A stretch of 64,000 bases of DNA from Macrostomum hystrix. Its lineage: Eukaryota > Animalia > Platyhelminthes. Below the pieces are notes generated by a model. That model made no database searches. It was not told where the DNA came from and saw nothing but the letters and a program-made list of their open reading frames with translations. A program made the position numbers and the translations under genes. Shown here piece by piece: positions 1 to 64,000 of the stretch; the first letter of the stretch is position 1, and the number at the start of each line of letters is the position of its first letter. The stretch is from the NCBI GenBank assembly GCA_950097015.1, contig CATNEN010000024.1, positions 1,054,001 to 1,118,000 of the forward strand. The letters run 5' to 3'.

Positions 1-3000
1 GGTGCCGGACACCCGGACATGGTCCGGCCATCTGGCTGAAGCGTTGAACAACGCGATGCTGCCCCAGCCTGGTGCAGTTGTAGCGGCCTTGCTAGAAGAG
101 CTGCTGGTTACAGCCGAGCCAGCCTCAGCAGAAGCCTCTGCCGTTGTCAGCTGCCTAACCAGCATGTCCGGGGAGCCCGGCAGCTCATCGCAGCTGTACT
201 CTGTGCTCACCCGGCTGAGCGGACGCCGGATCGCGGACGCCTTCCGCTGCTGCGTCGAGGCCGGCGCTGAGTCTACGGCTATAAAGCTGCTGCCGCATGT
301 GCCAATCCAGGTAGGTTAATTTTCTCAGACAACAGCAACACCAAAGCACACTGTCAAGGTAAAAAATGCTGCATCAAATGTCGGGCATCAGGGTAGATCT
401 TCACGGCCGTCAGGTAGCAGACCACCTACTCGTAGGTAGACGAACTGCTCAAATTGTGGAAACTATGCGTTGCAGAAAATTGCGGCCTTGATTTCGTCAA
501 GCCTGCAGAGTTCCTCGTGTTGATTAGCAGGCCGACGGTAGCTGCAAGCCTTGCTGTTAAGAGCATTAACAGCCCATTCTAGAATACTCTTCAGTGGAGC
601 ATCGCTATTTGTGACATTTACTAGTGTGTAGCGGGTTGCCGAGTTGGCTTCGCAAACGAGTTCGTGTTTATTTGAGTTCGCAAAAAGGGGTGAGGGCTCT
701 GTGCCCGAGACAAAGAGCCTTATAAAGGCCAGCGCGACTTCTCCATGTCCCCAACCCCACTGAGGATCGCAAACCAATGCGACCGCGCGAGCAGGGGTGA
801 CGCATCCGCCCAGACCGTGGTGTGATGTCTGGGGCCGGCTGTCTGGGGTAGAGTGCACTCTCCGCCACAGAGCTCCCCCCAGCGCTGGCCTACGGTGGCT
901 GCCGGCATCGACGGCTGGGCTGCTGACGGCAAGCTGGTTGCTTTTGCGGCGGAACGCGTGGGGCCTCTGTGGTGCTGGCTGGCTCGTTGGCGGTCAGAGG
1001 AGGGGTGCATTCCGCGGGGTTCCGTGGAGGACGGCCGCGAGGCCGCAGCGCAGGCAAGGGCACTGGACACGTTGGATCAAGCGTCGCTGGCTTCAGCCGG
1101 TCCACGGAGACGTGGTCACGCCGGGTGCCAAGATCTAGCAGGAAAACCTTGGCGCCCCGCTCCAGCACCTTGAATGGGCCATCGTACGGCCTCTGGAGCG
1201 CCGAACGGTGACCATCGCGCCTGACGAAAACGTGCGTGCAGGTATCGAGGGCGGGCGGCCAGGAGTGCGGGCGGTGGCCGTGCTGAGAGGTCGGCGGTGG
1301 GCGGAACGCCCGAACAGCGCTACGCAGGCTGGCAAGGAACTCGCCTTGGCTGCATGAGGGCTGACAGGCCTGTAAGCATTCGCCGGGCACCGTCAGCGGC
1401 GCACCGTAAACCAGCTCGGCTGACGAAACTGCGAAGTCCTCCTTAGGAGCCGTTCGAATGCCTAGAAGCACCCACGGGAGCTCAGCGGTCCAGGCTGGCC
1501 CGGTTAGCCGCGCCATCAAGGAAGCCTTGAGCTGTCTGTGGAATCGCTCGACGAGCCCGTTGGCCTGCGGGTGAAACGCTGTCGTGTGATGGAGCTGCAT
1601 GCCCAGCAGGCGAGACACGTTGGTCCAGAGCTCCGAGGTGAATTGGGCTCCGCGGTCTGATGTGATTTCGCGGGGAACGCCGAAACGGGCGATCCAGTGG
1701 GCGATGAACGAGGAAGCGCAGGTGGCTGCCGAGGTGTCAGATAAAGGGATGGCCTCGGGCCATCGGGTGAAGCGGTCGACCACAGTCAGCAGGTGCGTGA
1801 ACCCCTGCGAGGGTGGCAGAGGGCCCACGAGGTCGATATGCACATGTTCGAAACGCGCTCCTGGCACCGGGATGCTGTCGGGTGTGGTGGCCACGTGTCG
1901 CTGCACCTTGGCTGTCTGGCAAGCGATGCAGGCGCGCGCCCACTGGCCGACGTCGCGGTTCAGGCCGGGCCAGACGAAGCGATCGGCTACCAAGCGGCGG
2001 GTGCTGCGGATTGACGGGTGTGCCAGGCTGTGGATCGCCTCGAACACTGATCGACGGAAAGCTGGCGGCACCAACGGGCGCGGCCGGCCGGTGGAAGTGT
2101 CGCAAAGCAGATCCAATCCTGAGCGCATGGCCACGCGCTTCAGCTGAAGCCCGGAATCTTGCGGCATCGGTTCGCCGAGTTTCTGTGCCTGTGCCATGGC
2201 TGTGTAGTCGACTCCGGGCATCACACTTGCGATTGTGCAGCGGGACAGCGCATCGGCCACGGGATTGTCCTTTCCAGCGACGTGCCGGATGTCGGTGGTG
2301 TACTCTGACACGTAGGCGAGGTGCCGCTGCTGTCGGGCGGACCACGGCTCGGACAGTTTGGCCATGGCTGCGGCGAGTGGCTTGTGGTCGGTGAACGCGG
2401 TAAAAGGGCGGCCTTCCAGGAGGAAACGGAAATGGCGGGTGGCCAGGTAGAGCGCCAAAAACTCGCGGTCGAAAGCGCTGTACTTCTGCTCTGGGGGCCG
2501 CAGTTGCTTACTGAAAAATGCAAGCGGCTTCCACAGGCCGCCGACCCGCTGCTCGAGGACGGCTCCGACGGCCGTTTGCGAGGCGTCAACGGTGAGTGCC
2601 GTGGGCGCCTCCGGGTCAGGGTGCACCAGCATGACTGCGTCGGCCAGGGCTCGCTTTGTGTCCTCGAATGCGTCGGTCAACTCCTGCGTCCACTGCAGTA
2701 GCTTCTCCTTGCCAGCCATTGCGCGATAGATTGGGCGAAGGAGCTGGGCGGCTCGCGGCACGAAACGGTGGTAGAAATTCACCATGCCAGTGAACTCCTG
2801 CAGGCCCTTGACTGTCGTAGGGGGCGCAAATTTGCGTATGGCTTCGACCTTGTCAGGCAATGGCACGGCTCCCTGGCTGCTGATTCTATGGCCCAGGAAG
2901 TCGATTTCGCTACGGCCGAACTGGCATTTGGCCGGGTTGAGCAACAAGCCATTGTCTGCCAGCCGCTGGAATAGGACTCTCAGGTCGGACTGGTGTTGTT

Positions 3001-6000
3001 CCGGGCTGCTGCTTGCTACCAGGAAATCATCGATGTAGGCAAACACGGACGGCAGGTCCTGGCAGATGGAGTCCACGAGCCGCTGGAAAGCCTGGGCCGC
3101 GTTCTTTAGCCCGAAGGGCATTCTGAGGAATTCGAAAAGGCCGAAGGGCGTAATGACGGCCGTCTTGGGAATGTCGGCCTCTGCGACAGGGATCTGGTGG
3201 TATCCGCGCACCAGGTCGACCTTGGAGAAGATGGAGCAACCTGCCAGACGCGCGGAGAAGTCCTGGATGTGCGGTACAGGGTAACGGTCCGGCACCGTTG
3301 CGTCGTTAAGGCGCCGGAAATCGCCGCAAGGCCGCCATCCGCCAGATGACTTCGGCACCATGTGCAACGGAGAAGACCAAGGGCTGCTGGAGCGCCGCAC
3401 GATTCCGAGCTGTTCGAGCGTTCGGAACTCTTCCTTGGCTGCTGCCAGTTTGTCGGGTGGCAGGCGGCGGGCGCGGGCGTGCACCGGTGGACCCTGCGTG
3501 GGTATGTGGTGCTCGATGCCGTGGCGTGGAGTGGCTTTCTTGAAACTCGGCTCGGTGATGCTGGGGAACTCGGCCAGTATCCGGCTGTAGGTGTCGCTGG
3601 CCACGGTTGCGGCGATCTGGGGTGCTGGTCCAGTGCCGGGCAGCAGGTGCACGCTGGCCAGAGAGCTGGCATCAAGGAGGCGGCGGTTAGGCAAATCCAC
3701 CAGCAATCCGTGATGGCGTAGGAAGTCTGCGCCGATCAATGGCCGTGCGACCTCAGCCAACAAAAAGGGCCAAGTACAGGTCTTGAGGCCGATGTCCAGC
3801 GTGATAGTCCGACTGCCGAATGTACGGATGCGCGTGCCGTTGGCGGCGAACAGAGGCGGGCCAGTGGGCTGGTGACGGGTGTCGATGCCGGTGGCTGGAA
3901 AGATGCTGACCTCCGCGCCTGTGTCCACCAGGAAACGTCGGCCTGTGTGCACGTCGGGGATGAGCAGCAGATTGTTGCCGGCCGCCGAGATGGTCAGTGG
4001 CGACCGGCCTGCCCGTTTCCCTGGAAACTGCAGGGCTGCTGGCAACGCCTCGCCTCTGCGCCGAACTTGCGGTGGAAGTGGCATAGGCCGCTTGCGTCGG
4101 TAGACGGGCGCTGCGTTGGGCGCGGCAGCTTATTTCGACCGTTGCCGAAATGGCGTGCCGCGTGCACCTCCGCCTCGCCAGCCAACTGAGCGGATGCAGC
4201 CACCGGCTGGGGCCGGCTGGCCCAGAGCTGGTCAGCGAGCTGGCCGGCCGCCCGAGGGTCCGAAAAATCCGCAGACACCAGCGCCATCCGGATGTCGTTG
4301 GGAAGTTGTTGACGGAAAAGCTCCTCGAACAACAGGCACGGTTTGTGATCGCCTAGCAGCGCCAGCATCTCGTCCATCAGCTCGGATGGGCGCCGGTCTC
4401 CTAGGCCGGAAAGGTTGAGCAGTCGGCTGGCGCGCTGCTGGCGTGTCAGACTAAAGGTACCGAGCAGGCGGGCCTTCAGTCCTTCATACTTGTCGGACTC
4501 CGGAGGACTCTCCAGAACGTCCAGCAGGCGTTCAGCGGTCTGCTGATCCAGGGCGGCGACCAGATGGTAATACTTGGTTTCCTCCTGGGTGATGCCGCGC
4601 AGGAGAAACTGGGCCTCCGCCTGGATGAACCAAGCCCGCGGTTGGGCTGCCCAGAATGTGGGCAGTTTCAGTGCTACCGAGTTTTCGGTTGTAGGGGCCA
4701 TTGGAACGAAATGGCTGCGTCGGGCTCACCAATGTAGCGGGTTGCCGAGTTGGCTTCGCAAACGAGTTCGTGTTTATTTGAGTTCGCAAAAAGGGGTGAG
4801 GGCTCTGTGCCCGAGACAAAGAGCCTTATAAAGGCCAGCGCGACTTCTCCATGTCCCCAACCCCACTGAGGATCGCAAACCAATGCGACCGCGCGAGCAG
4901 GGGTGACGCATCCGCCCAGACCGTGGTGTGATGTCTGGGGCCGGCTGTCTGGGGTAGAGTGCACTCTCCGCCACAAGTGCATATTATCATATAATAGGGG
5001 TAATTTTATAATATCCATTTACACTTAAAAAAAACCTTTTATGAAATAAGAAAACTTTTCTGAAATAATTTTTTGACCCCCCCCAGCCGTCCTCATCGGT
5101 CGTCCAGTGGCTGACAATGGCGTCTGAGCGGGGCCTCCTGCAACTGCTGGCTAGTCTGCTGAGCAGCCGCTGTCTGCACGCATCCGCCGCGGTCAACGCC
5201 GAGGACGCCAGCGGTCGAACGGCTCTGACCGCGGCTTGCCTGGCCGGACAAACCGGCGCGGTGCGGCTGCTGCTGGAGCAGGGCTCGGCAGATCCCGGCC
5301 GGGCTGACCGGGACGGCAGGACCTGCCGACAGCTGCTGCTGCTGTTGCTGGAGAATGGCGGCGGCACGGTGGTGAACTCAGCGACTGTGGCCGAGATTGC
5401 TGCCCTGCTAGACGAAGCGGAAAGCCTGTGAGAAGCAACAAAACTTTGCCCTATGAAGAAAGAAAGTCATGCTTGAAAAGCTATATATTTCCTAAAATAC
5501 TTATTTGACAGAAATTAAAATAACCTGCGTGTTGAATTTCAGCGGCAGCACTCGGTCGGAGCGAACTCAGAGCCAGCAGCTGTACAGCTTCCTGACAAGA
5601 TGCGGCTTCACAGCCAGGCGGGCTGAGCTGCACAATGAGGCCGCTGACTTCCTGCTGCACTGCATTGCCAAGCCATTGGCTGCCAACCATGGCTACCAGA
5701 TCGACTGCCGACTCGTTGGCAGCTTCGCCGAAGGCTGGGGCCCCTCTCTGGTGCAAGCCAACGGTCGGGTGGCCGTTGACTCCGATGTCAACTGGCTACT
5801 GTTTGAACCGGCTGCAAATGGTACGAGCTCTCATTTGTGTCCTGGCCTCAACCTATTCGAGTTATAAAAAAATTGAAAACTCGATGAAAAATGTTTTTTT
5901 TCACAGATTCTGTGCGCCATCTGCAGCAGCCCAGCCGCGAGACCCAAGCGGGTACCCTGGTGCGCGCCGACTGGCAGACGGGCAGTCGGCAACAAACTCC

Positions 6001-7390
6001 CTTCGAGACTGCTCGCATCGCGCAGCTGCTCCGAACTGGTGGCGGCAGCACCGACCGCCTCACCGTCTGTGAGACTCTTGACCTTCCAGCCAGCTTTGCC
6101 AACCAGGAGAGGTGCCTCATGCGCAGCCTTAGCACTGTCCAGGGCCAGGTATTCGTCATCGTAAAGATTATTTTTAAGCGAATGTTGCCAGCAATGGATG
6201 CCGCAGGATTGACTTCGTACCACGCCAAGACCGTTCTGTTCTTCATGCTGGCGCGTCACTCCCGTCGTCAGGCCTGGTGGGAGCCCGAGAATCTGCTACC
6301 GCTAGTGCGGAAAGCGCTCAAACTGACCCTGGAGCTGCTGGAGCTCGACGCCAGGCCGTGTGTCTGCATGCCTCATTTCCTTGCTCAGGATTGTCACCTG
6401 GCCTTCCGAGATCCCTCAGAGGGTACTAAGGCTCGTGTACGCGAAGCGCTAAATGCACTGTGCGGCGATCTCACAAAAATTGATGGTTTTCTGAGAGTTC
6501 AACTGCGCCCAATAATGTCATTGCGCCCGCCGTTTTACTTTCACCCGTACACCCTTCTGCCGGTGGAAGTCAGTTACTCCGAGAAGGCACTAAAGTCTGA
6601 CTACAAGGAAAACTATAGCATCTTCGCCGAAGCGTATTTGTTAGTTCAGCAGTGCCTATTAAACCTGTCGGTTACCAATAATCCGACAGTTATGGTGTCC
6701 AGGTTAGCAAGAATCAGTCGACTGCCACCTTGGTGCAAGTGCGCCCGCGAGTGTCTGTCTATTTTAGCGCACCTGAGCTTCGGCGAAAGACACCGAGCTA
6801 CCGAGTTGTTGACAGCCCTGGCTAAGCAAAGTGTCCAGCGCTGCTGGGACATGGAACGTTGCTTATTTTTTGATGGCCTGCTGTCCAAAGGGTCAGTCGC
6901 AAGCAATGCCTCTTATGTGAACCCAAAAAGCTGCGGTGACTGGGGCTGGCGATTCTGTTTCAGCAACGAAGTTCGTGTAACGCTAGAAAAGCTACCGCAG
7001 TTTACAAAAGAACTACTTCAGCCAAGAAGCGACTCGCTCAACCGGTTATACATAAACTTTCGAAGTATTTCCTGGAGCCTCATGGCAGAGCTCCTGCCGA
7101 AGCACATGGTAGCCCCAGTTGAGTGGTACACCGAAATGAAGTCCGATCCAGATCACCAAGAGCTGCTGACACTGGCCCAGTACAGTGACAGCCCATTGCA
7201 CTTACATTTCTGCTGCGCTATGCTTCAGCAGCTTCGCGAACGATCGCGGCTTGACTTGAACCTCGACATCGCGAGTGTCCGCACTAAGCTAAGCTTCCTA
7301 ACAGGCGGCTCCGACGGCTGGAGCGACGTCAAGATTCGACCCAAGAGAAAAGGATCATCGACCTCTAGAAGTTACAAACTGGAGTTTTAA
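1..7390 (+). CDS. Ankyrin-repeat + Mab-21/cGAS-like (cGLR) nucleotidyltransferase-fold protein, 5' end outside window; exons <1-310, 5087-5427, 5543-5820, 5907-7390
   Basis: Phase-compatible introns: 311-5086 (CAG|GTAGGT..CCCCAG, phase 0), 5428-5542 (CT|GTGAGA..TTTCAG, phase 2), 5821-5906 (G|GTACGA..TCACAG, phase 1). Exon 2 has an ankyrin motif ([31 protein letters not shown]). Exon 3 has GSFAEG..DSDVN. Exon 4 has Mab-21 C-terminal motifs ([35 protein letters not shown]). Confidence 0.78.
627..869 (-). repeat. 3' LTR of Gypsy element 1 (243 bp)
   Basis: Identical by eye to 4733-4975; minus strand has TTTATAA and AATAAA. Confidence 0.96.
890..4021 (-). CDS. pol: Pol (protease-RT-RNase H-integrase) of Gypsy element 1, expressed by -1 frameshift
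   Basis: ORF 890-4084: LVDTGAEVS protease, YIDD RT, DAS..AVL RNase H, H..H..C..C zinc finger, D-D-E integrase core, PYDGPF GPY/F motif; no stops. Confidence 0.96.
3977..4021 (-). promoter_or_regulatory. -1 programmed ribosomal frameshift signal (G GGA AAC + 6 nt + 10-bp hairpin)
   Basis: Heptamer at 4015-4021 is in the gag frame inside the gag/pol overlap; stem GCCGGUCGCC/GGCGGCCGGC with 12-nt loop at 3977-4008. Confidence 0.8.
3994..4701 (-). CDS. gag: Gag of Gypsy element 1
   Basis: 235 aa; KLPTFW..PRAWF..AEAQF N-terminus typical of short Gypsy Gags; C-terminal [18 protein letters not shown] (CHCC). Confidence 0.93.
4718..4731 (-). promoter_or_regulatory. Primer-binding site, tRNA-Trp-like
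   Basis: TGGTGAGCCCGACG one nt after the 5' LTR; complementary to the metazoan tRNA-Trp 3' end as I recall it (CGUCGGGGUCACCA) with one mismatch. Confidence 0.7.
4733..4975 (-). repeat. 5' LTR of Gypsy element 1 (243 bp)
   Basis: Identical by eye to 627-869; adjacent to PBS and gag. Confidence 0.96.
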
Positions 7391-8590
7391 AAGGCTTTCA
7401 GATCACTACATTTAAATGCATTATTAACTATTGCTAGACCTGAAGAGATATGTATAATTCATCAGCTATAATGGACAGTATGAACGAAAATTTATTGCGT
7501 CACACTTCGCAGTGCACATCATATTTTAATTAAATTTAAAGTTCATACTACTCCGAAGTATCGTGAAAATTACCATAACAAATAAATAAATAATGACTAA
7601 ATTTCAAACCAGATATTCGCAGCAATTCAACCACCTTCCTTGTCGAACTCAATCATTATTATAGCTGCTTGTCGACATCAAAAACAACAAAAAAAACATC
7701 ACAACAAGTGTAAACCAGAAAGAAAAATATTCAGATAAATAAAATAAAGAAAAATAACACAAATTAGTTTGCGATGTCAGAAGGGCGAATCTCGAGCAGC
7801 TGCCAGCTTCATGAAGCTCCCAAATCGCAGCACTTAATTGCCCACACTGCACGTCTGGTGCTTGCTGATCCTGGAATTTGCCAGCAGGCCTTCCACGTAA
7901 CGCCGCGTTCTATAGAATAGATACCCTGCCCTCGGCGCAATGGGCCCTGCAGGGTGAGGAGCAAGAGTCCTGCTCGGTCTCTCTGCAGTATGATTCTGCG
8001 CGCACGATGTGTCCTGCTTATAGCTGCAGCCGCCGCCTATACGAAGGGTCTCGCTGGGTGGTCTCAGCCCTGCACGTTGATAGAGGGCCGCTTTTGAGGC
8101 CGGGTAATGGATGCCAAAAGCGGCGTGCAGCAGGCCTGAGTGCGAGGCAAAGTGCAATTGCACCAGAGGGCAATTCTGTCGACATCGTTGTCGAAATTCC
8201 CAACGAATGAGGCGTTTCAAACAAAATGTATCGATTGTTTAACATTAAAAAACTTTCGCATAAAAATCACAGTTTTCTTCCTATAAATTTACTGCAAATA
8301 TTTTAAAGCGCTTATCCAATATTGTGACTAAAAACAGTTCTTTTAGTGTATAATTTGAGGTTTGAGCCCTTGCGGACCTCGCGCTCCCACTTTCAATAAA
8401 CTTGTGCTCCTACTTAAATGAGCCTACCAGTGAATGCTGCTGCGAATCGTTCAAACTTAGCCCTACAGCTAAATGTTTGATTAGAATAATAAACACATTT
8501 AAGCTGAAATCTCGAGTTTTAAGCAATCATTTTCTGATCTGGTCATTACATTTGTCATTAAATTATCAGCAGCCAACAGACAGCTAAACA

Positions 8591-11500
8591 ATGAACAACT
8601 CAGGTTGTATTATCAAGGATTTTATCCCAGGTAATCGCAATATTAGCTACATTATTACTAAACAAAATCGTACGGCGTACTTTATTAAATCATGTTTTTA
8701 GGGAACATAGAATCATACCTTTTAAAGTGTCTAGGCCTATGACATGTTTATAGGGGCCTATCAAACAATGTAGGCATATTGTTTTACCGATAACTTTTTT
8801 AGAATTCAGTTACATTGTCACTTAGAGTAGAAATATGTCATTGAATATTAACGCAATACTAAATGTATTGCTAAAAGTATTACTAACACCATATGGTAAC
8901 TTGGTATTTGGTATCTCATAATTCAAGGGTCCATGTATTGACTATTGTAAACACAACAGACTACAGTGGGACCAAATTGCAGTAGTTTTTTATATCTTAT
9001 TTTATAATATTGCTTTAAGAGCTGCTGATGTCCATGTAATATTTGTTTAAATTCAACTAAAATACTAAAAAGCAAGACTTAAAGAATTTTTAAGAAAATG
9101 TTTTTGCAAAAATAGTAACATAATATTAGTAAGCTGTATTTAAATTATCAAAATATTATTTTGTCTATGTTTTTATTTTATTTTTATTTAGCTTACTTTT
9201 GACTGAGATAAAAGTCTAAGGCAGTTATTTGACTAGTATAAATATCTCAGTGTCAAGATTTTGTTTCTATTATTGCGACAAAACTTGGGCCAATTATATT
9301 CAAATCCACAGCTTACTGCTATTTAGCTATATAGTGTATATATTTCTGAAATTGTATGACTTTTTATTACTAAATTCTTAAAATTTATTTTAATTTTAAT
9401 TTACTTGACATCAGCAGCTCTTGAATCCTTGTTAAAAAACACTTGCTACTGTTTCACTGTAGTCTAGTCCTAGTGCCCTGTGTTGCAGTTTGATTGTGGT
9501 CTCATGGCCGTAGTTTTCAGCCATAATTATGGATACAGTTACAGGAATCTACAGGGTAGGGAAAACTGCCATAATTTGGTTACAGATCATCTTTATTGTT
9601 GACAGGGGCATTCGTAGAACAGTATTTATCTCTAATTATTTGACTGTCATGCTTTAGTCAGGCTTTGAGTTAAACAGACTACCTACTGCTTAATAAAAAT
9701 GTAAATATCAGCAACAAGACTACAATTTCTCCAGATCAAAATTGACCTAGTATTGATTTTGTATTTCTATGACAGTTTTTTTCATTTTAATTTCTGGTTC
9801 AATAGTCATTCATATATATATATATTTTATAGGTGCAACTGAGAATGCATCAAATTGCTTTAGCTGCAACAGTCAAGCCACAGTGCAATGCATACAGTGC
9901 CGCAACATTCTTTTCTGCAGAAACTGCTTTGACAAGGTTAGTTTTTTGTGTATGGCCTATAGCTTCATCCATTATATTAACATTTCAGACCTCAGATTTG
10001 AGAAATTCTTAGTTCTTTATGAAATTTTACAGTCCCACAGAATGCAGGGCATTAATCATAGCCAAGTGGAGCCATTAGTCATTACTCCACTGCTGCAGCC
10101 AGTTAAACAGCCCGTCTGCTATGTGGCTGGTCATTCTACTGCTGAAAAATTCTGTCTCGATTGCGCTAATCAGTTGTGCTCAAAATGCAGCCACTCTGCT
10201 GAGCATGCCGGGCATTCCTTGTGCGACTTCGGCCAGGCCAATATTCACCTGCTCAACTGGCTGCTGGGTATTGGTGACTCGTTGAATAATCTGGCTAGCC
10301 GCCTGGGCGATTGCGAGCAGGCCCTACAAACTGAAGCTCTTAAGTAAGTCTATACTGTCCTCTCTCCCCAGCATATATTGTCTTCTCTTCCCTGTCTATG
10401 CTGTCCACTCTCCCCAGCATATATTGTCTTCTCTTCCCTGTCTATGCTGTCCACTCTCCCCAGCATATATTGTCTTCTCTTCCCTGTCTATGCTGTCCAC
10501 TCTCCCCAGCATATATTGTCTTCTCTTCCCTCTCGTCCATACAGTCTAATGTCCATACTGTCTATTGTCCATACTGTCTATTGTCCATACTGTCTATTGT
10601 CCGCTGTCCAAACAGTCTATTGTCCGCTGTCCATACAGTCTATTGTCCGCTGTCCATACAGTCTATTGTCCCCTGTCCATACAGTCAATTGTACCTGTCT
10701 TCTGCATAAGCTTTATACACCCTGACTATCACCAGACTGCAGTCCGAAGCAAGGCACAACATCGAGGCTGCTGTGCGGGCGGACTTTGATGCGTTACGAG
10801 CCCGCTTACTAGCCGCCGAGCGCCAGACTGTCAGCCGCTTAGTCGAGGACGGCGTCCGGAGGCCCCTAGAGAATCAGCGCAGTCGCATATTGAATGAATT
10901 GCACCAGTGCGCCAATTGGTTGCAGCCTTTATCTTTGTCTTTGAAAGCGCTGCGCGCTGCTGACAGCAACACCTTCGCCAGATGGTGCCCTAACAGGCCA
11001 TTCGACTATGCGAAACTAACACAGTTGCTAGGCAATCTGGCCAGCGAGCCCGCCTGTCTGGCTACCGGGGCCAGTTCGCCGGTTATCGCATTGAATCGCG
11101 ATCCGACTAGCCAGCCGACAGACGCTGGACACTATTCCATAGCCCGTCCGCCTAGTCTGACAGCCGGCCCACTGGCTGCTTTGGATCCGAATTTGCTGAC
11201 ACAATTGCTGTCACCGAATCTGACAGCTGAAATCTTTGGCTTCGGCAGTTCAGATCCGGCTCAGTCACTAGCCCGACTGCCATCGCCCATCCTGCAGCCG
11301 GCTATTCAGCAGTTGGACACTGTGCAATTACCTGAACTGGCTCCTCTGTCAACTGGAGACGCTGTTACTCCTGTCTGTATAAACTCACCCTACGATATCT
11401 GGGTAGTTCGCTTCAATGAGCTTGACTTGGTAAAGAAACTACAAGAGTTGTGTTGCCATGCGGTTGCCAATTATCAATTAGCCGCTATTAGCGCAGACAG

Positions 11501-14500
11501 TTTGCGCCCGGGGGACTGGGTCCTGAGCCGCTACAAGACCGACTCAGACTGGTGCCGGGCCATTGTTGACCGGCTGATCTCCGGGCAGTGCGACTTGAAC
11601 TTTCCAGACTACGGCAGTTCGGTTAGCAATGTGCCTGTTGAGTCTTTGTTACAGATTCCTCCAGGCCTGTGCCAGATGCGGCCGTTGGCTCACCGAATTC
11701 GACTAGACGGTGTTAGGCCGAGGCGCAACAATCCGAATGACGGCCCGGCCGATCAGTGGAGCTCCGCGGCAATACTGGCTCTGCAAAAAATTCTCCTAAC
11801 TGACAAGTGCTTGTCTGGCGATATAATAGTGCGGGTTGTGTCCAATCAGCCGCGTGAGGTCCTGGTTGATTTGTTGATTCGCACCATACTGCACGACTGC
11901 GACCTGCGCTACTTGTCTGTGCGAGAGATGCTCATCTTTGCTGAGTTGGCCTGCTACACTATTCCATATCTGCACAATAGGGAGGCTAGCAATGAGTTGG
12001 TGGATGCGCAGGCACCTAGGCTGTTTATGCGGCCGGCCAGTGTCATTAAAGGTCATCGCTTTTTTGGCAACGTTTCCGCCTACTATTCGCCATACGAGTT
12101 CTACGTGTTCCGCTGTAATAAAGGCGCCGATACAGATGTATTTATTAATATGCATGACAAGCTTCAGGTAAGCTGCCTTTTTATTTGTAACTTGCAACTT
12201 TAAAACCCCTTCTGGGAGCACAAGCACAAATTCTCGGTGCAATCAATCCCCACATTTAGCAAGCTATAATAACAATTTACGCTGATATTTCCTTAGGGCA
12301 ATGAGCTCATTACACGAATACCATCACAAATGTCCCCCCAGCAATGGAGATCCAATGTCCCCCGCTAACAGAATAGAACCAATGCCCACCCAGCAACAGA
12401 GAACAATGTCCCCCAGCAGCAGAAAACCAATGTCCCCCCTAACAGAATAGAACCAATGCCCACCCAGCAACAGAGAACAATGTCCCCCAGCAACAAAGAA
12501 CAATGTCCCCCAGCAGCAGTAAACCAATGTCCCCCCTAACAGAATAGAACTTATGCCTACCCAGCAACAGAGAACAATGTCCCTCAGCAGCAGAGATCCA
12601 ATGTCCCCCCCAAACAGAATAGAATCAATGCCCACCCAGCAACAGAGAACAATGTCCCCCAGCAACAGAGAACCAATGTCCCCCCAAACAGAATAGAATC
12701 AATGCCCACCCAGCAACAGAGAACAATGTCCCCCAGCAACAGAGAACAATGTCCCCCAGCAGCAGTAAACCAATGTCCCCCCTAACAGAATAGAACTTAT
12801 GCCTACCCAGCAACAGAGAACAATGTCCCCCAGGAATAGAGATCCAATGTCCCCCCTACCCAAGAGAAAAAATCGACAGGAGGGGAGAGAGAAGAGACAC
12901 GTGAGAAATCAGACAGAGGAAGAGATAAAACCATGGAGAGATTAGAAATTATATAAGACAAGTTAGAGATTAGACATGGGAAGGCGTTGGAGCTCGGAAG
13001 TGTTTTGTATTATTTAATAGTAGGTAGCCATTTATTAGTACTATAAATATTGCTTTTCTTCAGACCTTCTGCATCGGCGATAGCAATGGCGACTACACTG
13101 TGAAGCACCCGGTGTCAAATCTGCCAGTTGCGGCCAGGTACTCAGTTGACGGTAATTGGTATCGCGGAATTATCGAGTCCTACTCACCAGACGGTGTTCA
13201 CATATTATTCACCGACTATGGCAACAGGGAGGTGCACAAGGACGCCAGTTGCATCAAGTATCTGACTAAGCGATTTTATCAGCCGCATTCCATGTGCTTT
13301 AGATGCAGCATGTTCGGAGTTGCTGCCACTGATGATGTCACGCCTAGGACAAAGTGAGTGGTTGCTATGCTGCCAACAGCCCTAATCTTACCAAGAACAG
13401 CCATGTTATTAAATTCTGGTATCTGACACCGCCAACCATCCCAGATCCCCAGTTTGACACCGCCAACCATCCCAGATCCCCAGTTTGACACCGCCAACCA
13501 TCCCAGATCCCCAGTTTGACACCGCCAACCATCCCAGATCCCCAGTTTGACACCGCCAACCATCCCAGATCCCCAGTTTGACACCGCCAACCATCCCAGA
13601 TCCCCAGTTTGACACCGCCAACCATCCCAGATCCCCAGTTTGACACCGCCAACCATCCCAGATCCCCAGTTTGACACCGCCAACCATCCCAGATCCCCAG
13701 TTTGACACCAAACTATCCCAGATCCCCAGTTTGACCTTCCAACCATCCCAGATCCCCAGTTTGACCTTCCAACCATCCCAGATCCCCAGTTTGACCTTCC
13801 AACCATCCCAGATCCCCAGTTTGACACCATCCCAGATCCCCAGTTTGACACCATCCCAGATCCCCAGTTTGACACCATCCCAGATCCCCAGTTTGACCTT
13901 CCAACCATCCCAGATCCCCAGTTTGACACCATCCCAGATCCCCAGTTTGACACCATCCCAGATCCCCAGTTTGACACCATCCCAGATCCCCAGTTTGACC
14001 TTCCAACCATCCCAGATCCCCAGTTTGACCTTCCAACCATCCCAGATCCCCAGTTTGACCTTCCAACCATCCCAGATCCCCAGTTTGACCTTCCAACCAT
14101 CCCAGATCCCCAGTTTGACCTTCCAACCATCCCAGATCCCCAGTTTGACCTTCCAACCATCCCAGATCCCCAGTTTGACCTTCCAACCATCCCAGATCCC
14201 CAGTTTGACCTTCCAACCATCCCAGATCCCCAGTTTGACACCATCCCAGATCCCCAGTTTGACACCATCCCAGATCCCCAGTTTGACACCATCCCAGATC
14301 CCCAGTTTGACCTTCCAACCATCCCAGATCCCCAGTTTGACCTTCCAACCATCCCAGATCCCCAGTTTGACCTTCCAACCATCCCAGATCCCCAGTTTGA
14401 CACCATCCCAGATCCCCAGTTTGACACCATCCCAGATCCTTAGTTTGACACCATCCCAGATCCCCAGTTTGACACCATCCCAGATCCCCAGTTTGACACC

Positions 14501-17500
14501 ATCCCAGATCCCCAGTTTGACACCATCCCAGATCCTTAGTTTGACACCATCCCAGATCCCCAGTTTGACACCATCCCAGATCCCCAGTTTGACACCATCC
14601 CAGATCCCCAGTTTGACACCATCCCAGATCCCCAGTTTGACACCATCCCAGATCCCCAGTTTGACACCATCCCAGATCCTTAGTTTGACACCATCCCAGA
14701 TCCCCAGTTTGACACCATCCCAGATCCTTAGTTTGACACCATCCCAGATCCCCAGTTTGACACCATCCCAGATCCCCAGTTTGACACCATCCCAGATCCT
14801 TAGTTTGACACCATCCCAGATCCCCAGTTTGACACCATCCCAGATCCTTAGTTTGACACCATCCCAGATCCCCAGTTTGACACCATCCCAGATCCCCAGT
14901 TTGACACCGCCACCCATCCCAGATCCCCATTTTGACCTTCCAACCATCCAAAGATCCCCAGTTTGACCTTCCAACCATCCAAAGATCCCCAGTTTGACCT
15001 TCCAACCATCCAAAGATCCCCAGTTTGACCTTCCAACCATCCCAGATCCCCAGTTTGACACCAAACTATCCCAGATCCCCAGTTTGACTTTCCAACCATC
15101 CCAGATCTCCAGTTTGACACCAAACTATCCCAGATCCCCAGTTTGACCTTCCAACCATCCCAGATCCCCAGTTTGACACCATCCCAGATCCCCAGTTTGA
15201 CACCATCCCAGATCCCCAGTTTGACACCATCCCAGATCCCCAGTTTGACACCGCCACCCATCCCAGATCCCCAGTTTGACCTTCCAACCATCTAAAGATC
15301 CCCAGTTTGACCTTCCAACCATCCAAAGATCCCCAGTTTGACCTTCCAACCATCCAAAGATCCCTAGTTTGACCTTCCAACCATCCCAGATCCCCAGTTT
15401 GACACCAAACTATCCCAGATCCCCAGTTTGACCTTCCAACCATCTAAAGATCCCCAGTTTGACCTTCCAACCATCCAAAGATCCCCAGTTTGACCTTCCA
15501 ACCATCCAAAGATCCCCAGTTTGACCTTCCAACCATCCCAGATCCCCAGTTTGACACCAAACTATCCCAGATCCCCAGTTTGACTTTCCAACCATCCCAG
15601 ATCTCCAGTTTGACACCAAACTATCCCAGATCCCCAGTTTGACACCAAACTATCCCAGATCCCCAGTTTGACACCAAACTATCCCAGATCCCCAGTTTGA
15701 CCTGCCAACCATCCCAGATTCCTAGTGTTTCTCCTCAACCTCCGTGGGCTAAATTAGTCCCCTGTCTGCAAATGCAGGTCGCGGCACAAACAGCTGCAGG
15801 ACATGCTCCACAATGCCGAAGGGTTCCTATTTCTTTGCATGGACACGCCGACAGTCGCATCTAATGTAGCTAACACAGCTGGCGACAGCAACAGCAACAT
15901 TAGCGTCCTGACTGTGCCAGTTGGCGTCTACCACACTAATTCTCCCATCTGTGTGAATATTCGCCTGTATGACGACGGAGTCTATCCGGACATGCCAACC
16001 GAGGCGCTGGTCCGTCTGGTGAAGGAGTCGCCGCACCAACAGCAGCCAATCAGATCGCGCTACGTCCGTTTAGACGTTCGCACAGGCGAAGTTGCTGTAC
16101 AGCCGCGCGGCCAGCCTTCGGTTCGCGGCGGAGCTCGGGCTAAAGCTGCTCTGCAGGCGGCCGCCAACTCGTCCGACTCAGAGTCTCGCTCGGACACGCC
16201 AGGGCCACCCGGCTGCGAGCCAGCTGCCGCGGCGACGCCAGCTTCTTCGTGTACACCTTCGGATGCTGAACAGCGAGATGATTGCAAACTATTGGAGCCC
16301 TGGCTAGCTAGAGCCCTATTGTCCAAGGAGTTGGATTTTGCCACTTGCACCGTAACTAGCGTTGTTAATCCCGGACTGTTCTACATCAGACTCGAAAACG
16401 ATATTGGCCGTCTGGCAGCTGTTCAACTTGAGAAGCGATTGGAGTCTTTCACTCCGCGACGCGAAGGTCAGCTGCTTCAACCGTTGTCACCTGATGCTCC
16501 GCCTGACACTGTAGCCTGCATTCGACTGCCTAACCTAGTGTGGTATCGGTGCCGAGTGCTCAAACGAAACAGAGACAGCGACAACGGATTGGAGATCTGC
16601 AACCTGCTGCTCATTGACTCCGGGTAAGAGACCAACTGGTGGGAATTCTTTAGCCCAATCTGATGTAAGATTCCATAGCCACAGTATGAAGGGTAAGATT
16701 CCATAGCCACAGTCTGAAGAGTGAGATTCCATAGCCACAGTCTGAAGGGTGAGATTCCATAGCCACAGTCTGAAGAGTGAGATTCCATAGCCACAGTCTG
16801 AAGGGTGAGATTCCATAGCCACAGTCTGAAGAGTGAGATTCCATAGCCACAGTCTGAAGGGTAAGATTCCATAGCCACAGTCTGAAGGGTAAGATTCCAT
16901 AGCCACAGTATGAAGGGTGAGATTCCATAGCCACAGTCTGAAGGGTGAGATTCCATAGCCACAGTCTGAAGGGTGAGATTCCATAGCCACAGTCTGAAGG
17001 GTAAGATTCCATAGCCACAGTCTGAAGGGTAAGATTCCATAGCCACAGCCTGAAGGGTAAGATTCCATAGCCACAGTCTGAAGGGTGAGATTCCATTGCA
17101 ATTTTGTTATTAGTGATGAAATTAGAATTTATGAATCAAAGACATCCTCGCGTCATTCAGCACAGAGTACAAGGCCGCGGCCAGCAGCGTGTTTGCCATC
17201 GACGATCAACAGCTGGCCGCTGCGGCACCGCTGGCCGCTCCGTGCCGACTCTACGGCGTGGCACCAGCCGGCGGGCAGCGATGGACCCGCACTGCGGCCG
17301 ACAAGATGATAGAGATCATTTCTAAGCGCGAGAATTTCGCAGTCATGTGTACCCTGGTCCCAGCCCACTCCTCCGATGCCTCGGCCGGCGCCGATGCTGT
17401 TGACCTACTGTTGCTCAACAGCTCCAACCAGTACGACCGTTTGAGCAACATGCTCCGACTAGCTGGTGTCGCGCTGCGCCACGCTGAGCCAGTCCCACCC

Positions 17501-20500
17501 GAAGCGGCTTATCAGAGCCTGTTGGACGTTCTGCGAAGAAAGTTTCTCGAGCGTCGGGCTGAGAACCTGCGTCAGAGGAATCCTGAATCGGCTGTCGCCG
17601 CCACTCCTGACTCCGCCTCCTCAACGGCTGCCAATTCAAACTCGCCTACTGCTTCCACAGCTGCCAATGTTGCAGACTCAAAGCCGTTTTCTGCTTCCGC
17701 AGCTGCCAATGTTGCAGACTCAAAGCCGTTTTCTGCTTCCGCAGCTGCCAATGTTGCAGACTCAAAGCCGTTTTCTGCTTCCGCAGCTGCCAATGTTGCA
17801 GACTCAAAGCCGTTTTCTGCTTCCGCAGCTGCCAATGTTGCAGACTCAAAGCCGTTTTCTGCTTCCGCGGCTGCACCTAAATATGACGCTAGCTCAGTGT
17901 CCCAAGTAAGATCATCGTGAAATATCTCATGTAGCTCATATATAAAGCACTGTAGTTCTTTAATTAATTACCTACTACCATTTCCTAGTGTGAAATTAAT
18001 TACAAGTATATTGCTATTATTTGAACATTGATCAGTTCTTAGTCTCGTTAGGAATTATTTGCTAATTAATCATTTTTAACTGGATTCTATAGAACTTATT
18101 CTACTTATAAGTGAACGGTTAATTTGAGTCGGGACCCTAAACTGAGTTTATTTATATTTCAATCAGCGCTTCGTTCATATTTTTCGAACTATTCTATTTT
18201 GTTATTTTAGTTATTTGCCAATCCGGCCACTCTAATTTACTTTTTTCTTATTTCGGTGAATCCAAACTATATTATTATTATATAAGCTAGTTTTTTTCTA
18301 GTGATTTCCCCTTTTTGCTAATAATATACTGCATTAGCTGCAGCTTTGCTAACTATTCATTGTACCTAGTTTATTAATTGTCCTCAACTAACAATTTAGC
18401 CTTTACTTATTATTGATTTTCCTTTTAATTGTAAGGTAATTTCACTTTAGGAAATTTTTCCCGTGTTGGCAAGGGTAATAAACATTCTCTCGCTTCTTGA
18501 TTGAAATTTCAGATCACCGGCCAAGCGATGCAGTTGACACTCCAAGTCGATGCCGACGATGATTACAACCTGAACGAAGAATTCTTATTGAAGCCAGATG
18601 GCGATGATGACGATTGGGTGCTTGGTGATCATTCGCCTGTCTCAGCAACCGCAGCCGCTGCAGCTGCAGCCGCTTCTGTCGACACCAAAGCGCCGCGTGA
18701 CATCACACCGTCCACCAGTTTTGAAAGCATTGGCGCAGCCGATCTGGTCAGCAGCGTTGAAGAGGCTCGTAAGCCGGATGCGTCCACGGTGCCAAAGAGG
18801 GGCGCCTCCGCTCTCGCCAACCTGCCTGCTGTGCAGCCTGCGGCGGAGGACTTTCGTTGGCCCAACATTCGCGTCGGCCCTCTCAGCGAGCCAATCCACG
18901 CCACCCTGAGTCGCTTAGATTGCTCAGAGAGTAAAATGATTCTTTACGTTATGGAAACTAATAAAGCGAGTCTGCTTAATAAGCTGCGAAATGCCATGCA
19001 GTTTTATTCTAGCGTGTCCCACTATCAGTACGACTTTGACTCGCATTTTAGCAGCTGGCAAAACAGGTGAGACACCGTTCTGTTCTAGACCATACCCTAA
19101 TGTACAGTTCTACCTTCTAAACCAACGTAAACACTCGCCTCTTCTCAGTCCCGACGTCCACCCCAATGTACACTCGCCTCTTCTCAGTCCCGACGTCCAC
19201 CCCAATGTACACTCGCCTCTTCTCAGTCCCGACGTCCACTCCAATGTACACTCGCCTCTTCTCAGTCCTGCCCTCCACTCCAATGTACACTCGCCTCTTT
19301 TCAGTCCTGCCCTCCACTCCAATGTACACTCGCCTCTTTTCAGTCATGACCTCCACTCCAATGTACACTCGCCTTTTCTCAGACCCGACGTCCACTCCAA
19401 TGTACACTCGCCTCTTTTCAGTCATGACCTCCACTCCAATGTACACTCGCCTTTTCTCAGTCACGACCTCCACTCCAATGTAAACTCGCCTTTTCTCGTC
19501 CCGAACCTCCACCCCAATGTACACTCGCCTTTTCTCGTCCCGAACCTCCACCCCAATGTACACTCGCATCTTCTCAGTCCCGACTTCCAGCCAATGTATG
19601 AGTACATTCGCCACTCTATCAGTTCCGGCTTGCACCCCAATTAATGTACATTCGCCACTCTATCAGTTCCGGCTTGCACCCCAATTAATGTACATTCGCC
19701 ACTCGATCAGTTCCGACTTGCACCCCAATTAATGTACATTCGCCACTCTATCAGTTCCGACTTGCACCCCAATTAATGTACGCGGCCCCTCTATCAATTC
19801 TCCTTCCCGAATCGCCCTAATGTACTCATCACAATTCCCTGCACTCATAACCCCAGCAACTGCACCGCCACAGTGAATAATCCTATTTTATCTTCAGGTC
19901 CGTTGTATTCGAAGTAAATCAAGTTTGGCACCGCGGCATCGTAATGAAGTTCTCATTTGAGCAAGGTCTTTTCTACCTGAAGGATATTGACACAGGCGAT
20001 TCTTACGTTGTCAGTCGCAGCCAAATCAAGCCCGTGTTCACTCTGAGCCAGGATTGCACTCTATCGCAGCAGATCAATATAATCAATACAACTCCGCCAT
20101 TGGCCCTGCCTGTGCAATTGTGGGACCTGTATCCGATAGATCCCGATAATGTCAATAGTCACACATTTCGCGATTGGAGCCGCTACCGAATGACAATCAG
20201 CCAGTTGCTGGGTCATTGCGCGCATCTGCGAGTGTTTGTAGTGCGTCAGGCCTACTGTGTAGCCACTAGGGAGCTGGTGTTGGCTGCCACTGTTCTGCTG
20301 CCCAAAGGCGATGAACTCGGCGAAACACTGATTAACGGACTAAATTGGATCGATCAGTTCGATCAGCCGTTTAAAAAAATTGCCTACAGGTCAGTTGGAT
20401 CTGCTTTTGATGGCTATAAACTGAAATTTAATCAGTTTATCGAACTGTTGTGCATCTTTAGACGCACTGAATTATATGCTACGAGCCGTATATCTGTACT

Positions 20501-23053
20501 GTAAGCTATAATAAGCTGTACAAATGTAAAAAGCTTGTGCTAATCCATAAACTTTACAATGGACTAAAAGCTGGTGCTAATCCATAAACTGTACAATCGG
20601 CTAAAAGCTTGTGCTAATCCATAAACTGTACAATCGGCTAAAAGCTTGTGCTAATCCATAAACTGTACAATCGACTAAAAGCTGGTGCTAATCCATAAAC
20701 TGTACAATCGACTAAAAGCTGGCGCTAATCCATAAACTGTACAATCGACTAAAAGCTTGTGCTAATCCATAAACTGTACAATCGACTAAAAGCTTGTGCT
20801 AATCCATAAACTGTACAATCGACTAAAAGCTGGCGCTAATCCATAAACTGTACAATCGACTAAAAGCTTGTGCTAATCCATAAACTGTACAATCGACTAA
20901 AAGCTTGTGCTAATCCATAAACTGTACAATTGGCTAAAAGCTTGTGCTAATCCATAAACTGTACAATCGGCTAAAGGCGCTAAACCATAAACTGTACAAT
21001 CGACTAAAGGCGCTAAACCATAAACTGTACAATCGACTAAAGGCGCTAAACCATAAACTGTACAATCGACTAAAGGCGCTAAACCATAAACTGTACAAAC
21101 TTCAAACCGTACAAATCATAAATCATAAGCCGTAACACCAGCATTCGAAAGCCCCTTGTCCCCCAATCGCAGATATGACCTCCTGGATGCCGACAGGCCA
21201 TTCACACCCCTGCCAATGAAGCAGAAAACTTATCCATTTATTGGCCTACCGCCGGACTCTGCCGAGCCCTGCCCGGTTGCAGTGACCGACATACTCGACC
21301 TGCCGTCGATTGTGTCTCTGCGACTGCTGTGCTACCGAGATTTAAGTCAGGACCAACGACAGGCAAGTGTCTGGCGCCAGAAGGTTAATAACGCATACGA
21401 AAGCATCACCTGGGGCGAACTGTACAGACTGCTGCAGTCTGAGGCGCCTAAGCAGCCACCTGTACCTGATGTGAGTATACTAATTGTTCTTAACAGAAGC
21501 GAAAATTCTACCAATTCTCATTCACCCAACCTCATGCTAATTCACCCAACCTCATCCTTATTCACCCAACCTCATCCTCATTCACCCAACCTCATCCTCA
21601 TTCACCCAACCTCATCTCCATTTACCTGACTTCATCCCCATTCACCCAACCTCATCCTCATTCACCCAACCTCATCTCCATTCAACCGACCCCATCCTCA
21701 TTCACCCAACCTTGTCCCCATTCACCAACCTTGTCCCAATTCACCCGACCTCATCCCCATTCACCCAACCTCATCCTCATTCACCCAACCTGATCCTCAT
21801 TCACCCAACCTCATCCTCATTCACCCAATCTCATCCTTATTCACCCAACCTCATCCTCATTCACCCAACCTCATCTCCATTCACCCGACCCCATCCTCAT
21901 TCACCCAACCTTGTCCTAATTCACCCGACCTCATCCCCATTCACCCAACCTCATCCTCATTCACCCAACCTGATCCCCATTCACCCAACCTCATCCTCAT
22001 TCACCCAACCTCGTCCTAATTCACCCAACCTGATCCCCATTCACCCAACCTCATCCTCATTCACCCAACCTCATCCTCATTCACCCAACCTGATCCTCAT
22101 TCACCCGACCTCATTCCCATTCACCCAACCTCGTCCTAATTCACCCGACCTCATTCCCATTCACCCAACCTGATCCTCATTCACCCAACCTCATCCTCAT
22201 TCACCCAACCTCGTCCTAATTCACCCGACCTCATCCCCATTCACCCAACCTCATCCTTATTCACCCAACCTCATCCTCATTCACCCGACCTCATTCCCAT
22301 TCGCCCAACCTCATCCTAATTCACCCGACCTCATTCCCATTCACCCAACCTGATCCTCATTCACCCAACCTCATCCTCATTCACCCAACCTCATCCTCAT
22401 TCACCCGACCTCATCCTCATTTTATTACACGGTTCGTCGACGCGCATCTCATTGATCCAAACGCATGCCCACTTACCCAACCGCACCAAAGTAGATCCCC
22501 CACTCTCCAATCCTCACTGCAGACGTTGGAAATTCCTTACGCTTGCGTTGCCCGCTACTCGGAGGACCAGAAATGGTACCGGGCCGAGCTGATTTACATC
22601 AAGAATTACCCGGATGGGCGCCATAAAGTGCTGGTGCTGTTTGTTGATTATGGCAATACGGAGTGGATAGACTTCGACTCTAACACCAAAAATGTTATTC
22701 GAGAGCAGCTATTCGTAGATTTTCCCTGCCTCTCATTCCGCTGCCGACTGCAAGGTTTGGTGCGCAATGACGACTTAGAAATCGACCAATTATCCACCAA
22801 AGGCCTGTCCGATCGGCTAATCCAGTGCCTCAGCGATGCAGCTGAGCCTGGCGACGCCGGTCAGGAGCAGCGCCTGTGGCTCAGTATCCGTCGTCGGCAT
22901 CAGGACGGCGTGCGCCCAAATGATGTTATACTATATAGCGACTTAGAGTTGACTAAATCGGCAAACGAGCTGCTAGTGTCCAGCGGCCTGATGCAGCACC
23001 GGCGGGACTACCCCAGCGATGACATATATATCAACGGCTTCGAGCTGGCCTAA
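8591..23053 (+). CDS. B-box/coiled-coil/multi-Tudor protein (Qin/Kumo/RNF17-TDRD4-like), about 1880 aa; exons 8591-8630 (tentative), 9833-9936, 10033-10343, 10736-12167, 13064-13353, 15778-16623, 17161-17905, 18513-19066, 19898-20389, 21173-21470, 22523-23053
   Basis: All junctions GT-AG and phase-compatible. Two Cys/His B-box-like clusters (CFSC..CIQC..FCRNC; C..GH..FCLDC..LCSKC..H..H), coiled coil, five extended Tudor cores (DWCRA..FPDYG; NWYRG..FTDYGN; VWYRC..IDSG; VWHRG..DIDTG; KWYRA..FVDYGN). First exon is only inferred. Confidence 0.85.
10351..10690. repeat. Intronic tandem repeats (46-bp unit, then shorter GTCCATAC-type units)
   Basis: TCTCCCCAGCATATATTGTCTTCTCTTCCCTGTCTATGCTGTCCAC x about 3.5, followed by GTCCATACTGTCTATT-like units. 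Confidence 0.85.
12328..12856. repeat. Intronic composite minisatellite (AATGTCCCCCAGCAACAGAGAAC core)
   Basis: Core repeated with alternating AACAGAATAGAA variants. Confidence 0.88.
13424..15720. repeat. 2.3-kb intronic minisatellite, 24/30/31-bp variant units
   Basis: CATCCCAGATCCCCAGTTTGAC + AC / CTTCCAAC / ACCGCCAAC variants arranged in blocks. Confidence 0.95.
16665..17095. repeat. Intronic 28-bp minisatellite
   Basis: GATTCCATAGCCACAGTCTGAAGGGT(A/G)A x about 15. Confidence 0.93.
17650..17870 (+). repeat. Coding 42-bp tandem repeat ([14 protein letters not shown] x about 5)
   Basis: Near-perfect GCTGCCAATGTTGCAGACTCAAAGCCGTTTTCTGCTTCCGCA units inside exon 17161-17905. Confidence 0.9.
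19128..19785. repeat. Intronic minisatellite, 39-bp units grading into related 44-bp units
   Basis: AATGTACACTCGCCTCTTCTCAGTCCCGACGTCCACCCC, then AATGTACATTCGCCACTCTATCAGTTCCGGCTTGCACCCCAATT. Confidence 0.9.
20530..21090. repeat. Intronic minisatellite, 37-bp units grading into 33-bp units
   Basis: ATAAACTGTACAATCGACTAAAAGCTTGTGCTAATCC, then CATAAACTGTACAATCGACTAAAGGCGCTAAAC. Confidence 0.92.
21515..22420. repeat. Intronic 20-bp minisatellite
   Basis: ATTCACCCAACCTCATCCTC and variants, about 45 copies. Confidence 0.92.
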
Positions 23054-23254
23054 GCTAAATTCGTTTTAAGCAGAACCGCTGCCTTTGGAATGTTTCTGTT
23101 TTATGTCTTTATGCCTAACTTTTTGTCGTTTGTCTCCTGCTTTCATGTGTAGTTTTATTAACAAGACCGTTGCATTATAGACTAAGTATTTCTTGCATTT
23201 CATTTACTTTTCAGTGTCGATTTACTAAAATTAATTTCCGCCATATTTTTTAGC

Positions 23255-23660
23255 TGAGGTTGCCACTTTTCCCGCCATATTTGTCCTGGGCAGTGAGGTT
23301 GCCACTTTTCCCGCCATATTTGTCCTGGGCAGTGAGGATGCCACTTTTCCCCGCCATATTTGTCCTGGGCAGTGAGGATGCCACTTTTCCCCGCCATATT
23401 TGTCCTGGGCAGTGAGGATGCCACTTTTCCCGCCATATTTGTCCTGGGCAGTGAGGATGCCACTTTCCCCGCCATATTTGTCCTGGGCAGTGGGGATGCC
23501 ACTTTTCCCGCCATATTTGTCCTGGGCAGTGAGGATGCCACTTTTCCCGCCATATTTGTCCTGGGCAGTGAGGTTGCCACTTTTCCCGCCATATTTGTCC
23601 TGGGCAGTGAGGATGCCACTTTTCCCGCCATATTTGTCCTGGGCAGTGAGGTTGCCACTT
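23255..23660. repeat. 39-bp tandem repeat between Tudor and aquaporin 3' ends
   Basis: GAGGATGCCACTTTTCCCGCCATATTTGTCCTGGGCAGT x about 10. Confidence 0.92.
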
Positions 23661-23968
23661 TTGTTTGTTTGTTTTTGTGTTTTTGTGTCTATGGTGTTTG
23701 CAACAGTTTTATATATTCGTTTAATTCATCATTTCAGTTAAACTTTTCAGAAATATTTAAAAATAAATTAGAAGGCTTTTTACCGTTTGCTATTTCTGTG
23801 ACGTTTCCTGTGGCGTATGCTTTAATAAGTTCTCTTATCTATTTAAGTTGGACAAAAGCGTTAGCTTTATGAGCACATTTATTGTTTTGCCGTTCAAGTG
23901 AGCATACTGTTAGTATAATATCTGTTGATAGTCATGGCAATACAATCGCAACGCTGCTGGTCATGCAA

Positions 23969-26371
23969 TCAAGTTCGATATTCACTCGCGTGGGATTCTT
24001 CAGCTGCTGCTGCTGCTACAGCTGAGGTGCCGCTTAAACCAATTGTATCTTCGGAATTCTCAGCTGCCTTAGCAGTGGCCGTTAATCCCCACGTTCGTTG
24101 GCACTTGTCGCCAAGAAACAGGTTCCAATAGGCAATGCCGGCCAGGCTAGCTCCCAGAGTAGGACCCACTATGTACACCTGAGCAACGGTTCGGTCTATC
24201 AATGGTATAGGCTATTCACTTTGATTGATCGACAGCCGGTTAATTGCGATTGGTACCGCTTCACCGCATCACAGCGCTTGGCAGAGATCAAATTTGACAA
24301 CCGCTTTGGACATCCACTTTGACTAGTGCTGCCCTCACTGACATTCACTTTGACTAGTGCTGCCCTCACTGACATCCACTTTGACTAGTGCTGCCCTCAC
24401 TGACATTCACTTTGACTAGTGCTGCCCTCACTGACATCCACTTTGACTAGTGCTGCCCTCACTGACATCCACTTTGACTAGTGCTGCCCTCACTGACATC
24501 CACTTTGACTAGTGCTGCCCTCACTGACATTCACTTTGACTATAGTGCTGCCCTCACTGACATCCACTTTGACTATAGTGCTGCCCTCACTGACATCCAC
24601 TTTGACTATAGTGCTGCCCTCACTGACATCCACTTTGATTATAGTGCTGCCCTCACTGACATCCACTTTGATTATAGTGCAACCTTACTGAACTTCACTG
24701 ACACCCACTGCCTTCGCTGACACCCACTGCCTTCAATGATACCCACTGCCCTCACTGACACCCACTGCCTTCACTCACAGCGGGACTCACCCACAAATGC
24801 CTGTAATCGCCAAGCACAATCGCTGGACTAAGCGACCTGATCGGATTCATGCTCGCTCCGGACAGATAGGCCTGGGGATGAGGAAACGTTGGATTGAGAT
24901 AGGCTTTTAAAGTACATTTTAGTTTTTTCGATCGCCAGGGATCATCGCCGATTCGCTCACCCCTGCCAAGACGCAGCCTCCGACCTGCAGGCCGCATACC
25001 AGCGCCGCGGAACCAGTTTTGTCCTGCTTTAACCGGTCCAAACCGGCATAGACTGGCAGCACCATGCTGAAGGTGAGCAGCAGCTCAGTCCAGGCAGCCT
25101 GGGCCGGATGCGTAGCCGGATAGGGGAAGATTGTGGGGCTCAGGCCGCCGCCTGTGGCGTTTCGAATGAGCGCCGGACTGGACAACCGCAGCGCCAAAGA
25201 GCCAGCCAGCCCGCCCGCGCACTGCATCGGCAGGTAGAGCAGGGCCCGGACAGGACTGATGTCACCTGTGGGCACGATAGCCGTTGCTTTAAGGTTGCGG
25301 TGATTCCTGTCTGTTGGAGGAGAAACAGCCGTCTCTTCCCCAGTCTATTGGAGGAGAAACAGCCGTCTCTTCCCCAGTCTGTCTGAGGAGAAACAGCCGT
25401 CTCTTCCCCAGTCTGTCTGAGGAGAAACAGCCGTCTCTTCCCCAGTCTGTCTGAGGAGAAACAGCCGTCTCTTACCCAGTCTGTCTGAGGAGAAACAGCC
25501 GTCTCTTACCCAGTCTGTTGGTGGAGAAACAGCCGTCTCTTCCCCAGTCTGTCTGAGGAGAAACAGCCGTCTCTTCCCCAGTCTGTCTGAGGAGAAACAG
25601 CCGTCTCTTACCCAGTCTGTTGGTGGAGAAACAGCCGTCTCTTCCCCAGTCTGTCTGAGGAGAAACAGCCGTCTCTTACCCAGTCTGTTGGTGGAGAAAC
25701 AGCCGTCTCTTCCCCAGTCTGTCTGATGAGAAACAGCCGTCTCTTCCCCAGTCTGTTGGTGGAGAAACAGCCGTCTCTTCCCCAGTCTGTCTGAGGAGAA
25801 ACAGCCGTCTCTTCCCCAGTCTGTCTGAGGAGAAACAGCCGTCTCTTCCCCAGTCTGTCTGAGGAGAAACAGCCGTCTCTTCCCCAGTCTGTCTGAGGAG
25901 AAACAGCCGTCTCTTCCCCAGTCTGTCTGAGGAGAAACAGCCGTCTCTTACCCAGTCTGTTGGTGGAGAAACAGCCGTCTCTTCCCCAGTCTGTCTGATG
26001 AGAAACAGCCGTCTCTTCCCCAGTCTGTCTGATGAGAAACAGCCGTCTCTTCCCCAGTCTGTCTGATGAGAAACAGCCGTGTCTTCCCCAGTCTGTGTGA
26101 GGAGCTACCTACCTGTGATGAGCATGGCGACAGTGATCGCCGGGTTGACATGGGCCCCGCTGACGTGCCCGAAGGTCCACACTAAGCTGCAGACAACGAA
26201 GGCAGTCGAGAGAGCTCCGCGAATCGCAGCAGCGTCCGCGGAGGCGGAGCCGCCACCAACGGGGATGTCAACAGCTGCCACGGGGGCCGTAGAAAAGAAC
26301 AGGAGCAACAGGGAGCCCAAGAACTCGGCCAGGCAGGGCCGCCACAGCTCAGCTAGTTGGTCTCGAACCAA
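23969..26371 (-). CDS. Aquaporin (MIP family); exons 26371-26113, 25265-24961, 24871-24791, 24178-23969; start codon probably in an unidentified upstream exon
   Basis: LAEFLG, GHVSGAHVNPAIT, ELLLTF, GASMNPIRSL, WVYIVGP motifs; all three junctions GT-AG and in phase. Confidence 0.92.
24312..24770. repeat. Aquaporin intron minisatellite (31/33-bp units plus short ACTGCC units)
   Basis: CACTTTGACT(AT)AGTGCTGCCCTCACTGACATC x about 11. Confidence 0.9.
25317..26098. repeat. Aquaporin intron 34-bp minisatellite
   Basis: GAGGAGAAACAGCCGTCTCTTCCCCAGTCTGTCT x about 23. Confidence 0.94.
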
Positions 26372-27184
26372 CTACCTGGAGCTCCTGTCTGTTTTCATTT
26401 GTAAAAGCAAAAACTTTTCGTCAGGAATTGTGGCAAACTATTAATTAAACAGCTTCTTTGCTTCTACAATTCTGAAACTTCTTAGAGCACACTATGGTGA
26501 GCAGCACTTGAGTTTTATGACATTGCAGTATATGCACTCTCATATCAGCTAGTTTATTGCTACACCGTCAGTTAGATACGATCGATTCTCAAAACATATT
26601 GCAGTTTCTATTGATTTCCGGCAAAAACTCGTGGAATATAATCTTCACTAGTCTCAACTCAAATCGGACTAAGCATTTGGAACTCCAGTAAGATAAGCGC
26701 ACGACTAGATTGATTTGTTGTAGCACGTATGCCTGCTTATAGAAAAATCCCTGCAGTAAGCCACCAAGGTTGTTAAACGCCTTCCTGATATTCAATATCA
26801 ACCACTAGGTCTAGATATCTTTTTAGAGTTCTCACTGATAAGCCACCAAAATTTTAGCAGGATCATTTTGAGTTATTCCTAATCAAAATTCTAACTAAAA
26901 ATTTAACTGAATCGATTCTAAGAAATATTTTATGCTATGATTCTAAGAATTTTACTAAATCCATGATAAGGGTGTCTGGTGGCAAAAAACCACCAATATA
27001 GGCATTTATCTTTCTGCTCACAAAATTTCATCATGCAAACATGTCTTCTATCTATTACTGTTGATCATATTGTATTGATTATGTTGTTAACAATATTATC
27101 GACCTAGTGACTCGCTTAATTTGCTTAATTTTTTTCAGAATGGATACCTGGTCTAACTTTACTTTAATTTGCCTAATTTACCCA

Positions 27185-30100
27185 GTTACTGCTCAGTGAT
27201 TGCTCAGCGATTGCTTAGTGACTGCTCAGCGATTGCTTAGTGACTGCTCAGCGATTGCTTAGTGACTGCTCAGCGATTGCTTAGTGACTGCTCAGCGATT
27301 GCTTAGTGACTGCTCAGCGATTGCTTAGTGACTGCTCAGTGACTGCTCAGCGACTGTCACCGATTGCATAGTGACTGTTCAGCGATTGCTTAGTGACTGC
27401 TCAGTGACTGCTTAGTGACTGCTCAGTGACTGCTCACTGACTGCTCATTGACTGCCTAATGACTGCTTAATTACTGCTCAGTAACTGCTTAATGACTGCT
27501 TAATGACTGCTCAGCGACTGTGTGAGAGATACAATTCAGACTACTGACAACAGTAGAAAAGCAGACTTGGCTGCAAAACTCTCACATAACACTTAAAAAT
27601 ATCGCCATAAAAATGGCAAGGTTAAAAGAGACTGTGTTGCAGACTGCTCAGAGAATGCTCAGTGCCTGTCAGCGATTGCTTAGTGACTGCTCAGTGACTG
27701 CTTAATGACTGCTTAATGACTGCTCAGTGACTGCTCGGCGACTGCCCAGAGACTGCTCAGTGCCTGTCAGCGATTGCTTAGTGACTGCTCAGTGACTGCT
27801 CAGTGACTGCTCAGTGACTGCTCAGTGACTGCTCAGTGACTGCTCAGCGACTGTCACCGATTGCATAGTGGCTGTTCAGCGATTGCTTAGTTACTGCTCA
27901 GTAACTAAGTAACTAAGTAACTAATTAAGCAGTCATCACTGCTTAATGACAGCTTAATGACTGCTCAGTGACTGCTCAGCGATTGCTTAGTGACTGCTCA
28001 GCGATTGCTTAGTGACTGCTCAGCGATTGCTTAGTGACTGCTCAGTGACTGCTCAGCGACTGTCACCGATTGCAAGTGACTGTTCAGCGATTGCTTAGTT
28101 ACTGCTCAGTGACTGCTTAATGACTGCTCAGTGACTGCTTAATGACTGCTCAGTGACTGCTTAATGACTGCTCAGTGACTGCTTAATGACTGCTCAGTGA
28201 CTGCTTAGTGACTGCTCAGTGACTGCTTAATGACTGCTCAGTGACTGCTTAATGACTGCTCAGTGACTGCTTAATGACTGCTCAGTGACTGCTTAATGAC
28301 TGCTCAGTGATTGCTTAATGACTGCTCAGTGACTGCTTAATGACTGCTCAGTGACTGCTTAATGACTGCTCAGTGACTGCTTAATGACTGCTCAGTGACT
28401 GCTTAATGACTGCTCAGTGACTGCTTAATGACTGCTCAGCGACTGCTTAATGACTGCTCAGTGACTGCTTAATGACTGCTTAATGACTGCTCAGCGACTG
28501 CTCAGAGACTGCTCAGTGCCTGTCAGCGATTGCTCAGTGCCTGTCAGCGATTGCTCAGTGCCTGTCACCGATTGCTTAGTGACTGCTCAGTGACTGCTTA
28601 ATGACTGCTCAGCGATTGCTTAGTGACTGCTCAGTGACTGCTCACTGACTGCTCACTGACTGCTCACCGACTGCTCATTGACTGCTCAGTGACTGCTCAG
28701 TGACTGCTCAGCGACTGTCACCGATTGCATAGTGGCTGTTCAGCGATTGCTTAGTTACTGCTCAGTAACTAAGTAACTAAGTAACTAATTAAGCAGTCAT
28801 CACTGCTTAATGACTGCTCAGTGACTGCTCAGCGATTGCTTAGTGACTGCTCAGCGATTGCTTAGTGACTGCTCAGCGATTGCTTAGTGACTGCTCAGTG
28901 ACTGCTTAATGACTGCTCAGTGACTGCTTAATGACTGCTCAGTGACTGCTTAATGACTGCTCAGTGACTGCTTAATGACTGCTCAGTGACTGCTTAATGA
29001 CTGCTCAGTGACTGCTTAGTGACTGCTCAGTGACTGCTTAATGACTGCTCAGTGACTGCTTAATGACTGCTCAGTGACTGCTTAATGACTGCTCAGTGAC
29101 TGCTTAATGACTGCTCAGTGATTGCTTAATGACTGCTCAGTGACTGCTTAATGACTGCTCAGTGACTGCTTAATGACTGCTCAGTGACTGCTTAATGACT
29201 GCTCAGTGACTGCTTAATGACTGCTCAGTGACTGCTTAATGACTGCTCAGCGACTGCTTAATGACTGCTCAGTGACTGCTTAATGACTGCTTAATGACTG
29301 CTCAGCGACTGCTCAGAGACTGCTCAGTGCCTGTCAGCGATTGCTCAGTGCCTGTCAGCGATTGCTCAGTGCCTGTCACCGATTGCTTAGTGACTGCTCA
29401 GTGACTGCTTAATGACTGCTCAGCGATTGCTTAGTGACTGCTCAGTGACTGCTCACTGACTGCTCACTGACTGCTCACCGACTGCTCATTGACTGCCTAA
29501 TGACTGCTTAATTACTGCTCAGTAACTGCTTAATGACTGCTCAGCGACTTTGTGAGAGATACAATTCAGACTACTGACAACAGTAGAAAAGCAAAGACTT
29601 GGCAGCAAAACTCTCACATAACACTTAAAAATATCGCCATAAAAATGGCAAGGTTAAAAGAGACTGTGTTGCAGACTGCTCAGAGAATGCTCAGTGCCTG
29701 TCAGCGATTGCTTAGTGACTGCTCAGTGACTGCTCAGTGACTGCTCAGTGACTGCTCAGTGACTGCTCAGCGACTGTCACCGATTGCATAGTGGCTGTTC
29801 AGCGATTGCTTAGTTACTGCTCAGTAACTAAGTAACTAAGTAACTAATTAAGCAGTCATCACTGCTTAATGACAGCTTAATGACTGCTCAGTGACTGCTC
29901 AGCGATTGCTTAGTGACTGCTCAGCGATTGCTTAGTGACTGCTCAGCGATTGCTTAGTGACTGCTCAGTGACTGCTCAGCGACTGTCACCGATTGCATAG
30001 TGACTGTTCAGCGATTGCTTAGTTACTGCTCAGTGACTGCTTAATGACTGCTCAGTGACTGCTTAATGACTGCTCAGTGACTGCTTAATGACTGCTCAGT

Positions 30101-31247
30101 GACTGCTTAATGACTGCTCAGTGACTGCTTAATGACTGCTCAGTGACTGCTTAGTGACTGCTCAGTGACTGCTTAATGACTGCTCAGTGACTGCTTAATG
30201 ACTGCTCAGTGACTGCTTAATGACTGCTCAGTGACTGCTTAATGACTGCTCAGTGATTGCTTAATGACTGCTCAGTGACTGCTTAATGACTGCTCAGTGA
30301 CTGCTTAATGACTGCTCAGTGACTGCTTAATGACTGCTCAGTGACTGCTTAATGACTGCTCAGTGACTGCTTAATGACTGCTCAGCGACTGCTTAATGAC
30401 TGCTCAGTGACTGCTTAATGACTGCTTAATGACTGCTCAGCGACTGCTCAGAGACTGCTCAGTGCCTGTCAGCGATTGCTCAGTGACTGCTCAGCGATTG
30501 CTTAGTGACTGCTCAGTGACTGCTTAATGACTGCTCAGCGATTGCTTAGTGACTGCTCAGTGACTGCTCACTGACTGCTCACTGACTGCTCACCGACTGC
30601 TCATTGACTGCCTAATGACTGCTTAATTACTGCTCAGTAACTGCTTAATGACTGCTCAGCGACTGTGTGAGAGATACAATTCAGACTACTGACAACAGTA
30701 GAAAAGCAGACTTGGCAGCAAAACTCTCACATAACACTTAAAAATATCGCCATAAAAATGGCAAGGTTAAAAGAGACTGTGTTGCAGACTGCTCAGAGAA
30801 TGCTCAGTGCCTGTCAGCGATTGCTTAGTGACTGCTCAGCGATTGCTTAGTGACTGCTCAGCGATTGCTTAGTGACTGCTCAGCGATTGCTTAGTGACTG
30901 CTCAGCGATTGCTTAGTGACTGCTCAGTGACTGCTTAGAGACTGCTCAGTGACTGCTTAGAGACTGCTCAGTGACTGCTTAGTGACTGCTCAGTGACTGC
31001 TTAGAGACTGCTCAGCGATTGCTTAGTGACTGCTCAGTGACTGCTCAGCGACTGTCACCGATTGCATAGTGGCTGTTCAGCGATTGCTTAGTTACTGCTC
31101 AGTAACTAAGTAACTAAGTAACTAATTAAGCAGTCATCACTGCTCAGTGATTGCTTAATGACTGCTCAGTGACTGCGCAGCGATTGCTTAGTGACTGCTC
31201 AGCGATTGCTTAGTGACTGCTCAGCGATTACTTAATGACTGCTCAGT
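27185..31247. repeat. 4-kb composite satellite: 11-bp GACTGCT(C/T)A(G/A)T monomers with higher-order blocks and three copies of a ~130-bp cassette
   Basis: Monomers GACTGCTCAGT, GACTGCTTAAT, GATTGCTTAGT; cassette starts at 27521, 29551 and 30666. Confidence 0.93.
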
Positions 31248-31821
31248 GAGCAATCGATTAAAAAGAACTTTGGTTTATACTGATTTATTTCAGTTTGATA
31301 TTCTATTTACAAAATTTTGTCTATTACTTTAACTTTTTTCTCTACTTAAGAAACTAACTACACTGTAACAAAAACTATAGTTCTGAGTCGCCAGTTCTTG
31401 TGTTCTATACTATTGAGGATCTATTAGCGTATATCCTTGAGTTATAGAAGCTTTGAGCTTTCGAATTTGATAGCGCCTATCAGTGTCTACAGCAGAGGGC
31501 CAAATGCATAGAAACTAGTGTGCAACTGGGGCTGCAATCAGAAATCAAGATAAGACAATTCAGACTTATGCACAGTTTGACCGAAGCAACTAAGACAGAT
31601 CTCTCAAACTTTAATTGACTCTGCAATGGAAGATTACCTTTATCTGTTTTTGTTGCTAAGCTACTTCTATACAAATAGTCAGCCACATTTTTGCATATTT
31701 AAGAAATATTTGTTGTGCGGCTGCTTGACATAGAGAACAGGCTACTCTCAATTAAACAGTAGATCCCTTTTCCGAACACTTCTTTTATAATTGAATACAA
31801 CGACATGGCACAGTAAGTACC

Positions 31822-32338
31822 TTATCATCAATTCAATCTGACAGATTATCAATTTAATCTGACAGATTATCAATTCAATCTGACAGATTATCAATTCAAT
31901 CTGACAGATTATCAATTCTAACTGAAAGATTATCAATTCAATCTGACAGATTATCAATTCAATCTGACAGATTATCAATTCTAACTGAAAGATTATCAAT
32001 TAAATCTGACAGATTATCAATTCAATCTGACAGATTATCAATTCAATCTGACAGATTATCAATTCAATCTGACAGATTATCAATTCAATCTGACAGATTA
32101 TCAATTCAATCTGACAGATTATCAATTCAATCTGACAGATTATCAATTCAATCTGACAGATTATCAATTCAATCTGACAGATTATCAATTCAATCTGACA
32201 GATTATCAATTCAATCTGGCAGATTATCAATTCTAACTGAAAGATTATTAATTCAATCTGACAGATTGTCAATTCAATCTGACAGATTATCAATTCAATC
32301 TGACAGATTATCAATTCAATCTGGCATATAATCAATTC
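31822..32338. repeat. 21-bp tandem repeat
   Basis: TCAATTCAATCTGACAGATTA x about 24. Confidence 0.93.
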
Positions 32339-32458
32339 AGATCTTTATCTGACATCCTTTGACTCGTGGACTTCATATGTTTGACATCGCAAACTTTTAT
32401 AATATAAAAAAGGGAATTATTCAGTAAAAATTGCTCAATAATAAACCCATTGTGCCAG

Positions 32459-32867
32459 CACTCATCAGCCAACTAAGTTTGAGGGCGTCACTGGAGTAAT
32501 TTCCGTGCAGCCGGTGGCACCAACCACGCATCGTCAACTTCGCGACTGGAACAGCGGCCTCTGCGCCTGCTTCAACGACATGTCCTCCTGCTGCATGACC
32601 GTCTGGTGTCACTTCTGGTTTCTAAGCTGCGATGTGGCTCCACACATGGGGGAGAACTGCTGCACCCCCTACTGCCTCATGGCCGGCGGACAGTTGCCGC
32701 ACGTCGCGATGCGAGCAAAGCTGCGCGCAGCCCACGGCATCCAGGGCAGCCTGATCGACGACTGCTTCAAGTCGATCTGCTGCACCTACTGCGTCACGTG
32801 CCAGATGAAGCGCGAGCTGAACTACATTCGCGACAGCACCGGCATGGACCCATTTCCCAGGGCCTGA
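32459..32867 (+). CDS. PLAC8/cornifelin-family Cys-rich protein, main coding exon (start exon not identified)
   Basis: VISVQP..WNSGLCACFNDMSSCCMTVWC..MGENCC..AMRAKLRAAHGIQGSLIDDCF..CC.YC..CQMKREL matches the PLAC8 domain pattern; candidate acceptor TGTGCCAG at 32458. Confidence 0.88.
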
Positions 32868-34837
32868 GCAGTTATATTTGAGCGGATTTTTTGCTGAAAT
32901 CATTTGGCGGTTTCCAAGAAAACCATCGTTGACTAAGACAGACCACGCTATTTTTCCCCTGGGGAAAGAAAGAAAAATGCCCATATATACACGTGGGTAT
33001 TTAAAATACCCACGTGGACTATCTACTGTTAAGACAAGGTTCTAAAATTAGTTTTTCTTTTTGCATAAAATATTTCAAATCACAGATGTTATCTTATCTA
33101 ACCAGGTCGATGCTCATTCATGCAATTAGATTTGTTTCTATTAGGCGAAACATTATAGTAAGAGGTTAGAGTGAGAACCCTGACTTATCTAATCAAAGCT
33201 TCGTGGCTTACTAAGCTTGCTTAGAAAAATGAAGAATGAAGAATGAAGAATGAAGGGCTTGTGTCTTTTAATTAAAAATAAATTAAATCATTGAAAACAG
33301 TGTGGCACAGCTACAGTGTTGTATTCATTTTATTTTCATTTAACTCCACGCTTCGACAAATGTCTATGGCCAAAACTGTTTGCGAGAAGATCATTCAATC
33401 TAAGACATTGAGACTTTAAGATCAAATGATGCCTACATTATGCACTTGGTGATGCACTCAACAAAGTCAAGACTGTTTCTGTGACTAAATTGTCAAACTG
33501 CCAAACTGGGGTTTTGACCATAGACAAAGGTAGAAACATTAGGGAGGTGAGTAAGCAGAGCGGCTAACGCGTTTGCCTCTCGCGCCAAGGTCTCTGAGCT
33601 TGATTTCGCGGCGAGGCCACATTCATTTGGGGCGCAGCCGCGGAGAGAAGGCTTGGGGGCTTGTCGTGCAATTTACGCCCTTGAGGGCTAACCTACTACC
33701 CACAGTGAGAGTGTACACTGCCTGGCTATTAGAAAGTCAGGGCAGATGTACACACCTGGGTGCGTGTGTGCTCAGGAGTCAGCGAAATGGGCAGAATTGC
33801 CTCTTCGCTGGCTGCGTATCCAGTGTCACCAAATGATGTGCCATAACCGGCAGCCCTCCTGCAGTTATTATTATATTTTATTAACCAGCTTCTATCATTC
33901 AAGTGCTCATTTCGGAATTCCGAATCTTTCCCAAAATAACTGCGTCACTGTCGACCGTCCGCTACTCATAAAATCACCCACAGAACTTCAAAGAAAAAGA
34001 CAAAAAGTACATTCCGATCGTTTTTATCTAGATAATTTAGTTTGAATCTCAGCTTAGTCAGATAATCAGATAATCTAATTACGTCAAAGGTGTCAAGGTA
34101 CATGCAAAAGTGATCGAATACAGTAAAATAAGTAGCAAAAAGTCAATAATTACTTAGAAAAGAAAGCATAAATCAATCTGAGAAATTGAGCATCTTCAAG
34201 TAAAATAAAGGAAGTGGATTTCTGAGGTCTCGATTCAAAACAGTTTTGTTCAAGACAAAATAAGCTACAGCTTCTAATATGTAAAGGACTATTGTACATG
34301 TATATACACCGCCGGTGAACAATAGGCAATCTAGAGATGAATACCGTTTAAAAATAATTCTATTGAACGCGCTAGGTTTGTGATATGTATTGAAAGCGAT
34401 CCGCATAATAATGAAGAGGCAGAGGCACAAGCAGCATTGTGGAATTTCATTTATTGTTGGAAACACTGCAGATCTAAACAGATTGTGAAAGCAGCAGATA
34501 ATGTTTTATGTTACGAGTGGGAGCTAAGGCAGCAATGGAGGTGATATAGCAGCGACACGCACAGTACTTTTATCTCTAGTGTTGATTGAATAGTGAGCCC
34601 CGGCTGGGACACCCACCTCACTCCATTTTCTTCCCTCATTCTGCTACTCTAATTGGCTGCTTACGAAGGAACCAATCAGAAGTGACTTCTCCGTCAGGCT
34701 AATAATGATTATTTCCTATCCAAGCATGCCTCATGAATTGAATTTCAAACTGATTACCAAGAGGTGCAAATTCAAAATCATGAAACAAACGACAGCAAAA
34801 GCGAGAATCTAATGAGCCAACCGCCCGCAGTGCACAG

Positions 34838-36267
34838 TTAGAGTGTAGTGGACGCCAGGTGATGCCGGCGGCACCTCAGGCACACAGTGGAGTCGCGCAT
34901 CATTCTACTGGGCAGTAGGATAGTGCGCGCTCGAAATGTCCGACTCCGCCGCCTGTCGAGGCTCTGCTGACGCCCGGCGGCGCAGTCCAGATCTGGCAGC
35001 ACCGTGTTCATCCGCTCCAGGTCCCGCAGAGTTTCCTTCACCTCCTCCGGCAGGATCTGGTGGCTGAGGATGTCTCTGAGGATGGCGGCGGTGCTTTCTC
35101 GCTTCTCAGCCGCTGTCAGCTGCTCGTGGACGCTGTAGCCGACTGGATCAACGCGACCTTCGGCTGGAATGTCAGCCGCTGCCGCTGTCAGCCTGCTGAC
35201 TGCGCCGGCTTTGGCTGCTGTGTCGATTGGTGGCAATGGTGAGTGCTGCTTTTGGTGGTGCTGCTGCTGCTGCTTAGACTTGTGGGCTTGACGCGTTGAT
35301 GAGGTGGGTCGACTGCCGCTGGCTCGTGACTCGGGTCTCATTTGACCCGGAGGGAATTGCGGAAGGTTTCCAGCTGCATCTCCCGCCTTCGCAGCAGCGC
35401 CCTCAGCTCTTTGTACTCCTCCAGGGTGTACGTGCGCTCGGCGTCTCTCTGCGGGACGGAGTGGGGTTGGTTGAGTCTTGATTGCTAATCAGCCAATCAG
35501 ATGTTAGCAAAGATTGTACAGGACAGTTGGCACTAGTCATTTCAAGATTATTGTTAGAAATAAATTTATTTTAAATCCTATATTTCATTTCTATAGCAGT
35601 TTGTCTGCTTGAAGCACTTTATAGACGGCTATAAAATGTCTCCTAGAATTGATTATCTGGCAATAAATGGATAGTTTTCTACAAGTTAAAGATGATATTT
35701 TTTATGACAGTTTATTTTATCAGTTTGGTTCAAGAGAGACGCAATAATTAATCAAGCCGGCCTTACTCATTCATTTGTAACTTACTCGATGGCCACTGAA
35801 AAGGACAGATTTAAAGCGAAAAAATATGAGTTTAAATGTCGCAAAAGGAAAGGCACGCCTTTGATATAAATATACCCAGTCCCAGTTGGCAGTTAGTAAA
35901 AAAACATTTCTTACTACTGAGATTTCGCGCGGCAGTAGGGTGGTTTGGGTGTGTTAAAACGCGCTGCGCTGATGATTTGTTTAGCAGGTAAAAGTATGCT
36001 AGCAACAAGCAAATGCGAGTAATAATGGGATATTCAGATGAGATATATATATATCTCTTAAAGCGCTGCACGGCGGAGATCGGGAAAGCATTGTTGAGGA
36101 TAATTTTATTAGTCGAACGTAGATTAACCAGAACTGTCAGAAGAAAGCTCTCTGACAGCATTCTTTCTGTACCTGCTTCGACCTGCCCTTCGCCTTGCCC
36201 TTTTTAGCTCGGCGCCTCTTTCCAGTTGGTTGGCCTGCTTCGCCCAGATTTGGCAGCCGCACGCCGC

Positions 36268-36299
<32 letters not shown>

Positions 36300-37271
36300 A
36301 TTCCAATGTTGCTCCCGCTCGAGTCTCCTAGAGGCAGTTTTTCAACTGTCGCCTCCTTGACCAGCCTGCGGTCAACTGGCACGCCGGAGATAATCGGAGC
36401 GCTGCTGGGTCTAATAAAAGCCTGAGCTGCCGCTGCTGTTGCTGACGCTCGCGACTGGCGGTCTGCACGCAGCGACAGTTGAAATGGGAAGAAGGAGGGG
36501 GCGGGGAGCTGCGCTGTCTGTCAGCTTGCTCTGCTGCTTTTGCAGTTTTGCTTCGTCTAGTAATCAGAGATGGGCTACTTTGTTGTTGCTATTTGGTTCA
36601 TTCATGGCAAAGTCTAATGAAAGAGGAGAGGCTGCCACAAACTAATTAATATTTAACACATTCTTGTTCGTCTGTGATTGGCTCTGGCAAATCACAGATT
36701 TTCTAGCCCTCGCTGCACCAACCTCACGCTTGTCAGCCACCCCACTCCATTTTGCTTCCCTCGTCTCTGAATTCCTATTGGCCATCAAGGCACCAGTCTA
36801 TGGATGCTTGGCTACGTACACATTAAGAAGAAGCCTTTCTTCCTAGAGCTAAGAGCTAGAGTCAGAACACAACGACACGCAGGGTATAGAGTTATAGCTT
36901 AGCAACAAAAAATGATCAACGAGTAATTGATTCGTCTGAAATATCGAACGACAGTAATAAGTATTATTGATATTAGGCAACGGCAACTACTACAGCTTTT
37001 TGAGCATTGCTTGTGTTTTCTTTATTTTGTATTATTCTGTTGTTGTTCTAACTGTTAATGCTGTTATTTTTAGTGTCTTTGTACTTAGTGCAGCTATGGT
37101 CGTTGTTGTTTTTGTTGAGTATGTTTTCGATTTTTATGTTGGTGACTTTTTATTTTGTTGTTGGTGTTTGTCTGCGATGTTGCTTCCTTGTTTTGACTGT
37201 TTTACTCGTGACAACCGGTTTGTTTTTATATTTTTGTTGCTTTTGTTGTTGTTGTTGTTGTTGTTGTTGTT

Positions 37272-37315
<44 letters not shown>

Positions 37316-37334
37316 GCTGTTGTTGTTGTTGCTT

Positions 37335-37384
<50 letters not shown>

Positions 37385-37642
37385 GATCAAATGGAAAGAG
37401 CACAGCTACTGGGCATGCAAGTAACTAAATTTGACATCACAGTAGCAGTACCGGTCAGCTGACTGCCTCAGCAGGCCAAGCGCCGCCAGCGGCGGCATCG
37501 ACGCCGTTCTTGGCCTCCGGCGGCTGTCCAAGTCAAGCTGCTCGCCGACCAGTCGAGGCAGCCCCGGCGGCGGCGCCTGCAGCGACTGACGCGCCGTAGT
37601 TGAAGGCCGCTGCCTTGTAATTGTGACAGCTGGCTCGGACAT
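34838..37642 (-). CDS. Uncharacterised low-complexity protein; probable exons about 37642-37470, 36462-36173, 35448-34838
   Basis: GC-rich coding-like islands with polyQ and a basic KRRRAKKGKAK stretch; CAG|GTACAG donor and CCCGCAG acceptor; exon 1 junction unresolved and a frame break at 35340. Confidence 0.45.
37243..37385. repeat. (GTT)n microsatellite
   Basis: Near-perfect TTG run of about 47 units. Confidence 0.95.
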
Positions 37643-37867
37643 TCGTTCCCGGCGGGCCACAATGTCCAATAGGTGGCGCAGGAACGCCTCTGCTCCGATT
37701 TAGTTATCAGCCGTTGTAGTTTTATGGCGTCGGAGTTTTGAAGTACGATCGGCAGAGTGGGACGAAATTTGGTCGACGGAAAGGTCCGTGTTTTGTTGGG
37801 GCAATGAGCGGGGGGAGGGGTTGGAGGATAAACGCGCGGTTAGACGTGAGAAAGCTCAGGCTTGGCT

Positions 37868-37881
37868 GTTGCTATAGCAAC
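37868..37881. promoter_or_regulatory. Palindromic RFX X-box
   Basis: GTTGCTATAGCAAC fits GTHNYY-AT-RRNAAC; 226 bp upstream of ATG 37642; NRF1-like TGCGCATGCG at 37923-37932. Confidence 0.6.
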
Positions 37882-38049
37882 CATGCTGGTTGAGTTAATT
37901 CAAGGCTGTTGCGCATCCGCATTGCGCATGCGAGTTTAGTAAAATATTTCACAGACAGTCAGCGCAATCTCAGTTTGTTCATATAACAGTTAGGTTAATG
38001 TAGCTTTGGTTAGATCGCTAAGGTTAGGTATATCGTAGTCCCCGATCTC

Positions 38050-41000
38050 TTAAATGTGAGATTCTACGGCATCAATTAATTTACCTTCGTCCTGCGCCTC
38101 AATCACAGCCCGGCTCGAGGCTCCTGGCTCGTCTTCGTCGTCGGGACTGAAAGCGAGTTTTTGTTCCGGTCCGTTGCCGAATGAGTTTAAATCACTTCTG
38201 AACCTAGTTTTCTTCCCAACTCTACTCAAAGTAGTCAATTAAAAATTCTATTCTATCGACTTCTCAACTGTGAGTTGTGATCATGCGGCACAGATGAAAG
38301 CTAGTGAAATTAGGAGGTGTGCTCAAGGGGCATGCTCACAAATTGGCCTGCTGCGCTTGAGCAATCGTGCCGCGCGAGCTGAGCCGGCTGCGCATCTCAG
38401 CCTGGGCTGTGATGAAGATTTCCTCCTCAGACTTGTAGCCCCAGTCCTCGGGTTCGCTACTGCCCAGCGTCACCCGGCGGGGCTGCTTCTTGGGCCGCAT
38501 GTACACCTTCTTACCTGGGTGGATTTTGCGGTCCTCCTGCGGGTTGGATATAATTTGAACGATATTATGTGTCTGGTAGGTTGGTTCTTAAATGGGCCGT
38601 TTTACACCATCAATCAGCTTGTTCCTATCGGTTCCTAAATAGGATGCTTTACACCATCAATCAGTTTGTTTCTATCGGTTCCTAAATAGGATGTTTAACA
38701 CATTCAATCAGCTTGTTCCTATCGGTTCCTAAATAGGATGTTTTACACCATCAATCAGCTTGTTCCTATCGGTTCCTAAATAGGATGTTTAACACATTCA
38801 ATCAGCTTGTTCCTATCGGTTCCTAAATAGGATGCTTTACACCATCAATCAGCTTGTTCCTATCGGTTCCTAAATAGGATGCTTTACACCATCAATCAGC
38901 TTGTTCCTATCGGTTCCTAAATAGGATGCTTTACACCATCAATCAGCTTGTTCCTATCGGTTCCTAAATAGGATGCTTTACACCATCAATCAGCTTGTTT
39001 CTATCGGTTCCTAAATAGGATGTTTTACACCATCAATCAGCTTGTTCCTATCGGTTCCTAAATAGGATGCTTTACACCATCAATCAGCTTGTTCCTATCG
39101 GTTCCTAAATAGGATGCTTTACACCATCAATCAGCTTGTTCCTATCGGTTCCTAAATAGGATGTTTTACACCATCAATCAGCTTGTTCCTATCGGTTCCT
39201 AAATAGGATGCTTTACACCATCAATCAGCTTGTTTCTATCGGTTCCTAAATAGGATGTTTTACACCATCAATCAGCTTGTTCCTATCGGTTCCTAAATAG
39301 GATGCTTTACACCATCAATCAGCTTGTTCCTATCGGTTCCTAAATAGGATGCTTTACACCATCAATCAGCTTGTTCCTATCGGTTCCTAAATGGGCCGTT
39401 TAACACCATGAACCAGCTTGTGCCTATTGGTTCTGAAGGGGGCCGTTTAATAGCACATACTCGATCCTTCCAATGACTCCATTATTTATGTGTCTAATGT
39501 TGGCCCCTGCAATGCACGACAGCAAAAATATTGCCCATCCTGGCTAGAAGAGCAGCAAATAACTGAAGCTTGCGGAAATGTGCCAGCAAATTATAACAAA
39601 AAGCAAAGCAAATCAGTTTTCTCAGGCCCGTGTCAGCAGATTCGGCGATCCTAGCAGAATGGGCTCAGCTGAGGTGCGACAGAATTTCTAGCAAAAGGAC
39701 ACGAGAATCGTGCTTGGCTCTCTCAGTCACATATACATATATAAGCGAAAGTGCAAACGTGTTTGAAGTTTGAGTGCTTCAGGATTTGGAATTAGAAAAT
39801 GGTGTCAAATCAGACAAATTCACCTCCGCTTGCGGTTCAGTGGCGGCCTGCAATAACATGAATTGTCATTCGTTCTTGCGTTCTGACGGATAATAGCACA
39901 ACTTCAAACCCAATTGGGGCCGAGCAGAAACTGACGCATGACGCATGACACAACGGTCGACCCGCAGACGCACACAAACGCACCCACACAGATGTGCTAG
40001 ATCTGACAAAAAAGCATTTTATGACTTTCTTAAGCGCCTGCTGGACGCTTAAACAACTCAAAATTTGCTCACCTCTTTGTGAAAGCGAGTCATCTGCACG
40101 ACTCGGGCGCCACGCTTGGTCTGATCAACATTGTCAAACCAGACGCTGATCCTGCGCTCCAGGTCCACCAGGTGCTCGCTGCTGGTGTCGAAGTCCTCGA
40201 ACTCATCCAGCACCCGTCTGGCTGCCTCATAGGGGTCGTCAAGTCGGTGACTGTCGGCTGCCGCAGCGCCACCCTCAGCGCCGCCTTCGTCATCTGTGCC
40301 TGGCTCCTCCACCGCGAACATGGCGGCCGCCGTCGAAGTCGCAGCCGGTTTGCCTCCCATCTTCGCGTCCTTGGCTTTCTGAGCGGCCAGCTTCCTCTCG
40401 CGCTTCATCTTGTTCCTGTAGAACACGGTTCCGGGCCCGTAGGGGTCGATTAGGGGCCCACGCGACGGTATGAAATGCGACATGTCCGAGTCTTTCACAT
40501 CGAAGTCGCGCTCTTTGTCAGCCTTTTGACGGCGCCGCTCCTCGGCCCGATGAGTCTCGACAATGCGGTGGCACAGGTTGCGAATGAGTGGCACCTGCTT
40601 GTCCAGTGCCCTGGTCACTCGCGACATCAGCTTGGTCTCGGCTTTGCGAGCCAGTATCTCCAGCGTCTGGGCCATGTTGCGCTTGTTCAGCACGAGGCGC
40701 TCGAAGTTCTTGGAGTCCAGCACGAACACCTCGGTTGGTTGGACGCAGACGACGGACTGGGCGTAGGTAGCCAGGTCCATGCCGTGCTCCACGTCGCCGA
40801 TCATCTCACCTGGACCGATCAGCGAGATTTCAACGTGCCGCTGCGATTGGCGATGCTCTGCGGCTGCGTAACCCCGACGACGAATTGGCTTCTCCCACAG
40901 CTGCTGGTGGCGCCGGGATTGCGACCGGTCGTCTGAGGTCCTGCGGGCACAGTGGGGTCAGGTCTGACAGTGTGGGATGAGAACTGACAGTGTGGGATGA

Positions 41001-44000
41001 GAACTGACAGTGTGGGATGAGAACTGACAGTGTGGGATGAGAACTGATAGTGTGGGATGAGAACTGACAGTGTGGGATGAGAACTGACAGTGTGGGATGA
41101 GAACTGACAGTGTGGACTAAGGCAGAGAGACTGCGACTTAGAGTTGACGAAGATTTACAGCGATTGATTTATTGACTCACGAGTTAAATAGCAATCAGTG
41201 CCAAGGTGTAAAAGTGAGAGAGAAAGGCATGCACGCGGTTGATGTACATTAGACACCCAGAGAAGTGAACGCATATGTACGATGCATTGCAACACACTAC
41301 AATCCTCCCACGCAAAGAAAAGAGAAGACTCGAAGGAAATAAATAAATTCAAAAAGAATAAAAACGCAGAAAGTGATTGGTGCAACTTAAGCAATATTAA
41401 GACAGTCCATGAATGAGTTCAGCGCAGCCATTCAATCAAAAGTTCAACCCGGCACATATCGATCAACCGGCATCCGCCTCCGCACCGGGTAGCGCCACTG
41501 GGGCAGCTCGTCCGCAGCGTCTCCGCCGCCGTGCAGCTCGTGCGCGAAGGGCGGCTGCTCGAAACGCTCGACGTCGGGTGCCGGCAGGAACAGCGGCCGA
41601 AGGCGGTTTACGTTCACTCTGCGCGTCTTGCCATTCTTGCCGATCTCGACCACCAGATTGCGCTGGGACAGCACCCGCCAGCCGGGGTCCCAGTACGGCG
41701 CCAGCTTGGAGCCCCTCAGCTCGATGCGCAGCAGCACCTCGTCGCCCTGGCCGAATCTGCGCAGCTGCCCGGCTGACCTGTTGTAGTCGCTCTGCTGCTC
41801 GCCAGCCGCCTGCACCAGGTGCTCCTCGACAAACTCTCGAATGCGCAGCAGGTCGGCCTCCAGCTTGTCTGCGTAGGTCCGCACGTCGTAGAACCGCCTG
41901 GGCTGCTGGCTGAGGACTGGCAGACAAGGGTCACGCCCGGTGAAGACCTTCAGCGGTGGCAGTCGCGTTGAGCAGTGCACTCGCGAGTTGTAGGACAGCA
42001 GGATCAGCGGCAGCTTGTCCTCCCACTCGCTCTCTCGCTCGGTGAAGCACCTGAGTAGTTGCAGCACGGACTTGTTTCCCGACTCGGCCAGTCCGTTTCC
42101 TTTCGGATTGTACGCTGTGGTTCTTGTCTTGGTGACTCCCAGACCGCACAGAGTGTCTTGAAAGAGCTGGCTCTCGAAATTCGGGCCTTGGTCCGAGTGG
42201 ATGACTCGAGGCAGTCCAGCCTGGGAGCAGATTGAAAGGAAGGCGCGAGCCGTAGTCTGGGCCGTCTGGTCTGGTAACGCCACAGCCGTCAGGTACTTGG
42301 AAAATTGGTCCTGAGCTACCAGCAGGTAATGGTTGCCGCGTGATGATGGTGCCACCTTGACGATGTCGATGGCCACCGAGTCCCATGGCGATCCGATAGG
42401 CAGCTCTCCGAGTGGCGCCTTGGGCTGCGAGCCTGCCTTCTTCTCCTGGCAGACGGCGCAGCTCTGGCAGTGCTGCAGGACATCCTCAGCCATGCCCGGC
42501 CAGTAGGCAGTCAGCTTGAGCGTGCGGTAGCATTTCTTGGCACCGAAGTGGCCTCCCAGACCTTCGTGAGCGTCTGCTAGGAACTGGTGTCGTAGAAATG
42601 CCGGCACCACTGGAACTTCCCTCAGTCCGTCCAGGTCGTTGAACTTGCGGGAGAGAACTCCGTCATCATTCAGCTTCAGCTTCCTCCAGATTCTGCTCAG
42701 CTGCTTCAGCGGTCCTGACCGCCATCTTGGAGGCACGTCTGGCTCGTTGACGATCGCTTGAATCACCTGACTAAGCTCTGGATCTTGCCGCTGAGCAGTT
42801 TTGAGCTCTTCCGAGCCGATTTCTGCTGTCAGTTGAGTCGCTGCAATTTCCGGGGCGTGCAGCCTGGACAGCGCGTCGGCATCAGAATTCTCCACACCTC
42901 TGCGGTACTTGACGGTGAAGTCGAACTCTTGGAGCAGCAGCCGCCAGCGACCCAGCCTACCATAGCTATCGATTCTCTGGGAATCGATGTAGGTGAGCGG
43001 GCAGTGATCCGTGTGCACCGTGAAATGCTTGCCAAGCAAGTAATGCCGGAAGACTTTGAAAGCGTGCAGGATGGCCAGACACTCCTTCTCTGTTGCCGAG
43101 TACTTTTTCTCCGCCGAGTTGAACGCCCTGCTCGAAAACTCGATCACTGCATCGCCTTGCTTCAGGATTGCACCGACCCCACTGCCGCTGGCATCCGTGA
43201 AGACAGCGAACTCCTTGGAAAAGTCCGGGTTCACCAGGATCGGAGGACTCATCAGGCAGATCTTGAGCTCGTCGAAGGCAGCTTGGCACTCTGCAGTCCA
43301 CTCAAACGCCACGCCCTTGCCAGTCAGGTGGTGAAGTGGTGCAGCGATGGCAGAGAAGTTGGCAACATGGCGGCGGTACTGGTTGCACAGGCCGATAAAC
43401 TGGCGGATCTCCTTGACTGACCTCGGCTCCTTCCACTGCTGAATCGCCTCCAGCTTCTCTTTGCTTGGCTGAGCTCCCTCCTTTGAATAGCGCATGCCGA
43501 GGAAAGTCACTTCAGGCACCGCGATCTTGCACTTGGAGCCTCTCAGTGTCAGTCCGGCTGCTCGGACACGCTGAAGTGCCTCTCGCAGTTGCAGCAAATG
43601 CTCCTTCCTGGTCTTTGAGAAGCACAGGCTGTCATCGAAAAACGTGAAGACGAAGTCACAGCCATTGAAAACTTTGGACATAAGCATGCAGAACGTGCTG
43701 GGGCCACCTGACAGGCCTTGAGGCATTCTCTTAAATTGGTATAGCGGCATCCCTGGTCCAGGGCTAAAGGCCGTCTTCTGTCTGTCTTCTTCAGCCAGAG
43801 GGATCTGGAAGTAACCTCCATTGAGATCCAGCACTGAGAACACCGTGCTGCCCGCGATTCGATCTCGTGCCTCCTCCATTAGCGGAATTCCTTGCGCCGA
43901 CCGAATCGTCTTCTTGTTGAGCTCTCTGTAGTCGATGGTCAGCCGCAGACCGCCGTCCTTCTTGGTCACGTACACCGGTGGAGCCACGTACGGACTCTCG

Positions 44001-47000
44001 CTCAGTTCGATCACGTCGTTCTCCAGCAGCTCCTGAATCAGCAGCTCCGCCTTCTCCCGGTAGTGCACGGGCATTCGGCGCGGTGGGACACGAACTGGCA
44101 CCTCATCAGCGAGAACAATTCGATGCTGCTGGAGATGCGTAAGTCCCGGCTTCTTCTTGAACACGTCCTTGAACTCCATCAGCAGTCGCTGAACTTCGAG
44201 GTCATCGGTGGTTGGCAGCTCAAAATCCACGCAGCTGAACTCGGGCACGAGAGCATCCTCGATGTCAACTTGGTCGTCCGTCTCACTCTGGAACCTTGCA
44301 CTGCAGATACGACCAGCAGCTGCAGGGTTGGCCTTGAAGTACAGCTGCAAACGGTGCTTGCCGATGAAGTCGATCCCGACGATGACAGGACAAACCAAAT
44401 CGGACACCACGTAGAACAAATGCAGCGCTGTCACTTTCCCGACTGTGAGCGGCAACTCGATCTGCCACTCGATGCTGATTGGCTGCTTGTTCACCGAGTG
44501 CAGCTGCACTCCGGCTGAAGTTGCGCGGCTGAGCTGCGATTTCGTCAGAATGCTGGAGTCGACCAGTGAGCACTGGCTGCCGGTGTCTAAAAGCGCCTTT
44601 ACACTTCTACCATCAAGCTTGCACTCAAACTGCGAAAGTCGGTCGGGCGTAACGCTGCATCCACTGAAGACCCCGCCGACTGCGAGCGCTGGCCCCGGAA
44701 CCTGCGCTGGTGAACCCGCAGTTACTGCTGGCCGAGGTGGCGGGCCCGCCCACCCCAGCCTCTGGCGTTTCCCGACTGCTGCCGCCGGCTGTAGCAGTCC
44801 TTGGCGATGTGGCCGGTTTTGTGGCAGTTGTAGCAGACGATATCGGATCTCGGTCGGTGTGGCCTTGCTGTACTGCTGCTTCTCACTCCACAGGCTGCCA
44901 GCTGCTCCAGCTGGGTGCTCAATGTACTCACTGAGGCCTGCAGACTCTGCACTGTGTCCCGCAGCTCCTGAACTTCGCTGGACTGGCTCTGCCGAGGCTG
45001 TACCGCAGCTGCTTGCGTTGCTGCTGGATTGTGCTGCATCAGTAGCTGAGCCTTTTCAAGCGCTTGCACTGAGGTCTTGATGTTAGTGTCTGCTCGAATC
45101 TGCCAGCCCACGGAGTCTGGCAGGCCACAGATGAACTGATGAAACAGCAGGGCTTCTCGAGCATCCACATCGACCACGGCAGAGCTCTGCAGCAGTTTCT
45201 TCAACTCGTACAGGTACATGCGTGGAGTCTCACTTGCCAAAATTCTCCTCGCCTTGAACGCCTCCATGACGGCGAAGTGCTCTCGGTCCGGGTGGAAAGC
45301 ATTCTCCAGTGCTCCAGTAACTTTGCCGAATTCTGCCTGATCGGCTGCAGACAGTTCCAAATAGACGACAAGGGCCTCGCCGTCTAGAAAAGTTGCCAGT
45401 CGCTCCGCCTTGCAAGCGTCCCACTTGTTCACTTTGGCACAAACTTCAAAACGCTGCAGCCATTCTTTAAAGTTGCCTGCACTGAATACTCTGGGCAGCG
45501 CTGCACTAGCTTTCTCAGCCATTGTGGAAACCACGCTCTGCTACCACTGTGTGGACTAAGGCAGAGAGACTGCGACTTAGAGTTGACGAAGATTTACAGC
45601 GATTTATTTATTGACTCACGAGTTAAATAGCAATCAGTGCCAAGGTGTAAAAGTGAGAGAGAAAGGCATGCACGCGGTTGATGTACATTAGACACCCAGA
45701 GAAGTGAACGCATATGTACGATGCATTGCAACACACTACACAGTGTGGGATGAGAACTGACAGTGTGGGATCAGAACTGACAGTGTGGGATCAGAACTGA
45801 CAGTGTGGGATGAGAACTGACAGTGTGGGATCAGAACTGACAGTGTGGGATCAGAACTGACAGTATGGGATCAGAACTGACAGTGTGGGATCAGAACTGA
45901 CAGTGTGGGATGAGAACTGACGGTGTGGGATCAGAACGTACAGTGATTTGTTGCTGTAGGAAAGAATAAATATGAAAAGTTATCTGCAATCATTCCTTTT
46001 TAAAGTGCTAAGAAATTCAATTGTTTTACAAGTCAGTGAACTATGGCTAAAAAATACAAGCTATAGTAGGTGGAAACATAGGACTCAATAATCTTCTAAA
46101 AAATGTGCGACTTTCCGATTGCATAAAAAGCAATCTTCAAAATTTACCCATCGAGGTGCGTAGGTAAAAATTTAGGCTTGAAACGGAAACGCGACGAAGA
46201 ATAGAGGACTAGATTTTGAGTACTACGACTCATAGAATGCTGAGCATTTGTACATCGACTGAGGCAACACGGGTGAGAAGATGACTTATGGTTGTATATA
46301 AAAACGCGGATCAGTTGATTGTTTTAACCATTCCTCGACGGGACAATAAAGTGAAGGGAACAAAGGCAGTAAGGAGCTATTTTTAGCCTGAATGCAACTG
46401 TCTGGCACATTAACTAGTGATTGGGGCGCCAGCATTGGACCTTAGCTGCTATCATGTCTATGGCATAAACTATCTGGGGCCTAGACTGCTTTTGGTCAAA
46501 AAGTTCTGTAGCCTAAATTGTCTATGGCCGAAACGTCTATGGCCTAAACTGCCAACTGTCTATGGCTCCAAATATATATGGCCCAAGCTTTCTCGTATGA
46601 CCCAGATGTCTATACCCTGAATTGTCAATGGTACAAACTAAAAATACTTCTAGGTAAAAACTTTGACCCACCAAAAACGTAAACTCGCCAAACCCGACAA
46701 ACTAGATGCATTTGAATCTAGGCAAAAATAAACATGCAAAAGTTACTAATAGACAGTGTATGTGCAGATTTATCGAACAAGGAGATTAAAATGGTAAGCA
46801 TGCAGAACTGAATACTACACACTAAAAAGACAGTTTTGGTAAAGCTATAGTTTTGCCGCACATAATTTTACCATCGATTGTATCCAGCGAATTGTACTGA
46901 ATTCTTGATGCCATATTTTCTTAAATTTTGGGCAGAGCGAGACTCGGTTACTTGGAGTAAAAAAGCTGAGTTTTTTTGCAAATGCTACATCTTAGAATCT

Positions 47001-50000
47001 GGGACACTACCGTGTTGTAGTTCCCAGAATCTCGTCTAGTAACATGCATTTAGATTACGAGACACTGTCCGGGTACCATAGAGCACGATCCTTAGAATCC
47101 GTCCTAGTCCTTAGGTCTAGTTATTCTTGGAATTAAACTCTTCTTTGATAAGTAGATACATGTACGAGCGTAGATACATTACTCACTGCTCCATTAACTT
47201 TCCCATGACCTCTCTTTGGTGCAGATCTTCTGGACTGTCGTGCAGATGCAGCTGCGGATACTGACTGTAGTGCTGAATGATGTCGACGACTAGCTTAGCC
47301 TGGCCGCTGAAGGAAAGGATTTCGGGTACTATAAAGATACGTCAATCGCTGAAAAAGGCTTTCTACTAATCACAATTTATAACTCCATGGGACCTCGAAC
47401 TCATTTAACAACCCGCATCTTGACTCCGATTGGTTGAAAAATTACCCTGCCCAGATCTCTCTACCTATCTTAACACTGATTGGTTAAAACAGATCAACCC
47501 TGTCTAGATCTATCTCTCTACCCTATCTTAGCGCTGATTGGCAAAAAAATCTAATAATCAAGAGAAAGTCAGAAATGATCTTCCACTGACCTGAGAATGA
47601 AATACAATCCATTTAACGCCTCGCCCTGTTTCACAATTGCCATGTCAAAGTTGAACAGCTCCTTACGCAGGCTCATAGCCGCCTGCCGCTTATATCTAGC
47701 TAGCCAATTGTCAAACACGGCGCATTTGTTGACAAAGTCGATGCGCTCTTTAAACTCGGCTTCCTGTACAGCTTTCAGTGAACGATTGTACAGCGCCCTG
47801 TTCACTACGATTAGCCGCGTGGTCTCGTCCGAGATGATGGACGCATTGCGGATGCAGTCCTTGTTGATCAGCGCCAGTTCACCGAAACCCCGACCGGCAC
47901 CTGCGTGTTATTTTTCGTCGATATTGACTCATTTTCTCAAATTCAACAAACTCGTCACTGTTTCACATTCTATTTATCCCACTCACCGAAGCTGACGATG
48001 TACTTTCCATACTTGGTCCTGTCTAATTCTTTCTTCTCGCCGCTGAGGGCTTCGCTGTCGTCGACCACAACCTGCGCTTCCGTTGGATCGTCCGGCACGG
48101 CCTCGGTGTTGATGTAGACGCTCACTTTGCCGGTCAGGCAGATGTAGAAGCTGGTGGTTCGCGGAGGACATTTCGTGAATTTTTGGTTCATGAAAATTTG
48201 GGATGTAACTGTGGTTAACTGGTCCATTACCAGGTGTCTGGCAGGCAAGCATTCATATCTAACTGGCAGACAATATCGTGTCTAACAGGTGGGCATTCGT
48301 GTTTAATAGGTGGTTAATCGTATCTAACATGTGGAAATTCATGTCTAACATGTGAATAATCGTGTCTAACATGTGGATAATCGTGTCTAACATCTGGATA
48401 ATCGTGTCTAACATCTGGATAATCGTGTCTAACACGTGGATAATCGTGTCTAACATCTGGATAATCGTGTCTAACATCTGGATAATCGTGTCTAACATCT
48501 GGATAATCGTGTCAAATAGGCGGTATAACCGGTCAAGAAACATGTCGAAGTGTTTATTAACCGCGAAAATGTTTAATAAGTTTCTGAGTTGTATTCCGTA
48601 AATAATAGACATTTTCATTCCCTCATATCGTGTCACACAAAGACTTCATCATCATTTACCAATCTCCCTTGTCACCCTGTCGAATGATGACGTCATCGCG
48701 AGGACTCTCTCGAAATTCGCAGTTCCTCAGAATGTCTTTGGCCACATCTGCAGTTAGTAAGTCAGGGAAGAAAATATGAACTCTTTGGCAGTGATTTCCC
48801 TGCCTCCCAAAATTGATTTTCTAGAAGCTCTCTCGCACCCCGGCAAGCCTACTCACTGCCTGTTCTCAAGAGAGGCATTGTTTGCATTCGCCTAAGTTAA
48901 CCATCATGCACTTGCGTAAAAGTATTGGTTCAAGATTGGGAGCAGATGAGATGAGGTGCTGCCTGAAGTGAAGGCACGTTAGACAACAATGGCCTGACTC
49001 TGTGCAACGGACCGTAAGTTTGCTCTCATTTCCGGCGCCGGTTTCTGACCAAAAAAATCTCCCCTTCTCTCTTTCTCTCTCCCTCTCTCCCCGTCTCCCC
49101 CTCTGCCAACTGAATAGTTTCTGGGATGTTTTCTAGCATTATCGGGGTGAGGGCTGGGAGACAAAAGTGTACTCGTGGAAAAAAAGAAATTTCAACGGAA
49201 GAGGATCGGCTTGGGGCCATTATTATTTGATGAAGGCCGCCGCCTGTCCCACCCTGTCCGCCAAGTTAATAAGCTATGAGAGCTGATGATTTATGAATGT
49301 GTCAGTTCATACTCGCGCCTGGCTGGAAGAATTAGAAGTACCAATAATGCATATTGTCTGACATGTCCAACTCAAAGCCCGGGCTTAGAAATGATTGCGA
49401 CCAATAATAAAAACTACTTTTCCTCTCGTTGGCGACCGACTCGCATGCGTTGCTAATGACAACAGCTTGGGAAATTGAGCTAGAATCACGACTTGGCCAA
49501 TACGAGTCCTCGTAAAGGAAAAAACGGATATAATAATCCCTTCTTTGTCTGGCTTTGCATCCTGACCTCCTACAAAAGAGGCAGTCTTTAGATAATTAAA
49601 GTGAGCACACAGCTCAAACCTACTGGAGTGTTTGCACTCATTGTGGGGCCCCTCGATGCGATTTCGCCCGCGCTTGCTTTTAGAATTTGAGTAGAATGTT
49701 AATCACTGTTTTTCAGTGCTTTGGTATTATAAGAAAAGAAAATTTAGCTCTAAATGAACAGAGATGGAGAATAAATAATTTTGCTAGTGCTGAGTAAACC
49801 GACTGTGACTGCAGCAACACAAATGTAAATTCTTGGGAAAATGTTTGCCTAAAAATGGTGAGAAATAGGAGGGTGCTATATTTAACACCTTGGTTTATTA
49901 GTTTTGCTACAATTGAACAAGCACAAAATATTGCTATAATGCCAAAGCTGCATAGGCTTAGTCCATAAATTATCCAGAGGGTAGCAAGCTTTGTCAAGAG

Positions 50001-50370
50001 GGTAGCAAGCTTTGTCAAGAGGGTAGCATGCTTTTTCAAGGGATGGCATGATATAATCAAAGGGATAGCATGATTTATCGAGGAGATATCAAGTAAAGAT
50101 AAGCAGAGTGGTGAAGTTGCATATAAGAAAATTCTTCTTCTTCTCATGGCTTTTAAGCGTGATTTTCTTACCCCCAAAAGGGGGGTCTTGGTTGCTAGTC
50201 TAATATACTAAAATCATAGCTAAAACAGCGGAGAACTCGTAATATAACTTGCCAGGCTTAATCTTGAGCGGACACTTGGTCAGGAACCAGCCAACCAGCT
50301 CGTTGAGCTCAGAGTCATGACGCTGATTTGGCGGCTTGCTGATGCACTCGACAATCTGCTCCAGCGACAT
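38050..50370 (-). CDS. Cyclic-nucleotide-binding-domain protein (CNBD2-like), about 678 aa; exons 50370-50253, 48747-48660, 48150-47987, 47900-47591, 47306-47187, 40940-40073, 38536-38340, 38221-38050
   Basis: Two cNMP-binding domains (VIIRQGDKGDCFYICLTGKV..GFGELALI..RNASI; IVKQGEALNGLYFILSG..GEMIGDVE). All junctions in phase; first intron needs a GC donor; in-frame stop upstream of ATG 50370. Confidence 0.85.
38590..39420. repeat. Intronic 47-bp minisatellite
   Basis: CATCAATCAGCTTGTTCCTATCGGTTCCTAAATAGGATGCTTTACAC x about 17; each unit contains the TCCTA-AA-TAGGA inverted repeat. Confidence 0.93.
40964..41110. repeat. 20-bp minisatellite, left part (split by Gypsy element 2)
   Basis: CAGTGTGGGATGAGAACTGA x about 7; resumes at 45741. 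Confidence 0.92.
41111..41301 (-). repeat. 3' LTR of Gypsy element 2
   Basis: Matches 45550-45740 except G41166 vs T45605. Confidence 0.94.
41444..44773 (-). CDS. pol: Pol of Gypsy element 2, entered by -1 frameshift
   Basis: Frame is open from the slippery site through ALLDTGSQCSLV (protease, upstream of the listed ORF start 44509), FFDD RT, DASG RNase H, HHCC zinc finger, D-D-E integrase, APYW GPY/F-like motif. Confidence 0.94.
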   Translation of the reverse strand, partial: GKRQRLGWAGPPPRPAVTAGSPAQVPGPALAVGGVFSGCSVTPDRLSQFECKLDGRSVKALLDTGSQCSLVDSSILTKSQLSRATSAGVQLHSVNKQPISIEWQIELPLTVGKVTALHLFYVVSDLVCPVIVGIDFIGKHRLQLYFKANPAAAGRICSARFQSETDDQVDIEDALVPEFSCVDFELPTTDDLEVQRLLMEFKDVFKKKPGLTHLQQHRIVLADEVPVRVPPRRMPVHYREKAELLIQELLENDVIELSESPYVAPPVYVTKKDGGLRLTIDYRELNKKTIRSAQGIPLMEEARDRIAGSTVFSVLDLNGGYFQIPLAEEDRQKTAFSPGPGMPLYQFKRMPQGLSGGPSTFCMLMSKVFNGCDFVFTFFDDSLCFSKTRKEHLLQLREALQRVRAAGLTLRGSKCKIAVPEVTFLGMRYSKEGAQPSKEKLEAIQQWKEPRSVKEIRQFIGLCNQYRRHVANFSAIAAPLHHLTGKGVAFEWTAECQAAFDELKICLMSPPILVNPDFSKEFAVFTDASGSGVGAILKQGDAVIEFSSRAFNSAEKKYSATEKECLAILHAFKVFRHYLLGKHFTVHTDHCPLTYIDSQRIDSYGRLGRWRLLLQEFDFTVKYRRGVENSDADALSRLHAPEIAATQLTAEIGSEELKTAQRQDPELSQVIQAIVNEPDVPPRWRSGPLKQLSRIWRKLKLNDDGVLSRKFNDLDGLREVPVVPAFLRHQFLADAHEGLGGHFGAKKCYRTLKLTAYWPGMAEDVLQHCQSCAVCQEKKAGSQPKAPLGELPIGSPWDSVAIDIVKVAPSSRGNHYLLVAQDQFSKYLTAVALPDQTAQTTARAFLSICSQAGLPRVIHSDQGPNFESQLFQDTLCGLGVTKTRTTAYNPKGNGLAESGNKSVLQLLRCFTERESEWEDKLPLILLSYNSRVHCSTRLPPLKVFTGRDPCLPVLSQQPRRFYDVRTYADKLEADLLRIREFVEEHLVQAAGEQQSDYNRSAGQLRRFGQGDEVLLRIELRGSKLAPYWDPGWRVLSQRNLVVEIGKNGKTRRVNVNRLRPLFLPAPDVERFEQPPFAHELHGGGDAADELPQWRYPVRRRMPVDRYVPG
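44722..45522 (-). CDS. gag: Gag of Gypsy element 2
   Basis: ATG 45522 just after the PBS; CYNCHKTGHIAKDC zinc knuckle. Confidence 0.92.
   Translation of the reverse strand: MAEKASAALPRVFSAGNFKEWLQRFEVCAKVNKWDACKAERLATFLDGEALVVYLELSAADQAEFGKVTGALENAFHPDREHFAVMEAFKARRILASETPRMYLYELKKLLQSSAVVDVDAREALLFHQFICGLPDSVGWQIRADTNIKTSVQALEKAQLLMQHNPAATQAAAVQPRQSQSSEVQELRDTVQSLQASVSTLSTQLEQLAACGVRSSSTARPHRPRSDIVCYNCHKTGHIAKDCYSRRQQSGNARGWGGRARHLGQQ
44730..44773 (-). promoter_or_regulatory. -1 frameshift signal (G GGA AAC + 6 nt + GC-rich hairpin)
   Basis: Heptamer 44767-44773 in gag frame; GGCUGGGGUGG/CCACCUCGGCC 11-bp stem (two G-U pairs) at 44730-44760; pol is in the -1 frame. Confidence 0.8.
45527..45546 (-). 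promoter_or_regulatory. Primer-binding site complementary to initiator tRNA-Met
   Basis: TGGTAGCAGAGCGTGGTTTC, closely matching the complement of the metazoan tRNAiMet 3' end. Confidence 0.85.
45550..45740 (-). repeat. 5' LTR of Gypsy element 2
   Basis: Adjacent to PBS; 190/191 identical to the 3' LTR by eye. Confidence 0.94.
45741..45945. repeat. 20-bp minisatellite, right part
   Basis: CAGTGTGGGAT(G/C)AGAACTGA x about 10. Confidence 0.92.
48330..48515. repeat. Intronic 21-bp minisatellite
   Basis: GGATAATCGTGTCTAACATCT x about 8. Confidence 0.88.
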
Positions 50371-51263
50371 GGCGATGGCTTTTCGACGAAACTATTTGGG
50401 AGGGATTTCACAGATACGGTAGCCACCGACGGTGCTTCACTAGCAATCTGAGAGGGACCCCAAAAAGCCGCCTTGTTATTACCGTTCTCTGCTATTCCAG
50501 TCCGCCTTACTATAGTCCACTAGCCGCTGTGATGGCAGACGCCCTCCCCAGAGCCGCCCTTCTCATTCTTGTCCTCTCCCTCCCATAGTAACCAAGGGAG
50601 GGCATACGCAAGAAGGACTAGGACTTGACAGCAGAGGCCGCGTTTGGCCCAATCCAAATGAGCAGGTGAGAGGGGAGGGCTGCGCCGCATATAGGCTAAT
50701 AAAAACTGGTGATAGAAGCGGAGTGCGAACAGTAAACTCACCTGGACCAGTGGAGGGTGAGGGTGGGTTTGCACTTACCTTTTGTTGCCAACTGAAGGGG
50801 TAGCCCAGTCGTGCACACACAGGCATGCGCACACACACACAAAACACAATCAGAACTGTCCCCCCCTCAGCCGCTGATGACCTGCAGGGGTGGTTTTTGA
50901 ATAGACAACAAAGAAATCAAAGCCTTTGAAGCCTTGCCTGTTGCGGTATCGCGAAGCGAAGCGAAAATCTCGGCAGTTTCAAGTTTCATTATACGTAGCG
51001 TTTCAAAGACTTATTCTTCTTTCTCTTCGCTCGTCTACGTAGCCAAAGATTCGTTCGGGAGGCATTCATCACACAGCTGGCCGGGGGGTCTAGATAAAAT
51101 GCACCTGCTGCAGCAACACCACATTTGGGTGCAATAAAAGTTTGATCAAAAGAAAGTTATTTAACAACAAAAAATCATTTTTTAGTTGTAAAACTATCCG
51201 ACCTTGCTTACCAGTTATTTGTTTAAAATTATTGTCTTTTTACGTAGGTACTCGTACTCATAC

Positions 51264-52310
51264 AGTTAATGTCAGTCAGAGCAGTGTCATCATCCAGTTA
51301 ATGACAGTCAGAGCAGTGTCATCATCCAGTTAATGACAGTCAGAGCAGTGTCATCATCCAATTAATGACAGTCAGTGCAGTGTCATCATCCAGTTAATGT
51401 CAGTCAGAGCAGTGTCATCATCCAGTTAATGACAGTCAGAGCAGTGTCATCATCCAGTTAATGACAGTCAGAGCAGTGTCATCCAGTTAATGACAGTCAG
51501 AGCAGTGTCATCTTCCAGTTAATGATTGTCAGTGCAGTGTTATCATCCAGTTAATGACAGTCAGTGCAGTGTCATCATCCAGTTAATGACAGTCAGAGCA
51601 GTGTCATCATCCAGTTAATGACAGTCAGTGCAGTGTCATCATCCAGTTAATGACAGTCAGAGCAGTGTCATCATCCAGTTAATGACAGTCAGAGCAGTGT
51701 CATCATCCAGTTAATGACAGTCAGAGCAGTGTCATCATCCAGTTAATGACAGTCAGAGCAGTGTCATCATCCAGTTAATGACAGTCAGAGCAGTGTCATC
51801 ATCCAGTTAATGACAGTCAGAGCAGTGTCATCATCCAGTTAATGACAGTCAGTGCAGTGTCATCATCCAGTTAATGACAGTCAGAGCAGTGTCATCATCC
51901 AGTTAATGACAGTCAGAGCAGTGTCATCATCCAGTTAATGACAGTCAGAGCAGTGTCATCATCCAGTTAATGACAGTCAGAGCAGTGTCATCATCCAGTT
52001 AATGATAGTCAGAGCAGTGTCATCATCCAGTTAATGACAGTCAGAGCAGTGTCATCATCCAGTTAATGACAGTCAGTGCAGTGTCATCATCCAGTTAATG
52101 ACAGTCAGTGCAGTGTCATCATCCAGTTAATGACAGTCAGAGCAGTGTCATCATCCAGTTAATGACAGTCAGAGCAGTGTCATCATCCAGTTAATGACAG
52201 TCAGTGCAGTGTCATCATCCAGTTAATGACAGTCAGTGCAGTGTCATCATCCAGTTAATGACAGTCAGTGCAGTGTCATCATCCAGTTAATGACAGTCAG
52301 TGCAGTGCCA
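51264..52310. repeat. 32-bp tandem repeat
   Basis: AGCAGTGTCATCATCCAGTTAATGACAGTCAG x about 32. Confidence 0.94.
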
Positions 52311-52595
52311 TCAGTGGGACTGATAATACCTGTCACTAACACATGGTTAAACCAACAGGTCATAATTAACAATCTTGAGAGTCGCAAGCGAACAAAAAAA
52401 CGAAAAAAACGATTGGGATATAATCTCAATATCCGGGGACCCACAGACAATGTCCTGATTTACATTGGCTATAATTTATTGAAGCTAGCTTCAAGGGAAA
52501 TTACATCGACAAAGAGATTTATGACAGCTAAAGCAGAAATTTCATTTATAAGGGCCTTTACAATTCTCCATGTGGTTTGTTAGCTGACCATCGAA

Positions 52596-54321
52596 ATGAC
52601 GCAAAATGCAGATATATCGATCGCCCGTGCTCTAGTCTGTTCAATTCTACTCACAACATCGGTCATGAGCACACAAGGTAAGTCTATGTTAATTTTTTCT
52701 GATAGAGAACAATGAGACAGGGACCCTTTATGAAGAAGACTGAAATCGAAATATTGAAATGAAAGCAACTTAAAGTTGATGATAACAGGTTAATTGCTAA
52801 TTCAAGACAGAGACAGTTGGCAGTGCAGATCAACAAGTGTTATCAACCATTCTGTCTCTGCTTACTTTTTTTCTTCTGGCACTGGCAAAGTTCTGGGACA
52901 GTTCAACTATAGGCGCGCCTTGTCCCAGGCTTTTAATTAAAGCATTTCATTCCTGGCCACCTCGAGAACAATTTGCTTTGGCCTATTGGTTTAATGCCAA
53001 GCAGTTCTTTTGCCGTAAATAATAATTAGTTTGCTTAGCTAGAACTAAAGAGAATGAAAATTATTTAACTGGTAGGTGCTTCTCACAATTTTTAATATGT
53101 TGCCAAATTTTAATATTTTTCGCACGAAGATGTTGCAGCTGGCTTTTTTGCACCTCTGCACCGAGAGTCTGAGCAGTAAAACTTTTTATGCGACGAACTT
53201 TTTAATCTCACCGCTCTCCTTCTCTCCGCTTTTTTTGGCTAAATGCCTGCGACTTTGCGGACTCGTGATCCGCCACACCTGCACTTCCCAACTGTTGGCT
53301 GCACCTGACAATGCTGTTTGAACAATGCCTGTTTATGCTGTCATTTCAACTTTGCTCAGGGTATATTTCCCTCTCTTCAACCAAGTCTCTGTCGCTCAGC
53401 TTCAGTCTGTCTGTTAGTCTCTCTCTCTCTCTCTTGGAGCGAAACGCGTCTGGAGTTGCCTTGGTTCGAATCCTGATTTCATTTTTTTCGATACATATCG
53501 GAATCGATTCCAACATTAGATTTTTGAAATTCAATGGGCAGTGTCCTCTCTCCTCTCTCCCGCTCTCTCTCTCTTTCTCTTTCTGTTTCTCTCTCTCTCT
53601 CTTTCTGTTTCTCTCTCTCTCTCTCTTTCTGTTTCTCTCTCTCTCTTTCTGTTTCTCTCTCTCTTTCTGTTTCTCTCTCCCTCTCTTTCTGTTTCTCTCT
53701 CTCTTTCTGTTTCTCTCTCTCTCTCTCTCTTTCTGTTTCTCTCTCTCTCTTTCTGTTTCTCTCTCTCTTTCTGTTTCTCTCTCTCTTTCTGTTTCTCTCT
53801 CTCTCTCTTACTGTTTCTCTCTCTCTTTCTGTTTCTCTATCTCTCTTTCTGTTTCTCTCTCTCTCTTTCTCTTTCTCTTTCTGCTTCTCTCTTTATCTTT
53901 CTCTCTCTTTATCCTTCACTGTCTTTATCTTTCTCTCTCTCTTTCTGTTTCTCTCTCTCTCTCTCTTTCTGTTTCTCTCTCTCTCTCTCTCTTTCTGTTT
54001 CTCTCTCTCTTTCTCTCTCTCTCTCTTTCTCTTTCTCTCTCTTTATCTTTATCTTTCTGCTTCTCTGTTTATCTTTCTCTCTATTTATCATTCACTGTCT
54101 TTATCTTTCTCTCTCTCTTTCTGTTTCTCTCTCTCTCTCTCTTACTGTTTCTCTCTCTCTCTTTCTGTTTCTCTCTCTCTTTCTGTTTCTCTCTCTCTCT
54201 CTTTCTGTTTCTATCTCTCTTTCTGTTTCTCTCTCTCTTTCTGTTTCTCTCTCTCTCTCTTACTGTTTCTCTCTCTCTTTCTGTTTCTCTCTTTATCTTT
54301 CTCTCTCTTTATCCTTCACTG

Positions 54322-54356
<35 letters not shown>

Positions 54357-55177
54357 GTTTCTCTCTCTCTCTCTCTTTCTGTTTCTCTCTCTCTTTCTCT
54401 CTCTCTTTCTCTTTCTCTCTCTTTATCTTTATCTTTCTGCTTCTCTCTTTATCTTTCTCTCTATTTATCATTCACTGTCTTTATCTTTCTCTCTCTTTCT
54501 GTTTCTCTCTCTCTCTCTCTTACTGTTTCTCTCTCTCTCTTTCTGTTTCTCTCTCTCTCTCTCTTTCTGTTTCTCTCTCTCTTTCTCTCTCTCTTTATCT
54601 TTATCTTTCTGCTTCTCTCTTTATCTTTCTCTCTATTTATCATTCACTGTCTTTATCTTTCTCTCTCTCTTTCTGTTTCTCTCTCTCTCTCTTACTGTTT
54701 CTCTCTCTCTCTTTCTGTTTCTCTCTCTCTCTCTCTCTTTCTGTTTCTCTCTCTCTCTCTTTCTGTTTCTCTCTCTCTTTCTCTTTCTCTGTCTTTATCT
54801 TTCTCTCTCTCTTTCTGTTTCTCTCTCTTTTTATCTCTCTCTCTTTCTCTTTCTCTCTCTTTATCTTTCTCTTTCTGCTTCTCTCTTTATCTTTCTCTCT
54901 CTTTATCATTCACTGTCTTTATCTTTCTCTCTCTTTATCCTTCACTGTCTTTATCTTTCTCTCTCTCTTTCTGTTTCTCTCTCTCTCTCTCTTTCTGTTT
55001 CTCTCTCTCTCTCTTTCTGTTTCTCTCTCTCTTTCTCTCTCTCTCTTTCTGTTTCTCTCTCTCTTTCTCTCTCTCTCTTTCTGTTTCTCTCTCTCTCTTT
55101 CTGTTTCTCTCTCTCTTTCTCTTTCTCTGTCTTTATCTTTCTCTCTCTCTTTCTGTTTCTCTCTCTCTTTCTCTCTC

Positions 55178-55214
<37 letters not shown>

Positions 55215-58200
55215 GCTTCTCTCTTTATCTTTCTCTCTCTCTTTCTGTTTCTGTCTCTCTCTCTCTTTCTGTTTCTCTCTCTCTCTTTCTGTTTCTCTCT
55301 CTCTTTCTCTTTCTCTCTCTTTATCTTTCTGTTTCTCTCTCTCTTTCTCTCTCTCTCTCTTTCTCTTTCTCTCTCTTTATCTTTCTGCTTCTCTCTTTAT
55401 CTTTCTGCTTCTCTCTTTATCTTTCTGCTTCTCTCTTTATCTTTCTGCTTCTCTCTTTATCTTTCTGCTTCTCTCTTTATCTTTCTGCTTCTCTCTTTAT
55501 CTTTCTGCTTCTCTCTTTATCTTTCTGCTTCTCTCTTTATCTTTCTGCTTCTCTCTTTATCTTTCTCTCTATTTATTATTCACTGTCTTTATCTTTCTCT
55601 CTCTCTTTCTGTTTCTCTCTCTCTCTCTTACTGTTTCTCTCTCTCTCTTTCTGTTTCTCTCTCTCTCTCTCTTTCTGTTTCTCTCTCTCTCTTTCTGTTT
55701 CTCTCTCTCTTTCTCTTTCTCTGTCTTTATCTTTCTCTCTCTCTTTCTGTTTCTCTCTCTCTTTCTCTCTCTCTCTTTCTCTTTCTCTCTCTTTATCTTT
55801 CTCTTTCTGCTTCTCTCTTTATCTTTCTCTCTCTCTCTTTCTGTTTCTCTCTCTCTCTCTCTCTTTCTGTTTCTCTCTCTTTCTTTTTTTCTCTCTGTTT
55901 CTCTCTCTCTCTTTCTGTTTCTCTCTCTCTCTCTTTCTGTTTCTCTCTCTCTTTCTCTTTCTCTGTCTTTATCTTTCTCTCTCTCTTTCTGTTTCTCTCT
56001 CTCTTTCTCTCTCTCTCTTTCTCTTTCTGCTTCTCTCTTTATCTTTCTCTCTCTTTATCCTTCACTGTCTTTATCTTTCTCTCTCTCTCTTTCTGTTTCT
56101 GTCTCTCTCTCTCTCTTTCTGTTTCTCTCTCTCTCTCTCTTTCTGTTTCTCTCTCTCTTTCTCTCTCTCTCTTTCTCTTTCTCTCTCTTTATCTTTCTGC
56201 TTCTCTCTTTATCTTTCTGCTTCTCTCTTTATCTTTCTCTCTATTTATCCTTCACTGTCTTTATCTTTCTCTCTCTCTTTCTGTTTCTCTCTCTCTCTCT
56301 CTTACTGTTTCTCTCTCTCTTTCTGTTTCTCTCTCTCTCTCTCTTTCTGTTTCTCTCTCTCTCTCTTTCTGTTTCTCTCTCTCTCTTTCTGTTTCTCTCT
56401 CTCTTCCTCTTTCTCTGTCTTTTTCTTTCTCTCTCTCTTTCTGTTTCTCTCTCTCTTTCTCTCTCTCTCTTTCTCTTTCTCTCTCTTTGTCCTTCACTGT
56501 CTTTATCTTTCTCTCTCTCTTTCTCGCTTTCTCTCTCTGTATCCTTCACTTTCTTTATCTTTCTCTCTCTTTATCTTTATATATCTTTCTCTATCGCTTT
56601 AATTGCTATTTTAATCCAGGTCTTACCAAAAAAATAATAATTCAATATTTTTGAGCACACTGAATTTTGACAGTAACCGAAAATTCACACGACAATCATA
56701 TTAAAGTTTATGCAAAGCAAATCTCAGTCAACATTTGAGTACTGTGCTCAATTACTGACTGGCGCGGCTTAGGTAATTATGCAACAGCTGCATCGGTTTA
56801 TGTAACAGAATTATTCCACAAATTATTTTACCTCAGAAAAAAACTGTTCTTGCATAGCAGTAGAAAAGTTTTCCTCGATGCAACGCGTGTGTTAGGCAAA
56901 CTTGCGTGCCAAAAAGCAATTTAGATGGCTAATTGCGCCGTCAATTACTCTCGCGCATCGATGAAGAGGTAACGAGAATTTGCCTTTCAAACTAAACAGG
57001 CTGCTGCCTATGCTGAATTAACACGGCTAAACTATTCAATGACTTGCTAGAAAAAACTTTTTGTATTTCTCGTAACTATTTCATCGGGAATTTGAGTATT
57101 CGGGTTAATTATTTTGCGTGCGTGAGAAATTCAGGTCACTAATTAGTCAATGAAGCTAGCATTAAGGTGGCTAATCGCAGGTGCGAGAATTTAGGTAACT
57201 AATTGCAGGTGCGAGAATTAAGGTGGCTAATCGCAGGTGCGAGAATTTAGGTAACTAATTGCAGGTGCGAGAATTTAGGTGGCTAATTGCAGGTGCGAGA
57301 ATTAAGGTGGCTAATTGTAGGTGCGAGAATTAAGGTAACTAATTGCAGGTGCGAGAATTTAGGTGGCTAATTGCAGGTGCGAGAATTAAGGTGGCTAATT
57401 GTAGGTGCGAGAATTTAGGTAACTAATTGCAGGTGCGAGAATTAAGGTGGCTAATCGCAGGTGCGAGAATTTAGGTAACTAATTGCAGGTGCGAGAATTA
57501 AGGTGGCTAATTGCAGGTGCGAGAATTAAGGTTGCTAATTGTAGGTGCGAGAATTAAGGTGGCTAATTGTAGGTGCGAGAATTAAGGTGGCTAATTGTAG
57601 GTGCGAGAATTAAGGTGACTAATTGCAGGTGCGAGAATTAAGGTGGCCAATTACAGGTGCGAGAATTAAGGTGGCCAATTGCAGGTTCGAGAATTAAGGT
57701 GGCTAATTGTAGGTGCGAGAATTAAGGTGGCTAATTGTAGGTGCGAGAATTAAGGTGACTAATTGCAGGTGCGAGAATTAAGGTGGCTAATTACAGGTGC
57801 GAGAATTAAGGTGGCTAATTGTAGGTGCGAGAATTAAGGTGGCTAATTGTAGGTGCGAGAATTAAGGTGGCTAATTGTAGGTGCGAGAATTAAGGTGGCT
57901 AATTGTAGGTGCGAGAATTAAGGTGGCCAATTACAGGTGCGAGAATTAAGGTGGCTAATTGTAGGTGCGAGAATTTAGGCAGCAAATTTAAAGCGTAAGA
58001 ATTTTGGGTCGCTAAGGAATCAGAGGTGCGAAAAGTTTAGCGTCTAATCAATTGACGAGTGAAAGGTTAGGTAGAAACTTATTCGAAGGTGGGAGTGGGA
58101 AAGAGAAAATAAAACAATCTGAACTTCAGAGACCCGGAGCTACCACTCCATGGCCGAGCTGGTTCTCGCTCACCTGCCAGAAGCGGCGGCAGCAGACGAG

Positions 58201-60736
58201 GCCCTGCTAGACGAGCTGGAGACTGAGTTCTCGGATCCGTTCTCGCTGATGGCCTCCGGGCGGCCGAGTCTCCAGGCTGCCGGCCTGCGAGCCCTGCTGG
58301 TGCTGCACAAATTTCATCCGCGGCCGCACGGCCTTCCAGCCAGACTGTGGCCGGCTGTTGAAGCTGGCCGCCTGTCCGGGAACGCCTCACTGTCCGGACA
58401 GCTGGCTCTGGAAGCTTTGAAGCTGGCAGCCAAGGCACTGACGGACGGACGGGGGCACCACCTCATGCAGGACTTTGGCGTCTACCGGGACTGGCTGGCA
58501 CTCTGTCGAGACCGCGGCTGGCTGAGTTCCAAAGACGCGGCCGCCGACGCTACCGAGACGGCTAGAGTCGTTGCCATGGTAACGGACGAAATCGGAGATT
58601 TGCTCGATCCCGATTTAGATCAGGTGATTTTACAAATTTTTTAATAACGACCGACGAGGAATCTTTGAGGCTAATGATAAAGAAGCTGAAGAGAACCATA
58701 CCTGGGGAACCTGGAGACACAGAGTTTGCAGAGACATCATTTACCTGGGGAACCTGAAGACGTGGAGTTTGCAGAGACATCATTTACGTGGGGAACCTAA
58801 AGACGTAGAGTTTGCAGAGACCCACTTCACTTGGAAGAGCCTGAACGTAGGGAGGTTAATGTGATCCCTTAACACCTGGAGAGCCTGAAGGTAGAATAGC
58901 TTTACTATGTAGATAACTGTCGAAAACTATCAAATAAGCGCGCTAAATGCAGATTTTCATCGACAGCTGTTCTGGCTCAATGGCGCCTCCTCCGCGCAGC
59001 CCACCGTTGCGATGCCTTCTGAGCGGCGCCGCGGGGCTACCGCTGCAACCTGCGATGCGGCTCGAAGAAGCTTCGCCCGACGGCCGCGTCCTGCAAATCC
59101 ACGGCGCCGTCAGTCGTGAAGAGGCCAGACATCTCGTGCGATTAGCAAGGTCGGATGCTGCCGGATTGACTCCGGCTGGCATTGCTGACCAGCGGTCCGG
59201 ACTAGCAGGTTCAACTGGCGGCAAAGTCAAGGAGCACCTTCGATTGGCCGGCTATCGACGCCTGGCTGACGCCGACGATCCAGTCGTAGCGTTGTTGACT
59301 CAGCGACTGGCGCTGCAGCTGGGTTTGGCTAACAGGATGCGAGAGGATCTGCAGATCGTCAACTATGGCTTGGTTGGCTACTATCAGGCTCACTACGATG
59401 CGTTTGTTGGGCGCGGAAGCGAGGTATTGGGCATGGGGTGTTGGGCATGGGGTATTGGGCATGGGGTATTGGGCATGGGGTGTTGGGCATGGGGTGTTGG
59501 GCATGGGGTGTTGTGCATGGGGTGTTGTGCATGGGGTGTTGGGCATGGGGTGTTGGGCATGGGGTGTTGGGCATGGGGTATTGGGCATGGGGTGTTGGGC
59601 ATGGGGTGTTGGGCATGGGGTGTTGTGCATGGGGTGTTGGGCATGGGGTGTTGGGCATGGGGTATTGGGCATGGGGTGTTGGGCATGGGGTGTTGGGCAT
59701 GGGGTATTGGGCATGGGGTGTTGGGCATGGGGTGTTGGGCATGGGGTATTGGGCATGGGGTGTTGGGCATGGGGTATTGGGCATGGGGTATTGGGCATGG
59801 GGTGTTGGGCATGGGGTGTTGGGCATGGGGTATTGGGCATGGGGTGTTGGGCATGGGGTGTTGGGCATGGGGTATTGGGCATGGGGTGTTGGGCATGGGG
59901 TATTGGGCATGGGGTGTTGGTCATGGGGTGTTGGGCATGGGGTGTTGGGCATGGGGTGTTGGGCATGGGGTATTGGGCATGGGGTATTGGGCATGGGGTA
60001 TTGGGCATGGGGTATTGGGCATGGGGTGTTGGTCATGGGGTGTTGGTCATGGGGTGTTGGGCATGGGGTGTTGGGCATGGGGTATTGGGCATGGGGTGTT
60101 GGGCATGGGGTGTTGGGCATGGGGTGTTGGGCATGGGGTGTTGGGCATGGGGTGTTGGGCATGGGGTGTTGTGCATGGGGTGTTGTGCATGGGGTGTTCT
60201 GCATGGGGTGTTGTGCATGGGGTGTTGGGCATGGGGTGTTGGGCATGGGGTGTTGGGCATGGGGTATTGGGCATGGGGTGTTGGGCATGGGGTGTTGCGC
60301 ATGGGGTGTTGGGCATGGGGTGTTAGTCATGGGGTATTGGGCATGGGGTGTTGGTCATGGGGTGTTGGTCATGGGGTGTTGGGCATGGGGTGTTGGGCAT
60401 GGGGTGTTGGGCATGGGGTTTTGGGCATGGGGTGTTGGGCATGGGTACATAAAGAGCATACAGTGACAAGAGGACATCCACGCCTTGCAGACATTCCTCG
60501 CTGGAGATCGCATAGCAACCGTCCTGATCTATCTGTCAGATGTACCGGCCGGCGGTCACACAGTTTTTCCCCTGCTTGGCGCCAGAATTCCCCCGGTTCA
60601 GGGTGACGCGGTGTTCTGGCGAAACCTGGACAGTCAAGGCCGCCTAGACGAGCTCACCTATCACGGAGCCTGTCCAGTTGTCTATGGCTCAAAGTGGATT
60701 GCCACTTTGTGGTTTAGAGAGATGCTGAGAGGCTGA
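52596..60736 (+). CDS. Prolyl 4-hydroxylase alpha-subunit-like 2OG-Fe(II) dioxygenase, about 430 aa; exons 52596-52677, 58130-58623, 58953-59423, 60491-60736
   Basis: Signal-peptide-like first exon; [62 protein letters not shown] give the HxD..H..K catalytic set; junctions in phase. Exons 1-2 are less certain than 3-4. Confidence 0.83.
53545..56592. repeat. 3-kb cryptic (CT)n / homopyrimidine tract
   Basis: CT runs interrupted by recurring TTCTGTTT, TTATCTTT and TTCACTGT motifs. Confidence 0.95.
57165..57978. repeat. Intronic 28-bp minisatellite
   Basis: AATTG(T/C)AGGTGCGAGAATTAAGGTGGCT x about 29. Confidence 0.93.
59424..60446. repeat. G-rich 14-bp minisatellite filling P4H intron 3
   Basis: GGGCATGGGGT(G/A)TT x about 73. 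Confidence 0.95.
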
Positions 60737-61083
60737 ATTCCGCATTTGAGAAATAATAAAATATTTCATATTTTCTTCAGCCGTAACCAAAATCAGTCCA
60801 AACGTTAAATTGGATCAAACGAACTTTCTCAGTTGCTATACCTGAGTCATTTTTCAATATCGGTGTCCTATGCAACAACGAGAAAATGCTAATTGAATGC
60901 AAAAATAAAGTTGTGCAATCATCAGGTCTGTCACCTGGGTCTAAGAAAGCTTAAGTAAAATTTCAGTTTTATCGAGTTTTTTCGAACATTACTTATTCAA
61001 TATATTTTACGTCCGAATTGAGCTTGTAACAATCAACGTTTTATAGGAAGTGTCTTTTTCTTGACACGTGAGAAAAGCAATTT

Positions 61084-63648
61084 TCATGGCTTTTCAAATT
61101 GCACTTCGACCGCAAATTTTTCGTGCCAAACTCGCCAGGTTTTGGACTTGTGCGGATTGTCCAGCTGGGTTCGGTCCAGTTTAATCCTGTGCGAAATAAA
61201 GCGCTATGCTGAGGTTCGTAATCTCTATCAAGTGTGTATACGCTACATATGCTACTTACTTGCTCAAACAGTAGTCAAGTAAGAAACTTTACTACTAAAA
61301 ATATAGAAAGACATTTTAGTAGAAGCTCTAAAATGCGTTCTGGTAAAAAACTCACTTCAAATCCTGAATGAAGTAGGTGTAGATCCAGAAGAAGAAAGCG
61401 CAGTTTTCGTAGGCCGTTGGCACATTGCGCTGAAAAGCATCCATATATTTACGAGGTTATGCCCCAACGCTTACACTTTTAGCATGAACCCAAGCGTTGC
61501 TAATTTGCTCTCCATGAAATTCGATTGGGTAGAAGGAGGGCTGAAATTGCTATTTTTAGAACACCATACTGATAAAAACATGTTTTCTGTACCCCCAGAC
61601 CTTAGCCTAGCCAATGAAACACATAATCAAAACACGTGATATTTGACCTTGGGCAAAAACACAGACCCTCACTAACCCTCCCCAAGCACGTGATATTGGC
61701 CTCAGCCAATGATGAATAAGCATCCTCTTAAACCGAATTTATTGCCCATGCAATTCAGCAACAGCCTCACATTTCTTGAGAAGAAACTGAACTTGACATC
61801 GTTGACAACGGTTGGCGAGTTGCGCAGAGTCACAACGACGCTATCAGTCTCCTTCGAGACTTCCGACTGGCAGTTCTTGTTCATGCCCAGGTCCACCTCG
61901 GCTACCTGGTTGCCGCCCTCGAAAATGCGGAACCAGAAGTCCGAGCCATCGCCGTTACCGATGGCTGGAAATGTTTTGTTGGCAACGTTTTGGGTTCAAG
62001 TAAGCTAAACATGCAAGTTAAGCGAAGAGCAGCGTGAGTTACTTGTGACTAACCTGATATTCCATGGATGATAACCCTCTTCACAACCAGCGGGACATTG
62101 GGAGGCATTTCGTAGTTAAACTCCTTCTTGATAATCTCAAAGAATCCTACGTAGCGATTCTGGCTGGGCGTCTCGACGCCCTGAAACTTGATGCCCTGAA
62201 GGTAGTCCGTGCGCTTCAGGCCGAAGAACTCCAGGCACTCCTATGGGATTTAGTGTCGCGCATTTCAGAGTTAGGACCGGTGTCTGCGCTAACGGCATTT
62301 GTTACTTGGGATAGGATTGAGATAATTTGCATGAAATAACAATGATTTTGGTTGAGGTTTGCGGCACTTTCTGCTAAGCAGGGGCGGGGTAGTGACCGGG
62401 CGGAGAGCTAATAGTGCAATTTGTAATACTTTTAGAGCCAACCCCTTAATACTGTAGACAACGAGAGTGAACACGGGCTAAAATTTTCCGCTCTATCCGA
62501 TGAAACAACTTTCAGAATAGAAACGATCGGCAACGTCGAGATATTCAACGATTTCGGTCGGGGCGTCTGTCGGGCAGAAACAAACAATATAGGTAAAGTT
62601 TTTCTGCTCACAAAATTTCATCATGCAACCATGTCGGCTAAACCATATCGTTGATTATGTATTACATTATTGTACCAACATGGATTCATCATAGAGGTTT
62701 ATACAGAAGCGATGCCAATTGTCCTTGTCACAATGATCTTCTACAAGAATCGCTGAATATCTCGACGATGCTGACTCGGACGGCTTTGAAAGTTCAGTCA
62801 CTGTGAAGGGTGGAAAATTTAGATTCATAAGGTGGAATTTCACTAAAATCGGTCATTCGGTTTGGGAGCTGTCGTGAAATAGGCATTGGGTATTAGTAAT
62901 ACACCCTGGTCTGTCTCCTGTTATGAGCTATGAGACTGTAGACTCAACAGACGCACCTTCGCATTCTCATAGATGCCGCTGTCCACCATGTAGGTGCAGA
63001 TCATTGTTCCGGTGCGACCTTTGCCGCCCTTGCAGTGCACCACAATGATGTTGTGCTCATTGCTGGCGAGCCATTCCCGTACGCTGTGTGCAAACTTCAC
63101 CATGTCGCTGTTTGCGGCCAAATTTTGAAGATTTGAGACACGTCAGCGATGCAGGCTTTTGAACATTTTCTTTCTCACTAACTCAGTCGTCCCAGAGTCT
63201 GGCTTGCCTCCAGCAGGCAATCCCATTTTCTTCTTACCCCTCAACCACAAAGCTTACCTCAGTCTCGGCACATTATGATCGTCGATCAGGTATCGTTCGA
63301 CCCGACCGTGAAAAAAATTCGGATTGTAGTAACGTTCGCCTTGAAAGAATTAAATTAGATTGGAATTGAGAGACAAACTCTTTCCTGTGATTAAGGTACA
63401 GTTGAAAGTAAAAGATACTTAGGAGAACTCACTGCACAGATTGTAAACTTTGTACCGATTGTTGTGCTTAAAATCCAGAAACTTTGCCACCTCCTATAAT
63501 TAGAGGTAGTTTATGGATGTCAGCAATGCATTTAGAAACCATAGTACACTGTCTGGATGTCGGTTTTTGTATTTTTATTTTACCTTAATTGGATTTCTGT
63601 ACATCGCCATCAGGCCAGACGAAGGGTAGGACATTGCGATGACTTTTT
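61084..63648 (-). CDS. TPTE/voltage-sensing phosphatase-like phosphoinositide phosphatase, 3' part; exons 63648-63584, 63493-63433, 63339-63258, 63107-62957, 62240-62054, 61964-61771, 61429-61356, 61186-61084; 5' exons outside window
   Basis: KVIAMSYPSSG..YRNPIKEV, YKVYNLCSER, IDDHNVP, HCKGGKGRTG, FQGVETPSQNRY, C2 domain ending LDNPHKSKTW; all junctions in phase. Confidence 0.9.
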
Positions 63649-63714
63649 CTACAAACATGTTAATCAGGTTTAAGATCAGCTTTAGTTTGTTATATCTGGG
63701 TTTTTTACAAGTCA

Positions 63715-64000
63715 AATGTGGGATCTATGCTGACTGAGGTGTGGGATCTATGCTGACTGAGGTGTGGGATCTTTGCTGATTGAGGTGTGGGATCTATGCT
63801 GATTGAGGTGTGGGATCTATGCTGATTGAGGTGTGGGATCTATGCTGATTGAGGTGTGGGATCTTTGCTGATTGAGGTGTGGGATCTTTGCTGATTGAGG
63901 TGTGGGATCTATGCTGATTGAGGTGTGGGATCTATGCTGATTGAGGTGTGGGATCTTTGCTGATTGAGGTGTGGGATCTTTGCTGATTGAGGTGTGGGAT
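63715..64000. repeat. Intronic 23-bp minisatellite, runs off the window
   Basis: TGAGGTGTGGGATCT(A/T)TGCTGAT x about 12. Confidence 0.92.

Follow-up and report, generated by a model that had tools for sequence, protein, structure and literature searches.

An expressed ankyrin-cGLR gene of Macrostomum hystrix with a degenerate acid pair and a shortened nucleotidyltransferase lobe

Gene structure and transcripts

The window, a stretch of 64,000 nucleotides of the Macrostomum hystrix genome to which all positions below refer, contains a real, expressed gene of four exons on the plus strand, which codes for one protein with an ankyrin part and a cGAS-like part of the Mab-21 fold. Exon A (2-310) is partial, as it crosses the window start, and encodes a degenerate ankyrin-like N-terminal region. 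By tblastn it is 49% identical (E 6e-19) to residues 44-149 of P0001 (Mlig014043), the M. lignano orthologue. Its frame stays open up to CAG|GTAGGT, with the donor GT at 311-312, and P0001 has an exon boundary at the equivalent position. A protein start at ATG 5117 had to be abandoned, since 5087 is a splice acceptor and exon A lies upstream of it.

Intron 1 (311-5086) harbours a complete LTR retrotransposon (627-4975) that is antisense to the gene. Between its LTRs (627-869 and 4733-4975) identity is 100%, and its minus-strand open reading frames are gag-like (DUF7041) and RT/RNaseH/integrase. The element is young.

Exon B (5087-5427), which is covered by spliced contigs, is 67% identical to residues 148-261 of P0001 (tblastn) and encodes ankyrin repeats, about two according to Pfam (Ank_2, PF12796, 31.5 bits versus a cutoff of 27.3, E 2.8e-7; Ank, E 5e-5). 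Intron 2 (5428-5542, 115 nt, GT..AG) encloses an apparent stop codon, TGA 5429-5431. This triplet had been proposed to lie inside a GTGAGA donor spliced in phase to the Mab-21 exons, and the transcripts bear this out, as one contig each in runs X2, X3 and X4 skips 5428-5542 and joins 5427 to 5543. The donor GTGAGA occupies 5428-5433 and the acceptor CAG 5540-5542; exon C follows in phase from 5543, CT|C giving Leu. Exon C (5543-5820), 72% identical to P0001 residues 262-349, encodes the N-terminal part of the cGAS-like NTase lobe with the spine helix, the GS and EGW motifs and the acid positions. Intron 3 (5821-5906, 86 nt, GT..AG) is removed in X2, X3 and X4 by a joint from 5820 to 5907. Exon D begins with a shortened linker in place of most of the NTase beta-sheet (5907-6091), followed by the SF..E motif (6092-6109) and a Mab-21_C-like helix bundle (together 6092-6505) and by a family-specific C-terminal domain of about 290 aa (6506-7390), which ends with the stop codon TAA 7388-7390. 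The 3' untranslated region (7391-7573) is given to the limit of the contigs, which end at 7439, 7517 and 7573.

The RNA evidence consists of spliced contigs from three samples (X2, X3 and X4), all of one study, with the library type unrecorded. The contig X4 record 18 spans 5337-5427, 5543-5819 and 5906-6711. Because the contigs connect 5427 with 5543 and 5820 with 5907, the TGA is intronic, and the ankyrin and cGAS-like parts reside on one mRNA. Two outcomes that the initial annotation had reckoned with, transcripts ending at 5431 with Mab-21 on a separate mRNA and lack of expression, are not what these contigs show. At the 5' side the contigs cease to match the window at 5083 and extend for 333-406 nt in sequence that is absent from 4700-5082; the 4-nt overlap CCAG at this break is compatible with the end of exon A.

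Orthologue, family and selection

The only close relative of the gene is P0001, a syntenic orthologue of 845 aa that is 65-72% identical and has the identical four-exon structure; both intron positions and synteny have been kept. Between the two, dN/dS ranges from 0.11 to 0.40 across every exon, with 0.15 for the helix bundle and 0.11 for the C-terminal domain, values that are rough because dS (0.8-2.3) is near saturation. Since dN/dS stays in this range, the gene is constrained and no pseudogene. Purifying selection is strongest on the helix bundle and the C-terminal domain, rather than on the N-terminus.

In a HMMER search, 97 representative clusters proved to be related to P0001 at E<=1e-3, the top-scoring paralogues reaching E 2e-69 to 1e-63, and these relatives serve as our operational definition of the Macrostomum ankyrin-cGLR family. 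When the source of 20 family clusters was looked up by source names or accessions, 18 were assigned to M. lignano and two came from outside the genus. A word-index protein search with exon D retrieved one protein only; the family became visible by the exhaustive search of representatives. The window protein carries all family motifs with small variants (the GF..RA spine, GS..EGWGNSL, QGQLF..K and YHAKT), and with the C-terminal motifs and the N-terminal ankyrin repeats it falls within the family as defined. In a quick IQ-TREE tree, the window sequence and P0001 form a sister pair (SH-aLRT 100) with a long stem, which measures 1.07 changes per column, and the pair lies inside a clade with P0002-P0005, P0008 and others (SH-aLRT 97). 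Judged by its sequence, the gene is a diverged member of this large family, some members of which (P0008, P0014) have a caspase domain. Residues 105-238 of P0001 correspond to the ankyrin region that directly precedes the cGLR domain in the paralogues, in which up to 12-13 Ank matches are found, whereas the window copy has the two or so repeats mentioned above.

The C-terminal domain has motifs that are conserved family-wide (FHPF, LPD.A..ARE, AW.FCF and Y.NF), and it matched no Pfam family in the window protein, in P0001 or in the paralogues. In the models of P0001 and of a paralogue its pLDDT exceeds 90 for the most part. Residues 12-601 of the paralogue model can be aligned with a mollusc Mab-21 cluster (TM 0.60). 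As whole models were compared, the lists of structural matches are dominated by the NTase domain.

Active-site residues and predicted fold

An alignment of 80 family segments yielded the consensus GS..EGWGNSL..SDID..RPAxDxV. The two acid positions of SDID are Asp in 43/47 and 42/47 rows, and the complete acid triad is present in 37 of the 46 rows, so that triad loss is specific to some lineages; according to the quick tree, degenerate triads have at least four independent origins. A count of intact against degenerate triads had been suggested at the outset, and it places the window protein on the degenerate side. Its GS (5718-5723) and EGW (5730-5738) motifs are present, and its acid pair reads SDVN, with D at 5784-5786, V, and N at 5790-5792, i.e. 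the second catalytic Asp is replaced by Asn. In P0001 the motif is SNVN and both Asp are lost. The family alignment, with its S-D-I-D, confirms the register in which the initial annotation had read GS..EG and SDVN.

The window sequence V-D-S-D-V-N contains an extra Asp at 5778-5780, and the possibility had been raised that D-S-D serves as the DxD pair. This is improbable, as the upstream position is unconserved in the family and P0001 is without an acid pair. A combination of D-S-D with the L-D-L before PASF as third acid, which would agree with the cGLR motif given below, was rejected because conservation in the family falls on the D-I-D of S-D-I-D, and LDLPASF was rejected as the third-acid strand because it aligns to the WRLSFS-type strand of cGAS.

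From the Asn at 5790-5792 to the Ser of SF..E we counted 71 residues, in agreement with the original estimate of about 70 and with an intron of 86 nt in this interval. The spacing between acid pair and SF..E amounts to 71-76 residues in the window protein and P0001, versus a family median of 122 over a closely equivalent span, which starts at the second-acid position and stops directly ahead of the Glu in SF..E; in the nearest paralogues this span is about 107 residues long. The RPAxDxV strand, which bears the third acid, is gapped in the window protein and P0001 in the profile and family alignments, so the early impression that a third-carboxylate strand is not evident was correct. The only candidate remnant is the Asp of VRADW (5969-5971), which one MAFFT alignment places under the RPAxDxV strand; VRxDWQTG is conserved between the window gene and P0001. 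The active-site motif given for cGLRs is h[QT]GS - X8-20 - [DE]h[DE]h - X50-90 - h[DE]h (Li et al. 2023, PMC9980059). In its place, the window has LVGS - X20 - D-V-N-W, with the Asp of A-D-W 29 residues later, and P0001 has N-V-N.

The HMM search proposed for the locus recovered the ankyrin part and not the Mab-21 part: Mab-21 (PF03281) had no match in exon C or exon D, exon C alone matched no Pfam family, and Mab-21_C (PF20266) remained below its gathering cutoff of 24.1 (window, 19.0 bits, E 0.0016; P0001, 18.2 bits). The family profile matches Sp-cGLR1 (8gjy, E 4e-8), cGAS (E 2e-6) and MAB21L1 (E 0.003), and a single-sequence phmmer search with P0001:250-845 against PDB sequences gave nothing even at E 10. 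Homology to cGLRs on the sequence level is clear in the helix bundle, and in the core it is recognisable only in the N-terminal third (spine, GS and first two strands); the remaining NTase core of the window gene is deleted or unalignable against the family.

For the structure comparisons, the orthologous segment P0001:250-845 was used as a proxy for the window protein. Its AF2 model is predicted to be homologous in fold to known cGLR/CD-NTase enzymes. With VIA-align it matches cGAS with Z 13.4 (240 aligned residues, rmsd 5.0, spanning cGAS 160-521) and MB21D2 with Z 13.9 (227 aligned, rmsd 4.3); with Foldseek the E-value is no better than 6e-3. A comparison with cGAS had been envisaged in the initial annotation. 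The NTase lobe of the P0001 model comprises no more than two strands, versus the full sheet of the canonical paralogue P0021, which reaches Z 20.1 over 272 residues and has the third Asp within strand 143-152. A canonical paralogue model scores Z 19-20 to cGAS and Cv-cGLR1. In the stretch equivalent to 5907-6091, the P0001 model has a pLDDT under 50 and no strands. As no more than two sequences bear on this region, its modelling is of low confidence, and the absence of strands from it is not proven.

Interpretation and comparison with known systems

From these data, the gene is probably a conserved non-catalytic paralogue of the Macrostomum ankyrin-cGLR family, likely a regulator, decoy or adaptor. 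Of the ankyrins the protein retains a short stub, and the cGAS-type spine helix, GS loop, Mab-21 helix bundle and C-terminal domain have all been kept. The second catalytic Asp (both in P0001) has been lost, and so have about 50 residues of the NTase lobe, apparently with the strand on which the paralogues carry the third carboxylate. Given these losses, a cyclic nucleotide signal is most likely not made. The protein probably acts as regulator, decoy or adaptor among catalytically intact paralogues, with its helix bundle and tail in contact with other proteins, in analogy to MiD49/51 or shrimp Mab21 proteins, which use this fold without catalysis. That catalysis is lost and that the protein is a regulator or adaptor are inferences, whereas the gene structure, its expression, the family membership, the residue changes, the shortening and the purifying selection are shown by the data. 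Among the functions considered initially, a pseudo-enzyme fits best in view of the degenerate triad and the reduced lobe, whereas sensing through the ankyrins is a weak proposal for a protein that has about two repeats and whose N-terminus is not among its best-constrained parts.

An active nucleotidyltransferase with a minimal NTase lobe, built on the shifted pair D-S-D (5778-5786) and the VRADW Asp (5969-5971), appears quite improbable to us. The alternating D-x-D two residues upstream, the placement of VRADW in one MAFFT alignment and the preserved GS and EGW motifs would suit such an enzyme. However, the upstream position varies among family members (D, E, G, N, K, R, Q, A), P0001 with D-S-N-V-N is without an acid pair in any register, and the candidate third Asp, 29 residues past D-V-N-W, is outside the 50-90 range of PMC9980059; moreover, the third-acid strand is gapped in the profile alignment and no strand is modelled there in P0001. 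A decaying gene, i.e. an expressed but functionless ANK-cGLR remnant nearing a pseudogene, is highly improbable, since the frame is intact over four exons in two species with conserved intron positions and synteny, dN/dS is 0.11-0.40 over a dS of about 1 or more, and three samples contain correctly spliced transcripts. The loss of catalytic residues, the core deletions, the short and degenerate ankyrin array and the fast turnover of the family, with its repeated triad degeneration (at least four origins), would all be expected of decay, and so would the young retrotransposon in intron 1, although the latter is intronic and antisense.

The protein could also be a non-catalytic ligand sensor that binds nucleic acid or nucleotide via the GS loop and the spine and signals via the C-terminal domain, without being a decoy. 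Conservation of the spine helix and of GS..EGW, the presence of MiD51, MiD49 and MAB21L1 among the structural matches, the tail as the most constrained part, and the caspase domain of P0008 and P0014, by which the family is connected with effector signalling, are in line with this proposal. We nevertheless judge it unlikely, as the half of the nucleotide pocket contributed by the NTase lobe is largely missing or disordered in the P0001 model. MiD51 binds ADP, and MAB21L1 binds CTP.

Returning to the preferred non-catalytic paralogue, cGLRs are regarded as enzymes with a nucleotide signal as output. A gene in which the acid pair and much of the NTase sheet are gone, but which two flatworm species conserve, splice and express, would be a candidate for a cGLR-derived regulator or adaptor, with the unannotated C-terminal domain of the family as the part retained by selection. 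We only tentatively suggest, as a somewhat doubtful extension, that the orthologous pair represents a natural enzyme-less ankyrin-cGLR receptor kept by selection, in which the helix bundle and the C-terminal domain, the latter by its fold also present in mollusc Mab-21 proteins, form a signalling or regulatory module of their own. If true, it could tune or antagonise the active paralogues, or signal without a cyclic nucleotide. The question of a regulator or adaptor is testable because Macrostomum lignano supports RNAi and transgenesis. The finding is of limited value, as both this family and its ankyrin fusion had already been catalogued and non-catalytic proteins of the Mab-21 fold are known.

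The view that the locus holds an undescribed system had to be given up, because the gene belongs to a large family, and both the fusions and M. lignano members are catalogued in PMC9980059. In this cGLR survey, Li et al. (2023) reported ankyrin-cGLR fusions and cloned M. lignano family members (supplement), and an M. lignano protein in the screen table carries the motifs of the window family. Among the matches listed, no paper joins Macrostomum with cGAS, STING or cGLR, and Macrostomum occurs only in that supplement. With animal cGLRs the window protein shares the N-terminal ankyrin fusion and, judged by the models, the Mab-21/cGAS fold in both lobes, but its second Asp is Asn, its third-acid strand is without a clear counterpart, and its family has the extra C-terminal domain of about 290 aa. 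Compared with its own family, its NTase lobe lacks about 50 residues, and compared with human cGAS about 80.

MAB21L1/MAB21L2 and MB21D2, which are among the top structural matches, likewise have the Mab-21 fold with uncertain or absent catalysis; in contrast to the window protein they possess a full-size NTase sheet, lack ankyrin repeats and the long C-terminal domain, and show marginal sequence similarity. An invertebrate precedent for non-catalytic immune proteins related to Mab21/cGLRs is provided by shrimp LvMab21-1/2/3, which are reported to bind and activate a kinase without nucleic-acid binding or cGAMP synthesis; they are without an ankyrin fusion, and a core deletion is not reported (PMC12928593). 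MiD49 and MiD51 are membrane anchored, vertebrate and of another branch of the fold, with sequence homology undetectable here. Their structural resemblance amounts to Z 12.9 between MiD51 and the P0001 model and Z 14.5 between MiD49 and a paralogue model, and they share the fold with the window protein and use it as a protein adaptor without catalysis.

Exon structure and expression of the ankyrin-cGLR gene

The DNA is eukaryotic in character, with short AT-rich introns. The TGA that ends the ankyrin ORF (5429-5431) is overlapped by the sequence GTGAGA at 5428-5433; the acceptor CAG lies at 5540-5542, and from 5543 the frame is open again, with CT|C encoding Leu across the joint. A further intron, 86 nt long, has its donor at 5821 and its acceptor at 5904-5906. 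Transcript evidence came from contigs of three public runs (X2, X3 and X4) from one study and one organism, with the library type not on record. The exon-matching contigs are at least 99% identical and omit precisely 5428-5542 and 5821-5906, each with GT..AG borders, and one of them (covering 5337-5427, 5543-5819 and 5906-6711) reaches across exons B (5087-5427), C (5543-5820) and D (5907 to the CDS end at 7390). Since none of the listed contigs crosses either intron, the runs behave as RNA. Thus, the initial annotation was right that the GTGAGA donor, with its intronic TGA, splices in phase to the Mab-21 exons and that the following intron measures 86 nt. The 5427/5543 joint rules out messages that stop at 5431 and leave Mab-21 to an mRNA of its own, and the spliced contigs rule out an unexpressed pseudogene.

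The gene extent proposed at that stage was, however, too short, as 5087 is an acceptor and a further exon (A) lies upstream at 2-310. Beyond 5083, two contigs extend a further 333-406 nt in the 5' direction, with sequence absent from 4700-5082, and the 4-nt overlap at this contig break, CCAG, matches the end of exon A, which aligns to residues 44-149 of its only close homologue, the Macrostomum lignano protein P0001. Highly covered contigs of other transcripts match only at 5332-5350 and 5709-5741 and diverge beyond these stretches; unrelated or paralogous transcripts with brief similarity are the probable source, rather than alternative splicing of the gene.

Intron 1 (311-5086) harbours a complete LTR retrotransposon (627-4975) on the minus strand, antisense to the gene. 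Its two LTRs (627-869 and 4733-4975), each 243 nt long and bounded by TG..CA, are 100% identical, and AGTG occurs on both flanks (623-626 and 4976-4979). The element encodes a gag-like DUF7041 ORF (3994-4701, minus) and a pol ORF with RT, RNaseH and integrase (890-4084, minus), its LTR is covered by RNA-type contigs, and it appears to have inserted very recently. Elsewhere in the window, a 1021-aa ORF (41444-44509, minus) encoding RT, RNase H and integrase belongs to a second LTR-type retroelement. At 53311-56637, each plus-strand frame holds an ORF longer than 1000 aa, the three overlapping one another, and strand skew is extreme at 54001-56000 (GC skew -0.8, AT skew -0.9); the tract probably represents low-complexity or satellite-like repeat DNA.

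A syntenic orthologue and its family

Homology searches used single exons or the full-length orthologue as queries. In Pfam, exon B matched Ank_2 above cutoff (31.5 bits), exon C matched no family, and the one match of exon D, to Mab-21_C, fell below threshold (E 0.0016). A word-index protein search returned a single match, P0001 (BOX15_Mlig014043g1, 845 aa), with identities of 67%, 72% and 65% to exons B, C and D, respectively. P0001 is colinear with the window gene through the predicted splice junctions, and its genomic locus likewise has four exons with boundaries at identical residues. A B-box/Tudor gene follows in both species (window ORFs 9769-10347, 10773-12203 and 15803-16627; M. lignano locus L001, 24819-29043). 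The matching four-exon structure and this neighbour identify P0001 as the syntenic orthologue in another species. Intron lengths in the M. lignano gene are 1.3-3.7 kb, versus 86-115 nt in the window gene.

An exhaustive representative search with P0001:250-845 retrieved 97 proteins with E<=1e-3, of which 64 reached <=1e-10 and 16 reached <=1e-30. Judged by source names and accessions, 18 of the 20 relatives looked up are from M. lignano; one of the others is a bivalve protein bearing the name cyclic GMP-AMP synthase, and the other comes from a metagenome bin. In the usual architecture, ankyrin repeats (as many as 12-13 Pfam Ank matches) are followed by a cGAS-like domain and then by a roughly 290-aa C-terminal domain without a Pfam family, the fold of which also occurs in a mollusc Mab-21 cluster (TM 0.60, residues 12-601, the domain being compared within a larger model). 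Two family groups have an extra caspase domain: M. lignano P0008/P0108 and P0014 bear a C-terminal Peptidase_C14, which may reflect gene-model fusion artefacts and, if the fusions are true, would tie the family to cell-death signalling. Against PDB sequences, the family profile matched Sp-cGLR1 (8gjy, E 4e-8), cGAS (2e-6) and MAB21L1 (3e-3).

The gene is not the undescribed system that had been suspected. Li et al. 2023 (PMC9980059) defined the cGLR motif and noted ankyrin or TPR modules on some cGLRs; Macrostomum is not named in the main text, but the screen table, in whose file the species name M. lignano is counted ten times, lists M. lignano proteins bearing the motifs of our family consensus. 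Novelty is confined to this one variant, a probably enzyme-dead copy that has an orthologue, is under constraint and carries a truncated NTase lobe.

A degenerate catalytic triad in a shortened core

The family consensus runs VGS..EGWGNSL..L.GR....S-D-I-D, about 55 residues, RPAxDxV, CC.YP, and PCHvV.AA.PG..g.qLRVSTtFLER. The acid pair of S-D-I-D is Asp in 43/47 (first) and 42/47 (second) alignment rows, and the residue two upstream is variable. The alignment upholds the register read initially, placing S-D-V-N of the window and S-N-V-N of P0001 at this site. The third acid lies in RPAxDxV, where 38 rows carry Asp; in the high-confidence model of family member P0021 (pLDDT 94) this residue falls within strand 143-152, as expected of a third carboxylate. 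No such strand had been evident initially; in the window gene and P0001 it is gapped in two alignments, and in a third VRxDW stands in its place. VRxDW is conserved between the two genes, but it lies just 29 residues past D-V-N-W, whereas the published cGLR motif calls for 50-90.

The triad is intact in 37 of the 46 family rows carrying the N-lobe and not intact in nine, and the degenerate rows have at least four independent origins on a quick tree. In one family alignment (A2), the second catalytic Asp has given way to Asn, with Trp next to it (D-x-N-W), more than once among separate subfamily members (rows P0008, P0030, P0077, the window gene and P0001); the third acid is likewise gone in P0008 and P0030.

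The core is also shortened, as had been noted from a spacing of about 70 aa. From the Asn to the Ser of SF..E (6092-6109) we counted 71 residues; the near-equivalent span, running from the second-acid position up to but not including the Glu of SF..E, is 76 in P0001, about 107 in the closest paralogues and 122 as family median. For human cGAS, the initial annotation quoted about 150 residues. An AF2 model of P0001:250-845 (pLDDT 83, pTM 0.85) has an NTase lobe with just two strands. Residues 110-136 and 151-164 of the model have low confidence because the alignment there is just two sequences deep; hence the predicted absence of strands from this short region is likely, not proven. Foldseek aligned this model with MAB21L1, cGAS, MB21D2 and Sp-cGLR1 (E 6e-3 to 0.2, 120-180 columns), and VIA-align with MB21D2 (Z 13.9, 227 residues) and cGAS 160-521 (Z 13.4, 240 residues). 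For P0021:538-1146, Foldseek found cGAS and Cv-cGLR1 (E 8e-8, 355-415 columns) and VIA-align cGAS (Z 20.1, 272 residues, rmsd 3.5); a Foldseek-independent structure search ranked cGLRs top, then MiD49, bacterial CD-NTases and OAS1. One cGAS range is covered by 287 model residues in P0001 versus 335 in P0021.

Constraint and possible roles

Reading frames are intact in both species. Exon-wise NG86 dN/dS between the window gene and P0001, rough since dS is 0.8-2.3, is well under 1 throughout: 0.40 for exon A, 0.15 for B, 0.27 for C and, within exon D, 0.31 for the first 60 codons (short linker), 0.15 for the helix bundle and 0.11 for the C-terminal domain. With such values and spliced transcripts, a gene in decay is highly improbable, even though the triad is degenerate. 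The two sequences group as sisters (SH-aLRT 100); their stem is long, at 1.07 changes per column, and they nest in a clade (SH-aLRT 97) with the intact paralogues P0002-P0005. The long stem followed by low dN/dS fits a burst of change at the loss of catalysis and constraint afterwards.

An alternative register would take D-S-D as acid pair and L-D-L as third acid. This register was rejected, as the family alignment places the pair at S-D-I-D, and LDLPASF was rejected as third-acid strand, as its counterpart in cGAS is the WRLSFS strand. With no acid pair in the orthologue in any register, catalysis cannot be what both genes have in common, and we regard an enzyme still active with a shifted triad as improbable, the conserved VRxDW notwithstanding. 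A ligand sensor without catalysis is somewhat less improbable, but still unlikely; the lowest dN/dS falls in the C-terminal domain. We consider it fairly likely that the gene is a conserved non-catalytic cGLR paralogue working via its helix bundle and tail, possibly as a regulator, decoy or adaptor. Non-catalytic use of this fold has precedents in MiD49/51 and MAB21L1, both structural matches, and, as reported in PMC12928593, in shrimp Mab21 proteins.
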